Part shown: positions 1 to 64,000 of the stretch, piece by piece | How the letters are laid out: the number at the start of each line of letters is the position of its first letter | Position numbering within the stretch: the first letter of the stretch is position 1 | DNA from: Stegostoma tigrinum | Taxonomy: Eukaryota | Direction of reading: 5' to 3' | DNA: 64,000 bases | Assembly (NCBI RefSeq): GCF_030684315.1 | Contig: NC_081368.1 | Span: 33,289,899-33,353,898, forward strand | Notes under the pieces: generated by a model | Told to the model about the DNA's origin: nothing | Database searches by the model: none | The model's input: the letters and a program-made list of their open reading frames with translations, nothing else | Position numbers and translations under genes: made by a program

Positions 1-2760
1 ATGTGGAGCCTTATCAAATGCCCTGCTAAAATCCATATATACCACATCCACTGCTCTACCTTCATCAATGTGTTTTGTCACATCCTCAAAGAATTCAATA
101 GGGCTTGTGAGGCATGACTTGGTCCTCACAAAGCCATGCTATTTCTAATCAAACTGTGCTTTTCTAAATAATTATAAATACTATCTCACAAAATCCTCTC
201 CAATAATTTGCTCAACACAGAAGAAAGACTGACTGGTCTATAATTTCCATGATTATCCCTATTCTCTTTCTTTGAACAAGGGAATAGCATTTGCCACCCT
301 CCAATCTTCTGGTCCTACTCCAGTGAACAGTGAGGATGCAAAGATCATTGTCAAAGGGGCAGCAATCCCTTCCCTCACGTCCTCTACAAACCTTAGGTAT
401 ATCCCGTCTGGCCCAGGGGACTTATCTATCCTCACATTTTTCAAAATTTCTAGCATATCCTCCTTCCTATCATCAACCTGTTCGAGCATATCAGCCTGTT
501 TCATGCTGTCCTCACAAATGTCAAGGTCCCTCTCACTGGTGAATACTGGAGCAAAATATTCATGAAGGATCTTACCTACCTCCTCTGACTCTACTCACAA
601 GTTCCCTCCACTAACCCTGATTGGCTCTACCCTCACTCTGGCCATCCTCTTCTTCCTCATGTAAGTATCGAAAACCTTAAGGTTTTCTCATACCCTCTTT
701 TAGCTCCCCTAAGTCCATTCTTCAATTCCTACCTGGCTACCTTGAGACCTCTAGAACCCAGTCCAATCCTAGCTTCCTCAACCTTAAGTAAGCTTCCTTC
801 TTCCTCTTGACTAGGTGTTCCACGTGTCTTGTCATCCAAAGTTCCTTCACCTTCCCATCCCTTCCTTGCCTCAGTGGGACAAATCTATCCAGTAGTTGTA
901 GCAACTGCTCCCTAACCAACCTGCACATTTCTGTCGTGCATTTCCCTGAGAACATCTGATCCCAACTGGTGCTCCATAGTTCTTGCCTAATAGCATTGTA
1001 ATTCCCCCTCCCCCAATTAAATACTTTCCCATGCTGTCTGCTCCTATCCCTCTTCATGGCTATAGTAAAGGCCAGGGAGTTGTGATCCACATCACCAAAA
1101 TGCTCTCCCACCCAAAGATCTGACATCTGGCCTGCTTCGTTGCCAAATATCAAATCCAATATTGCCTCCCCTCTAGTCAGCCTGTCTACATATTGAGTCA
1201 GAAATCCTTCCTGGACACACCTGACAAATTCTCCTTCATCCAAACTATTTGCATTTAGGAGGTTCCAGTCTGTATTAGGGAAGTTGAAGTCGCCCATGAC
1301 AACAACCCGATTACTTCTGCACCATTCCAAAATCTGGCTCCCAATCTGTCCCTCAGCATCTCTGTTGCTAATGGGGGGGGGGGGGGTGGTTTCTATAGAA
1401 AACTTACGAAAACTTCCAATAAAGTGACCGCTTCCTTCCTGTTTCTGGCTTTCAAACATACTGACTCAGTGGAGAAACCCTCCTCCATGGCCTCCCTTTC
1501 TGCAGCTGTGATAGCATCCCTGGTTAGCAATGCTACTCCCCCACCTCTTTTACCTCTCTCTCTATTTCTTTTGAAACATCTACAGCCTGGAACATCCAAC
1601 AACCTTTCCTGCCCCTGTGTTATCCTAGTCTCTGTAATGGCCAAAACATCATAGTTCCAGGTACTGATCCATGCGCTAAGTTCGTCACCCTTATTCCTGA
1701 CACTTCTCATTGAAGAAGACACTACTGAACCCGTCACACTGACTGCCACTTTGCCCTATCAAATGCTAATCCTTCCTCATAGATTCTCTGCTTGCTCTAT
1801 CTATCTGAACACTGGCTACCCCATCCTCTGATCTGTAGCTTTGGTTTCTATCCCCCTGCCAAATTAGTTTAAACCCTTCCAAAGAGCTCAAGCAAACGCC
1901 CAGGATATTGGTGCTCCTCCAGTTCAGGAACAATCTTTCCTTTCTGTAACAGGTCCCACCTTCCCCAAAAGGTATCCCAATGATCCACATAGCTGAAGCC
2001 CTCCCTCCAACATGAGCTCTGTAGCCACATGTTCAGCTGCACTCGCTTTCTGTTTCTGGCCTCACTATCCCGTGGCACTGGTAGTAATTCTGAGATTACT
2101 ACTCTGCTCATCCTGGCTTTCAGTTTCCATCCTAGCTCCCTATTTTCACTTTTCAAGTCCTCGTCCCATTTCTGAGCTATGTCATTGGTACCGATGTGTA
2201 CCACGGCTTCTGGCTGCTCTCCTTCACACTTAAGAATCTTGAAGACTCGATCCGAGACATCCCTGACCCTGGCACCTGGGAGGCAACATGCCATCCAGAA
2301 ATCTCCCTCGGTACCACAGAATCTCGTGTCTGTTCCCCTAACCAGTGAATTCGCTGTCACTATCAATCTCCTACTCTCCCCACTTCCCTTCTGAGCCATA
2401 GAGCCAGGCTCAGTGCCAAAGACCTGGCCAGTGTGGCTCGCCACTGGTAGGTCATCCTCCCAACAATATCTAAAGTGATATACTTATCATTGAGGGAAAC
2501 AGCCACATGGGATCACTGCACTGTCTGCCTATTCCCTCTCCCCATTCTGACAGTCACCCAGCTAAGTTTGTCTTGCACCTTGGGTGCGATAACCTCCTTA
2601 TAACTCCTCTTTATCACGCCCTCAGCCTCCTGAATGATCCAGAGATCATCCAGCTCCAACTCCCTCATGTGGTCTGTAAGGAGCTGGAGTTGAGTGCAGT
2701 TCTCGCAGGTGAAGTCAGAAGGGACACTGGTAATGACAATACCCGACTGTCATAGTTCAC
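1..2760 (-). mobile_element. CR1 LINE, 5' part of a near full-length decayed copy (ORF1 Zn-finger/leucine zipper + SGNH esterase; ORF2 AP endonuclease and start of RT); continues beyond the window's left edge
   Basis: ORF 1869-2444 has CR1 esterase motifs (SLVRG, CLPGARVRDV, VHIGTNDI). Near 2630-2715 the minus strand reads FTCENCTQLQLLTDHMRELELDDL. ORFs 1393-1749 and 737-1459 carry APE motifs (AITET, GGGVALL, MGDFN, ILDL). ORF 259-504 has KSPGPDGI and DWRVAN. Multiple frameshifts and stops. Confidence 0.93.
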
Positions 2761-2764
2761 TTAT

Positions 2765-2901
2765 TGGCTCACGCTCCCACCACTCCCGCTGCTCAAATCA
2801 AGTAGGCTGCTGACTCACAAGGTAAGTTTTTATAAGGGAAAACCTTATCATCCCGGCCGCACCCTGGCTCACGCTCTCACCAATCCTGCTGTTCAAATCA
2901 A
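2765..2901. repeat. Pair of 37-bp direct repeats, 100 bp apart, at the 5' end of the CR1
   Basis: tggctcacgctcccaccactcccgctgctcaaatcaa (2765-2801) and tggctcacgctctcaccaatcctgctgttcaaatcaa (2865-2901). Confidence 0.8.
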
Positions 2902-3712
2902 TTTCCCCTGCTTATTTTGGGAAATCAAGGCTACTTTCAACATCCATTCATCCACAAAGTTTAATAACTCAACATACGCAACGATCCACCCAGATTTTCA
3001 TACATTTTTTACAAAAAATCAAGGATTTTCTCTTTCGATATTTTATTCCCACAACACACATCTTTCCTGTTCTTGACAAAATTCAAGGAGTGTAAAGGAT
3101 GTAAATTCACCCATTCATTAGCACAAGCTGTGTACCCTCTTAATAATTATCTAGATGCTAGAGCTTAGCCTTCATGTGCCTTTACTTGTCCTTGGTTGAT
3201 GCCTAGTTGAAAGCAAACTGCCAGCTATCATTAAACCTACCAATAACTAGGAGATGTTTAATAGCCAAGCAGGGGATGACTGAGTATTGTTGGGCAACTG
3301 CTGTCTTGCTAAGTGAAATAAATCAATAAATAGAATAAAACATTTGATCCTTGCTCCCAAATCCTGCATTTTGAATTGCTTTGAAAAAAATCAGCCATCA
3401 AAATTGCAAAAGATGAAAATAAGGGTCAAATATGATATGACTGAGTGCAGCTGAACTTTGAATGCAAATGTCTAGAGTTTGGAATTGTCCTGCTTTCATT
3501 AGGACACAATTCATCAGAATTTCAGGTACGCAAATCTTTCGTATTTCTCTTTCCTTCCTTTTCAGAATTCTCTACTATTACTTTTTTTTAAATTTTCTAT
3601 GTGATTTATATTGTTTTTAATACTATCTTTATACTGCATTCATATTTTAGTTTTAAGCTTTCTGCTTCAGTGTAATAGTTTAGCTCTTTCCTGCCAGTCA
3701 CCTTCAATGTAA

Positions 3713-3832
3713 ATGAAGACGGGTCCCGAACCGAAACATCAACTTTACTGCTCCTCTAGCACTGCCTGGCTTGCTGTGTTCCTCCAGCTCCAAACTGTGT
3801 TATCTCTGACTCCAGCATCAACAGTTCTTACT
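3713..3832 (+). mobile_element. Short Penelope-derived interspersed repeat with a degenerate hammerhead core
   Basis: atgaagacgggtcccgaaccgaaacatc followed by the family body ctgcctggcttgctgtgttcctccagctc...tccagcatc, also seen at 28.4, 38.3 and 51.3 kb. Confidence 0.7.
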
Positions 3833-4329
3833 TTCCCTTAACGTAAAAACACCTAGCTGTGACTGAAAGGTAACCTCAATGACCTTGGACGAGTTTAGGA
3901 ACAGACCGCTGTGCAAAGACACAGAGACACGTGGACCTGTTTTTGCACCTAGGAATGCTTAGGAAAAATACTCAGATGGCATTTAATGTCAGATTCAGGA
4001 CAGTATTAATACTGGGGACATTGTCCAACTTGAAGGTGGGAGGTTCACAATGCTGGGGCCCAGGGACCTTTCCCAATCAGACTGGATTTCACAAGAACAG
4101 AGCCATGGACTTTCACCATTGGAATGGGTTATGCAAGGCTTGTGTCAAGCAACAGGGAGAGAAATCCAAGTGCCAACTGTCACACAGGAGTCCCCAACAG
4201 GCAGGAGGCTCAGTTGATGATGTCTTAAGTAGTTTAAGCTAACATATGCCATCTAATGAGTGAATCTATCGAAATTACATCAAAATGCACATCTTCTGGA
4301 ATTCATTTCGATCAAACCTTAAAAGAATC

Positions 4330-6000
4330 CATTAGGCACATTCACTGTAACAAATCGAGGCAGGCATACAGGAAAGCACCAGACAGCATACCATTCAAGA
4401 ACCATTTGCGTGTTGGAAAACAATGACAGTGACGGCTTCACTCTGTAACTCTGCACCTTGGGTCGCTCAGCTACACAAGGGGGTGAGAAGCAAGAGTCCA
4501 AAGGAAATAATAGTAATGGCTCAATATGGAGAGGTGCATACAGGCATTTCTGTGACTCCAGGATGGTGTATTGCCTCACTAAGGTCAGGATCAGGGATGC
4601 CACTGAGCAGCTACAGGGCATCCTGAAGTGAGGTGATGAAGTATCAGAGGACATGGCACATGTTGGTGCCAATGATTTAGGGAGAATTAGAAATGAGGTC
4701 TTGCATTAAAAAAGTGTGTTTGGCAATAGATTAAAAATCAGGACCTCAAATGTTGTAATCTATGGATTACTGTCATTGCCATGTACTAGTGAATACAGAA
4801 ATAGGAGGACAGAACAAAGGAATATGTGTCTCATTCAGTGAGAGGGGTTTTAGAATCCTGGATCACTGAAAGTTTCTCAGTAAGATGTGACCTGTAGAAG
4901 GGGAGTGTTCTGCACCTGAAGCTGAAAGTGACGAACAGCCTTGCTGTGTTTGCTAGTCCTGTTGGGTAGCATTTAAACTAGCTCAGCTGGGGAAGGGGAT
5001 ATACCATAACTTAGTAAAGGAACCAAGGCAGGGGGATTTCGGCCAAGTTTTGACTCAAGGGAGCAAGGCAAGTTTGGATTTCCTTTACTTTAATGATGAG
5101 TATTATAGATAAGACAGATGGGTTGAGTGTGGATTAACACATGGAATTGTGACATTGTTCTTAGCACAGAGATATAATTGGAGGAAGAGGCAGGACTGGC
5201 AACTCAGCATTCTAGGTATAAGATCTTTAACCAAGACAGGAGTGAATGTAAAAGAGGTGGTGCTACAGTGACAACAGTAAGGAGGGACAATACCCTGGAA
5301 GGATCTTCAAATGAATTTGTGGGTGGAGCTTAGGAAGGAAGAGGGAACAGGCACATTACTGGGAATGTACTATAGGCCTCCAAACAGTCATTAGACAATT
5401 GAGGAATAGATACAGACAATCCACTGAGGTATGTAACAATAGGATAATTATATTAGGAGATTTCATTATCCCAAACATTAATTGGGATAGCTATAGTGTG
5501 AAGGGTCTAAAGGAACCCTTTCTAGAAATTTATTCAGAGATCTTTTTGTGTCAATACATAAAAAAGGTACAATAAGGAACAGCACAGCATTAGACCTGGG
5601 GAATGAAGCAAACATGAACTCAAGATAGCATGGGGAGAAATTACTGAAAGCAACCACAACACTATATTTTAAGTTTGTTATGGAAAAGAAGAAGTTATCT
5701 GCAAGAGTGTGTCTGGATTGGGGAAAAGCAATTTTTTTTTAAAAAAGGCAGGATCTGGATAAATTACACTGTCACAGCTATGTGTGGGGAAATCAACAGC
5801 AAAAATATGGAAAGTACAGGCCCAACATATTCCCTTTAAGATGCCATTTTTGAGCAACAATCCCAGGGAGCCCTGAATGTCTAGGAATATTCTGGACTGG
5901 ATAAGAAGAGAGAGGCTTTTAGCAGATCCAAAGGATGTAAATAAACAGATGCTCGACTGGAGTACAGAAAATGCAGGGGAATTGAAGATCAAATTATTAC
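4330..6000 (+). mobile_element. Old CR1 LINE fragment (esterase ORF1 + APE), oriented away from the CR1 at 1-2760
   Basis: Degenerate equivalents of the esterase motifs (ggcatttctgtgactccaggatggtgtattgcctc; gcacatgttggtgccaatga) and APE motifs (tactataggcctccaaacagt = YYRPPNS; ttaggagatttc = LGDF). Confidence 0.8.
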
Positions 6001-6394
6001 AGTTGCTATGACTAATATAACAAGGTGATAAACAAGGTAAAAAGGATCAGAGCAGGTTAAAAGGAGCCAAACTGGATAGCCAACTACTGGACAACAAAAC
6101 TAATTTTAAAACTCAACCTCAAAACCAAAACTAAATATATTTGGGAAACAGACTAACAGTGCAGAGTCTTTCAGTCTAATGAATGATCTCCAGCCAAATA
6201 TTAACTTGCCCAGATGCTGATTAGTTCATTTTCACTTGTACTACACAAGTCCTCTATTTCTCAGATCCAAAATAACATTAACAAGGCTTCCTGAAATGGC
6301 AAGTGTTCTATTTCATATTAATATGCACTTAATGAAACTGAAATGGCGACTTTAGTGAAAGCAGCCTACCTAATCACCTAAAAATTAGAATTTT

Positions 6395-6449
6395 AGGAAT
6401 GCAAAAATCACAATAAGACAGACATTTTGCTCCATACTTTAGGTTTATT
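6395..6449 (-). terminator. AMER1: Putative AMER1 polyadenylation site (AATAAA at 6449-6444 plus a downstream GU/U-rich element)
   Basis: Minus strand reads AATAAA cctaaagtatggagcaaaa tgtctgtcttattgtgatttttg. It lies at the end of a TE-poor, AT-rich stretch running from the AMER1 stop. Another AATAAA is near 6809-6814. Confidence 0.5.
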
Positions 6450-7442
6450 TACATTTTACATCACTGTGTAAGTCATTCATCAGTGACACTTGATAATGGA
6501 AGAATAACAAATGGTCATAAATATTTGATTGAGGACCTGCAATACAAGTTACAACACAAAAGGCATTTCCACACTCAATGAAGATCATTGTTATGTACAG
6601 TAGAACATATTTACAACAGGTCACACAACACTAAAAGTACTTTGCCTCACTTGATTGAAAGTGGCTACATTGACTATCATAGAACATGTTATACATGCAA
6701 GCAGAACAGTGAACAACCAACAGTATTCATCGTGGGCCAAGATGATGACAGCAACTGTTTTATGGATGTGACTAGCCCAAACCTTGTTACTTAAGGCACC
6801 TCAAAACATTTATTATACACAGAGACACCACTTGGACCTTTGCTGATGTTGGAACATATGCATATACCATTCATTGGGCAAAGCATGCATCTGTACAAAA
6901 TTATATCCAAATGTCCAAATAAGACAAAGAGCGAAAAAAGAACATTTCAAAATTCAAGCAATCTCAGTAAATGTTGGAAACACATGGGTCAGTCACATCT
7001 ACAAAGGACAAACCACTCTATTAATAATTCAATTTGGAACAACTTGCAAAAAAAAACAAAAACTTGTGCGGAATCTTTTCCAATGTCTTTTCAGTTACTA
7101 ATATTCCTCTTCTGTATTCAAAGTAATTTTATTTTACCACAGACTAGCATCATATTCAAATGCAGAGAGTGTCTTTCCATAAGCTTGGAACATTTTCACA
7201 GACTTCCGTATCCATTTAGCACAACCTCTCTCCAAAGTCTGATACCTCCAGATATATGAATGTAAAATAATAGAAAATATCGCCACCACAATTTCCTAAA
7301 ACATTTAATTATTCTGGATACTTACACAGGCATCAGAACAATTGATAAAAACCAAAAAAAACACACAATCTCAATCTTGTTAGACATTTTCAAAATCGAA
7401 TAACCAATTCTTTTTTGACAATGTTTAAAAATTAACTAGTAA

Positions 7443-7952
7443 ACAAATAGTAAATGAGAACGATACAGCATAGAATCACACCATTAGACTTAGTGTGCCT
7501 CTATCAGTTCTCTGAAATCAGTGTCTAATTATTTACAATCTTCTTGTTTGCTATAGTCCTGCAAGTACAGAAATTTTTAGTGCATCATAATACTTGACTA
7601 TATAACCCAAGATAGTTGACAGAGTATAAGTTGCAGATTCATATATCAAAAGAGATGTGTAGGGGTGGACCAGGAGGGGGAAGAATAATAAGAAAAAGCA
7701 AGTTCGTACACAGTTTACAGATAAATCAATCTAGAGAACTACAGACTTCAATTGGTTTACCTGTATAAGACATTTTTGTCTATCTTGGGTTATATAGTCA
7801 AGTATTATGATGCACTAAAAATTTCTGTACTTGCAGGACTATAGCAAACAAGAAGATTGTAAATAATTAGACACTGATTTCAGAGAACTGATAGAGGCAC
7901 ACTAAGTCTAATGGTGTGATTCTATGCTGTATCGTTCTCATTTACTATTTGT
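7443..7952. repeat. Perfect 173-bp inverted repeat (arms 7443-7615 and 7780-7952, 164-bp spacer)
   Basis: Arm 2 reverse-complemented matches arm 1 base for base when read through manually (acaaatagtaaatgagaacg...tataacccaagatag). Confidence 0.95.
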
Positions 7953-10184
7953 ACTGGGACTTGCTGCCATTTCAGATTTCAAGTAGAAGGGAAATGGAAA
8001 TTATAATGGATAGCTGAAATAAATCACTTGCTCCTACTTCTGCTGATATGCCAAAATGACTTATCATATTCATGAAAGTATAATGTATTTCAGGTAGGAC
8101 TTTATTTGGAAATAGTTTGAGGAGAAATGTTTTATCACATTCACATAGTATTTATTTCAAATGGAATGGGAGGTTATTTCATTGAAACTTCTACATTAGC
8201 AATTGTTTGCAAAATCAGGCAGAGAAGGCTGTGGCAGAGTGGAAATTATAATATCAAATACATTTTATACAACAATATTTTAGTTGTGTTCCAAAAATAA
8301 GTAATCATGGGGTGCAAAAGAAAATGCAGGAATTCCTGCTCTGTTAAAGACATTACCACATTTCCTCATGCAATCACCCACCAGCATTTTCATGAATGGT
8401 CTTGGACAATGACAATTTCGGAGGCTAATCAAATATGCAGCCACAGCCAAATAAATAGAAGAATGAAACAACAGACTAAGCAGGAACTGAGGTTGACCTT
8501 TCTCCCTTCTAGCCTTTTTAATAGTAATAAGATTATAGGTACAAATTTATCACTTATCAAGTATGCACATTGAAATTTCATTTTAAATTTCAAACTTAGC
8601 ACTAATATTGCAACCTTCTGCTGCAAATTAAAACTTAACAAGCAAATGTTAAACATAACAAGAAAAGTTTTGGTTTTGTTTCATTGTTTAATCACAGTAG
8701 ACTGACAGCCTTATATCTCTCAGTCTCTAGGCACAACCCAAGTTTGAAAAAACAAAAAATAATAATTGTGTGCATTTCTCTGGATCACATTCACTTACTG
8801 TTGCACTTCACCCAAATCCAAATGATAACATGCAATGTGGCTCTGTTATATCAGATATCAACATTGTAGATGAACAACTAGTTTTGTGTGGTATACAGAA
8901 TTTACAGTGTTTCCTTCATTATTTTAAGTGTTTCTAGTTACTATTGATTTATCTTAAATTAATAATTCTTTTTGATTATACTAAAACATTGTAAACTAAG
9001 GTGAGAGTGGGGCTTGTTGTCCAATCCCCCACCATGGACAGAAATGATTCTACAGTGACTGAAAAACAGCCCTTTGTCTATACTTAATAGCTTCATACTT
9101 CATCCACGCAAGTATTTATAGTAAGACGAGATGGTATGTATTGGACAGTTGCTCAACCCTTCAAAGAAAAAGGGTTCTCAAGCATGAATCACTGGATAAT
9201 CATAAACAGCTACTCTTGTCAATAATTAACTTCTCTTCCAAATGCCACATTGCAGGTCAAGATCAACCAATCAAACTTGGGATCTGATGGCCATCTTGAT
9301 TAATTACTACATCAAGCATTATTGGGGAATTCAAATTAGTTTTGAAATCCAGGACTTTACAGAAATCCTGATGTAGAAGCAATACTTCTTTCCAAAGTAT
9401 TTGCTAGGTACAAATACCAATTAAGGTACTCCTAAAACAATTATTACCAGATAGCCCTTTCATAGCAAAACTGAATTTATCCATGAAGATGTGACTCCAC
9501 TATGTCAGGTGACAAATTAGTCTGACTCAACTAGTTTATTATTTCTGATTGGTCCATTTATTTCAGCTGATCACAAGTGCATATTCTATTATTCTAAGGA
9601 AATAGTCTGGAGAAGCAAAAGTAGCCCTGACTTGAGAAAAACTATAGTTAAACAGAAATGTCTTAATATTAAAATCAAGTACAGGAAATCCAGACCGTCG
9701 CATTTTATCTTGTTGGATTGTCAATATGAAAAATGAAATTAGCACACATTTCGATCAGCTGATTTTGGATTAGCAGAACCATGCACAGAACCCAACGAAA
9801 TTCTTGCAGATAATTGAGAGAACAGACATTGGAAGTGCAAATAAATCAAGCTTGCACTACAATACAAAATTCCAAACTGCTCAGTCACATTTGTATATTT
9901 TAGCACAACAGTCCCGTACTTTGGCTGTAATAAAGCAGCATTTTGTATTAAAGTAGTGGAAGTTCTATTTTAATAATCCACTTTACCACATCTATGGATA
10001 TTTTAAAAAAAGGACATGCATTTCACATTTTAAAAATAGTGCTACACTCATACTTTAAAAAAGTCATATTCAAAGCCTTTGGTGAATATAAAAAGTGTTT
10101 TGTCAATTTACAAACATAAAAACAAATCAATTAAATATTCTGCAGTCCCTCATGAATGTTCCCTGTCCCAAAGTCTGTTGAACG

Positions 10185-13100
10185 CTACATATCCATTGTA
10201 GTGTTTTTGTTCCAGCCAACAGGAAGTTTAACTTCGAGGTCACTTCTTCCCTGAAACATACTATTGTTGGTAGTTGTGTAAAGTCCTGTGAAATTCATGC
10301 TGTGTTTCAGGCTCTCTGTTTTATTTGAGCAAAATGAAGATAGAGCCAGAGGTAGCCCTATGTCCCTGCATCCTTTAGCATCAAGCTCAGAGTCAGTACC
10401 AGAATAGTGGACTGAGGATACAGTTTTAGAAATGTCATCCTTCTGTCCTTCATTTAACGAAGGTGAACTATATGCTTGTCTTCCATTAGTGTTTTCCCTT
10501 GAAGAATTAAAGGAAACGGTCCCTGACTGCAATTTACAACTGTCATTTTGCAATGGTAGATGGGTGGGTCTAACCAACTTTCTAGGGCTATGGGGCTTTT
10601 TATTGTTATTTATAGGTTCCAGATGTTGTTTAGAAGTAGATAAGTTTTGAACTGGCAACTTAACAGAATTAGATTTATAGTATAAACTCAAATCTTCTCC
10701 CAGGCCAATGTGCTGAGCACCCAAATCCGTATCAAAAGGACAGAAAGACTTGGAATCTGTATTTCTCTTGTCTGAAGTCAAAGGCTCCTCCCTATATTGA
10801 AGAGGCTGCTGCTCCAAGCAATTTGAAATGTATGTGATCTCCCCAGTTTCTGAAGAAACTGTCTGACCACTTATTTTGCCAAACCAATGAGAAGGTCCTT
10901 TTTTACTGTTCTGCTTGTACTTAGGAACATCAGGAGACTGTGGGGTGCTCTTTGATGCTGCAGTGACCTTTGACAGGTATAAATCAATAAGTCCAGATTC
11001 CAAGCTGTCAGTGTCAAGGGACTTGCTCCTTCTGTTAAGGGTTAACGGAGTTGGCAATGACGAACTTAATTTACGGAGGCTGTGACGTGGAAGACTGGCA
11101 GCACCCCAACAATTGCCAAGGAAGGAATTCTGGGCACAAATGTGAAACATTCCATCATCACAATGGTGATAAGGCTCTTTCTCCATATAACTGTTGTCAA
11201 ATGTCTCATAAGATGCAGAAATTTCCTCATCCGTGACCATTTCACTCTGCTGGTCACATTCACCTTCATTCTCAACATCTACAACATCAAATGTTACCAT
11301 AGCTGGCAGAGCACGTATATCCTGTGCAAAGTGTGAACTCGAATCAGAATTCCCAAGGCTATCGGAAAGAATAGGATAAAGTTTTCTATTTGCTGTGAAT
11401 TCAACTAAAGCCTGTGAATAATTGATAGCTTGTTCACATTGCTCCTCGGTCTTTTCTACCACATTACAGGAAGAGGCATTTCCACAGGAATGATCAGCTA
11501 CACCTTTGACACACGTTCTATCCGAAGTTACATTTTTCATACCTCCTTTCTCAACTTCTTTCATTTGTCGTTCCCATTCATCACAATTCTTACTTTTGTA
11601 TCCTTCTATGTAGTTCTCCCCTGACATCTTATGTTGAAGCTTTGTAATGCTATAACTTCCACACACATTCTGGCTGCTCACCACGTATTTATTATTGGCT
11701 TCTTTTAAGCAGCTAGATCCCTGGAGATCTGTCCAATTCTGAACATCAGCTATATTTGTCAAGTAATCATCTTTCACCTTCCCACTTCTGCTCAGACAAC
11801 ATGAAACAAGTGGCTCTGTGCTCACAGCATCTTGTTGGCTTTTGACAATAATACTGTCAGCTTTTGCAGCAATGTTATTAAGTTCAGTATTTCGTACATC
11901 ACGAAAGAACATGTCCCTTCCTTGAAAGGCCAGGCCTTTTTCAAGTGCTGTCATTCCACATGGTTCCCAACAAGTCAGCTGCTGCAAATGAGCTAATCTG
12001 ATTCCATCTTCTTGAATAAAATCTAACTTGTCTTGGCCTGAAGGAAGCAGAATATTGTGCTTGTTTGGAATATGAGAAACATTTACATCCCCTGGCACAG
12101 GAAAATTTAAAATACCTGTCAAAGAGATTCCCAAAGATGGAGACTTTATTTCTAAAAACTTTTCATCACTGGGAGGGGAATTCATGAGACTATCATTCTG
12201 CTCAACAAAGAGCTCATACAAAGCATCCCCACTATAGCTATCCCTTGGAAGCCGTTCATTTTTGCTTTGGCTGATGCTATCTCCCTCTTCCTCATCATGT
12301 CCTGGAGTTGTAGAGTCATAATAACCTTCATCGCTATTTGGTGCCGATTCTTGGTGGTCACTCTGAGGTGTCACCAGTTCACTGCTGTTGATTGCACTAT
12401 CAGCAGTCGCCCTCAGAGCACAAGGATCTGTGACACTGATACGCAAGGCAGAGTGATCAACATCACTGGGCGATCTTGGACACTCACCTCCATCCTCTGC
12501 TATACTCTGATTGCTATCATAGATTACAGTTGCTCCTGTTGCTTTCATCCACAATGCTTTAAGGTATTCATCATCCACCTCATCTGGAGTTGCCATTTCT
12601 TCCCCACCACCCTGGTAGGTGACCAAACATGAGCTTCGCTTCCCAGCTGTTCTGCCCCTCTCACCAGACACTGTACTTTCAGCAATGCTATCATCATCAT
12701 GGTCAGCAGTAATGTCCCCGCATCCTGTGAGGGAATCAAAGCTCTTCAGCGAGGTTACATCACCAAAAATTAAGTTGATGTGATCAAAAGAATGTACTGA
12801 AGGTGGATCATGGTCGAGGCATTTAGGTTTTACAATATCTGGCATGCTACCAAAACTAGCGTCCATGTTAAGAATAACACCACCCGCCTTCCCGTTTAAT
12901 GTCTTAATTTCAGGTGGGCTGGCTTTCCTTACCTCTGCACAAGATGTTTCAAAATCACATGCTTTATTTTTCAATGAATTTTCTATTTTAATGGCACGTG
13001 ATTCAGACAAAGAATTTGTACTATTTGCAGTCAACGTTTTATCGATTGAATCACCAATCACCAAATGGTTCATTTTACATGCAGACTTTAAATTTAGCTC

Positions 13101-13811
13101 ATGCATGCCCCTTTTAAATTCAGCACACACACCTTCCCCTCCTGCTGTCATTTGTTCCATATGTGCAAAATCAGCAGCAGCACAGTTGTTGTCCAATGGA
13201 TTTCCTTTAGCAGGATCAACAGCTTTGTTCTTTTTGTGACGCCTGATACTGCTAAACAGACCCCTTAGTCCCTTCTTTGACCTTCGCACACTCGAGAGCT
13301 TGTCTGCACTTTGTTTCTGAGCAAAACATTCAGAGTTCTCTGATTGTAGTGATTCATCTTTACAGAGAGTAGAGTTAACATTGTTATCAAGTGCCGAGTG
13401 CTCACTTTTAGAGCCACATAATGTTCTTGCTGCAGAGTTAGAACTAGGTGAATCAGTATATCCACTCCATCCAGTATCAGAGCTTTCTTTCTGGCTGATA
13501 TCCAACACTACTTCACTAATGCCACTGTGAGTTTTGCTTTTGCCGATTCCCTTTTTGGACAGTCCTTTTACTTGCCCTTTGTTCTTTATTGTGAAAAAGC
13601 TAGGTAGTGTGCAAATGTTCTTCCTTCCTCCGAACAGTTTCAATGCCGTTTTCTTAAGCTTCCCAGAAGACTGTTCAGCATCAGTGGTATTAGTACACTC
13701 TGATGATGGATGCACAGCTGCTCCCTGGATCTGTTTCCCTCTGGCAAGTTCCCCATGGCCTGGAGACAAAGGCTTTGTTCCAGCTGTCTCTTCATTGCTG
13801 TCAACTTCCAT
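10185..13811 (-). CDS. AMER1: APC membrane recruitment protein 1 (WTX/FAM123B), single coding exon, 1208 aa
   Basis: Uninterrupted ORF with strong Kozak (gccATGG) and AMER-family blocks: LKKTALKLFGGRKNICTLPSFF, KKGLRGLFSSIRRHKK, FGDVTSLKSFDSLTGCGDI, KRSSCLVTYQGGGEEMA, SAPNSDEGYYDSTTPG, LPRDSYSGDALYE, NRRSKSLDT. Next to ASB12 and MTMR8, which supports AMER1 over AMER2/3. Confidence 0.96.
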   Translation of the reverse strand: MEVDSNEETAGTKPLSPGHGELARGKQIQGAAVHPSSECTNTTDAEQSSGKLKKTALKLFGGRKNICTLPSFFTIKNKGQVKGLSKKGIGKSKTHSGISEVVLDISQKESSDTGWSGYTDSPSSNSAARTLCGSKSEHSALDNNVNSTLCKDESLQSENSECFAQKQSADKLSSVRRSKKGLRGLFSSIRRHKKNKAVDPAKGNPLDNNCAAADFAHMEQMTAGGEGVCAEFKRGMHELNLKSACKMNHLVIGDSIDKTLTANSTNSLSESRAIKIENSLKNKACDFETSCAEVRKASPPEIKTLNGKAGGVILNMDASFGSMPDIVKPKCLDHDPPSVHSFDHINLIFGDVTSLKSFDSLTGCGDITADHDDDSIAESTVSGERGRTAGKRSSCLVTYQGGGEEMATPDEVDDEYLKALWMKATGATVIYDSNQSIAEDGGECPRSPSDVDHSALRISVTDPCALRATADSAINSSELVTPQSDHQESAPNSDEGYYDSTTPGHDEEEGDSISQSKNERLPRDSYSGDALYELFVEQNDSLMNSPPSDEKFLEIKSPSLGISLTGILNFPVPGDVNVSHIPNKHNILLPSGQDKLDFIQEDGIRLAHLQQLTCWEPCGMTALEKGLAFQGRDMFFRDVRNTELNNIAAKADSIIVKSQQDAVSTEPLVSCCLSRSGKVKDDYLTNIADVQNWTDLQGSSCLKEANNKYVVSSQNVCGSYSITKLQHKMSGENYIEGYKSKNCDEWERQMKEVEKGGMKNVTSDRTCVKGVADHSCGNASSCNVVEKTEEQCEQAINYSQALVEFTANRKLYPILSDSLGNSDSSSHFAQDIRALPAMVTFDVVDVENEGECDQQSEMVTDEEISASYETFDNSYMEKEPYHHCDDGMFHICAQNSFLGNCWGAASLPRHSLRKLSSSLPTPLTLNRRSKSLDTDSLESGLIDLYLSKVTAASKSTPQSPDVPKYKQNSKKGPSHWFGKISGQTVSSETGEITYISNCLEQQPLQYREEPLTSDKRNTDSKSFCPFDTDLGAQHIGLGEDLSLYYKSNSVKLPVQNLSTSKQHLEPINNNKKPHSPRKLVRPTHLPLQNDSCKLQSGTVSFNSSRENTNGRQAYSSPSLNEGQKDDISKTVSSVHYSGTDSELDAKGCRDIGLPLALSSFCSNKTESLKHSMNFTGLYTTTNNSMFQGRSDLEVKLPVGWNKNTTMDM

Positions 13812-13910
13812 GGCAACCGTTATCTATACACAGGTGTAATCAGCTGTAAATTGGGTTAGATAGACAAACACCCAAATTGCTGCCACAAAGTCTGCTCAAC
13901 CATCATTGTC

Positions 13911-13930
13911 CTGCAAAAAAAGACAGAAAT
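13911..13930 (-). other. AMER1: Splice acceptor of the AMER1 coding exon (exon starts at 13910, 99 nt before the ATG)
   Basis: Minus strand atttctgtctttttttgcag|gacaatg: polypyrimidine tract plus CAG. Confidence 0.8.
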
Positions 13931-14214
13931 CAAGTTATAAACCAAAAGAGGGGCATTTTCCACACATTCATTATTGCCTGTCTAGCCACTGTCTTGAGGC
14001 TACTGTCATAAATTAACTTCTGCATGAAAACTTCGACACTGTTCTATCAAATGAGAGAATCACTACAAGATAAAATCTTCCATTTTAATTTTGCAGCACT
14101 ATAATTTAATGTAAGGTCATCACATTTGACACTATAGTTGTACATAATACAACGGAGAGACAATGATAATAAAATAGCCATAGTTAAAACACTGTCCTTT
14201 AATGTTTCCTGCAC

Positions 14215-14885
14215 AATAAGACCATATGAAATAGGAACAGGACTAGTCAGTTCAGCCCCTGGGGCCTGCTCTGCCATTCAACAGGATCATGGTCGATCCA
14301 ATATTCCTCACATCCACTTTCCTGCCCTTTTCCCAGAGCCTTAGATTCTTGATCATCAGGGGAAATCAATTTCAGCCTTAAATACGCCCAAGGATTCTAC
14401 AGCTGTCTTGTGGCAAAGATTTCCAAAGATTTTCCTTCTGAAAAGAAAATCTCTTTCATATCATTTTTAAATTGGTGACTCTCTATTCCGAGACTATGCT
14501 CCCTCAACCTGGGCTCTCCCACCAGGGGCAACATCTTCTCAGGACCCACTTATTCGAGCCTCTTAAAAATCCTATATTTCAATAAGATCATCTCTCATTC
14601 TTCTAAAATTAAATGAGTTGAGTTCCAACCTGTTTTGCCTTTGTTTATATGACCACCCTTCTGTAATGGGGATCATCCTAGTGAAGCCTTCTCTGAACTG
14701 CATCCAATGAAACAGTGTTCTTCCTTAAATAAGGGAACCAAACTGTGGAGTACTCCAGATGCGGTTTCACCAGTACCTTGACCAGTTGCAGTCAGGCTTC
14801 CCTCTGATACCAACCCTCCTGGAAAAAAACATTCCATTCGCCTTCCTGACTATGTCATGCACCTGTGTGCTAGCTGTGTTTCGTG
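14215..14885 (-). mobile_element. Decayed CR1-type LINE 3' fragment in AMER1 intron 1
   Basis: Typical CR1 3' end reversed (ccatatgaaataggaacagg...cctgctctgccattca) and RT C-terminal remnants (ttctctgaactgcatccaatg, accaaaactg...agtactccagatgcgg). Confidence 0.75.
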
Positions 14886-16407
14886 CACCAATTGCTGAAA
14901 ACTGTAATTGTAAAGACGACAATGGCACCATTTGCCTTTGGGACTATACGAATCTTATGTTCAACGATATAACCTTTAATTAATGTAACTAAACAATTGT
15001 AAAGGAAAAAAGTGAACGACAGAAGGTAGTAGAGTAAACTGAAGTCAAATAGGTGAAAGAGACTGGGCTAAAAAAGAACAAAAAAGGGATATTATTTTTA
15101 GGAAAAAAAGAATACCTCTAGGAACAATTTATTACCTACTGAGTTGAATTCCAGTTTCATTGTTCTTTTTTGGGGTTCAATAGTCAGGCCAATAAAACAG
15201 ATCATTACCAGAGACTTTACAATATGAATTACAACATTAATTGGATACAGTAAAAGCAGTTCATTCACAATGCAGATCCAACAAATTTATTACATCCAAA
15301 TGAACTTGAAATTGGAGGTTAGTGGCAAGAGGGTAGTTTGTTTGGTTTCAGTCTGTGGCACTTTTCTAATGAAGCTCAAGGAAAGCTTGAGGAACAGCAT
15401 GGTATACTTTAATCAGTTTACACCTTCCAAACTCAAAGTCAAGTTCAACAATTTCTGATCAGAACCATTGTTGCCATTTTTTGCAGACACCAGCAATAGA
15501 TAATGCTTATTTTGTGCCTATTACCCATATCTGAACCCTTCTCTAGTTTTATTTAGTTATCCTAGTAGTATCTCCTCTTGACTTACACGATCAACCCTTC
15601 TGTCATTTAATAACTACTGCACTCCACCTGATCAAACTCATTTGTTTCTTTTCCCCCTTCTCTTTGCCCTTGAACTTGCTCAAAATGTGTTATATCTGTT
15701 TCCCAATTCTAATGCATGCGCTAGAACCCGAAAGGAAAACTGTCTCTCCCTTCTCCACAGGTGCTGCCTGGTCCAAAGATTTTCAGCATTTTCTGCTTTT
15801 ATTTCAACATCCGCTTTTGTGTCAGTGATAATTAGTAATTACTAATTACACTGACTGGAGAGTGTAATTACAAATTTATGAGAACAGTTTCTATTTTAAC
15901 TATGGGCACAGAATCAACAATGGAAACAAAAATATCAGTAACTATGACCTTAATCTAAGCTTGAAATTACAGCAGCGTTCCCTGGCCTAATTAATGCATT
16001 CTGTCAGCATGCTTCACCTAAAACTTATACCTCCCAGGAGTAACACCACAGGAAATAAAAATCAAACAAGGAATATTCAAATTGGATTTCTTTCCCCTTG
16101 GAAGAGATCAGACACTCAATTTATATGAAACTTCATAACAAACACATGACAATGTTTTAACACATTATATGTACTAAGTAATCCAAAATTATCAAATATG
16201 CCAAAATTTGCACAGTACCAGTCTGCAAAATAATCCACTCATCTTGTAGAAAGAGAGGGAAATTCCACATTCCCATCATATACTTCAATACAATCCTGAA
16301 GTAAATTTGACAATCCTTTAATATTTTTGCAACATGACTTGTTCCATTCTTTTAAAATCCTTTTAAAAACCTAACTTGCTTCCAAACTCGATGTTCCGGG
16401 CAAAGCA

Positions 16408-16545
16408 CAAGTGGCCCTCTTGGTACAGTGGAGTGTCTCTATCTCTGATTCAGAAGGCCCATCTTCAAGCCCCACCTGCATCAGATGTGTGGAAGAACAT
16501 TCTGAACAGGTCAGTTAGAAAATACTTAAAACTGTCAGCTGGGGT
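16408..16545 (+). mobile_element. Probable tRNA-derived SINE remnant
   Basis: A/B-box-like head (tggtacagtgg...cttcaagccccacc). Confidence 0.4.
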
Positions 16546-16561
16546 TCAAGCAACTAAAAAA

Positions 16562-16779
16562 TGCCATAAGACCATAAGACATAGGAGTGGAAGTAAGGCC
16601 GTTCGGCCCATCAAGTCCACTCCACCATTTAAATCATGGCTGATGGGCATTTCAACTCCACTTCCCTGCACTCTCCCCGTAGCCCTTGATTCCTTCTGAG
16701 ATCAAGAATTTGTTGTTTTCTGCCTTGAAGGCATCCAACGTCCCGGCCTCCACTGCACTCCGCGGCAATGAATTCCACA
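16562..16779 (-). mobile_element. CR1 3' end
   Basis: Reversed (cataaga)n tail and CR1 3' UTR (taaggccgttcggcccatc, catggctgat, gcaatgaattccaca). Confidence 0.8.
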
Positions 16780-17149
16780 AACAATACAAATCCGCATAAA
16801 CAACAAAAAACCTCAACAGTTCCAGACTTCATTCATTTTACACTTACGACAGAAGGCCAAACTTAAGCAGCCGATTCTTACACACAAGTAAAAGTTTAGT
16901 GTCTCCTAAGAGGCATCACAGCTAATATCAAACTTGTTGTCATCCAACAGCACTACACTTCATGTACTGGACAACTACCAAGAGCTAAATTTCCAGTAGT
17001 GTTTTTACAGCCTTTGTTTAGTGACACATATAAACACAGCTCCCATAATGTACTCATATCTGCAAGAGTAAACAGTTTCATTGAAATAGCACCTTTTCAG
17101 ACTGCAGGCTGTTCCACAGCACCTTACCTTCAAGTAAATACTTTTTTGA

Positions 17150-17243
17150 AACACACAGAATGCTGGAGAAACTCAGCAAATCTGGCAACTGAGGAGAGAG
17201 AAACAGAAAATGTTTCAAGTCTGGTATGTCTCTTCTTCAGAAA
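17150..17243 (-). mobile_element. Short Penelope-derived repeat with a degenerate hammerhead core
   Basis: Minus strand ctgaagaagagacataccagacttgaaacatt followed by the family body (tctctctcctcagttgccagatttgctgagtttctccagcatt). Confidence 0.6.
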
Positions 17244-20200
17244 GTGCTTTTTTGAAGTATTGTTGCTGTTGCAATGAAGGTACATTCAGTAAGTTTTCAT
17301 AACTATTATATGTACTAAATAATCCAAATTTGCACAGCACCAGTCTGCAAAATAATCCACTCATCTTGTACAAATAGAGGGAAATTCCACATTCCCATCA
17401 TATACTTTACTACAATCCTGAAGTAAATTCGACAATCCTTTAATATTTTTTGCAACATGACTTTGTTTCATTCTTTTAAAATCCTTTTAAAAACCTAATT
17501 TCTTTCTGAACCCTTGATGCTCTGTGCAAAACTGTGGCAATACCACATAATCTATTTTATTGAGGCTGATGGATGAAAAATCTATTTGGCTTTTTCATTC
17601 CTGAGATTGTGTAGAATTATCAATTGCTGTAGGTGGTGGTGAGCTGCTGTCTTAAATTTTTTGAGTGATCTGACATACTTGAGTAACTTGCTAGTCCTGT
17701 GCCAGTTCATTTCAGAGGGCACTTAAGAGTTAACCACTTTGCTACGGTTTGGAATGATCACACTGGCTAAGGACAGCAGATTTCCTTCCCTGTAAGATAT
17801 TGGTTAACCTTTTAAAATAATCAAGTGGTTTCATAGCCATCATTACTGGGACCTATCTCATCATTACAAATTTATTCATTAATTGAATTTAAGATTTAAG
17901 ATCACCAATCAAGGTGACATTTTAACACAGAAATGCATTAATTTAATTCCATTGTCCATTACGCAACCATCACCATTTGTCAGAACACCAAAATAAGTAC
18001 CTGCCCTAAATAGTGATTTTGGACCTTTCATATCCAAAGCACCTCAGTTCAACACTTTTTTTCTGAAAGACAGAACCTCAGGCATGCAATGTTCCCTCAA
18101 TATGTTATAAATGATTTTAAAAGTTTTACACTGGTTGGATAAAGCTACAATACAGCTAAAAAGGAATGGCAATGGCAATGGCAATGATTTGCTTTTGAAA
18201 TGAATGTGCAGTAAAGATTGAGATGGTTAGAAAATAACCCCAAGGTTGGGGCAGACATTATGGCTGACTGCCTCTGACAGTGGAAAGAATGGAGCTGTGA
18301 AGAGTAGTAAGGTTTGTAGATTACAGATCAGTTCTACAGTTGAAAAGAATCACTTCAAATGAGATCAGGCAAATACAGAATGACATGGGCCAGGTCCTCA
18401 TGGCTGAGGTAGAATGAATGCAGAGCACAGATTAGTTCCAACCCCAGTGGTGTTATGTCAATTAGAGAATTCATGTTTTGTAAATTTATACTTTTTAAAA
18501 ATATATATTTAAATGTCCACAACGCACAAAAAGACGCCCATTTCGCTGGAGTAATGAGGTAAAACTATTCAATGCAGTCAAAAATATGAATAATTTGTAA
18601 TAACACCCGATGTTTCAAGATGCTCCGAAGCCACTGAATTGCTTCAAACCATTACTGAATTACATAAATCAGTCACACGTTGATTAATGACACTGTCAAA
18701 ACTCATTTCAGAGTGACAACCAGGGGGTTAACCATAGATAAACACAAGCAATAGACTAGCATAAAACATACTTTGTTCAATGCATCGGACAAAAAATTTA
18801 TTTAATAAAAAAATCACACACACATTACCAAACAAGTTTGGGCTGGTGGAGGAATTGGGGTGGTGGCAATTAACAGGAAAATTGTATTACAACTCAGGAT
18901 CTGTGATTCCAAAATGTAAAGGTTTAAAGGCAAATAACCAGCAGGGATAACTGCGTACGTTTTTTGCCCAGAGATAAATTAAAAGGATTTACTGTGGCAG
19001 GGCAGCATAAGACTCAATTTTTTCTTTAAATATTCACACCTTACTAAAAGCAGCTCAAAACAGAGGCGCAATTATTGTTTAGTATAATTTCTTGGATTTG
19101 AGCATTTTTTTCCCCCCAAATAAAAGTGGCCCAATAAAAAGCAGCCAAAAATATGTAGAACTGCAAAATAATCAACGGTTTAACAACTGAAAATAAAAGA
19201 CATAATTCCACAGGCAGATGACAGTCCCTCCAATTTAAAGCTCCCAATTTTATTACAGTGGCTTTCACATGACAGTTCCATCTGTGGCACACACATCCTC
19301 CTCCTAAGCACTCAGCCAGCATACAGATGGTACCAATACATCAGTTGCTTAATTCAGCCCTACAGCATCCAAGACCTGCTAACAGACTCAGTGCAAGATA
19401 CAAGTGCCCTTGCCACCGCCAAAGAGATCAATAATTGCAAACCTATTAATCAGGAAAAGTTATATTATCACAATGTTAGCCCTTCCACCTGACTAAGTGA
19501 TCCTTGAACCAAATCTGCAGAACAGCTGTGACGATGCCAGAAATCGTTACAAATTTTTCCAGTTTTTGTTACACTGAACTTTGTCACCTTGTCATGTTTC
19601 TTCCCAATTACCCATAGGCTCTGTTCCAGCATCTGGTCAAAAGAAGTTTACTCACTCAGGATAGGAAAATGGAAGTTTAATGGGCAAATTGGTATCTGGT
19701 GGATCTGCAATATCAGATAAGGTTCAAAGTGTTCCAGGTCAATATTTTGTTCTAAATTCGATAACATTAGATGAAAGAAATCCCCAAGGTTAACGTTCTA
19801 GAACTTTGGTTAATTGAATTGGGTCGTTTTCATGTTTAAAATATTATAAATTTGACTTTAGTTTGTCATTTATAATAAAAAATTTCCCCAATTTTGTCCA
19901 TATCTCATTGTTACCTATTTGAGCACTACAAAAATAAACTGCTGACCCCAAACTCCTGCATAATATCAATGCAAAATACTAGCATTATTTTAATTTCCAC
20001 ACCAGGACTCTACAATCCATCATAAGAATCAGGGCCTGCCAATGATGTATGACAGTAGTCATGTTAATTCCATAATCCCACATAGCAAATGTGAATCTCA
20101 ACTAATCAGAACAAATCCTGTAAAAAGGGCCACAGATGTATGAAATTGAAATAGTAGCTTTGCCAAACAAAGAAATATGCTAAGCCACTGCAGATTTGCT

Positions 20201-21159
20201 GTTAGATTAGGCAGTGCAAGATGCATCTGATGCAATTTTTTTTCCAAGATGATCTCAGAACAATGCAGAAGCTTTAAAACCAAGTAATGAATTTGGCGAA
20301 CTGTTCAACGGTTAAAAGAAACAACTGGATCAATTTCACTTTCTGCATTTTTTAAAAAAAATCAAAAATGCAATCTGTTTGAGCAAAACGACAGGTAGCA
20401 ACCTTCATCTTGTTAATTACGATACTTAGTTTCAACTTCCTTGCGGTTCTACAAAGTAAACATTTTGCAACATAATCCTGAAATTTTCAGTTACATCATC
20501 TTGTACTTGTTGGCTTACGATGCACATACAAGGGTTACTGTTGTTATCCTATGTACTCTATCTTCTCAGTTCAGCCATGCACATGCAGAGTGAGTGAGCA
20601 AGTAGGAAATCTATAAACACCAAGACTTAAAATAAAGGTATGGTATCTCAAAACCTGAAACCTCATGACCGAGTCCATGCCAGACTTCAGATCTTGCTGG
20701 TTTACAGAGAAGAAGAAAAAAAATCAGACCCTCAATTCAATTAATAGATGATACATCAAATCAGGTTATTTGGGTCAAGTGGATTGAATGATCACAAATC
20801 ACTCGAAGCTGGAGAAAGGACCAATTTGTGAAGCCAATAAGTAGTCTGGCATGCTACTATGCCAATATGGCATAAAGCTGAATGGTCTCAGTAAATTATT
20901 TTACTCATTTATTAACATTTAAAATTGATGCACACCATCTTATAAAAATCTCCCTCTCTGGACACATCAATATTTTTAAAAACTCACTGTACCTGTATCG
21001 TTTGGACTGGGTGGGTCAACTGACATTTTGAACTAAATCAATAACTTGTTTTTTGGTTTGGGGGGGGGGGGGGAGTGAAGTTCTGAGTTATGTGGGCATT
21101 TGGTTACAATTTTTTTTCCCCGCAAAAGGAAAGTAAAGGAATTCAACATCATTGAATGA

Positions 21160-21972
21160 AAGTCATGCCGTCATAAAGACCTACAGCACAGAAACAGGGC
21201 CTTCGGTTCAACTTGTCCATGCCGACCAAGTTTCCCAAACTAAACTAGTCTCATTTGCCTGTCTTTGGCCTATATCTTCTAAATCTTTCCTATTCATGCA
21301 CCTGTCCAAATGTCAGTTAAATTTTATAATCATACCGGCATCTAGTACTCTGGTAGTTCATTCCATACATGAACCATCCTGTGTCGAAAATGTTGACCGA
21401 GGTCCCTTTTAAATCTTTCTCCTCTCACCTCAAAATTATGCCCTCTGGTTTTGAATTCCCCAACCCTCGGGAAAAAGACCTTTGCCATTCACTTTATCAA
21501 AGCCCCTCAATGTTATAAACCTCTATCAGGTCACCCCTCAAACTCCTATAGTCCAGTGTAAAAAGTCCCAACTTATCCAGCCTCTCCTTGTAACTCAAAC
21601 TCTCCAGTCCTGGTAACATCCTTGTAAATCTTTTCTGTGCCCTCTCCAATTTAATTATACCCTTCCAAAGTTGGTTGTCCAGAACTGTACACAGTACTTC
21701 AAAAGTACCCTCAGCAACACCCTGTACAACCACAGCATGTCATCCTAATTCCTAAACTCTATGATCGGGGCAATAAAGACAAGCATGCCAAATGCCTTCT
21801 TCACCACTGTCTATTTGTGACAACTTTCAATGAACTATGTACCTGAGCCCCTAGGTCTCTCTGTTCTACAGCACTGTCCAGGGCCCCATCATTAACTTCA
21901 AGTCCTACCCTTGTTTGTCTGACCAAAATGCAACACCTCGCATTTATCTAAATTAAAACCCATCTGCCTTTC
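21160..21972 (-). mobile_element. CR1 LINE 3' fragment (RT C-terminus + 3' UTR)
   Basis: ORF 21497-21733 contains KLERAQKRFTRMLPGLESLSYKERLDKLGLFTLDYRSLRGDLIEVY. Confidence 0.9.
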
Positions 21973-22088
21973 CTAAGAATCAAGTCACATGTGTTGAGAG
22001 GAATAAGCAAAGAGTACAACAGGACTGACAAGGAAAGAATGAGAATAGGTGCTAGTCAACATAAAAATGAACTCAAAAATCTTTATTG

Positions 22089-22744
22089 GCACAAAAAGCT
22101 AATAGCATGCTGGCCGTCATAACAAGAGTAATTGAGTATAGGAGCAGAGGTCCTTCTGCAGCTGCACAGGGCAGTGGTAAGACTGCACCTGGAGTATTGT
22201 GTTCAGTTTTGGGTCTCCAAATTTGAGGAAGGAATTCTTGCTATTGAGGGAGTGCAGCGTAGGTTCAGAAAGTTAATTCCCGGAATGCGGGGGCTATCAT
22301 TTGTTGAAAGATTGGAGCGACTGGGCTTGTATACACTTGATTTTAGAAAGATGAGAGGGGATCTGATTGAGATGTGTAAGATTATTAAGGGATTGGACAC
22401 TCTGGAGGCAGGTAGCATGTTTCTGCTGATGGGTGAGTCCAGAACCTGAGGACACAATTTAAAAATAAGGGGTAGGCCATTTAGAACAGAGTTGAAGAAA
22501 AACTTCTTCACCCATAGAGTGGTGGATATATGGAATGCTCTGCCCCAGAAGGCAGTGGAGGCCAAGTCTCTGGATACTTTCAAGTAAGAGCTGGATAGAG
22601 CTCTTAAAGATAGTGGAATCAGGGGTTATGGGGATAAGGCAGGAACAGGATACTGATTGTGATTGATCAGCCATGATCATAATGAATGGTGGTGCTGGCT
22701 CGAAAGGCCGAATGGCCTACTCCTGCAGCTATTGTCTATTGTCT
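22089..22744 (+). mobile_element. Relatively young 5'-truncated CR1
   Basis: ORF 22132-22449 has VRLHLEYCVQFW...ERLERLGLYTLDFRKMRGDLIE; ends in an (attgtct)n tail at 22731-22744. Confidence 0.9.
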
Positions 22745-22759
22745 AAGAAGTTACCGAGT

Positions 22760-24245
22760 TACTGTTTAAGGTGGAATGATTCCTATTAGAGCCAAAGGTG
22801 GTGATATATACAAAGTGATCGCAGGATAAGATTAAAACACTTAAGGAGAATTTCACATCAGTGTTAATGAAAAACAGGGATCTTAAAAAATGCTGGTAAA
22901 AACAGATATAGTAGAAGAAACGGATAAGGTGAATGTTGACAGGGACAAAGCACTGGAAAGGCTGGCTATGCTTAGAGTGGATAAGTCACCTGGCCTGTAT
23001 TGGGTGCACCCCAAGTTGCTGAAACAAGTGGGTTTCAAACTGTCAAACAGGCTTGCCCATTGTAATATCCTGGAATGATTGGAAGACAGAGATACAGAAG
23101 GATAAAACTGTGGCAAATATGATAACATTACTCAGGAAAAAAATGCAAGGTTAGCACAAGCAACTACATCCAACTAGTTTTAACATTAGTAGTCTTAGAA
23201 ACAATAATCAGGGAGCAAGATATTAAACCAAGGCACTTGGACAACCTTGAATTAACTAAGTGCAGTCAACACAGATTTATAAAAAGTAAATCTTGTATTT
23301 GACTAAATTTTTTTTCCATGAAATAACACAGAAGGTTCATGAAGGGAATGCAGGGATATTGTATTTTTAGATTTCAAGAAAATATTTGACAAAGTAACAC
23401 ATACAAGGCGAGAAAACGAGAAATATTAGTGACAGGTTTGATAAAACTTAAATATAAGGAAAGGAAAACAGCAAGTCACGGTTAATGAGATAACATGGTG
23501 TGAAGTTGGATGAACACAGCTGGCCAAGCAGCTTCAGAGGAGCAGGAAAGCTAATAGGAAAGCATCAGCAGTTCCTACAATCTCCGTACCAAGTCATGGT
23601 TAATTATTTATCAGAATGGAAGGTGGTGGGCAGTGGTTTTCCCTAAAGATCAATGCCAGGACAGGTGTTTTTCTTGCTACATAATTTACTATGTATTCTG
23701 AGATGCAAGTCATTGAAGAAAATTTGCCAATAATACCAAACTTTGAGGACTTGCAAAGTGGAGATAACATGAATCACCTGCAATGACACAGATAAGCTAG
23801 AGGAATAGCCAGGCAAGTGACAGATGGTATTCAGCATAGAAAAGTGAGGTGATGATGTGTTTGCCAGGCAGGAGAGGCAAGTAGAAACTCTCTGGCCAGT
23901 CATAAAGCATATGCAAGAAGAGAGGAACTTGTTGGCACAGGTACATTGATCTTTGAAGGTGGCAGGGCATATCGAGACAGTGGTTAGCAAAGCACACGGG
24001 ATTGTTTTAGACTTACTAAACATAGGTATTGAGTATAAAAACAGAGAAGTCAAAGTCTGGTTTGGCCCAAATTGCGTACTGCATCTAAATCTGGTCACCA
24101 CATTTTCAGAAGGATGTGAACAATCTTGACAGTGTAAAGGAGATTTAACAAAATAGTGCAAAGGATGGGGGTTTTACATACAATGTTACATTTGAAAGTC
24201 GAAGTTGTTCTCTTAAAGTAAAGGAGATTGAGTGAAGAATTAGGT
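22760..24245 (+). mobile_element. Old CR1 ORF2 (RT) fragment, with a short PLE-derived insert near 23490-23590
   Basis: LRVDKSPGLYWVHPKLLK; degenerate SQHRF/KSC, LDFKKIFDKV and RT C-terminal sequence. Confidence 0.75.
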
Positions 24246-25704
24246 TTTGTGTCACATTGACAGCAGTCACCCCATATGCAGACACAAAAGGTGCAATACC
24301 CACCTTTAAAAAAATGACTTAAAATCTTTTGAAATTGAATATTCTTATGATTTAATTGCCTTTTTATTTACTTGTACAGAGTGGTATGTCGTTTGGAAGT
24401 TGCTATGAGAGGAATCCCATTGCTACTGTATCCACAATATAATGTGCAATCTTATTTTGCCTAAACCATTACTAACATTAATACATTTAAAAGGAGGTCG
24501 ACTCTGATCCCAAACAGATAAGATAACGCATAGTGAAAGTATCAACTGCAACCTGATAAGAGATTAATTAGGTGAGATAGTCTGGTTTAACCAGCAGTTG
24601 AGAGCTTTTTTCTGCTAACTTATTCTCACTGTTCCCTGATTGGACTAAGTCTTGTTGGACAAAGGATCTACTGGCATAAGGAATCTTTTGGAGGTTTTCA
24701 GTACCTCCTGAAGTCTTGAGGCACAGCCCACTTTAGTAATGCTGGGGCTACATGACAGTGCAGCAAGTCAGACAATGAAGGATGAGAATACCAGACACGT
24801 TTTTCCATCCCCGGCCCAGAAGTGAACGTCAAGGTCAACTCTGAACTGGCTGTCCCACTTGTGATCAACTTGCTCAGTACAGGCCAGAATTCAATGCAGA
24901 TATTCTTTAACCATTCTAGTCTAACCAGAGAAAATCCATCCTTGTAACTTATGGTCAACCACATGACCTGTTTTTACATTGACATTCATGCAAATCTTTA
25001 TGCAACTTCTTTAACAAGTTCAAATAGTTAGGCAAGAATGAATGAAGGGATTAGCTTTTGTTTTGCTAAGAACAATATTCTAATAGTTCTACTGCACTGT
25101 CATCCCAGTGACAAGCATACATTTGGGCTGACCAGCCTCAAAGAAAAGCTGAAACACAATCAAATGCTCTAAAACTTGCAAATATGCTAACCTTTTCACC
25201 CTTAGTTGATATTATAAACCTCATAACACAATTAACTATTGCACTATAAACAGAAAAGCAGTGATCTGGCTGAGAGATTAAGATCAAAATTCAGTGACAA
25301 TTACAATGCTATTGAAACTAAACATACAGCAATCCCAGGGATTCATCAGCGACCTACAGGATCTTACCCTTAGCCGTCAGACATTAAGTAGCTTGATACC
25401 TTCCCAACAAAGAACAATGTTGTTGCTATTGCGTTTATTTGGCATGTCGTTACTAGAGCTACCAACAAGATCTCACCGTCAGCATAAAACACTCCCTGCA
25501 GACAGGATCTAACTGCTGGTTATTTGATCCAAGTACACTCATTTGGATAAAGTCATGGAAGGTTCAACAGACAGCCAACCTGTCATTAATGTGGTCTGCT
25601 GTTAACTTTTTGTTGAAGGTACTGGTGACTACAGTGAAAGGTAATGAATAGGCCAGTCTGCATGGATCACCCAGTGTGTCCTACTCCCAGCGCCAGGATC
25701 CGTC

Positions 25705-26040
25705 ACTTACAGCCATTCCCAGGTTTCAGGCCTTGCCTAAACCCTGCTTCAGCTACTGAAGGCCGGATCAATACTCAACCCAGAGCCGCAGTTCACTCTG
25801 ACTGAGCCCCGCCACACTCATCCCTTGCTTTCATTACCGTTGCTATAGTTCCCATTCCCGGGGCCGCTTCCAGTCCTTCGGCCTCGACCAGGATCCGCTC
25901 CGCTCCCTGGCCACACCCACAATGTGACTGACACAAACCGGAGCCAATCAGCTTTCGGTCACGCCCGCTTGCCTGGCAGCCGGGAGGCGGGACTTCCGTG
26001 GAATTTCCAGTAGCATTTCCAGAGACGGTCAATAGGGGGC
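25705..26040 (-). promoter_or_regulatory. AMER1: CpG-island promoter and putative non-coding exon 1 of AMER1 (donor at 25710, exon ends 25711)
   Basis: The clearest CpG-rich non-TE patch in the window. CCAAT box (gagccaatca 25941-25950), GC box (gggaggcggg about 25982-25991), ETS-like acttccg. Minus-strand donor atggct|gtaagt. Implies an intron 1 of about 11.8 kb, matching the non-coding exon 1 plus one large exon layout of mammalian AMER1. No transcript evidence. Confidence 0.65.
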
Positions 26041-26069
26041 AGTCCCCATGGTTGGGTGAGACCAACTAA

Positions 26070-26825
26070 AACATGTGTTAATGAGGTATGAGACTCGGTC
26101 ATATTGGGGTAATGAGGTGTGAGATTGGGTCATAGAGGGGTAATGAAGAGTGAATTTGGGTTAAATGGGGAGCAACAAGGTGTGAAATGGTGTTAAATAG
26201 GGATACGAGGGAGTGAGTGCGTTATACAGGGGTAATAGGTAGTAATACCAGGGCAAATAGGGGTAAGAGGCAGTAAAACTGGGTAATGAAGTGTGAAATT
26301 GGGAGTGTTAGGATGTGAGACTGGATCAAATAGGGGATCGTGGGAGTTGAAATTGGGTCAAATAGGAGCAGTTAGGAATGAGGCTACAGTCCAAAGATGT
26401 GCAGGCTAGGTGGAATGACTGCCAAACTTCCCCAAGTGTCTTGGGATGTGCAGGTTAGGTGGATTGACAATGCCAAACTGCCCATAGTGTCTAGGGATGT
26501 GCAGGTTAGGTGGGTTTGGGGAATGAGTCTGGGTGGGATGTGCTGAGGTTTCATGTAGACTTGTTGGGCTGACAGGCCTCTTTCCACACTGTAGGAACTC
26601 TATGGATTGAAACAGGGGCAGCAGAGGAGTTAGACTGAATCAGACAGAAGCAATAGAGAGGCGTGATACTGGGCCAAAAAGGTGCAGGAATGAGACTAAG
26701 TCAAATAGGAAGCAATGGGGAGTGAAACTGGGTCAAATAAGAGCAATAGGGAGGGAGACTGGATCAAATTGGGGGAAATGGGGAGGGAGACTGGGTCAAA
26801 TAAGAACAATAGGGAGTGAGACTGA
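26070..26825. repeat. Degenerate 31-bp minisatellite interrupted by a SINE
   Basis: Units such as aatgaggtatgagactcggtcatattggggt and aatagggagggagactggatcaaattggggg recur with about 31-bp period at 26070-26385 and 26610-26825. Confidence 0.8.
26386..26605 (+). mobile_element. 5'-truncated HE1/V-SINE
   Basis: acagtccaaagatgtgcaggctaggtgga V-domain, internal gatgtgcaggttaggtgg repeats, CR1-like tail (gggctgacaggcctctttccacactgtaggaactctatg). Confidence 0.85.
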
Positions 26826-27282
26826 AATGTAGATACTTGAAATGTTCAAAGATTGGTAAGTCATTGATTACAGTTAAGAAATATAACAGGGAAGTGAGAA
26901 TAGAAATTGCAGAGGCTGTAATCTTCCCTAGCTTAGTTGAAGAATTGCAAATGTTGTACACTTATACAAAACAGTGCACAAAGATAAATGCAGCAACCAT
27001 GGGCCAGTCAGTTTAACCTTTTGTAAAGGAAAACCTTTTAAAAATAACATTTTTGAACCAATTAATGCTCACTTTGTTAAATATGAGTTAATTAAGGTAA
27101 GAAAGAAGTTAATTAAAGAAGTTGATATAAAAAAATCATGTTTAACCACCAGATCTGAGTTTTATTATGAAGCAAGAGAGAGGTTTGATGATGGTAATGC
27201 TGTTGATATGTTGTACATTGGCTTCCACAACCCGTTTGTTTAAAGGACTAAATAACAGATATTTCCTCTTCAACAATGATCA

Positions 27283-27445
27283 CAAAAACAAAGTTGCTGG
27301 AAAACATTCTGCGGAAGGGTGACTGGACCTGAAACATTAACTCTGTTTTTTTCCTTCACGGATGGTGCTAGACCCGCTGAGCTTTTCCAGCAACTTTTGT
27401 TTTTGTCCTGATTTACAGCATCTGTAGGTCTTTTGGTTTTTATTT
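27283..27445 (+). mobile_element. Short PLE-derived element with a 5' inverted segment and a variant hammerhead core
   Basis: caaaaacaaagttgctggaaaa (27283-27304) is the near reverse complement of ttttccagcaacttttgtttttg (27383-27405); core ctgcggaagggtgactggacctgaaacatt. Confidence 0.65.
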
Positions 27446-28223
27446 AGACATTTCCCCTTGTTACCCAGTCCAGAATGAAGGTGCCTACATTTAAAATCAG
27501 TGGTCGCTCTTTTAGAATGGAGATGAGGAAATTTTTCTCTCTCTCTCAAAAGATTAAGTGACATTGGAATTCTTCCTCAGAGGGCAATGGAGGTGAGGTT
27601 ATTTAATATTTTTAGGGTAAAGGTGGGAGCACACAAATCAAGTGTATATGGGATTGTGGAATTTGAAACACAATGAAATCAGCCATGAACTTATTGAATG
27701 GCAGAGCAGGCTCGAGAGGCTGAGTAGTTTACTTTTTCTCTAATTTCAGATGTTGATGAACAAGGTTAGAGCTCATGGAATAACACGAACAGTAGCAACA
27801 TAGATATGGAACTGGCTCAGTTTCAGACAAAAAAGGTGTATTAGTAAATAGTTACTTTTTAGACTAGAGGAAAATTTTTACTGGAGTTGCCTAGGATTAG
27901 TATTAGTATGACTGCTCTTCCTGATAAATTAAATGACCTATCTGTGGCATATAGGGTAAAATTTCAAAGTTTGTTGATGGGACAAATCTTGGAAGTATTG
28001 TCAACGACCAGGAGAATCATGTAAAATGTCAAAGGGATGTATGCAGGTCGGTGGAATGGGCAGATGAAATTTAATGCAGAGAAGTATGAACTGATTCATT
28101 TGGTAGGAAGAATGTGGAAAGTCATTGTAAAACAAGGGAACAATTTAAAAGAGCTGCAGGATCAGAGGCAGTGAGTGTATGTGTGCATGAATTGAAAGTG
28201 GTAGGACAGCAGTTTAAAAAAAG

Positions 28224-28522
28224 CACACACTTGCTTCAGAGATAGTAGGAACTGCCAACTCTGGACAATCTGAGATAACAAGGTGTAGAGCTGGATGAAT
28301 ACAGCAGGCCAAGCAGTGTCAGAGGAACAGGAAAGCTGACATTTCGGGTCTGGACCCTTCTTTGGAAACTTCTTCAGAAACGTCTTCGAGAAGAGTCCGA
28401 AGACCCCTCACTTTTCTGAAGAAGGGTCCAGACCCGAAACGTCAGCCTCCCTGTTCCTCTGATGCTGCCTGGCCTGCTGTGTTCATCCAGCTTTACACCT
28501 TGTTATCACACACTTGCTTCAG
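28224..28522. mobile_element. Palindromic non-autonomous PLE-derived element with two outward-facing hammerhead-like arms and a 16-bp TSD
   Basis: TSD cacacacttgcttcag at 28224-28239 and 28507-28522. Inverted arms about 28274-28362 and 28419-28507. Intact core on + at 28416-28443. Confidence 0.85.
28416..28443 (+). ncRNA. Minimal hammerhead ribozyme motif
   Basis: CTGAAGA-a-gggt-ccag-accc-GAAAC-GTC: conserved core, stem II and a loop-less self-complementary stem III. Stem I pairing is weak. Confidence 0.6.
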
Positions 28523-30679
28523 CTGCTTCATGATTAAATTATAAAGGAGCTTGGTTAGATCATACCTGGAGTATTATGTCCATTCTCATCTCCTTAACTC
28601 AGGAATGATACTGTTGCACAGAGCAAGTGCAACAAAGGTTGGCTGGACTTGTTCCTGAAATGGCAGAACTGTACTATAGACTGGGCAACTGGGCCGGTAT
28701 TCTCGAGAGTTTTGATAAATGAGAGACGATCTCATTGAAACTTACAATATTCTTAAGATAGATGGTGAGCCTAGAACCATGGGGCACATTTAAAAGAAGA
28801 GAATGTCATGGGAATTTTAGAGGGCAAGGGAGATTGGAGACCACCAGAGTCACAGAACTAAAGGCAAAGGGAGTGTAAATGGCTGAGAAAGGATGTTGTA
28901 TCCAGCATTGGGGGGGGAAGGGAAATAAATTTATACTTTATTGGAATAATTGCAGGTGCCATATCTCCAGTTCTTTACTTACATAAGCATGCCTACTGTT
29001 TATGATCATGCATTTCGAATTGTTAAACCCTGAAGTCAGCATGACATCAACCTTTGAAGTATAAAAAAATTTTTGATGTGCTTGAATTACATTCTCCCCA
29101 AGGTTGGTCATCAGCTTCCCAACCAGGTGCCCCCATTCCCCGTGTCAGAAGTGTAATTCCCAAAACTAAATGTAATATCCAAAGTATATGAACGATCAAC
29201 TATAGATTTGTAACAGTATTTTCGTAGGTGTGGTGTATCAGCAGCAGCTGATAGGTAGCATATGTATGTTGGATTGCAATTGAAGGAAGGGCACTGATGA
29301 ATCTTCCACCAACTGCTCTCATGTGAGTTAGAGAGAAATTGCTTGGATAGATTTAGCTGGAATGAATATATGTTTATGTTTCCCTGTGTGTTTTAACCAC
29401 AAGTGTTCCTGATGTGACATGCACCAACTCACATTCCTTCCAGTTTAGTAATCACGTACTGTCAGTAAGCTGAAGGGATTCACTTTGAAAGTGCTTTTCG
29501 TGTAAAGATAAAACTAGATTTTTAAAACTTGGTGCCAGGGCTTAAATATCAAAGTCCTCTTACTAGTAAAAAGAAGTTGTTTGAGATATTATTTCCTTTC
29601 CAAGAAGGACAGCTGACACCAAAACGTAGGACTCGTTTAATAAAAATCTAGATGCTGAGGGGAAAATTTGACTTGACATTTTGGAAGGACAAGGTTAGAA
29701 GGATCAAGCAATCTTTTTCACCTGATTATATTCATATAATTCAATTTCTTCACATCTTTCCTTTTGTATTAACTTAAGAAATTGGAGCAGGAATGAGCCA
29801 TTTATCCCTTCAAACCTGCTCCACCATTCAATAATATTGTGACTTATCTTATGCCTCAGCTCTACCTTGCCACACATTTCCTTAATTTCCTTGAAAGCCC
29901 AGTGTCTTACATTATGTACAGCTGCTGGACAGCAGACATCCCTTTATTACCATGACTAAGTGTTCCTTCTTCATGTGTGAGCTACAGTGTATTCAGAATT
30001 TTGTTATCCTGCTCTAATCAATGTTTTTATTTCAATTATTTGAGAGTACATAAAATGTAGCCATTCATTTAAAATTAGATTCCTCCAGAAAAATATTTGC
30101 TATAGTATATCTTGCTGTCAGTCGCCTCAAAGCTAACCACACTGATGGGCTAATGTTAGTAATCCAGCTGATTGATTATTTGGTGGAAGTTTAATATATC
30201 TGTATTCCATTCACTGTGTATATTAAACCACAGTTCAAACTTTTATGGTTTAGATTTACAGTTATGAAATGAGACTCAACAATTTAACATACCTGACTTG
30301 CATAATCTCATTGAAACCAAGTATTTTCATTGAAATTATCTTTTTAATGAAATGATAAATGCTACCACAGTGGCAATGTCAAAGGACTCTTAGTGGTATT
30401 GTAACCTCTGAAGAAAATAACAGCTTTGAAAACTTTGATTTTGTCATCATCTTCTAAAGTGATGATTCTGTTGCATTGCTCTACAGAGGAAAGCAGTGTT
30501 CAGCCCAAGTGTCTGTTCCTCATGAATAAACATAGACAGTAAGTGCAAACAGTAAATTTTTAATTCACTTGTGAAATTGTAGGCATTACTGGCTGGCCAG
30601 CATGTATTGCCCATCCCTAGCTGCCCTTAAGAAAGAGGTAGTGAGCTGCGTTCTTGAACTTTACAGATGGAGAGTGTAA

Positions 30680-31853
30680 AAATAAAATCCAGTACCAGGT
30701 CCAATGCTTAAACAAGGGGGACTACAATAGAATGAGGGAGGACTTGGCTAAAGTAGATTGGATACAAAGGCTTTGTGGGACAGTTGACAAGCAGTGGAGG
30801 ACTTTCAAAGCAATTTTTCAAAGTGCTCAGCAAAAGTATATTCCAGTGAAAAGGAAGGACTGTAAGAAAAAGGGTAATTTGTCATGGGTGTCTAAGGAAA
30901 TAGGGGACACTATCAAATTGAAAGGGAAGGCTTCCAAAGTGTCCAAAAACAGCATGAAACTAGAAGATTGGGAAAACTTTAAAGGTCAACAGAAAGCCAC
31001 AAAAAGAGCTATAAAAAAAATAGAAAATGAGAAAAAACTAGCACAGAATATAAAGACAGATAGCAAAAGTTTCTATAAATATATAAAACGGAAAAAAAAT
31101 GGCTAAAGTAAACATTGGCCCTTCAGAGGATGAGAAGGGGAATTTAGTTATGGGATATGATGAAATGGCCGAGGCATTGAACAGGTATTTTGTTATCGGT
31201 CTTCACAGTGGAGGACACTAATAACATGCCAGTAATTGACAAAGAGACGAAGATAGATGAGGACCTGGAAACAATAATTATTACGGAAGAGGTAGTGTTG
31301 GGCAAGCTAATGGAGCTAAGGATTGATAAGTCTCCTGGCCTTGATGGAATGCATCCCAGGAGACTAAAAGAGATGGCGGGAGGAATAGCAGATGCACTGG
31401 TGATAATTTTCCAAAATTTGCGTGTCTCTGGGGCAGTCCCAGCAGATTGGAAAACAGCAAATGTGATGCCACTGTTTAAAAAGGGAGGTAGACAAAAGAT
31501 GGAGAATTATAGACCGGTTAGCCTAACCAATGTAGTGGGGAAGATGCTGAGTCTGTTATCAAGGAAGAAATAGCAAGGCATCTCGATAGAAATTGTCCCG
31601 TTGGGCAGACACAGCAGGGGTACATGAAGCGCAGGTCATGCTTGACAAATCTTTTGGAATTCTATGAAGACATTACGAGCCCAGTGGACAATGGGGTCCC
31701 AGTGGATGTGGTGTACCTAGATTTCCAAAAGGCCTGCGACAAGGTGCCGCACAAGAGGCTGCTGCATAAGGTAAGGATGCATGGCGTTAGGGGTAATGTA
31801 TTAGCATGGATAGAGAATTGGTTGACTAACAGGACGTGAAGAGTGGGGATAAC
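30680..31853 (+). mobile_element. CR1 ORF2 internal fragment
   Basis: ORFs 30654-31106, 31190-31573 (KSPGLDGMHP, DWKTANVMPLFKKG, NYRPVSLT) and 31624-31839 (RSCLTNLLEF, DVVYLDFQKA). Confidence 0.92.
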
Positions 31854-31872
31854 TAAGTGATCACACAAACAA

Positions 31873-32015
31873 TTGATCAGTTCTCAGGAAGGGTCACCGG
31901 ATCCGAAACGTTAACTCTGTTCCTTCATAGATGCTGCCAGACCTGATGAGCTTTTCCAGCAACATTCTTTTTGTTCTTGATTTACAGCATCCGCAGTTCT
32001 TTCAGTTTTGATCAG
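31873..32015 (+). mobile_element. Short PLE-derived element with an 8-bp TSD and a variant hammerhead core
   Basis: TSD ttgatcag (31873-31880 and 32008-32015); core ctcaggaagggtcaccggatccgaaacgtt. Confidence 0.7.
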
Positions 32016-32084
32016 ATCTAATCTCTGCAGTCCTGCCACATTCAGTTGTGAATAGTAATTAGTCATTTCAGCTTCAAAACACCT

Positions 32085-33510
32085 TTGCAGAACATCCTCA
32101 AGGTAGTGTCCCAGGCCCGAACATGGTCAGCTGCTTATCAATAATATTCCCTCCATAATGAGGGAAAAAGTAAAGAATGTTCTCTGATGATTATGTGATG
32201 TCCAAATGGTTCCGACATTGTGAAGATATCATAGAACATAGAACAATACAGCACAGAACAGGCCCTTCAGCCATTGATATTGTGCCAACCTGTGAACTAA
32301 TCTAAGCCCATCCTCCTACACTATCCCATCGTCATCCTCATGCTTAGCCAAGAACTGTTTAAATGCCCCTAATGTGGCTGAATTAACTACATTGGCAGGC
32401 AGGGCATTCCATGCCCTTACCACTCTCTCAGTAAAGAACCTGCCTCTGACATCTGTCTTAAATCTATCGCCCCTCAATTTGCAGCCATGTCCCCTCATAC
32501 AAGCCGACATCATCATCCTAGGAAATAGACTCTCACTGTCCACCCTACCTAATCCTCTGATTGTCGTGTATGTCTCTATTAAATCCCCTCTTAGCCTTCT
32601 TCTCTCCAATGAGAACAGACCCAAGACCCTCAGCCTTTCTTCATAAGACCTTCACTCCAGACCAGTCAACATCCTGGTAAATCTCCTCTGCACCTTTTCC
32701 AATGCTTCCACATCCTTCCTGTAATGTGGCAACCAGAACAGTATGCAATATCCATGTTCAAGTGCAGCGAGGAGGACAATATTTAAGTTTGGGCTGAAAA
32801 GGGGAAAGCAACATTCACGCCACACAAATGTCAAGCAATGACCGTCTCCATCAAAAGACAATCTATCATCCCTTTTATGTTCAATAGTATTATGATCAAT
32901 GTACTCCCACAAAGAAAATCCTGAGGGTTACCCTTTACCAGAAATAGCCGTAATAAATATTGTGGCTGCAAGAGAGATCATGCACTTACTTCCTGACTCC
33001 CAAAGCCTGTCCACCAGGAGCAAGACACAAGTCAAGAGTGTGATGGAATACTCTCTACTTGCCCAGATGGATGTATCTCCAACAACATTAAAAAAACTTG
33101 ATACCATGCAGGTCAAAACAGACCCCTTGTTTGGCACCATATCCACAAATATTCACTTCCCTTCCCACCTTGGTTTCATATGTCAAAGATGCATTGGCAA
33201 AAATTCGCCTAGGGTCCTTATCAGCTTCTTCTATGCCCATGACCACCACTGTCTAGAAGGAGAAGGGAAGCAGTTACATGGGAGCACCGCCACCTCCAAG
33301 TTCTCTCACTCACCATTCTGACTTGGAAATATATCACCAACCCTTCAGTGTCAGTGTGGCAAAATTATGAAACTCCCTCTCTAACATCTTTATGGGTATA
33401 CCAAATGAACTGCAGCATTCAAGATAGCAATTCATGACAATCCACTCAAGAGCATCTAGGGATGGGTAATGAATGCTGGTCTAACCTGTGACACCCATGA
33501 ATGAATAAAA
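32085..33510 (+). mobile_element. Old L2/CR1-group LINE 3' half, interrupted by a younger CR1
   Basis: Remnants of QGSVLGP...FINDLP...MFADD at 32100-32190; ORF 32899-33321 has KTQVKSVMEYS; 3' end ggatgggtaatgaatgctgg...atgaatgaataaaaa. Confidence 0.65.
32230..32735 (-). mobile_element. Young CR1 3' end nested in the older LINE
   Basis: ORF 32316-32624 GLFSLERRRLRGDLIETY...RGRFFTERVVRAWNALP; reversed (catagaa)n tail at 32230. Confidence 0.92.
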
Positions 33511-33909
33511 ACTCCAAAGTGAACATGGGAAAATGGTGCAAAACCATGTATAATCGATGCTTCAGCCACTTCATAACAATGGCATATGACGGTGTCTTCA
33601 GGACTTGCCATATTTTTAAGAAGAGGAACCAAACAGAAACAATATTTCCCAAAAGAACTGAGGCAAAATCAAGGATGATGGCCATGGCCACTCTTACAAA
33701 TTTATAATGTGTTCAGTGGCCTTGTGGCAGTTTGCATGGCTGCTCTCTATACCCAGAAATGGCAATCTTTGACAAACATCTTCAACATACTAAGCATACC
33801 TGATCACTTTGCAGAGGTGGAATGCACCAATAAACATTATTAAGAGTATTAGAGAAAGAGTGATCAGAAACACATCCAAAAGGCAGGTTTTGAAAATCTT
33901 TTAGAGTAA

Positions 33910-34201
33910 CAAGTGAGTTCAAAGTGAGAGGAGGAAAGTTTAAGGGAGATATGCATGGAAAGTTCTTTACACCGAGGGTGGTGGGTGCCTGGAACGTGTT
34001 GCCAACGGAGGTGGTAGACGCAGACACGTTGCATCTTTTAAGATATATTTGGACAGGTACATGGATGGGCAGGGAGCAAATGGACACAGACCCTTAGAAA
34101 ATAGATGACAGGTTAGACAGAGGATCTCGATTGGCGCAGGCTTGGAGGGCCGAAGGGCCTGTTCCTGTGCTGTAATTTTCTTTGCTCTTTGTTCTTTGTT
34201 C
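33910..34201 (+). mobile_element. CR1 3' end
   Basis: gagggtggtgggtgcctggaacgtgttgcc (RVVGAWNVLP), gggccgaagggcctgttcctgtgctgta, (tctttgt)n tail. Confidence 0.85.
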
Positions 34202-35370
34202 TAACCGAAAAATTAATGCAGTTAGATTTATTAAGGGAGTTTTCACTATAGTTGAGACGATTGGAAGCCATGTCACTGAGTGACAGTGATCATGAATGGG
34301 TAGGTTGGAGGCTGAAGCTCCTTAGCATTTGAAGGTTATTAGTTCAGATTAGGATGTGAATTTTGAGTCAAATTCTAGAAGGAAAGAAGCAAATAAGAAT
34401 TGATAATATGGGGTTGATACAATATGGTTTTGAGAACAGAATATAATGCACCAAAGAATGTGGGTTTCAGAGATTTCCACGTTAGATTTTGGTGCAGTAA
34501 CTAATTAGAATGCATTACAAAATGTAATGATTCCGTTCTCTATGTGCCTGTTCCTGTTCCTCCCCCGCCTCACTCTGACTATCCATATTTAAGTCTGTTT
34601 AGGCATCGCCTTTACCCAATGGTCCTAGTGCAACTTTGACACTCTCCCTCTCCATGTCAACTTAAATTCATTCCTATTTCTCAGCCAATCTCTCTCCCAC
34701 TCAGTGTCAGATCTCTTTCCTCTCTCGAGCAAGCTATTACCTTGTCAGTTAATATTGTTCTGAGGCACTCTCAAATAAAAACGACACTTGAAAATAATTT
34801 TCTTGTCAAAACATGCCTTGGGAAAACGCTTTAATCTTTATGTCTTAGCTTGCTTAGAAATTATTTGGTAAAACAATCTCAACAAAATGTCCTACTTCCT
34901 ACAGACAAAGGAGGTGATTAAGCTATATGCCTGGGGCTTGACGAGTAAAGCGTGGGGATGAGCAATTAATCAAATGGGTTAGGTGGGAACGTGAAGAAGG
35001 CCAAAGCATGTAGGGTTGATTGGGAGGACAAGCAGAAATAAACATTAGTTTTTGGGGTTAGGACTGAAAGGCTGAGTCTGTGACTCATTCTGTGAAGTGA
35101 TACCTGTGCTGCATTCTACCTGCACCCAAATTGTAAATGTGCAACCAAAATAGGAAATGGCTGTCACCACACCCAGGGGATGGAGTGTTTTTCTCCTTTA
35201 AGGAAGGAGCCTCCACTTTTTGTCCAATGTGTGACTCTTTAAAGGGTACTAGCTTAAAACAGTCATCCACACATTATTGATGATAGATATCTGTTAATCT
35301 GTTATCAAGTCATTTGTATATGGATTTCATGCATTGATGTACTGTCTCAACTAAAAATCCTGGCCACAAT

Positions 35371-35534
35371 CAATCTTAACCAACAAAAAGCAAAATATTG
35401 TGAATGCTGGATATCTGAAATAACCCAAACTGCTGGAGAAATACAACACGTCTGGCAGCATCTGTGGAGAGAGAAACAGAGTTATGTTTTGAGTCCATGA
35501 CTCTTCTTCAGAAATGATCTAGCAATCTTAACCA
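35371..35534 (-). mobile_element. Short PLE-derived element with a 12-bp TSD and a mutated hammerhead core
   Basis: TSD caatcttaacca (35371-35382 and 35523-35534); minus strand ctgaagaagagtcatggactcaaaacat (GAAA changed to AAAA). Confidence 0.7.
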
Positions 35535-35845
35535 CATCATTAACAGTGTGGTTTGACATTTTGGAATGGCTCCACTCTGTAACAAAACATTGGACATAAC
35601 CTTTTGAAAAGGTGGCCACAGAAATAAATTGAGAAGACATCAGCTGAAAGATGTAAGTATCTATCTGTTTCCATTCTTTTTCATCTAGGTAAACCTGGTT
35701 TAAGACAGTTCTTTACATAAATTGCTTACTTGCTCTGACATATCCCTCAAATGTTGATAGTTGTGAGGAAGATTCACTTGCCGTTTGGTAGGTTGTTGTA
35801 ATAAATCCTGAAAATGTGTTTTGTTGAATGATTATCTGGCTGAAG

Positions 35846-36070
35846 TGGAGTCAGTTAACTCCATTGGTTGGATGGTTAGTTTGCAATGCATAAAAACAGT
35901 CTGGGTTCATTTCCCACACAGGTGCATGTTAACATTGGAGGACTTTCTCTTCCAACCTCTCTACTTGCTGAAGTCACGATAACCGTTAGGTTAAACCACC
36001 ACTAGTTATCTCTGTCCCTGTTGAGACTTAAACCCTCTGGTCCAGTAGGACTATGGCAACTTTACATTTA
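35846..36070 (+). mobile_element. Probable tRNA-derived SINE
   Basis: A-box-like tcagttaactccattggttgga, B-box-like gggttcatttccc, tail ggactatggcaactttacattt. Confidence 0.5.
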
Positions 36071-36168
36071 TTATCAAGCTAAAATATTAACCTTATTTAC
36101 CATTCACTGACACTGCCAGACCTGCTGATTATTTCTATATTTTGTTTAAATTTCAGATTTCTTGCATC

Positions 36169-36475
36169 AGTAGTACTGGGTGTGAGTTTGCTCGCTGAGC
36201 TGAAAGGTTAGTTTTCAGACGTTTCGTCACCATTCTAGGTAACATCATCAGTGAGCCTCCGACGAAGCACTGGTGTTATGTCCCGCTTTCTATTTATCTG
36301 GTTAGGTTTCCTTGGGTTGGTGATGTCATTCCCTGTTCTTTTTCTCAGGGGATGGTAGATTGGCGCTAATTCAATGTGTTTGTTGATGGAGTTCCAGTTG
36401 GAATGACATGCTTCTAGGAATTCTTGTGCATGTCTCTGTTTGGCTTGTCCTAGGATGGATGTGTTAGTAGTACTG
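36169..36475 (-). mobile_element. Penelope-like element 3' end (GIY-YIG C-terminus + pLTR), 10-bp TSD
   Basis: Minus strand encodes ILGQAKQRHAQEFLEA...INKHIEL, matching the copy at 47.6-47.9 kb. TSD agtagtactg at 36169-36178 and 36466-36475. Confidence 0.85.
36218..36251 (-). ncRNA. Minimal hammerhead ribozyme motif in a PLE pLTR
   Basis: CTGATGA-t-gttacc-tagaat-ggtgac-GAAAC-GTC, with a 6-bp stem II and 3 bp of stem I (tca/tga). Confidence 0.75.
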
Positions 36476-37545
36476 TAGTCCTAGTAGTACTGTATTTCAC
36501 TTTTGTATTAATGTTTATACTTTTTCCTTAGTTCAGTACTGATATCCCTCTTTTTAAAAATTCTAAATGCAGTAAGAATGCTGTTTTGTTAGTAGGTGTG
36601 AATGATAATAAATCATCTACAGAAGGAGCAATTGTAATAATTAAGTCCGTTTATTTGCATAAGATACAGTCATTCAATATCTGAAGTGGATCCTGTATTT
36701 TGTGGAATACTTAGGAACAACATACCATTTCTTGCTAGCAATTGAAAAAAGGTGAAAACATAAATTTCATAACAATTTGTGGGTGTTATACTTTCTATTT
36801 TACCTACTGCACAAACTGTAAATATATTAAGGGAGGAGAAGTACTCCATTTTTTTCAGTGGAAGTCTCTTTATTCTCTTACCGTTCTCAGCCCTTTTATT
36901 TTCTTCCCACCTCATTCACCAACTACTGAATGGCATTGAGGTATCTAAAATAAATCTGAATTTTTCATGTGTAAACCTAAACAAAAAGGGCCCATTCATT
37001 AAATAGTTAAGCTAGGGCCCATAAAAATGTCATCAGGTACCTCAACTGTGGTAGGCATCACAATTCGGCCCTTTTTAGGTACCCACACATCGGCACTATG
37101 TATTAAATAAACAGACAATTACTTTACATCACATATCCTTTCTGATCTATAACTGCCTGAATATCTTAGAATTTACTCTGTTGTAAAATGTGTCATGTCT
37201 ATCAAAATTTTCCTTTAAATTATTCATGGAAGTATTTGTATAGTGTTGTGTACTATCTTCGAGTTAAATTAAGAAATTCTGCCAGCCAGAATACACCTAA
37301 ATTTCCCTTTTCCATACCACACAGCTGAAGCTTGTGAATTCCCTATGACTTAATAGATTGGACAATTCCAATCTGTAATAATAGTTAGTTTCATGACCAT
37401 TGAAGTAAAATGCCCCACCTCAGTCGATATTTGTTGCAGATGAAAATCACAATTTTAAAATTACACATTGTAAAGAAAGGTTTTTGGCTAAATTGATCTG
37501 AACTCTACTGAACGCAAACCATATATGTATGTAAAGACTCAACAG

Positions 37546-37682
37546 TCAACTCAGATGGTGCTTCACATAGTTTTTTAGAATTGGTGGTATGTCTAGCTGG
37601 TCAATGGAATGCAGTCCACTTGCTTCTTTGAGGTATTTGCGGATGGTTATCCTGGACAGTGACTTCAAGCACCTCGGCTGAG
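37546..37682 (-). CDS. ASB12: ASB12 terminal coding exon (SOCS box), not in the ORF track
   Basis: Acceptor tctttgattccag|ct. Phase-1 join gives (A)QPRCLKSLSRITIRKYLKEASGLHSIDQLDIPPILKNYVKHHLS*, a BC-box plus cullin-box pattern. 137 nt, frame-compatible with the upstream donor. Confidence 0.93.
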
Positions 37683-38108
37683 CTGGAATCAAAGATATGT
37701 TAGGTCAAATTTTTAGAGCAAAAGTATCAATAGCAATTGTGACAACTTTTTCTCAGTATTCAAACCCAGTTGTTGAATGTGAAGGTTTGATGGTATTTTA
37801 GTCTCCTGCACCAAGGTTAGGATCTGACATGATCTGAACTCGCTATTTCCAGGTTCTGTCCATGAGCACTGACTGTTACTCTAACCTCAGGGTGGGTATC
37901 AAGAGAGGAGTGTCTCATAGCGTGGTGTCCAGTATTTAAGTTTCAGTGTAATTACAGCTTTACGTGACTAAAGAATAACTAAGAGCATTGAATTGCCCCA
38001 TTTCCACCAACCTCTGAAGCAGACAGTTCCAGCATCATGCAATCTATGAAAAGAAAATAATTCTGTTATAGTGGTCTTTAAAGGGTGATCTCTAATTTTA
38101 AACCAGCA

Positions 38109-38385
38109 TCCCTAGTTCTAAGAGAAAAAGGTGTAGAGCTGGATGAACACAGCAGCCAGGTAGCATCAGAGGAGCGGGAAAGCTGACGTTTCGCGTCTGC
38201 ACCCTTCTTTGGAAAATTCTTCGAAAAGGGTCTTCGGACCCTTCATTTTTCTGAAGAAGGGTCCAGACCTGAAACGTCAGCTTTCCCGCTCTCTGATGCT
38301 GCCTGACCTGCTGTGTTCATCCAGCTATACACCTTGTTATCTCAGACTCTAGCATCGGCAGCTCCGGCTGTCTCCCTAGTTCTAA
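38109..38385. mobile_element. Second copy of the palindromic double-hammerhead element, 13-bp TSD
   Basis: TSD tccctagttctaa at 38109-38121 and 38373-38385. Inverted arms about 38128-38209 and 38254-38335. Core ctgaagaagggtccagacctgaaacgtc at 38251-38278 (+). Spacer resembles that of the 28.3-kb copy. Confidence 0.85.
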
Positions 38386-38473
38386 ACCACCCACAAAAAG
38401 AAACACGGTTTCCATGTGAACCTTGTCAAGACCATTCAGAATCTTATATACTTCAATCAAGTCGCTTCACACA

Positions 38474-38694
38474 TGTAGTGATGGGAATCAGCTACACCTT
38501 TTCGACTAAGAGATCCGTGATTAGGGTTGTTTAACCTGGGTCAATCAGGAAAGCCCTGGTTCACTAATATAACCAGGAGATGTAAAATTTCCTCAATTCA
38601 GAGGACTGACATTGAGCTGGCTGGCCACTGCCAGTATACTGTAAACAAATAAACAAAGGTGGTGACAGCATGCAGACTCTGTGTAATTATCTCA
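38474..38694 (+). mobile_element. Possible solo LTR of about 220 bp inserted in the CR1
   Basis: Starts TGTAGTG, ends TCTCA, with CAAT-like, TATA-like (taatataacc) and AATAAA motifs in LTR order. CR1 sequence resumes on both sides. No clean TSD. Confidence 0.45.
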
Positions 38695-39129
38695 ACTCTC
38701 TTCTAAACTCCAGTGCAAAAAGGCCCAGCCTGTTCAACCTATTCTCATAAGACAACCTGCTCAAACCTCTCTGAGCCAGCTTTACATATTTACATGAGTC
38801 CTTATATAAGGAGACCAAAACTGCACACTGTATTCAAAATGCTGTCACCAATGCTCTGGATAACAGGAGCACAACATTTTGACCCTTCGTTCAATTCTTC
38901 ATTGAACAAAACATAGTACTCCAATAGCTTTCTTGCTGTATCTGCTTACTAACTTGTTATGACTCATGCCTAGCTCTCCCCACACCCTAGAGTTTTTCAC
39001 CCATTCTCCCTTTAAATAATATTCTGCCTTTTTATCCTTCCTGCCAAAGTGAACAACTTCGTATTTTCCCCTAATATGCAAATGCCAGACCTTTGCCCAT
39101 TTGCTCAACTATTCACATCCATTTTTTTG

Positions 39130-39640
39130 CTTTTGTTTGATTTATTACCATCATGTGTACCAAGATACAGTAAAAAGAGTTGTTTTGCATGCCTTACAGG
39201 CAGATTGTAGCATACAAAGTGCATCAGATATCAGAACAGAGTATAGACTATAATGTTATAGCCGCAGAGAAGTTACAGTAGGATATCAGCATTAACATTT
39301 GAGAAGCATATTCAAAAGTATGATAACAGCAGGGAAGAAGCTGTTCTTGAATCTGTTTGTACATATATTCAAACTCTATATCTTCTGCCTGATGAAAGAG
39401 AGTGGAAAAGACTATAACCAGGGTGGGAGGAGTCTTTGATTATGCTGGTTTCTTTCTCGAGGAGTCAGCATATGTGAGGCTAGTTTGTGTGATGGACTGG
39501 ACTATGTTGATGACGCTTCGTAGTTTCTTGCGGTCTTGGGAAAAGCAGTTGCCATCCCAAGCTGTGATGCATCCAGATAGGATGCTTTGTGTGGTGCACC
39601 TATAAAAATTAGTAAGATTCTTTGTGGACATACCAAATTT
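39130..39640 (-). mobile_element. Rex1/Babar-type LINE 3' fragment
   Basis: ORF 39440-39727 RKFGMSTKNLTNFYRCTTQSILSGCITAWDGNC resembles the DUF1891-type C-terminus of Rex1/Babar ORF2. Confidence 0.8.
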
Positions 39641-39799
39641 CCTTTCAAAAATGTAGTCATGTGTATCCGCATGGGTACCAGCTATGTCTGTTAATTTATA
39701 GGTTGTGTGGAACATTCCCTTTTCCATCCCGCATCAGACCCTATCCCAGCTCTTTCTCCAGTACATCAAAACGTCTATGCTGTTGCTTTCTGCAGTTAC

Positions 39800-40880
39800 C
39801 TTGATTACACTTTATCGTACCCTGCATCAATTCAGTTCCATTCATCCAGTTTCTCTGGCTGAGTCATATCTAATCTGATGATGCTGTCTTCTAATGGGCT
39901 GCTTTCAATATGACTTCTTTTTGCTTCAACCAAGGATTTCCCCCATTGTGGTTGACAAGCCTCTCCATTATGTCTGACATATCTTCCATATTTCTGCCCT
40001 CACCCATTCACTTCCTGGACAGAACAACAATAGTGTTCCCTTGCCCTCACTTTCTATCCCACTAGTCTCTGTACTCAAAAGATCATATTCCATCATTTCT
40101 GCCAAATCCAGTGGGATGCCACTACCAAACTCAGCTCCCCCTCCCCTCCTGTGTCAGTGTTCTGTGGGGTCTATTCCCTCTGGGACACCCTTTTCTGTTC
40201 CTCCATCAGTCCTAACACCTCCTAATTCCCACATAGCACCCTTCCATCTAATCGCAAAAGGCGTAATACTCGGTCATTCACTTCTGCCCCCCTCAATGTC
40301 CAGAGCCCCAAACACACCTTCCAGGTAAAGCTGCCTTCTTTCAATCTAGTTTACTTCATTTGTTGTTCACAATGAGGTGGTCTTTACAATGGCAAGACCA
40401 ACACAGACTGGGCATCAGTTCTGCAACGCACCACCTTCTGTCCATAGGTTTGACCCTGACCTCCCAATTGCTAGCCATGTAAGTTCTGTCCTGGGATTGT
40501 TGCAATGTTCCAATGAAGCACAATGCAAACTCAAAGAACAATACCTCATTTTCTGCCTATGCGCATTACAGCCTTGAGATTCTTAGAAACTGACTGCATG
40601 TTGTCTGTTCTCCATTTTTCTTACATTCTCTTCCTGTCCTCCTACGCCCCCCCCAACCCCCACTTCCCCCAATAACATCATTTTTGTGTCTTTCTTTTCC
40701 TTTACACTTCGTAGAAAGAACCAATTCTCTCCCTTTCACACCTTAATTCACACCCATTTTACATCTCCATTTCCTTCCTTTACTATTGATAACACCTTTG
40801 TCTTTTGCACCAAGCTTCTATGCCATCTGTCCCCTTGGCCCTCTATCTTTATCAAAAGTATAAAAAAAGGCCTATTTTGC
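39800..40880 (+). mobile_element. Decayed Neptune-like Penelope element (linker, Cys motif and GIY-YIG remnants)
   Basis: Frameshifted translation: VPLALTFYPTSLCTQKIIFHHF, FPSNRKRRNT, NLVYFICCSQ*GGLYNGKT, PDLPIASH, SVLGLLQCSNEAQCKLKEQYLIF. Confidence 0.75.
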
Positions 40881-40884
40881 AACA

Positions 40885-42535
40885 GTGTCATGGACTTGTA
40901 CAGCACGGAAACAGACAGTTCAGTTCAACTCATCCACACTGACCAGATATCCTACATTGATCTGGTCCCATTCGCCAGCATTTGGCCCATATCGCTCTAA
41001 ACCCTTCCTATTCATCAGGTGCCTTCTAAATGCTGTAATTGTACCATCCTTCACCACTTCCCCTGGCATTTCATTTCATACATGCTCCACCCTCTGCATG
41101 AAAATGTTGCCCCTTAGGTCCCTTTTATGTCTTAGCCCTGTCATCTTAAACCTATGCCCTTTAGTTTTGGAATCCTCTACCCTGGTAAAAAGACCTTGCC
41201 TATTTATCTTATCTATGCCCCTCATGATTTTATAATACTCTCTAAAATCAACCCTCAGCCTCTGATGCTCCAGGGAAAATAGCCCCGGCCTATTCAGCTT
41301 TGCCCTTTAGCTCAAACCTTCTAGCTCCAGCAACCGTTTCAAGTTTAACAGCATCTTTCCTATAACAGGGAGACCCGAATTGAATGCAGTATTCCAAAAG
41401 TGGTCTAACAAATGTCCTTTACCAACGCAACATGACATCCCAACTTCTGTACTCAATGTACTGTACGATACAGGCAAGTGTACCAAAGGCCTTCCTCACT
41501 ACCCTGTCTATCAGTGATTCACTTTCAAGGAACTATGAACCTGCACCCCAAGGTCTCTTTGTTTGACAACAGTCCCCAGGATCCTACTATTAAGTGTATA
41601 AGTCCTGCCCTGGTTTGCCTTACCAAATGCACCACCTCACATCTATCTAAATTAAACTCCTTGAGCCCCACTGATCAATGTCCAGTTGAACTCCGAGATA
41701 ACCTTCTTCACTGTCCATTATATCACCAATTGTGGTGTCATCTGCAAACTTACTAACGATTCCTGCTATATTCACATCCAAATCATTTAAATAACTGACA
41801 AAAAGCAATGGACCCAGCACCCATCCTTGCGGCACATCACTGGTCACAGGCCTTCAGTCTGAAAAACAAGTCTCCACCACCATCCTCTGTCTCCGATCTT
41901 CAGGCCAATTTTGCATTCAAATGGCTATATCTCCCTGGATTTACCTTGATAACCAATCTACCATGCAGAACCTTGTTGAGCACCTTAATAAAGTGCATAT
42001 AGACAATATCCACTGCTCTGCCTTCATCATTCTTCTTTGTCACGCCTTTAAAAACCTCAATCATGTTAGTGAGACGTGATTTCTCACGCACAAAGCCATG
42101 TTGACTATCTCTAAACAGCCCTTGCCTTTCCAAATACATGCAAACCGTGTCCCTCAGGATTCCCTCCACAGGTTACCTACTGCTGATGTCAAGCTCACTG
42201 GTCTGTAGTTCCCTGGCTTTTCCTTACCACCTTTCTTAAATAATGGCATCACATTAGCCACCCTCCAGTCTTCCAGCACCACACCTGTTGCTGTCAATGA
42301 TACAAATATTTCAGAAAGGAGCTCAGAGATCACTTCCCTAGCTTCCCACAAAGCTCTGGGATGTATCTGATCAGGTCCCAGAGATTTATCTACATTTATG
42401 CATTTTAAGACATCCAGCACCTCCTCCTCTATAATGTGGACACTTTTCAACAATATATATTTCTCCACGTTCTCTAGCTTCTATATCCTTCTCCACAGTA
42501 AATACTAACATGAAATACTTGCTTAGTATCTCACC
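40885..42535 (-). mobile_element. CR1 ORF2 3' half with internal deletions
   Basis: ORFs 42154-42468 (KSLGPDQIHP, NYRPVSLTS), 41900-42169 (SQHGF) and 41647-41847 (VPQGWVLGPLLF, SKFADDT); CR1 3' UTR near 40890-41000. Confidence 0.92.
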
Positions 42536-42536
42536 A

Positions 42537-42640
42537 GTCTGTTCTGATGAAGAGTCATACTGGACTTGAAATGTTAACTATTTCTCTCCACAGATATTGC
42601 CAAACTAACTGAGTTTATCCAGTATTCTCTGTTTGATGTC
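42537..42640 (+). mobile_element. PLE pLTR end with hammerhead-like core (42544-42575); probably the displaced 3' end of the Neptune-like element
   Basis: CTGATGA-a-gagtc-atactg-gactt-GAAA-tgtt followed by the family body; a more decayed copy lies at about 42830-42960. Confidence 0.6.
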
Positions 42641-43348
42641 ATCCACAACTTTAATTATCAGGCTTTCATACCCTTTGTCTAAGTCATTGATATAAAATTT
42701 AAAATATTAAGGCCCCATCGCATATACCTGTGGACCTCCATTTGTCAAATGCTGCCAATCAGATAAGGATTCATTTATGCTTATTTTCTGTTTTCCCTCA
42801 GACAGCCAATCTTCTACCTTCCATCTTCAGTTCAGAAGAATAATATTGGACTCAAAATGCTAACTCTGTTTCTCCCTCCACAGATGCTGCCAGACATATT
42901 AAGCTCCTTCAGCATTTTCTCTTTTAATTTCAGCTATCCAGCAGTACTCTGCTTTTATTCAATGTTGAATCCATGCTAATATATTACCATGCACCATGGG
43001 GAAATCTTATAGGAATTCTTAATCCTTAATACATACAGAGCTACTCTGCAGATATGCAATAATGTGCAAAATTTCAATTATAATTTTGGTTTTAATTAAT
43101 TACCACCGTCATCTCTACAATAGTTAAATTCCTGTTAGCAACAAATGAGAGTGATTCTTCCTGTTGTTTTTGTTGAAATAGTTTTTTGTTTGAAAGTGAG
43201 AAGATGGATTTTTCACTTTTATACTAGCTTGCCATTTTATAAAAAAAAACATAAATATTTGTTAGTTACTGTTCAATGAATGCACCAGATCTGCTACTTA
43301 ACTGTATGACTTTTTAATATAAAAAGGACAATTAAATTGTATGCTTAC

Positions 43349-44165
43349 CTCTGGCTCTATCCACAAGTTTAAGCACTTCACTTTGCTTTATACTTTTATT
43401 TGCAGACAGATCCGGCAAATAAGGGTTTGCTCCAAAGTCTATGAGCAGCTGAACGTACTCAGTTCCACAGCCATATTTAAAACACATCTCCAGAGCTGTC
43501 TTTGGTGATTTAATTCTAGACAGTAGTTTTTCCTCAGTGCAGTTAAAATCTGGATTGGCTCCATAGAGAAGAAGAAGACGAAAGCAGTCAAAGTGTCCAT
43601 AAACCAAAGAAAGGTAGAGAGGACCACTGGTAGCACAGGGATTGTAGGCCCAATTCGGCATCTTGGAGCGAACATTGACTTCTGCTCCATGATCCAACAG
43701 TTCCTTTAAAATCTCCACATCCCCTTCTCTGGCAGCAATCAAAAGAGGTGAGCTGTTGTTATACATACTACCATTAGGATTAGCTCCAGCCCTTAGCAAG
43801 GCTTGGACACAATCTAAATGCTTACCACTGACAGCGGTGAATAAAGGTGTTTGAGCTTTCACATCTAAACCATCCACCTCAGCACCATGGGCTAGGAGGA
43901 CCTCCAGGCATTTCAGGTGACCCCGGGTAGCTGCTAGACGTAGAGGGGTTACTGGAACACCCCACCCACTTCGGCTATTGATAAATCTCCTGTACTTTTC
44001 CTGGGATAAAAGTTCAGCTAGTAGTTTGTCATCATTGTTGGAAATTGCTTGGTTTAACTGACTTCTTTCTCCATTATCATCTTCATCCGTTGGCTGGAAC
44101 ATGGAAAATATCTTCGTAATATCCACAAGGCTCATTTTGGCAGGCCACATAATATCCAGTTCCAT
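43349..44165 (-). CDS. ASB12: Ankyrin repeat and SOCS box protein 12, main coding exon
   Basis: AKMSLVDITKIFS, FINSRSGWGVPVTPLRLAA, DVKAQTPLFTAVS and GPLYLSLVYGHFDCFRLLL are recognisable ASB12 sequence. The track ORF starts at a TTG; likely ATGs are 44165 or 44135. Donor AGAG|gtaagc at 43348; the track's GKHTI tail is intron read-through. Spliced product about 317 aa. Confidence 0.96.
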
Positions 44166-44455
44166 GTTAATGAAAGATGACCCTCTCAATTGCAGTCACA
44201 ACCCGACATAATTCACTCCAGTCACTCGTTAAAGTTTGCTGATTTTTAGTATAGTTAATAATGCAAAAAAGCAGGAATGAAGTTAGGCAACAGAATATTC
44301 TACTGCCTCTCCACTGATTTAGTCACGTGTAGGATTCTCAGATCTACTTTAGTAACCAAATAATCAAAGCCTTAAGTTGATCCAAACAACTTCTTCCGTC
44401 TAGTCATCTATCCAAATATCACAGCAAGTGTGTCTGTGCAGAGAAACCGAGGATA

Positions 44456-44469
44456 GGCTAAATTTAGCC
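44456..44469. promoter_or_regulatory. Consensus MEF2 site upstream of the ASB12 start
   Basis: Palindrome ggCTAAATTTAGcc matches YTA(A/T)4TAR; E-boxes nearby (caagtg about 44425, cacgtg about 44324). Confidence 0.4.
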
Positions 44470-46312
44470 CTGATGTCCTTCCTTACTTGGTCAGCCCTAC
44501 CAGTGAGGGTAAATATAGATAGGTAACAATGTGTGGCTGTGACTGTTTGAGAAAAAGCAGTGGAGGGCATTTAAGAGACTGAAGTGTAAAAAGACAAATT
44601 TGTCAAATTGCAAATAGATGACATTAAAATAAAATTTGTAACATCAAAATGGATGTGGAAACATTGTCATTAACTCTAAGTAAAATAAATTGACCACATC
44701 TGAGTACTCATAAAAAGAAGTTTGTGAGGCTTATTTACTGTTATAGTCCTAAGCAGTATAATTACAGAGTTAGTTCCCAATCTAACTCAGGAATGCAGCA
44801 GTGTGAAAGCTTCTTGGAAAGTGTACTTGCACTGCTTCTGTTTCGTTCATTTCCCTGGCAACAGTCCAAGAATATGCCAGTCTGTTTGCTATTGCGGTGT
44901 TACGTTTGATCCTGAGATCGGTTCTGGCTTCCTGTTTTTAATATCAGTAATATCTTTGCCTTTCTTTACTGAAATCATTATCCTTCATTATCACAAGGCC
45001 TGACTATTCCAGTGCACTTCTGGCCAGACTTCGTATTCTACCCTGTGTAAACTTGATGGAACCCATTCTCAGATGCTGCTGCCTTAACCCTCAGGTAGTT
45101 CCACTCCACTGACATTCATCACTGATATTCATTAGCTCTTTATGAATGTCATGCTACATCTTGGCATAAATTTGTCATGAACATTGTGAGGTCATCCAAT
45201 CCCACAACCCTTGTTCACCCTTCCTCCAGTTCTGTGCTCTTCTCCATTTCCAATTATACCTCCTTATGATAGGAGGCAGTACCTTCAGTTTCCTGGACCC
45301 AAGGTCTAGACTACCCTCCCTGCACTTATCCATCTCACATTCCTCCTTTTAAATAATCCTCTCCATTCTACCTCTGAAGAAGCTTTTGATTGAATAACAC
45401 AAGGGGATGTTATGTCAGGCAATGTCATACTTTGTTTTATAACATCCCCAGTAAGTGCCTTGGGACATTTCTTTATCTTACAAGGCGCTACGTAAATATA
45501 ACTTGTTGCTGTTCAACTTATGACATTTTACTAAGTCTTCCAGTCTCTAGATCATTGAAGACTGAACTTATAATGAATAGTATGCATTGGGATGCTGTGG
45601 AAGTACTGTTGAAGGGACTTGCAAGGGAATTGCCCAAGAAGCTTAACAGTGTAATGGGTCAGTCCCTACTGCCCAGGAAACTGCTTGAAATTTTCCATCT
45701 CTAAGCTTACACAGAGACTTGGGGACAAATATGTGCAATTTATCTTGATATAAGTTAATGAAATGTTAGACAGATAAAAACCTAGACTAACACCTGAATA
45801 ATTCCATAATTGACATTCCCTCAAATCATTTATCTGAAGTACTTGGCTACCTCCGTACGACAGCACTTACAACGATTCCCCTGCCATGTAACTAACCCCC
45901 AACTACCCGATTACGCTTGAACCATCCAAAAACCCAACTCGAGTAAGCACTCCTCAACTTGACCCAACTAGGCCCGAGAACCCAAATACCCACCTCACAA
46001 CTCACAGAAAATGGTCTTGCTCTATCAATAAACAGGCAATCTGTGAAAAAAAAATAACCCTGCATCTTGTGGTTTATTCCCCTTTGTGCTTTCAGGTTTC
46101 CTTCTTCCTACAATAGTCAACTTAGTTGATGTGTCAAGATACTGCCATGTCCCATTTTATAGTGCAACGCGGTATTGCAAAATGCTAAAAAAAAGTGTCA
46201 ATTTACAAAGATCGTAAGTTGACAATGGTGTCTGCATTTAGATTCAGTTGTGTTTTCTCAGGTTTGTACTAATAAATAATGAAGTAGGTTGGCAAAAAAC
46301 TACTTCGTCATT

Positions 46313-46460
46313 TAAAGCAAAATACTGTGGATGTTGGAAATCTGACATAAAGAGAGAAAATGCTGGAGAAACCCAGGCAGGTCTAGCAGCATCTGTGGGA
46401 GAGAAAAACAGTTTATGTTTTAAGTCCAATAACACTTCCAGCATTCTCTGTTTTTGTTTT
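46313..46460 (-). mobile_element. Short PLE-derived repeat with an inverted 5' piece
   Basis: Family body on the minus strand followed by ttccagcattctctgtttttgtttt in the opposite orientation. Confidence 0.6.
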
Positions 46461-47454
46461 AAAACTCTTCTCATGTTGGCATCTATATGTTTAGCAAAGT
46501 TGCTCGAGTTAAAGAATTTCTTTCTCATCCACTTCCAAGTTTGGGTCATAGATGTAATTGCATTGATTTATTCTGATCACCCTATTCCTTTTATTTTAGC
46601 ATTATTTTGTTTTCTAGGGGGACATTCTTTGCTTCAGAATCCCATACACTAAATCCTTCACAACTTGATTGCTGAATATCAGTATCTTTAGTGGAGTCAT
46701 TTTTGTTCAATATGATATATGGCCTTAACGGCAGCAAACAGCCTTCAAAAACTGTCACTGTGGAAATCCTGATGTACGAACCTGGTCCGACACCAGTAAA
46801 ATATGATAATTTATGGAGCCGTTATGGCCAAATCAGCTCTTCTGTTTGGAGGCAGTGCCCAGTGATTAATAACTCCAGCAATACTACGCCCTAGCTACCA
46901 CATTCATCATTTTTATAGGATCCTTGTATGGAATACTTCAATTCATGGATTGTGTTCATACAACTTCCTCCTGTGCTTTCTATACAGAAGAAAATGTACG
47001 TGCTTCTTCCAAAAACAACAATGAGTGGCACCCTGCCTGTGAGATAATTTCAAAGCTGCCAGCTGTCTCATTGTGTGGAAAAGAAAACATGCAGTGCCTG
47101 TGGACTCTCAACAGTAAGGTCTAGATGAGTGATGGGAATGTTTGTTTAAGTTGTTCAGGCTTAGACAGTAAATGCCATTACATTTTGCAATTTCAGAACG
47201 ATGAGCTACTTTTAATTTTATCTTTTTATAATCAGTCCACAGCTGCCTTTCACATATCTGAGCTGGTGTAGACCACAATTTGAACAACATGCAAAACAAC
47301 CAAAAATGCACTGAATCAAGATTTGCATTCTTTGCTGCGGCAGAGAACTCTTTACATGTACTTATTCTTTAGTAAAATTAGATTCTTGGGCCAGAAATTT
47401 AATACTTTGAAAGGGTTGGAAATATTTCCTTTTACTGTTTAAAAATTAAAACCA

Positions 47455-48060
47455 GCCTAAGGAACGCTTCAACATCAAGTTACCTTACATCAGGAACACA
47501 TCTGAACTGACCACAAGACTCCGACGACCACTGGGCATCAGAGTAACACACAAACCCACATCAACCCTACAACAATGTTCACTCAAACCAAAAGACCCAC
47601 GACGAACAGGACCAATGTCATATACAAGATTCTCTGCAGAGACTGTGACAAACATTACACTGGACAAACAAGAAGGAAATTAACAAGGGTACACGAACAT
47701 CAATTAGCTGCAAAAAGACATGACCAATGCTCACTCATCTCTATCCACATGGATAAGGAGAACCACCCATTTGACTGGGACAACACCAAGATCCTGGGAC
47801 ATGCAAAGCAGAGACAAGCACAGGAATTCTTAGAAGCCTGGTACTCCACAAAGGAAACCATCAACAAACACATAGAGCTCGACACCCATATACACTCCAT
47901 TGTGAAGGGAAACCGGAAGTGAAGTAATCCAGCTCAACGGACTCCAGAGTTCAAATAACAGGCGCTTCATCGGAGGCTGCACTGATGATGTTACCCAGTA
48001 GGGTAATGAAACGTCTGTGGAGAAACAACAAACCAGCCTAGCGAGCCAACCAACCACAAA
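47455..48060 (+). mobile_element. Penelope-like element 3' part: GIY-YIG endonuclease remnant + pLTR
   Basis: ORF 47575-47922 NVIYKILCRDCDKHYTGQTRRKLTRVHEH...EFLEAWYS...INKH is a PLE-type GIY-YIG with CxxC. Confidence 0.9.
47977..48020 (+). ncRNA. Minimal type I hammerhead ribozyme motif (best-formed in the window)
   Basis: ctgca-CTGATGA-t-gttaccc-agta-gggtaat-GAAAC-GTC-tgtgg: 7-bp stem II, 5-bp stem I with G-U pairs, GUC cleavage triplet ending at 48015. Confidence 0.8.
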
Positions 48061-48069
48061 AGAAACAAT

Positions 48070-48350
48070 TACGGGACATTGATTTAAAGTGATATGTAAA
48101 CAAAGCCGGGGTGATGCGAGATAAAGGTCTTTTTCATAAAGTTACTGATCAGGAAATGGAATGCATTGCCTGGAAATGTGGTGGAGATAGGTTCAATTGA
48201 GGCAGTCAAGAAGGCATTAGTTTTTTTTCTGGGTCATAATAGTATGCTGGGTTATGGGGTAAAGATAGGAGACTGGCACGAGATTACAGAGCCAGAGCAG
48301 GCATGGTGGGCTGAATGGCTTCCTTCCATACTATAATTATTAATGGTTCT
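48070..48350 (+). mobile_element. CR1 3' end
   Basis: gggacattgatttaaagtg...tggaatgcattgcctg (WNALP)...gggctgaatggcttccttcc. Confidence 0.7.
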
Positions 48351-49299
48351 GGAAGAGCAAGTTCAGAAAGAAAAGTTTAAAAAAAACGATAAGCTAGAAG
48401 TTTTGGTTTGTGTTGGAACTAATGACATGGAAAAGTTAGATGTGATTGGCAGATACAATTTTGGAAGTGTTAAATGATGTCTCTTGGAACATGGACATTG
48501 ACTGAAATTGGATACAAGACTCTAGATCATACTAACTAGCAATTTAGAAGTATATCATAATTCCCTTTTTAGGAAGTGTAACATTTTAATTTATGAAGGA
48601 ATTTTTATGGGAAAACGAGAGAGAGATTATTTCCCAATTGCAAAATCAGAGAGCGGTTACTGGGAAAAGGTGTTACAATATAGAACATTTTGCCATTAAA
48701 AATAGAGGCAGGATTTTCTGATTGCAGGGTAAACTTCTGAAACAGAGGAAGGCAAACGGTTTGGTGAGAACAAGCTGTAAAATTGCAGATTATTCTGAAG
48801 TGAAGGCATAAAAAGCCAAAAGCTATCCCTGTGTATTCTAAATTTCTACAATTCTACCTACATATCTTTTAGCAACAGCACAATCATTCCTCGCAAAAAA
48901 AGTGGTCTCAGATCCAGATATTCCAGGGTTGCAAAAAGAGAGTAAATCTTGGAAGACAAAACTTAGCTGATCCTGTTTAGTGGATATTAATGATTAAAAT
49001 GCAGAAGGTTGGATTTATTCACTTAAATATTATAACTCCTTTGTAAAAGCTAATATGTTAGTCATTTTGTCAGTGCGTTGAGCTATCTTGAGACATATAT
49101 TTACCAAGGTGTGAACATCACTTAGGTAATCATGATGTTTGAAAAGGTTTCGTCAGGTGTTGTGGTTCAAGCATTTCCACGAATCAAAATTGTGCCTTTG
49201 TTTTGGCGTGAAACTGCCCAGTCAAAGATTAGTGTTCAAGATTTCTAATTTTTTTTAAAATTTAGCCACCGGTTAAATTGATGTATCTGATAAGATATT

Positions 49300-49905
49300 C
49301 ATGGAATGATACAGTACAGATCACCAGTCATACCACCATGTCTGTGTCAGCACTTTGGAAGAGCTATCCAGTTGGCTCCAATCCATACTTGTTCCCCATA
49401 GCCCTTTTCCCCATCAAAAATGTATCAAATTTTCTTTTGAATTGTTTTAATTAAATCTGCTTCAAATACTTTCTGTATTCCATATCACAAAACCTTGCTG
49501 TGTACATAGTTTTCTCTTCATGGTATCTCTGACTCTTTTGGAAATTATCTTAAACTTGTATTCTTGATTACCAACCCATCTGTCATTGGAAGTTTTCTTT
49601 TACTGTCAAAACCTTTTGATTTTGAACACCTATTCGATTTTCTCCCAGCTTTAAAAAAAGCAACACCAGTTTCTCCAGTTAATTCACATAACCGGACTTC
49701 TTCATTCCAGTACCATTCTAGTAACTCTGTCTAGCCCATACTAGCCTTCCAAGAATATAATAACCAGAACTGAACACAGTACTCAAAATAAAGATTAACC
49801 AGGGGTTAATGAAAGCTTAGTATAACTTGTTTTTGTGCTCTATTCCACTGTAAATAAAGGTCAGAAATCTAGCATGGCTTTTTATAAAGCTTCCTCCACT
49901 TGGTT
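49300..49905 (-). mobile_element. Old CR1 3' fragment
   Basis: accagaactgaacacagtactc (reverse of the EYCVQFW coding sequence), cagtaccattctagtaa, reversed 3' UTR near 49310-49420. Confidence 0.6.
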
Positions 49906-51189
49906 TCAAGCTGACATTAATAATGATCAAAAAGGCACAATAGGATAGCTGGCATACATAGAAATGTCACAACCTTCAGAGAAAGCTGGGGAAATAAAAA
50001 GAAGGACAGGAAAGCTTTCCGTCATTTGTCATGGACACAATGGGCTAAATGACCTCCTAAACTGTGAATTTCTAGTTCAAAAATGTTTAGTTTTTCCACC
50101 ACAATTTAAAATGAGTTACAATCCAGAGAAGAAATAGTTAACCATAAATAATTCTACATAGAAAAGATAGGCTGTATATTTTTATTATTTACAAAAAAAA
50201 GAACATTTTACTGTTTAAAAATGCAAGTACAGGAATAATAAAGACAAACATGACAGTACAAAATATTCAATGGCTTGGTTCACAAAACATTCTTTAAAAG
50301 TAGTGCACACTGCATAACTTATTCCCTTTTAGGGCAATCAAATAAACGTTTGTTTTGCAATTAGTCAATTTATGTAACATTTCACAGATTTTCTCTGAAT
50401 TAATCAGTTGGTAAAGGCTTCGGACCAAGTCAGATGATCTCAACTGGAAATATATATGTCACTTCAGCACCTTTGAATAAAGGAAAACAGGATTCCCTTT
50501 TCTGAACCTTAAGACAGTACTCTCAACTGGAATACAAGCATAAAAATTGAGTTTGCGATAGAATTTGGCCTCAAAAATGAAGAAAAATACATTATATATC
50601 TTGCAGAAATTAGTTTTAAACACAAAACAGGAGAGTACAGAATCATCTTTCCTGAAAATGGTGCTTGTGTTCTAATAAAATACAGGAATTTAGTCATTCA
50701 ATAGTACTAAGGATTGAATATAGTAAAGGTGTGGTTATTGTTTTAATGATTGAAGTATCTGGTCATCACGTGGCTAGAGAATCAAGTTTATATTCCGATG
50801 AATGCACTCAAAATTGGAATCAGGGTTCATTGTACACAAACTGAGGGCTTATATTAGTTTCTAGCTCCTTCACAAAATTAATCTTGGCCCATATGTCATG
50901 TTTTTCTGGTGAGAGTGCTCATGACAGCATGGTGAATAATCATCAGATTTGCAAATTTAACAGCTGTCACTGGTTTTAATGTGGAGGGGCAGGGAAAAGG
51001 CAGTTGAGCAGGGTGATGGAGAGAACAAAAGGATAATAACTTTGAAAACAGAACTATAGGTTGAAGTTAACATCAGAAAGCACTTCTTTATGCAATAGGG
51101 TAGTGAAAATTTGGAACTCTGCTCCAGGAATGGTTGAGACTGATTCAATTGTAAATGTCAAAAATAAGGTCAATTAAGTTTGAAGAAGG

Positions 51190-51441
51190 TTCTGAAGAAG
51201 GGTGCCAAAACATTGAGATAATGGGAACTGCAGGTGCTGGAGAATCTGAGATAACAAAGTGTGGAGCTGGATGAACACAGCAGGCCAAGCAGCATCTGAG
51301 GAGCACAAAAGCTGACGTTTCGGGCCTAGACCCTTCATCAGAAATCTGCTTCCTCTTCACAGATACTGTCAGACCCATGGACATTTTCTAGCAATTTCTG
51401 TTTTTGTTTGATTTCCAGCATCTGAAGTTCTTTGTTTTTTT
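51190..51441. mobile_element. Nested pair of PLE-derived short elements: inner (-) 51215-51344 inside outer (+), within a CR1 3' end (about 50960-51590)
   Basis: Outer ctgaagaagggtgccaaaacatt|...|tctgcttcctcttcacagatactgtcagacc. Inner minus-strand core ctgatgaagggtctaggcccgaaacgtc at 51341-51314. Confidence 0.75.
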
Positions 51442-54400
51442 TAATGTTTTAAATCAGTTTTGTTAGCTATTGAGGATTGTGGAACAAAGTCAATTGGATG
51501 GTGTTAAGTACAGATCAGCCACTAGCAAACTAAATCCTAAAACTGGTTTTAAGGGACTAAATGGCTCAACTTTGCTTCTATGTCCCAATTTGCTTTAGTG
51601 AGCTGGGAAGGGGGACAGGCAAGAGGAGTTAGGAAAGTTGAGAAATTAAGGTGTTCACAAATGTCCAGATCCAAGACTTACTGAATAATGAAGTAAAAGG
51701 GTGCACATTCTGACATATTCAAAAAGTAGAATCTCAAATATTTTAGAAATTTATTTGTACTCTACATTGCATGGCAAATCTGGTTATGATTTCTTTACTG
51801 TAATATTATCCCCTCAAATAACAAATCAAGTAACACATTGAATCAGTTACATAAATCTCCAAAAGATTGAGAATTTCTTTGACTTACCACCTTTATAAAT
51901 GTGACAAGAGACGTCCAAAACAAAATTGAATCTTATTAATTCTGGTGAAAAGGAAATTCCTGATATAGTCTAGTTTTCTAAGTGAGCTAAAAGACTACTG
52001 CTTAGGTAATGTTGACTTCTAAAACAATACTGCTCAATTCATTTGTAGACTCGTTTGAAAATACAACTTAGTGATATTCTTTTAACAAAGTTGAAATACT
52101 GTTGATGCTTAACATCACAAATATAAATAAAGTGCTGGAAATACTCAGCAGCTTAGGTGAAGAGAGAAATAGGTGCAATGTTTAGGTTGGTGAATATTCA
52201 TTAGAAATAGAAAATGTTACGGACATGGCAGGTTTTAGCAAGTCGAAAGGCAGGAGAAAGGAAGGTGAAATGAAATTTGGAAAGAACGAAGATAAGTAGA
52301 ACTGACTAAATGTTAGAGGTGATTTTGTTGATGAGTATTGGCATTTTTTTTTAAAAATGTGTAGTCACACACACATCTGACAACTGAAAAAGACTGATTT
52401 ATGTGAACCTACACAGGAACCTCTTAGCAGCTGTACGACAGCACACTTTAGAAGGAAATTTGATAATGATGCAAGGCTAATAGGCGATTATCAGGGCAAG
52501 TAAAGAGCCAAAAAAAAATATAGGTTTAAAGATGGAAACAGCAAACAAATCATAGCTAACTAGAGGGGAGAAAAAAAATGATGTAATTGCAGGTTAGTGA
52601 CCTTTCATCAGTGGCTTAAAAGTAGTTAATGATCAGTCCCATATATCATACAAGGAACACCCAAATGATTACCAACACTTATGAAAAGTTTCTTTACTCA
52701 TCCCAAATTTTACTAACACTCTCTAAATGCTGATTATGGAGAAGTTGATCATGTTACATCAAGTATCCACATGGGGCATGGGGGTCCTGGAGATGTGGAT
52801 GTTCGTACAAGGGCCCTGGCCAAGAATGTGGCGCAGATGCAAACAGGGAACAAGTCAACATTCTGAAGAGCTGAAAATTAATTTAGATGGGGGTACAATG
52901 AGCTAAGACAGAAACTAATCACTCAAGGTACCACCATATCAATTTCCACAATTGGGATTAATACTATTATTCAGAGACAGAGTTATTGATATTCACATTA
53001 CACCTATCATCATGAAGGGTCAGGAACTATCTACATAATAATATACATTCATGAGTAGTCTAAAATTTCCTATCCTCCATCCTAAATGGCCCACTTATCA
53101 TCAGAAAACAGTAAACTGACAAATTGAACTCACAACGTCAATTGTTTCTCTCTGCAGGTGCTACCAGACCCATGGAGTTTCTCCAGGACTTTGTTTTCAC
53201 TTCAGATCTCCAGCATTTGCAGTGTTTTTTTTGGCACTTTAACCTCAGCGGTCTCTCCAACAATCAATCAAGAAAATTTATCTAACAGGTAACACTTAGC
53301 CATAAAGATTCAAAAGTTGTAGATATGATTCAGAATCTGTACTGCTAGCTAGCATTTGCGCATACCTATGGGGCAGCAAGACCGTAAAACAGAATCAGCG
53401 CGCTTTCTTGCCTGCAATTTTAAAGCAGTGCTCAAACTGATACATTCATAGATAGAGGGCAGAGTAAGAGCCTGCATGTCATATTTTACATTTGAACTAG
53501 AATATCAATTCCTCATCACCACCAATTGATCTCTGCAGAGAGTACACCTGTATAGTGATAATAAGAGGATTCCATCCAGTTTGGTAATAATGCAATGGAC
53601 TGCCAAAGCTCACTGCCTTACTTGTATGGAGATCAAAAATTTCAGCAGATATTGAAACATCAAGGTCTTGGCAAAAGTCCACCTGCAAAGCTGTCTTCAG
53701 GAGGGTAGAAATTGTCAAAAAGAAAGAATCACAGCTGGGGTTAGTGCAGTTCGTGAGAAATTGAAAAAATTCAGTTTAAGGAAAACGATTTTCTTCAATA
53801 GAAAAATTGATCCATTAATATTCAACACAGTCTATTCTATTTACTAATTTGGGCAGTGAAATAACGCTGTACAAATATCATTATCATCCTGGCTTAGATG
53901 AGGAGACGGAAGAAAAAAGTAACTTGTGGCTCCTCTGCTGATTACTATCACTTGATTCCAACAGGAAATACAAGTGTAAACAGTGACATATGTCAACTAT
54001 CATATCTACAATTACCACCAGATTCTCATATAATGGGAATTCGGATAAGACAACAAAGTACATCCAATGCTTCTTGAAATAAACACTGCCACAAATCAAC
54101 AACATAGAAGGATAAGGACATAAAATTGACAAGACTCAAATGCACAGGCAACAACGTTTATCTCAGCACATCCCCAATGGCTTTCTATGCAGTTAACTCC
54201 AAACTAAATTTTGTTCAGTCAGTCATAAACATTTATCAGGCAGAAAAAAAAATACTTTTCTAAAAAAAAGAAAAAAATTCCCGGAAAAACTACCACCGAG
54301 TACCACCAAGGTTATTAAACATATCTTTCGAAGTTTGAAGCTGAGAAGATATAGAAACCGATTTTTTTAAAATGTCTGTACATACATGCAAAATATATTG

Positions 54401-55367
54401 AAATTAACAAGTTCAGTTTGTGCTGGATATATCTGTGTTCTCTTCAAATTCCCTTTGCAGTGCAAAGCCCATTTGTTGTTCCACTATTTAAAATGCAATG
54501 CATCCAACAAATCTTTATGGGGCTGCTACCAGGGTGCAGCCTCTTTGTCTCTTAAGAATTGAGTAGTGGAGTGCTATGTAGTCATGGACACGTAGCCTGG
54601 AAGAAATGCTGATCACAATCATAGAAGCAGGAGTATTTTCACTATTGGAAAAAGCTTAGAAAAATAGAATTTTGAGCTGATATTCAACACCTATTGATTC
54701 TGATATTACAACATGGGACAGTGGTGAAATCTAAGAGAATTCTGTTTGCTTGCTTAATAATTACTCAACTTATGAGCAGCAACAGGAAGCCATTCCCTGT
54801 TTGAAGGATATTTAATAATAATCTGTAAAATAAAAATCAAAAGGAAAACAATGCAGCTACTGAAAAACTGAAAGAAAATTTTCTACAGTAATGCATTTGT
54901 CTCAATTAATACTTCTCATGACAGGCACCGTGCCACCCATAGAAATTCATAAGAAACTCAGAAGCAATTAACACAAATTAAAGAATGATCTGCAATCAAA
55001 CTACATCACGGTTAAAAAAATAATTTGTTTAATATTCCTTTATTGACCGCAGGTCAACTATTTTGCTCATCGATTATGGTCTGACAAGTTCCATGATTCA
55101 TAAAAGGAGAAAAGTTAGTTAATAATCAGTTGCATTCTACATAATCTCATTGAGTTACCCTCATGTTGGGTAAAATTTCAAGCTTTCTTGAAGTGTACTT
55201 AATTACTATTTAAAAATAAACTCAAATTTAAGATGACACTATCCTTAAAATATTTAAGAAAGGAATACATGAACAAGATAAAAGCCAACTGAGCCATATG
55301 AACAAGATGGTGTCAAACTGAATTCTTATTCTGAGGTGGTACTTGAATTAATTTAGAATGATTAGAA

Positions 55368-55664
55368 GCATAGAATCCTATGGAAGCAGGCTATTCGGCC
55401 AATCAAGTCCACACCGACTCTCCGAAGAGCATCCCTGCCAGTCCCATCCCCTAAATTTCCTACCCTAGGCACTATGGGCAATTTAGCATGGCCAATCCAC
55501 CTAACCTGCACATCTTTGGACTGTGGGCGGAAACTGGAGCACCCAGAGGAAACCCCCACAGCCATGGGGAGAACATACAAACTCCACACAGACAGTTGCC
55601 CATGGGTGGAATTGGGTCCCTCGTGCTGTGAGGCAGCAGTGCTAATCACTGAGCCCATGCCGCC
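55368..55664 (-). mobile_element. Near full-length HE1/V-SINE
   Basis: tRNA-like head ggcggcatgggctcagtgattagcactgctgcctcacagc; V-domain tgtgtggagtttg...gggtttcctctgggtgctccagtttcc...cacagtccaaagatgtgcaggttagg; CR1-like tail. Confidence 0.92.
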
Positions 55665-57630
55665 AAAGGCCTCAGCATCTGTCTGAGGAAATGGGAAGGT
55701 GATCGTGGTTTATGCGGTTTTGAAATCCAGGGACCCCAATTAATAGTGTATGTATCTCTGCATGGACTGTCAAATGAGTAAAGAGTCTGGAAGCTTTTAT
55801 TGTGTGTATTCAAAAGAAAAAAAATTGGTGATGTATGGGCACAGCAAATGTGAATTCTGGTATAAAACCCAGCACTCTCTAACGCTTTTACGAAAGGGCT
55901 GACATTTAGCTTTTATAGATTTTGCAGGTACTCAATAATCCTCATAGATTTCCAACAAAAAAAATGTAAAATCATTTTCTGCAATACAAAGTTTGGTGGG
56001 AATGTCAGCTGTGAGGTGAAACCATAAAAAGAGGTTAGTGAGAAATATAGAAGATTAAGTGACTGGACAAAGTAGCTAATGAGGAAATGTTATTTTGGTT
56101 GGAAGGATGGAAAATCAATATCTTTTAAAAAAGTGCAAAACTACTGAATAATGTCCAGAAGGACTTGAGTGTACCCATTAGGAACACCGACATAAACTAC
56201 AGTTAGAAAATGCGTTCTGTACTCTTCATACTATAGCTTTATAAATGGGTGACCTGAAGCCCAAGAGAAAGATGGTGCTGCGCAGCCTTGAGTGAACAGA
56301 AGCTGGTTTGCAAATAAGTACACTCCAACATGAGCCACAGGACTTACTCATCACAATGACTATGTATAAACAAGGCTCTTACTTTCCACCTTGATGTCTG
56401 AACCAAATACTCTGTATAACAAAATTCCACTTGTGGCAATTTTATGATTTATTTTGTAAAATTCTAACCATTATTCAGGCATTGAGAAGTTTCCTCATGA
56501 TGTCTGATAACGAAACAGGCACTGAATAACAGAAAATAAAGCAACAAATCTATTTTTACAGAAGGCAAAATGTAAAGTGAAAATATCTCGCAATCACTCA
56601 AACAGCCATAAATCTTTAGCTAATTACCAATACTGTCCACAATATATTGCAAAAACAATAAAGTGAAATACAACTTCCTCCAATGATTTGGCCCAGAATG
56701 AGTGTTCCAATGCAAGCTTATCCGGGCCACTCAACACTAGGAATTCATGAATAAATCCCCACAACTCATAGGCCAAGTGAATTATCTTAGTTAGGGTAGC
56801 AGCTGGCTTTAAATATGTCAGAGCTCCTCTCTCTGATTACTGTGCAGTGACTTTTGCACGTGGCAGAGATTTGTCAAAAACTGAATTAGACTCAAATATC
56901 ATTGGAGGATAGCTTGTTTTGTGGAATTACAAATGGAATAGGCACTTAGGCAACAAATCCGTGGGCTTGTGGCAGCCATGGAACCATTTCTGAACAAGGG
57001 AAATAGAAAAACAGGTAAGGAGATAAGATTGGAGAAAAATTTAAAAGGGAAATGCAATTATCATATCTATCTTTTATATGAAAGTATTTAATCTAAAATT
57101 TTAAGAACTTCCAATTTAGAAAATATGTTGGTTAATATTTATAAAACAGCCAGCTTAAGTTTCTAAAAAGCATTCACCGCACCCAACACTGGCTTCTTCA
57201 GTGGCAAAAAATTAAGACACTACAATGAAGCAATGTGTTCAGATTGGTCCATTAAATTTTAAGAAATACACAAAGACAGATCTCAATAACTGGACACATC
57301 ATAACATCTGCATTTCACCATGGAAACGCATAAGGAATTCAGGTGGAAAATGACTACAATTTCCTATCTATTATGAACAGTCTGCTAAATTTTTATATTA
57401 GCTTCTGGCAAGTGAGAATCCAACCCAAGCCCCATTTTGTAACATTTCCCTTTGAAATATATCCTCTCATTTAAGCAGCCAGATTCCCCAAAATATCTTG
57501 GAGTATTTTCCCTTTGTTAAAGAACTATCTGTTGGCATTTTCTAATTCTGACACTTTTGAATGATGGTATTTGTATCAAAACCAAATACATTTGTGAACG
57601 AATACGTACAAGTTATATGGAGATAAGTAA

Positions 57631-57954
57631 TTATTTTTCGACAGCATCTTGGGATATTTGATGGGTGTCTTCATCTGCTTGTATTTTCAATTGGACTACA
57701 TCAAGGGCATCATTGTTATTCAAAGTAGATTGACACATGAAAGAGGAGTCGTTTCCATTATCCACATGCTTGCTCCCAGCAGAAACAGTTTCAATGACCT
57801 CTTCTGTGCCATTTGTTAACATACTGTGCTCTTCCTCCAAATAGTCCTGAGCAGCACCAATTACTTGCAGGTGGGTGGAATCTTCCTCCATAGAAAGTTT
57901 CATTGGTAAGATAAAGGTAGAATCAGAATGTGCTTTATCCTGATGAGTTAGTTT
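57631..57954 (-). CDS. MTMR8: MTMR8 probable terminal coding exon (107 aa, low-complexity acidic tail)
   Basis: Acceptor ttctgttttcttattacag|AAA CTA. Phase 0 continues the coiled coil (…ADLNQ|KLTHQ…), like the ...EK|KL junction region of MTMR8. Tail sequence itself is not recognisably conserved. Confidence 0.7.
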   Translation of the reverse strand, partial: KLTHQDKAHSDSTFILPMKLSMEEDSTHLQVIGAAQDYLEEEHSMLTNGTEEVIETVSAGSKHVDNGNDSSFMCQSTLNNNDALDVVQLKIQADEDTHQISQDAVEK

Positions 57955-59149
57955 CTGTAATAAGAAAACAGAACAACCATCAGAAAAGTTCCAAGTAATA
58001 GTGTGCACTGCTATACACATTAATGCACCAATTATTAAAAAAAACCCTTAAGTTAAAACTCCAATTATAAAAATACATCATGATTTATATATTGGTAGAA
58101 CATTCTAACATTTCCTAAAACAGCATCTGCAATGCAAGTTTGTCAAGATAATTGTTCTCTCTCTGCTTTTGAAGGTAAAACAAGAGCACAGTTTGAAGAG
58201 ATTCAAATGGCAACAAATTTCCCACAATCAAGGGCATCGAAGTCTAATTCCGTAATAATGATTAACTTTGTATTTAAACTGATGTGTAACAGAACAGATT
58301 TTCATTTAACAGCATGAGAGTTTCAAGTGAAGAAGAAACTGTGTGTGAAGTTTTTCCACTAGTAATTTGAACTCCGTTTTGAATTGCTACAATTCTAATC
58401 AAGAACCACAATCTTTTGCAATTCAGTTAGGGACCTGTAACTTTTTTTGTTATAGTCGACAAATCAGAAATCCCAATTACTCAGAATAAAAATTCCACAG
58501 ATTTAGAGAAACAGAGAAATTTTTGCTGTGCAAGAGTCGCAGATGTAATCAGTAAATACAATCCATCCTGTAGTCTAACATCCAGAATTAGCATGAGGTA
58601 CATATAAAATCAATTGGCAAACTATGAATACTATCAAATGACAAACACAAATAAGGCAAAGCCCACAAATTTGCTCACCAATTTATGTTGATATCAGTGA
58701 TTAGTGCAAGTCATAACAATTTTTTAAATACTATCTTTGTGATGAGGGACTTAGCTTCTCCCTTTTAGAGATCTTCATCAGCAGGTCTGTGAAAGCTTGA
58801 GGGCTCTCTTAGATCAGTAAACTATAAAATTGTAAAGTAAGAGAACTCCAAATCAGGCTGTCCCAATGATATCTCACACCTCAGCTTTCATAATATCATC
58901 TCCAGAGACTATTCTACCAGGTTGGCTAGCCTGCAAAACAAAATCTAATCACCAGCATGATTCTAGCCCTCCATCAGACAACTTCAAATAATAACAGCTC
59001 TTGCATTTCCCTGTGGCCACCGCACCTAAACCCCCACCCCCCAAATCCACCCCCTGCCAGATCCTAGCATTTCCTGAGCCTTAGATCTGATGACATCATT
59101 TCAGCTGCATGGAGCTCAATCTTTTCTTCATCTGCTATCGCAGAAACTC

Positions 59150-59900
59150 AGAATTGTTACGACACAGGAAGTGAGTTACCTATTACGTTAGCACCAACCT
59201 TCTAGGAGTACCTCATTTTCTGCCATTCTCCTGACCTCTCCATCAACATTGCATATTGTTCCTTTTCAGATAACCATCTAATTCCCTTTTGAATGCCTTC
59301 ATTGAACTTACCTCCACTGCACTCTTAGGCAGTGCCTTCTAGAGACCTTAACCACTGTGTGTAACAGATTTTCCTGGTATCACTCTTGCTTCTTTTACTA
59401 ATTATTTTAAATCATTTGTCCTCTCAGTCTATACTTTTTACGAGTGGGAACATTTTGTCCCTATTGATTCTGTCCAAACCGCTGATGATTGTGAACACAT
59501 ACGTATGCATGTGTGCAGTCTGAAAAATTTAGAGGTGAATGTGCACAGGTGGCATTCACCATAGGATTGTTGGTACCAGCTGATCTATTGATTAATAAAG
59601 CCTAGGATACTTTATGCTTTAGTAACTATTCTTGCTACCAGCTGATCTATTGATTAATAAAGCCTAGGATACTTTATGCTTTAGTAACTATTCTTGCAAT
59701 TGTTATGCTAGCTTTTATGACTTAAGAAATTATACACACAGGTCCCTGTGCTCTTGCATCTCCTTTAGAATTGGACCCTTTTGTTTCATTTTGGTACAAA
59801 GAACATGGACTGGCAAAATGAATCTCTTCACACTTCTCCATATCAAACTTCACGAGTCCTATCTGTGCAATCTATCAACTTTTGAAGTTCTACACTGTCC
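59150..59900 (-). mobile_element. Old CR1 3' fragment
   Basis: ggcagtgccttctagagaccttaaccactgtgtg (reverse of RVVK.WKALP), caggtccctgtgctcttgcatc. Confidence 0.6.
59574..59697. repeat. Perfect 62-bp tandem duplication
   Basis: taccagctgatctattgattaataaagcctaggatactttatgctttagtaactattcttgc at 59574-59635 and 59636-59697. Confidence 0.95.
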
Positions 59901-59910
59901 TCCTCACAGT

Positions 59911-60050
59911 CAAGGTCAGAAATCACTGAAACCAGGTTATAGTCCAACAGGTTTATTTGAAAACACAAGCTTTCAGAGTTTTACTCCTCCTTGAGATGTT
60001 AGTGAGAGAGGTGTTGTCTACCCAGTCCAACACTAGCGCCTCCACATCAA
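59911..60050. mobile_element. Remnant of another PLE-derived short repeat family (second fragment at about 61047-61086)
   Basis: accaggttatagtccaacaggtttatttg...agctttc...ctcc; minus strand shows a decayed core ending gaaagctt. Confidence 0.5.
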
Positions 60051-61479
60051 TCACTCCTTACAGCTGCCAATATTCAAGTTTTCAATTAACTGCAAGTTTT
60101 GAAATTTTGTCCTGTAGGCCAGGGTCTAGATCATCTACACAAATCAAGAAAAGCTGGGCTCCCAACAAGGCCTAAGGGGAACACCATCATAAACCTTTAC
60201 CCTGCCTCACTAACATGCATTAACCACTACTGTTTCCTGTCACTCGGTCAATTTTGGGTCCATGCTGCAACTGTCATATTTACTTCATGAGCACTAAACT
60301 CTGGAACGCTTTGTACCCTCAGCTCTCCCTCTGTGGTCAGATTTTCACACTGTTAAAGACCACATAGCTCCAAGAATGAAAACTATCAAATAAAGTAGGG
60401 CTGTTATAATTGAATAGCAGGAAAGTTTATCAACTGAAAAATCAGGAGCTCTTATGTATATATCATTGTGCTGTACGATACAATATTTGGTTTTGAAGCA
60501 GTAAGAGGGAGAATTTGAGATCGAACAGCGCAAAGAACATAGGAAATTAATAAGATTCTGCCTAACAAATGCCCTTTGATCAGTTGAGCTGCAGAGTGGA
60601 AGTGTTAACTGCAGCAGTGTCAGAAATATCCAGAGCCTGTTGACACAATGTATGCAATTCTACTTCTCTATGTGTGACAGAGACAAAACAAGAGAAAGCT
60701 TGGAAGAAAGAAGTCATACAAGGCAAGACCCAAGTTCATTTGGTCAACTGATGAATTGAAGGAGGACAGTCACCCTCTGAACAACAGAATGCCAACACTG
60801 CAAAAATAAAATGGACTGTGTAGAAAATAACTTTTCATTTTGTTGTTTGGACTTTAGGTTGTTGAAATTATGGTTACACAATTATGGTCACAGTCATGGT
60901 CATGGACCATGGCCTTACAGGCACAATATTCAAAATCGACCTATTGAAACTAGACATTTTTCTTTAGGGAGATCTAGACACTCTTCCAAGAACAGAGTAA
61001 GTGCAGGAATGAAGAAGCTAATCTTGGAACAACTGTAACAGACAAACAAGGTCAAAAATCACACAACACCAGGTTATCTTCCAACAATCCAAAATCAGAG
61101 AAAATTTGAAGTCTGATATGGTTTTGGTCCTGAGAATGCCAGATTTTGGACGTCAGATCAGTGCTGAATGACGAAGTAAGTTCAATGACTCATTGATCTA
61201 CTTTTGCTCCCATTTCTTCTGTTTTGTGTAAAATGCTACATAATATACTTGCTGACAAAGCGGAAGCCCTTACAGAAAAAAAAAGGACCATGGCAGCACT
61301 GAAAAGAAATTGATCGAATGACAGGGTTCGGAGGGCAATTGTGGACAGTTGTAATTCAGGCTGGGTGCCACAATACAATGATGTCCCCTAGAGGTTGGTA
61401 CTGGAGCCAGGTTTTTTAAAGATATATACATTACTTTTTTTATATATATAAAAATGAGCATTACATGGGAGTAAGTATA

Positions 61480-62500
61480 TGTCAAAATTTGAGGTGACAC
61501 AAAGTTTGGAAGTATTGTGAACTGTTAACGGGATTACAGTAGTCTTCAGTATATCAACTGGCACTCATGTGGCACGTGACATTTGATACAGAAAAATGTG
61601 AAGCAGTACGTTTTGGAATAAAAGATAACAAGGGCCAATCTAAAGAGTCGTATTCCAAAGTGGTGGCAGGAACAGATACCTTGGGAGTACATACACAAAT
61701 TGTTGCAGGTCACAGCTGTTTTAGGGAATCAAGAAACTTATGCAATGTGTAGGAAAGTGGAATTGAAGCCCAAGGTCAGCCAGGGTCATACTGAATCAAG
61801 CAGCAAGGACTTATGGTCTACTCCTGTTCATTTATTTATTTGCCCTGCAAGGCAAGAATATAAATTGTTAAGAAGGCAAACAGGATCCTGGGCCTCATAA
61901 ATACCAGCATGGAGTACAGAAACAAGAATGTTATGAATCATTACCAAAAAAAAACACACCGATTTGGCCTCAACTGAAATATTGTATACAATTCTGGGCA
62001 ATAATCTTCAAGAAAGCTATGGAGGCTTTAATGAGTGTGTGGAAGAGATTTACAATTGCTCCAGGGCTGAGAGAATAGAAGGATAAATTAGAGAAACTGA
62101 AGTTGTTTGTCTTAGAGAAAAGAATATTTAGAGGAAATTTGATAGTATTTAAAACCATGAGGTATCTAGACAGAGTAGATAGTGGTAAACTGCTTCTGTA
62201 AGCAGAAGGTTGAGAATTGTAGAGCACAGAATTATGGTAATTGCTTCTTTTTCCAATATACCAAATGGTTCGGGTCCAGAATGCTATGCATGTACGTGTG
62301 TTGGCGAGTGTCTGCTGGAAGCATATTTATTTGCAATTTTCAAAAAAAGAAAAAAAAAATTGGATAAATAGCCGAATCGAAAAAATATGCACAGCTTTAG
62401 CAAATTAATGGAGTAATCAGACTGGTTTGGTTGCTTTCACAGAGACATAGCATGAACTTGACAAATCAAATTCTTCTGAGCCATAATCATTCTAAGAACA
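61480..62500 (+). mobile_element. Old CR1 RT 3' fragment(s)
   Basis: WHVTFDTEKCEAVRFG (ORF 61567-61752), ggcctcaactgaaatattgtatacaattctgg (RPQLKYCIQFW), ttagaggaaatttgatag. Confidence 0.75.
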
Positions 62501-62891
62501 GCACAAACATGAATAAGGCACAGTTTTTTGTTTAAAAGTAAGAACCCCTTAGCTTATTTTGTCTCTATTTTTTGAAGATATAGAAAGTGCCCAGAGGTTG
62601 AAAATGCTTGGACAGGGATAACTGAGGTCGTATTAGCCAGTTGCTGATAGAGTGCATGAGAAACTGAGAGATGCACACAGGCAATGGAGTCTCATTCTTA
62701 ATTACGTGAATAATGTGAGAGCCATGCATAAATATGAGTAGAAACACTGACAGACTTTCACCTGTTGAAGTCAAAGGATTGGGCAAAATATAGCACTGTA
62801 ACTCAGAATGCAATCTGCACCTAGGAATTCAAATTTGATTGCATGGTATGACATCGTGATGCACCAATGTATTAATTTTAACTTCACTCAC

Positions 62892-63018
62892 CTGATTCAG
62901 ATCTGCCACAGTTTCTTCGAGGTCAATTTTCTGTTTCATTGAAGCATGTAGACAATCCACAACTGATTGTCTGGGCTGCATTCCTCTGTCAAAACGGTTG
63001 TACATACCACACCAGAAT
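62892..63018 (-). CDS. MTMR8: Myotubularin-related protein 8, penultimate coding exon (end of phosphatase region + coiled coil); upstream exons lie beyond the window
   Basis: ttttcttgacaag|A TTC TGG...AAT CAG|gtgagt, 127 nt, encoding FWCGMYNRFDRGMQPRQSVVDCLHASMKQKIDLEETVADLNQ, an MTMR6/7/8 signature. Position next to ASB12 and AMER1 indicates MTMR8. Confidence 0.92.
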
Positions 63019-64000
63019 CTTGTCAAGAAAACAGACTCAAGTTCATAAAGGTAACAGCACTTCAACAAATGGCAGTAAACTGTCACAGTCAAAAAACGCT
63101 ATTGTGGAGTGTATAATCACTGATAAATTTTCAAAGCTTACATGAATAAATCGAAACTTAAGGAACCTCTGAAGATTAAACTTATTTTTATTACAAATCA
63201 AAATATAATAAAAGAATGAATAGCAAACATATTACGTGCTCAATAATTGGATGTTTCAGTCTAAGGAAATGAATTCAAGTCATTCCATTTATTACAGTTG
63301 AATACTTTGTTGATCTTCGACTGCACCAAATCAGACAGAGCTGTACATGTAGATTATAACAATAGAATTTGGTATCGCAAAGAAAAAATTAAAGTCAGGT
63401 GATTCATTGACCCCAGGCTTAGCTTAAAAGCAGCAAAAGCCAAGAAGGAACATGCTGGCCAATTCTTTTATTTGGAATACAACATACAGCTTAAACTTTT
63501 TATCCCCAAGATAAAGTCTATGCTTGACTTATCCAAGACATAAGACAAGAAAATTATTTCATCAGTGGAAACATAGATGCCATCAACACAGCATTTTGTT
63601 ACAAGATGCAATTGTGTAATTTTTCAAAAGATTTATTCATGGGATGTGTGTAACTGGCTATGTCAGCATTTACTGCCTCTTCCCAATTGCTCTTGATAAG
63701 GTGATAGTGAGCCACCTGTAAGATTATCATTTGACTGACAGTATGGTTTCATAGATTCTTATTTCACTGTTGCAATTGGCTGTTCTTCATACATGAATCT
63801 TACTCAAACATGAAGAGCATTGCAGCTAAGTCAAATACACATCTCAATGCAAAAATGCACATATTAACCCCCAACATTTACTTCGAATCAGAATGAGAGC
63901 TACGGTGAAGGACTGGGAACTCTTGATAACGTCCTGCAATACATTTTCCACAGGACATCCATCATCTTTAATGAAAATGTTTTCATAAATAGTCAAAGAT

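Follow-up and report, generated by a model that had tools for sequence, protein, structure and literature searches.

E1 and E2, two palindromic inserts lying ~10 kb apart in the window analysed here (64,000 nucleotides of the Stegostoma tigrinum genome), represent short stubs of an abundant Penelope-like element (PLE), and not a self-spreading ribozyme RNA. Most probably they are separate insertions of pLTR stubs, each consisting of two cDNAs joined head to head, with a centre that has been copied locally between the two neighbours.

Structure of the two inserts

The palindromic inserts reported in the initial annotation are real, with sizes of 267 bp (E1) and 251 bp (E2), and are flanked by the TSDs of 16 and 13 bp that had been described. 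Together with the other arms of the same PLE family in the window, they comprise the following features:

28224..28239, no strand: left TSD of E1 (16 bp)
28240..28368, minus strand: long arm of E1, pLTR end positions 1-129, with a ~31-nt tail (28240-28270), a CCAAAGA start, and GAAAT replacing GAAAC
28369..28412, no strand: junction filler of E1 (44 nt), pieced together from fragments of the arm start and containing a hairpin (28390-28408)
28413..28506, plus strand: short arm of E1, pLTR end positions 1-94, tailless, with an intact minimal hammerhead at 28416-28443
28507..28522, no strand: right TSD of E1
38109..38121, no strand: left TSD of E2 (13 bp)
38122..38215, minus strand: short arm of E2, tailless, with a damaged hammerhead start (CCAAAGA) and an altered stem II
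38216..38247, no strand: junction filler of E2 (32 nt), with an inner hairpin at 38226-38244
38248..38372, plus strand: long arm of E2, with a tail at about 38345-38372 (2-nt-deletion tail subtype) and a minimal hammerhead at 38251-38278
38373..38385, no strand: right TSD of E2
51215..51344, minus strand: solo arm, sharing 92% identity with the pLTR of a coding copy that is nearly full-length
3714..3835, plus strand: solo arm, more diverged
23486..23552, minus strand: 5'-truncated arm

As originally noted, the plus arms carry an intact core (at 28416 and 38251), both minus arms have the same damaged start, and the tail of ~30 nt is on the left side in E1 and on the right side in E2. The paired arms are slightly longer than the 80-90 nt first given, namely about 94-98 nt (89% complementary in E1), and the spacer described as 55 bp turned out to be a filler of 44 nt in E1 and of 32 nt in E2. 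The minus arm starts with TTTCCAAAGA in both elements, which places the damage on the long (tailed) arm in the case of E1 but on the short one in that of E2. The fillers are collinear on the plus strand except for a 13-nt indel, while T42 is private to both arms of E1, C40 is private to both arms of E2, and the tails are of different subtypes. Because each is without the other's tail, neither element can have arisen as a complete copy of its neighbour.

In one public sequencing run, which may derive from the source sample, a 100-nt contig covers 28339-28438 of E1 with a single difference; its depth is 11.2, compared to 10.8-11.4 for the flanks and 10^5-10^6 for the arm bins. For E1, where this was checked, an assembly artefact is rejected on the basis of this junction-spanning contig at flank-like depth. 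A segmental duplication from E1 to E2 is rejected because the flanks are unrelated.

The parent element

The arms correspond to the 3'-terminal ~97 or ~130 nt of a pLTR that belongs to an element with RT and GIY-YIG. Of 30 sampled arms, 13 continue upstream into a common sequence coding for RT (YIDD) and GIY-YIG motifs, and at 12 chosen loci open frames of 617-844 aa, in which DKG, YIDD and YIGET motifs are visible, terminate in this pLTR. One locus has the layout inverted arm, 5' pLTR, coding region, 3' pLTR. The element has the features of an EN+ PLE: a single ORF with RT and C-terminal GIY-YIG (the 777-aa frame of L121 matches RVT_1 at E 3e-5 and GIY-YIG at E 0.002, both below curated Pfam cut-offs; the second protein tested, from L119, had no Pfam match), a pLTR in partial tandem with an inverted 5'-truncated copy (L122 and L127), and a tail of 30-40 bp restricted to one end, E1 and E2 included. 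The PLE origin, the minimal hammerheads and the dependence on PLE RT/GIY-YIG proteins, all proposed in the initial annotation, are supported.

The clade is likely Neptune. A Cx4CxxC motif is located ahead of GIY-YIG in 12/12 long frames, the exact spacing of which we take to be a Neptune-type linker signature. A Zn-finger-like Cys motif within the RT-EN linker, common to Nematis, is given as the Neptune criterion in the available text of PMC8557442.

Abundance and pairing of the stubs

Genome-wide, an exact pattern revealed at least 3,687 head-to-head junctions versus 5 for the control, and a 34-nt arm pattern gave 58,227 exact matches. Among the first 50 of the 3,687 junction matches, 41 resolve to two arms of this PLE family and 9 do not. 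A census of 684 kb contained 147 arms and 35 palindromes (initially 36, of which one false pair was taken out), corresponding to about 51 stubs per Mb. A ~97-nt arm and a ~130-nt arm within one TSD form a near-constant pairing: 33 of the 35 palindromes combine a long and a short arm (binomial p 3.7e-8 vs 0.5), 29 have a TSD of at least 8 bp, and in 34 the spacer is 0-44 nt. The arms as a whole have 78 short and 69 long ends (n=147), and in 42 of them the 5' start is within 3 nt of position 1.

Minor alleles common to two arms were more frequent within an element (1.53) than between elements (0.61) in 36 palindromes. Between elements, sharing was 0.58 for long-long and 0.63 for short-short comparisons, and 0 of 10,000 permutations reached the within-element value. 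Five resolved loci were left out of this test (one tandem array and four with short alignments), while L180 and L181 were kept although they are not independent. Since the arms of one element share variants, the palindrome was likely built at the landing site from two primed cDNAs.

The shared centre

That the centres of E1 and E2 are not independent, as had been suggested from their common filler and rare lesion, is borne out. The centre (the CCAAAGA arm start plus the hairpin filler), a motif that was defined after the pair had been seen, has two exact matches genome-wide, which are E1 and E2. No third copy was found by exact, 1-mismatch and 2-mismatch patterns or by a 68-nt BLAST, which is no proof of absence because words of very high frequency are passed over in the DNA search. 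The best non-self match of the E2 centre is E1, with 81% over 62 nt (3 candidates). In a comparison of 91 centres the two are mutual best, with L050 (71) and L033 (68) not far behind E1 (76) when scored against the E2 centre. The CCAAAGA start is rare, being present in 43 of 10,003 arm starts (0.43%), and in the 30 of these 43 that were inspected the filler of E1 occurred only in E1 itself. Similar hairpin fillers have arisen independently at five further loci, where the loop is TGAA in every case, two of these loci being duplicates of each other. Further look-alike hairpin fillers turn up beyond those five loci.

Among the 35 census palindromes, no other pair with a distinctive filler in common was found, most fillers being too short to tell. 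A CCGA-bearing source subfamily is weak as the sole cause, since in the pattern set the partner arm of CCG-start palindromes is CTG in 4/4 cases. With respect to how much was copied, C57 is present in the short arm of E1 and both arms of E2 and absent from the long arm of E1, and C40 is a CpG site and thus able to decay; the split between copying of the centre only and of the whole arm depends on few sites (T42, C40 and the tail subtype). Local copying between neighbours is likely, and is the best explanation for the common centre.

A second pair of neighbours, L225/L226, shows the same neighbour copying, plus captured flank within its own TSD. L225:1372-1942 contains a 93.5% copy (433 nt) of a palindrome 8.6 kb away together with ~165 bp of that palindrome's flank, followed by another tailed arm, all enclosed by a 13-bp TSD with one mismatch; the short arm of the copy has C35 and bases 93-98, which are absent from the donor.

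Proposed mechanism and alternatives

By analogy with the anole Poseidon protein, for which two RT start sites and cutting of two strands are known in vitro, each cut target end would prime one cDNA, one per RT start site. Both cDNAs would run off the 5' end of an RNA whose start, marked by an initiator-like motif, would lie immediately ahead of the hammerhead core, after which the ends would be joined by short filler, either fold-back or templated, made anew at each landing. Either E1 or E2 was then probably repaired off the palindrome centre 10 kb away, at its cDNA ends or at a break that arose later in the hairpin; this would have imported the already mutated arm start and the filler, with the outer arms, tail and TSD of the recipient remaining its own. 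In any read-through transcript the ribozyme is predicted to be inactive.

Fold-back self-priming of a single cDNA, which would yield the second arm without a second priming event, is favoured by Arkhipova et al. for head-to-head junctions and has already been proposed for the palindromic junctions of A. vaga. One recurrent junction indeed reads like a cDNA end folded back onto itself, and the alleles common to the arms of one element fit as well, but neither the stop of the partner arm at ~97, an end that is also used by solo arms (see the arm counts above), nor the local DNA between the arms of L225 is explained, and we consider self-priming unlikely. Slightly less probable is RNA-level re-mobilisation in cis, in which the read-through transcript of one palindrome is reverse-transcribed by a PLE protein, from the RT start site within the sense arm across the filler and on into the opposite arm. 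The product lands nearby, a second cDNA (from another RNA) completing the insert, so that part of the hairpin would be mobile as a unit. Both strands of a palindrome end in a sense arm bearing the RT start site, pLTRs are described as able to mobilise intervening DNA in trans (PMC3846280, available text), the order at L225/L226 (short arm, filler, long arm, flank) is that expected of such a cDNA, and the damaged short arm and foreign tail of E2 are consistent with priming on E1's minus-strand RNA. However, a whole-arm copy is predicted, whereas the E1-wide T42 is missing in E2 and the E2-wide C40 in E1; C35 and bases 93-98 of the L225/L226 short arm have no donor counterpart, and the RNA would, as modelled, be a ~100-bp hairpin.

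Pure convergence, i.e. two independent landings with similar fold-back fillers and separate gains of CCAAAGA, is very unlikely. A small set of arm-start words keeps recurring in the fillers, and CCAAAGA is seen repeatedly, on several backgrounds, plausibly through T>C and subsequent CpG decay (CCGAAGA was counted by eye in 3 of the first 100 arm-start matches listed), but hairpin fillers occur at only five other loci versus roughly 1.6e5 palindromes (extrapolated), and this filler and a lesion found in so few arm starts would have to coincide in adjacent elements, on the same side. The least probable, at a very slim chance, is the view of the initial annotation, namely a family of non-autonomous palindromic double-hammerhead RNAs in which the palindrome spreads as one unit. 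The common filler and the rare lesion are real and both copies have TSDs, but there are only two copies, 10 kb apart, amid thousands of other palindromes with different fillers; arms cluster by element and not by side, the tails are of opposite polarity and different subtypes, and each transcript would have a single sense core, predicted to be sequestered. Differing spacers had been named as the observation to refute it, and they do differ from one genomic copy to the next (41 palindromes have 33 distinct spacer strings, with no third copy of the centre found), so that the idea fails its own test. Nor is there the MITE/SINE-like pattern of many dispersed copies with common internal sequence, as the centre was found in E1 and E2 only and fillers differ elsewhere.

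Returning to local copying, we tentatively suggest, while regarding it as rather doubtful, that old stub palindromes are local donors in general, such that insertions within ~10 kb routinely copy the centre of a neighbour (as DNA or RNA) and sometimes host flank. If so, the stubs would drive short local duplications throughout the genome, and would also preserve a fossil trace of the final, unseen step in PLE insertion.

The hammerhead core

The label 'double hammerhead' is misleading because the two cores are on opposite strands. Both plus arms have all elements of a minimal hammerhead (min-HHR), i.e. CUGANGA, the extra base, a helix II closed by G10.1-C11.1, GAAA, a palindromic 15.2-16.2 and UH; the minus arms do not. 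Rfam matches at E<=5 numbered six, none of them a hammerhead, which is what one would expect of a minimal motif that lacks helix III. In the plus arm of E1 the predicted cut is after 28443. Folding energies are -178.6 and -172.7 kcal/mol (z about -21) with the core paired within the long stem, and a transcript across E1 or E2 is therefore predicted to carry one sense hammerhead, locked in a ~100-bp hairpin. Few arms have their 5' end near the cut site (positions 30-34 in 5/147 census arms; 31-32 in 4/59 of a partly overlapping sample), and neither the census nor the 100 of 1,516 matches listed, as judged by eye, had a sharp 5'-end peak at position 32. Contigs from putative RNA runs cover the arms as repeat only.

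Comparison with known systems

A mobile ribozyme family does not hold, and the architecture of the stubs is already in print. In the literature covered, which is incomplete, we found no description of this family among shark PLE hammerhead palindromes and no PLE junctions copied from a neighbour. Head-to-head inverted pLTR ends, a one-sided tail of 30-40 bp, a TSD round the whole insert and palindromes at the junction are all described for EN+ PLE insertions (PMC3846280 and PMC8557442, as far as their available text goes), from which the present stubs differ in that their halves are cut to ~97 and ~130 nt and lack coding sequence. The origin of the inverted ends and one-sided tails is presented as still unexplained in the available parts of PMC8557442 and PMC11167929, and the strict long and short pairing, together with the clustering of 5' ends at a single position, leads to a testable twin-priming model.

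The ribozyme cores resemble the min-HHRs of metazoan PLEs in the absence of helix III, the extra base between 9 and 10.1, G10.1-C11.1 and the palindromic 15.2-16.2 (PMC4209133, in part). Dual min-HHRs on opposite strands, 100-700 bp apart, are reported there for Schistosoma; in E1 and E2, by contrast, helix I has just ~2 bp, less than 60 nt separates the cores, and pairing of the sense core with the antisense arm is predicted. Non-LTR retrozymes, according to the accessible part of bioRxiv 10.64898/2026.07.22.740005, are likewise non-coding, hammerhead-bearing and pLTR-derived, but they are head-to-tail tandems with two cores on one strand, whereas E1 and E2 are head-to-head with one core per strand and contain no head-to-tail units or same-strand pair of hammerheads.

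With regard to insertion, the Poseidon protein PAc of Anolis, a predicted dimer, has in vitro two internal RT start sites that bound the tail, cuts and extends both target strands, and inserts without the need for ribozyme cleavage (PMC11167929, in part). The two start sites around the tail and the use of both target strands are alike, while clade and host differ, and neither head-to-head stubs nor copied junctions are modelled in the available text of that study. Twin priming of L1 is similar in that a second RT event on the reciprocal end keeps the TSD, and L1 insertion sites also have microhomology-joined ends and templated pieces; the two cDNAs of L1 are copies of adjacent parts of one RNA, in contrast to the same 5' segment twice in E1 and E2 (PMC11702581, available text). 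Unlike in L1, the template for the joint in E1 and E2 would be a neighbouring copy of the element, which suggests that the last joining step can template on nearby homologous DNA or RNA.

Two palindromic insertions and their setting

Two palindromic inserts, each with its own TSD, were confirmed as initially annotated, with exact TSDs of 16 bp (E1) and 13 bp (E2). Both consist of two head-to-head arms (3'-end stubs of a Penelope-like element (PLE) pLTR) around a filler, and the annotated intact core and damaged arm start are indeed present, as the minimal hammerhead motif is intact in both + arms and both - arms begin with CCAAAGA. The inserts are sited between two minus-strand exons, a pairing that we take to be reminiscent of AMER1 next to ASB12.

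Features of the window
10188-13823, minus strand: AMER family coding exon (Pfam E 2e-97)
28224-28522: E1; 129-nt arm (-), 44-nt filler, 94-nt arm (+)
38109-38385: E2; 94-nt arm (-), 32-nt filler, 125-nt arm (+)
43335-44195, minus strand: ankyrin-repeat coding exon

In the contigs of one public run, possibly from the source sample, the E1 centre (CCAAAGA start plus hairpin filler) has the depth of its flanks, so it is real and apparently single-copy.

The window also holds two local repeats. A 173-nt inverted repeat (7443-7615 and 7780-7952; arms 100% complementary, 164 nt apart), in which no PLE arm was seen, has the appearance of a fold-back duplication that happened very recently. Between the copies of a direct local duplication (16204-16387 and 17326-17511; 88-95%, 1.1 kb apart) lies an arm that bears a hammerhead and belongs to another PLE-like family (~17153-17243).

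Abundance and parent element

The exact junction pattern gave 3,687 matches, against 5 for a control. Two arms of the E1/E2 family could be resolved in 41 of the first 50 matches. In 37 of them the long arm has its end at 125-132, and in 33 the short arm reaches 92-104. The 41 palindromes have 33 different fillers between them, so the spacer varies from copy to copy. The 684 kb surrounding the window contains 147 arms and 35 palindromes. Long and short ends are combined in 33 of the palindromes, and a TSD of at least 8 bp flanks 29; if this region is typical, extrapolation gives ~1.6e5 palindromes genome-wide. Among the 29 palindromes whose arms are both short, the longest two fillers belong to E1 and E2.

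Variants also occur: both arms are tailed in the rare palindromes L053 and L173, tandem arrays at L052 and L077 are made of a ~50-nt unit taken from the arm (positions ~44-104; at L052 both palindrome arms carry the expansion), and the centres of L051, L059 and L064 belong to a second, related PLE-like family with head-to-head junctions and the same arm start.

Upstream of 13 of 30 sampled arms lies shared sequence (from 118 nt up to 1,499 nt or more), the longer extensions encoding RT and GIY-YIG motifs. Searching the genome at the protein level yielded 269,843 first-look candidates, 150 of which were scored; at 12 loci, picked for long frames, frames of 617-844 aa terminate in a pLTR of the E1/E2 family. 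One of the L-numbered loci, L122, has the textbook layout (inverted arm, 5' pLTR, coding region, 3' pLTR). The long-frame copies are a younger subtype (78-84% to the E1/E2 arms), and the Cys motif between their RT and endonuclease, a Neptune criterion according to PMC8557442, points to the Neptune clade.

Palindromes probably built on site

The initial annotation suggested that the palindrome moves as one unit, in which case resemblance should run by arm length, long with long and short with short. Instead, minor alleles in common averaged 1.53 within an element versus 0.58-0.63 across all cross comparisons (36 palindromes; none of 10,000 permutations reached the observed value). Likewise, variant T42 is common to both E1 arms and C40 to both E2 arms, and the two tail subtypes differ. 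A single mobile unit is thereby not supported, and each palindrome most probably arose through an insertion of its own.

For the anole Poseidon protein, PMC11167929 describes cutting and extension of both target strands, and two internal RT start sites that bound the tail. Each target end may prime one cDNA at one of two start sites, which would account for the long-plus-short rule. At position 1, where the pLTR resembles an initiator, arm 5' ends accumulate (in the census 42 of 147 lie no more than 3 nt away), which suggests run-off at the RNA 5' end. Fillers, mostly pieces of the arm start, are what fold-back and template switching would give. Self-priming of the second arm, as proposed for rotifer PLE palindromes (Arkhipova et al.), remains a rival to separate priming.

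A centre probably copied locally

The filler hairpin matches exactly in E1 and E2 only. With two mismatches allowed, the hairpin gave 20 matches and the control 55; of the 18 matches besides E1 and E2, 5 are at E1/E2-family junctions, all with a different loop. The best non-self match of the E2 centre is E1, and the CCAAAGA start occurs in 43 of 10,003 arms. The centres align better on the same strand (score 112 vs 80), and the tail polarity is opposite. The common features of E1 and E2 are limited to approximately arm positions 1-17 plus the filler, with private features in the more distal parts of the arms. Such a distribution is as expected of a centre copied locally from a donor that by then carried its mutations. 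Against this reading, L050 and L033 show that similar fillers can arise independently, and few sites define the tract boundary.

Two further neighbouring pairs share sequence at their junctions. Palindromes L225 and L226, 8.6 kb apart on contig C1, have a 34-nt filler in common.

Features of the further pairs
L225:1372-1942: compound insert; short arm, filler, long arm, ~165 bp of neighbour flank, further tailed arm
L226:12-270: neighbouring (donor) palindrome
L227:2148-2352 and 3317-3521: inverted copies, palindrome centre running into flank

A 13-bp TSD with one mismatch encloses the whole L225 insert, the neighbour-derived stretch of which has 93.5% identity over 433 nt. It carries donor CpG decays but also short-arm bases absent from the donor, a combination that speaks for a new cDNA having switched to the neighbouring palindrome. 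In the third pair, 1.3 kb apart, the junction is in common via a 205-nt, 98% inverted copy, at which no TSD was found. The neighbour-copied junction is the worthwhile residue of the E1/E2 case.

Hammerhead motifs

A transcript of either strand contains one sense core, downstream of its own antisense copy, and is predicted to form a single long stem (z about -21). With the core paired in this stem, hammerhead cleavage is predicted to be absent. As to cleavage of the parent RNA, 5 of 147 arm 5' ends in the census fall at positions 30-34, and 4 of 59 at 31-32 in a partly overlapping sample. E1 and E2 are real and belong to a known type of PLE insertion; they are not a new mobile ribozyme. The hammerhead cores at 36216-36253 and 47980-48017 come from a different PLE-like family (CTGATGA type, longer stem II). 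The + arm motifs of E1 and E2 show the minimal hammerhead hallmarks listed in PMC4209133, in which dual hammerhead motifs on opposite strands are likewise reported.
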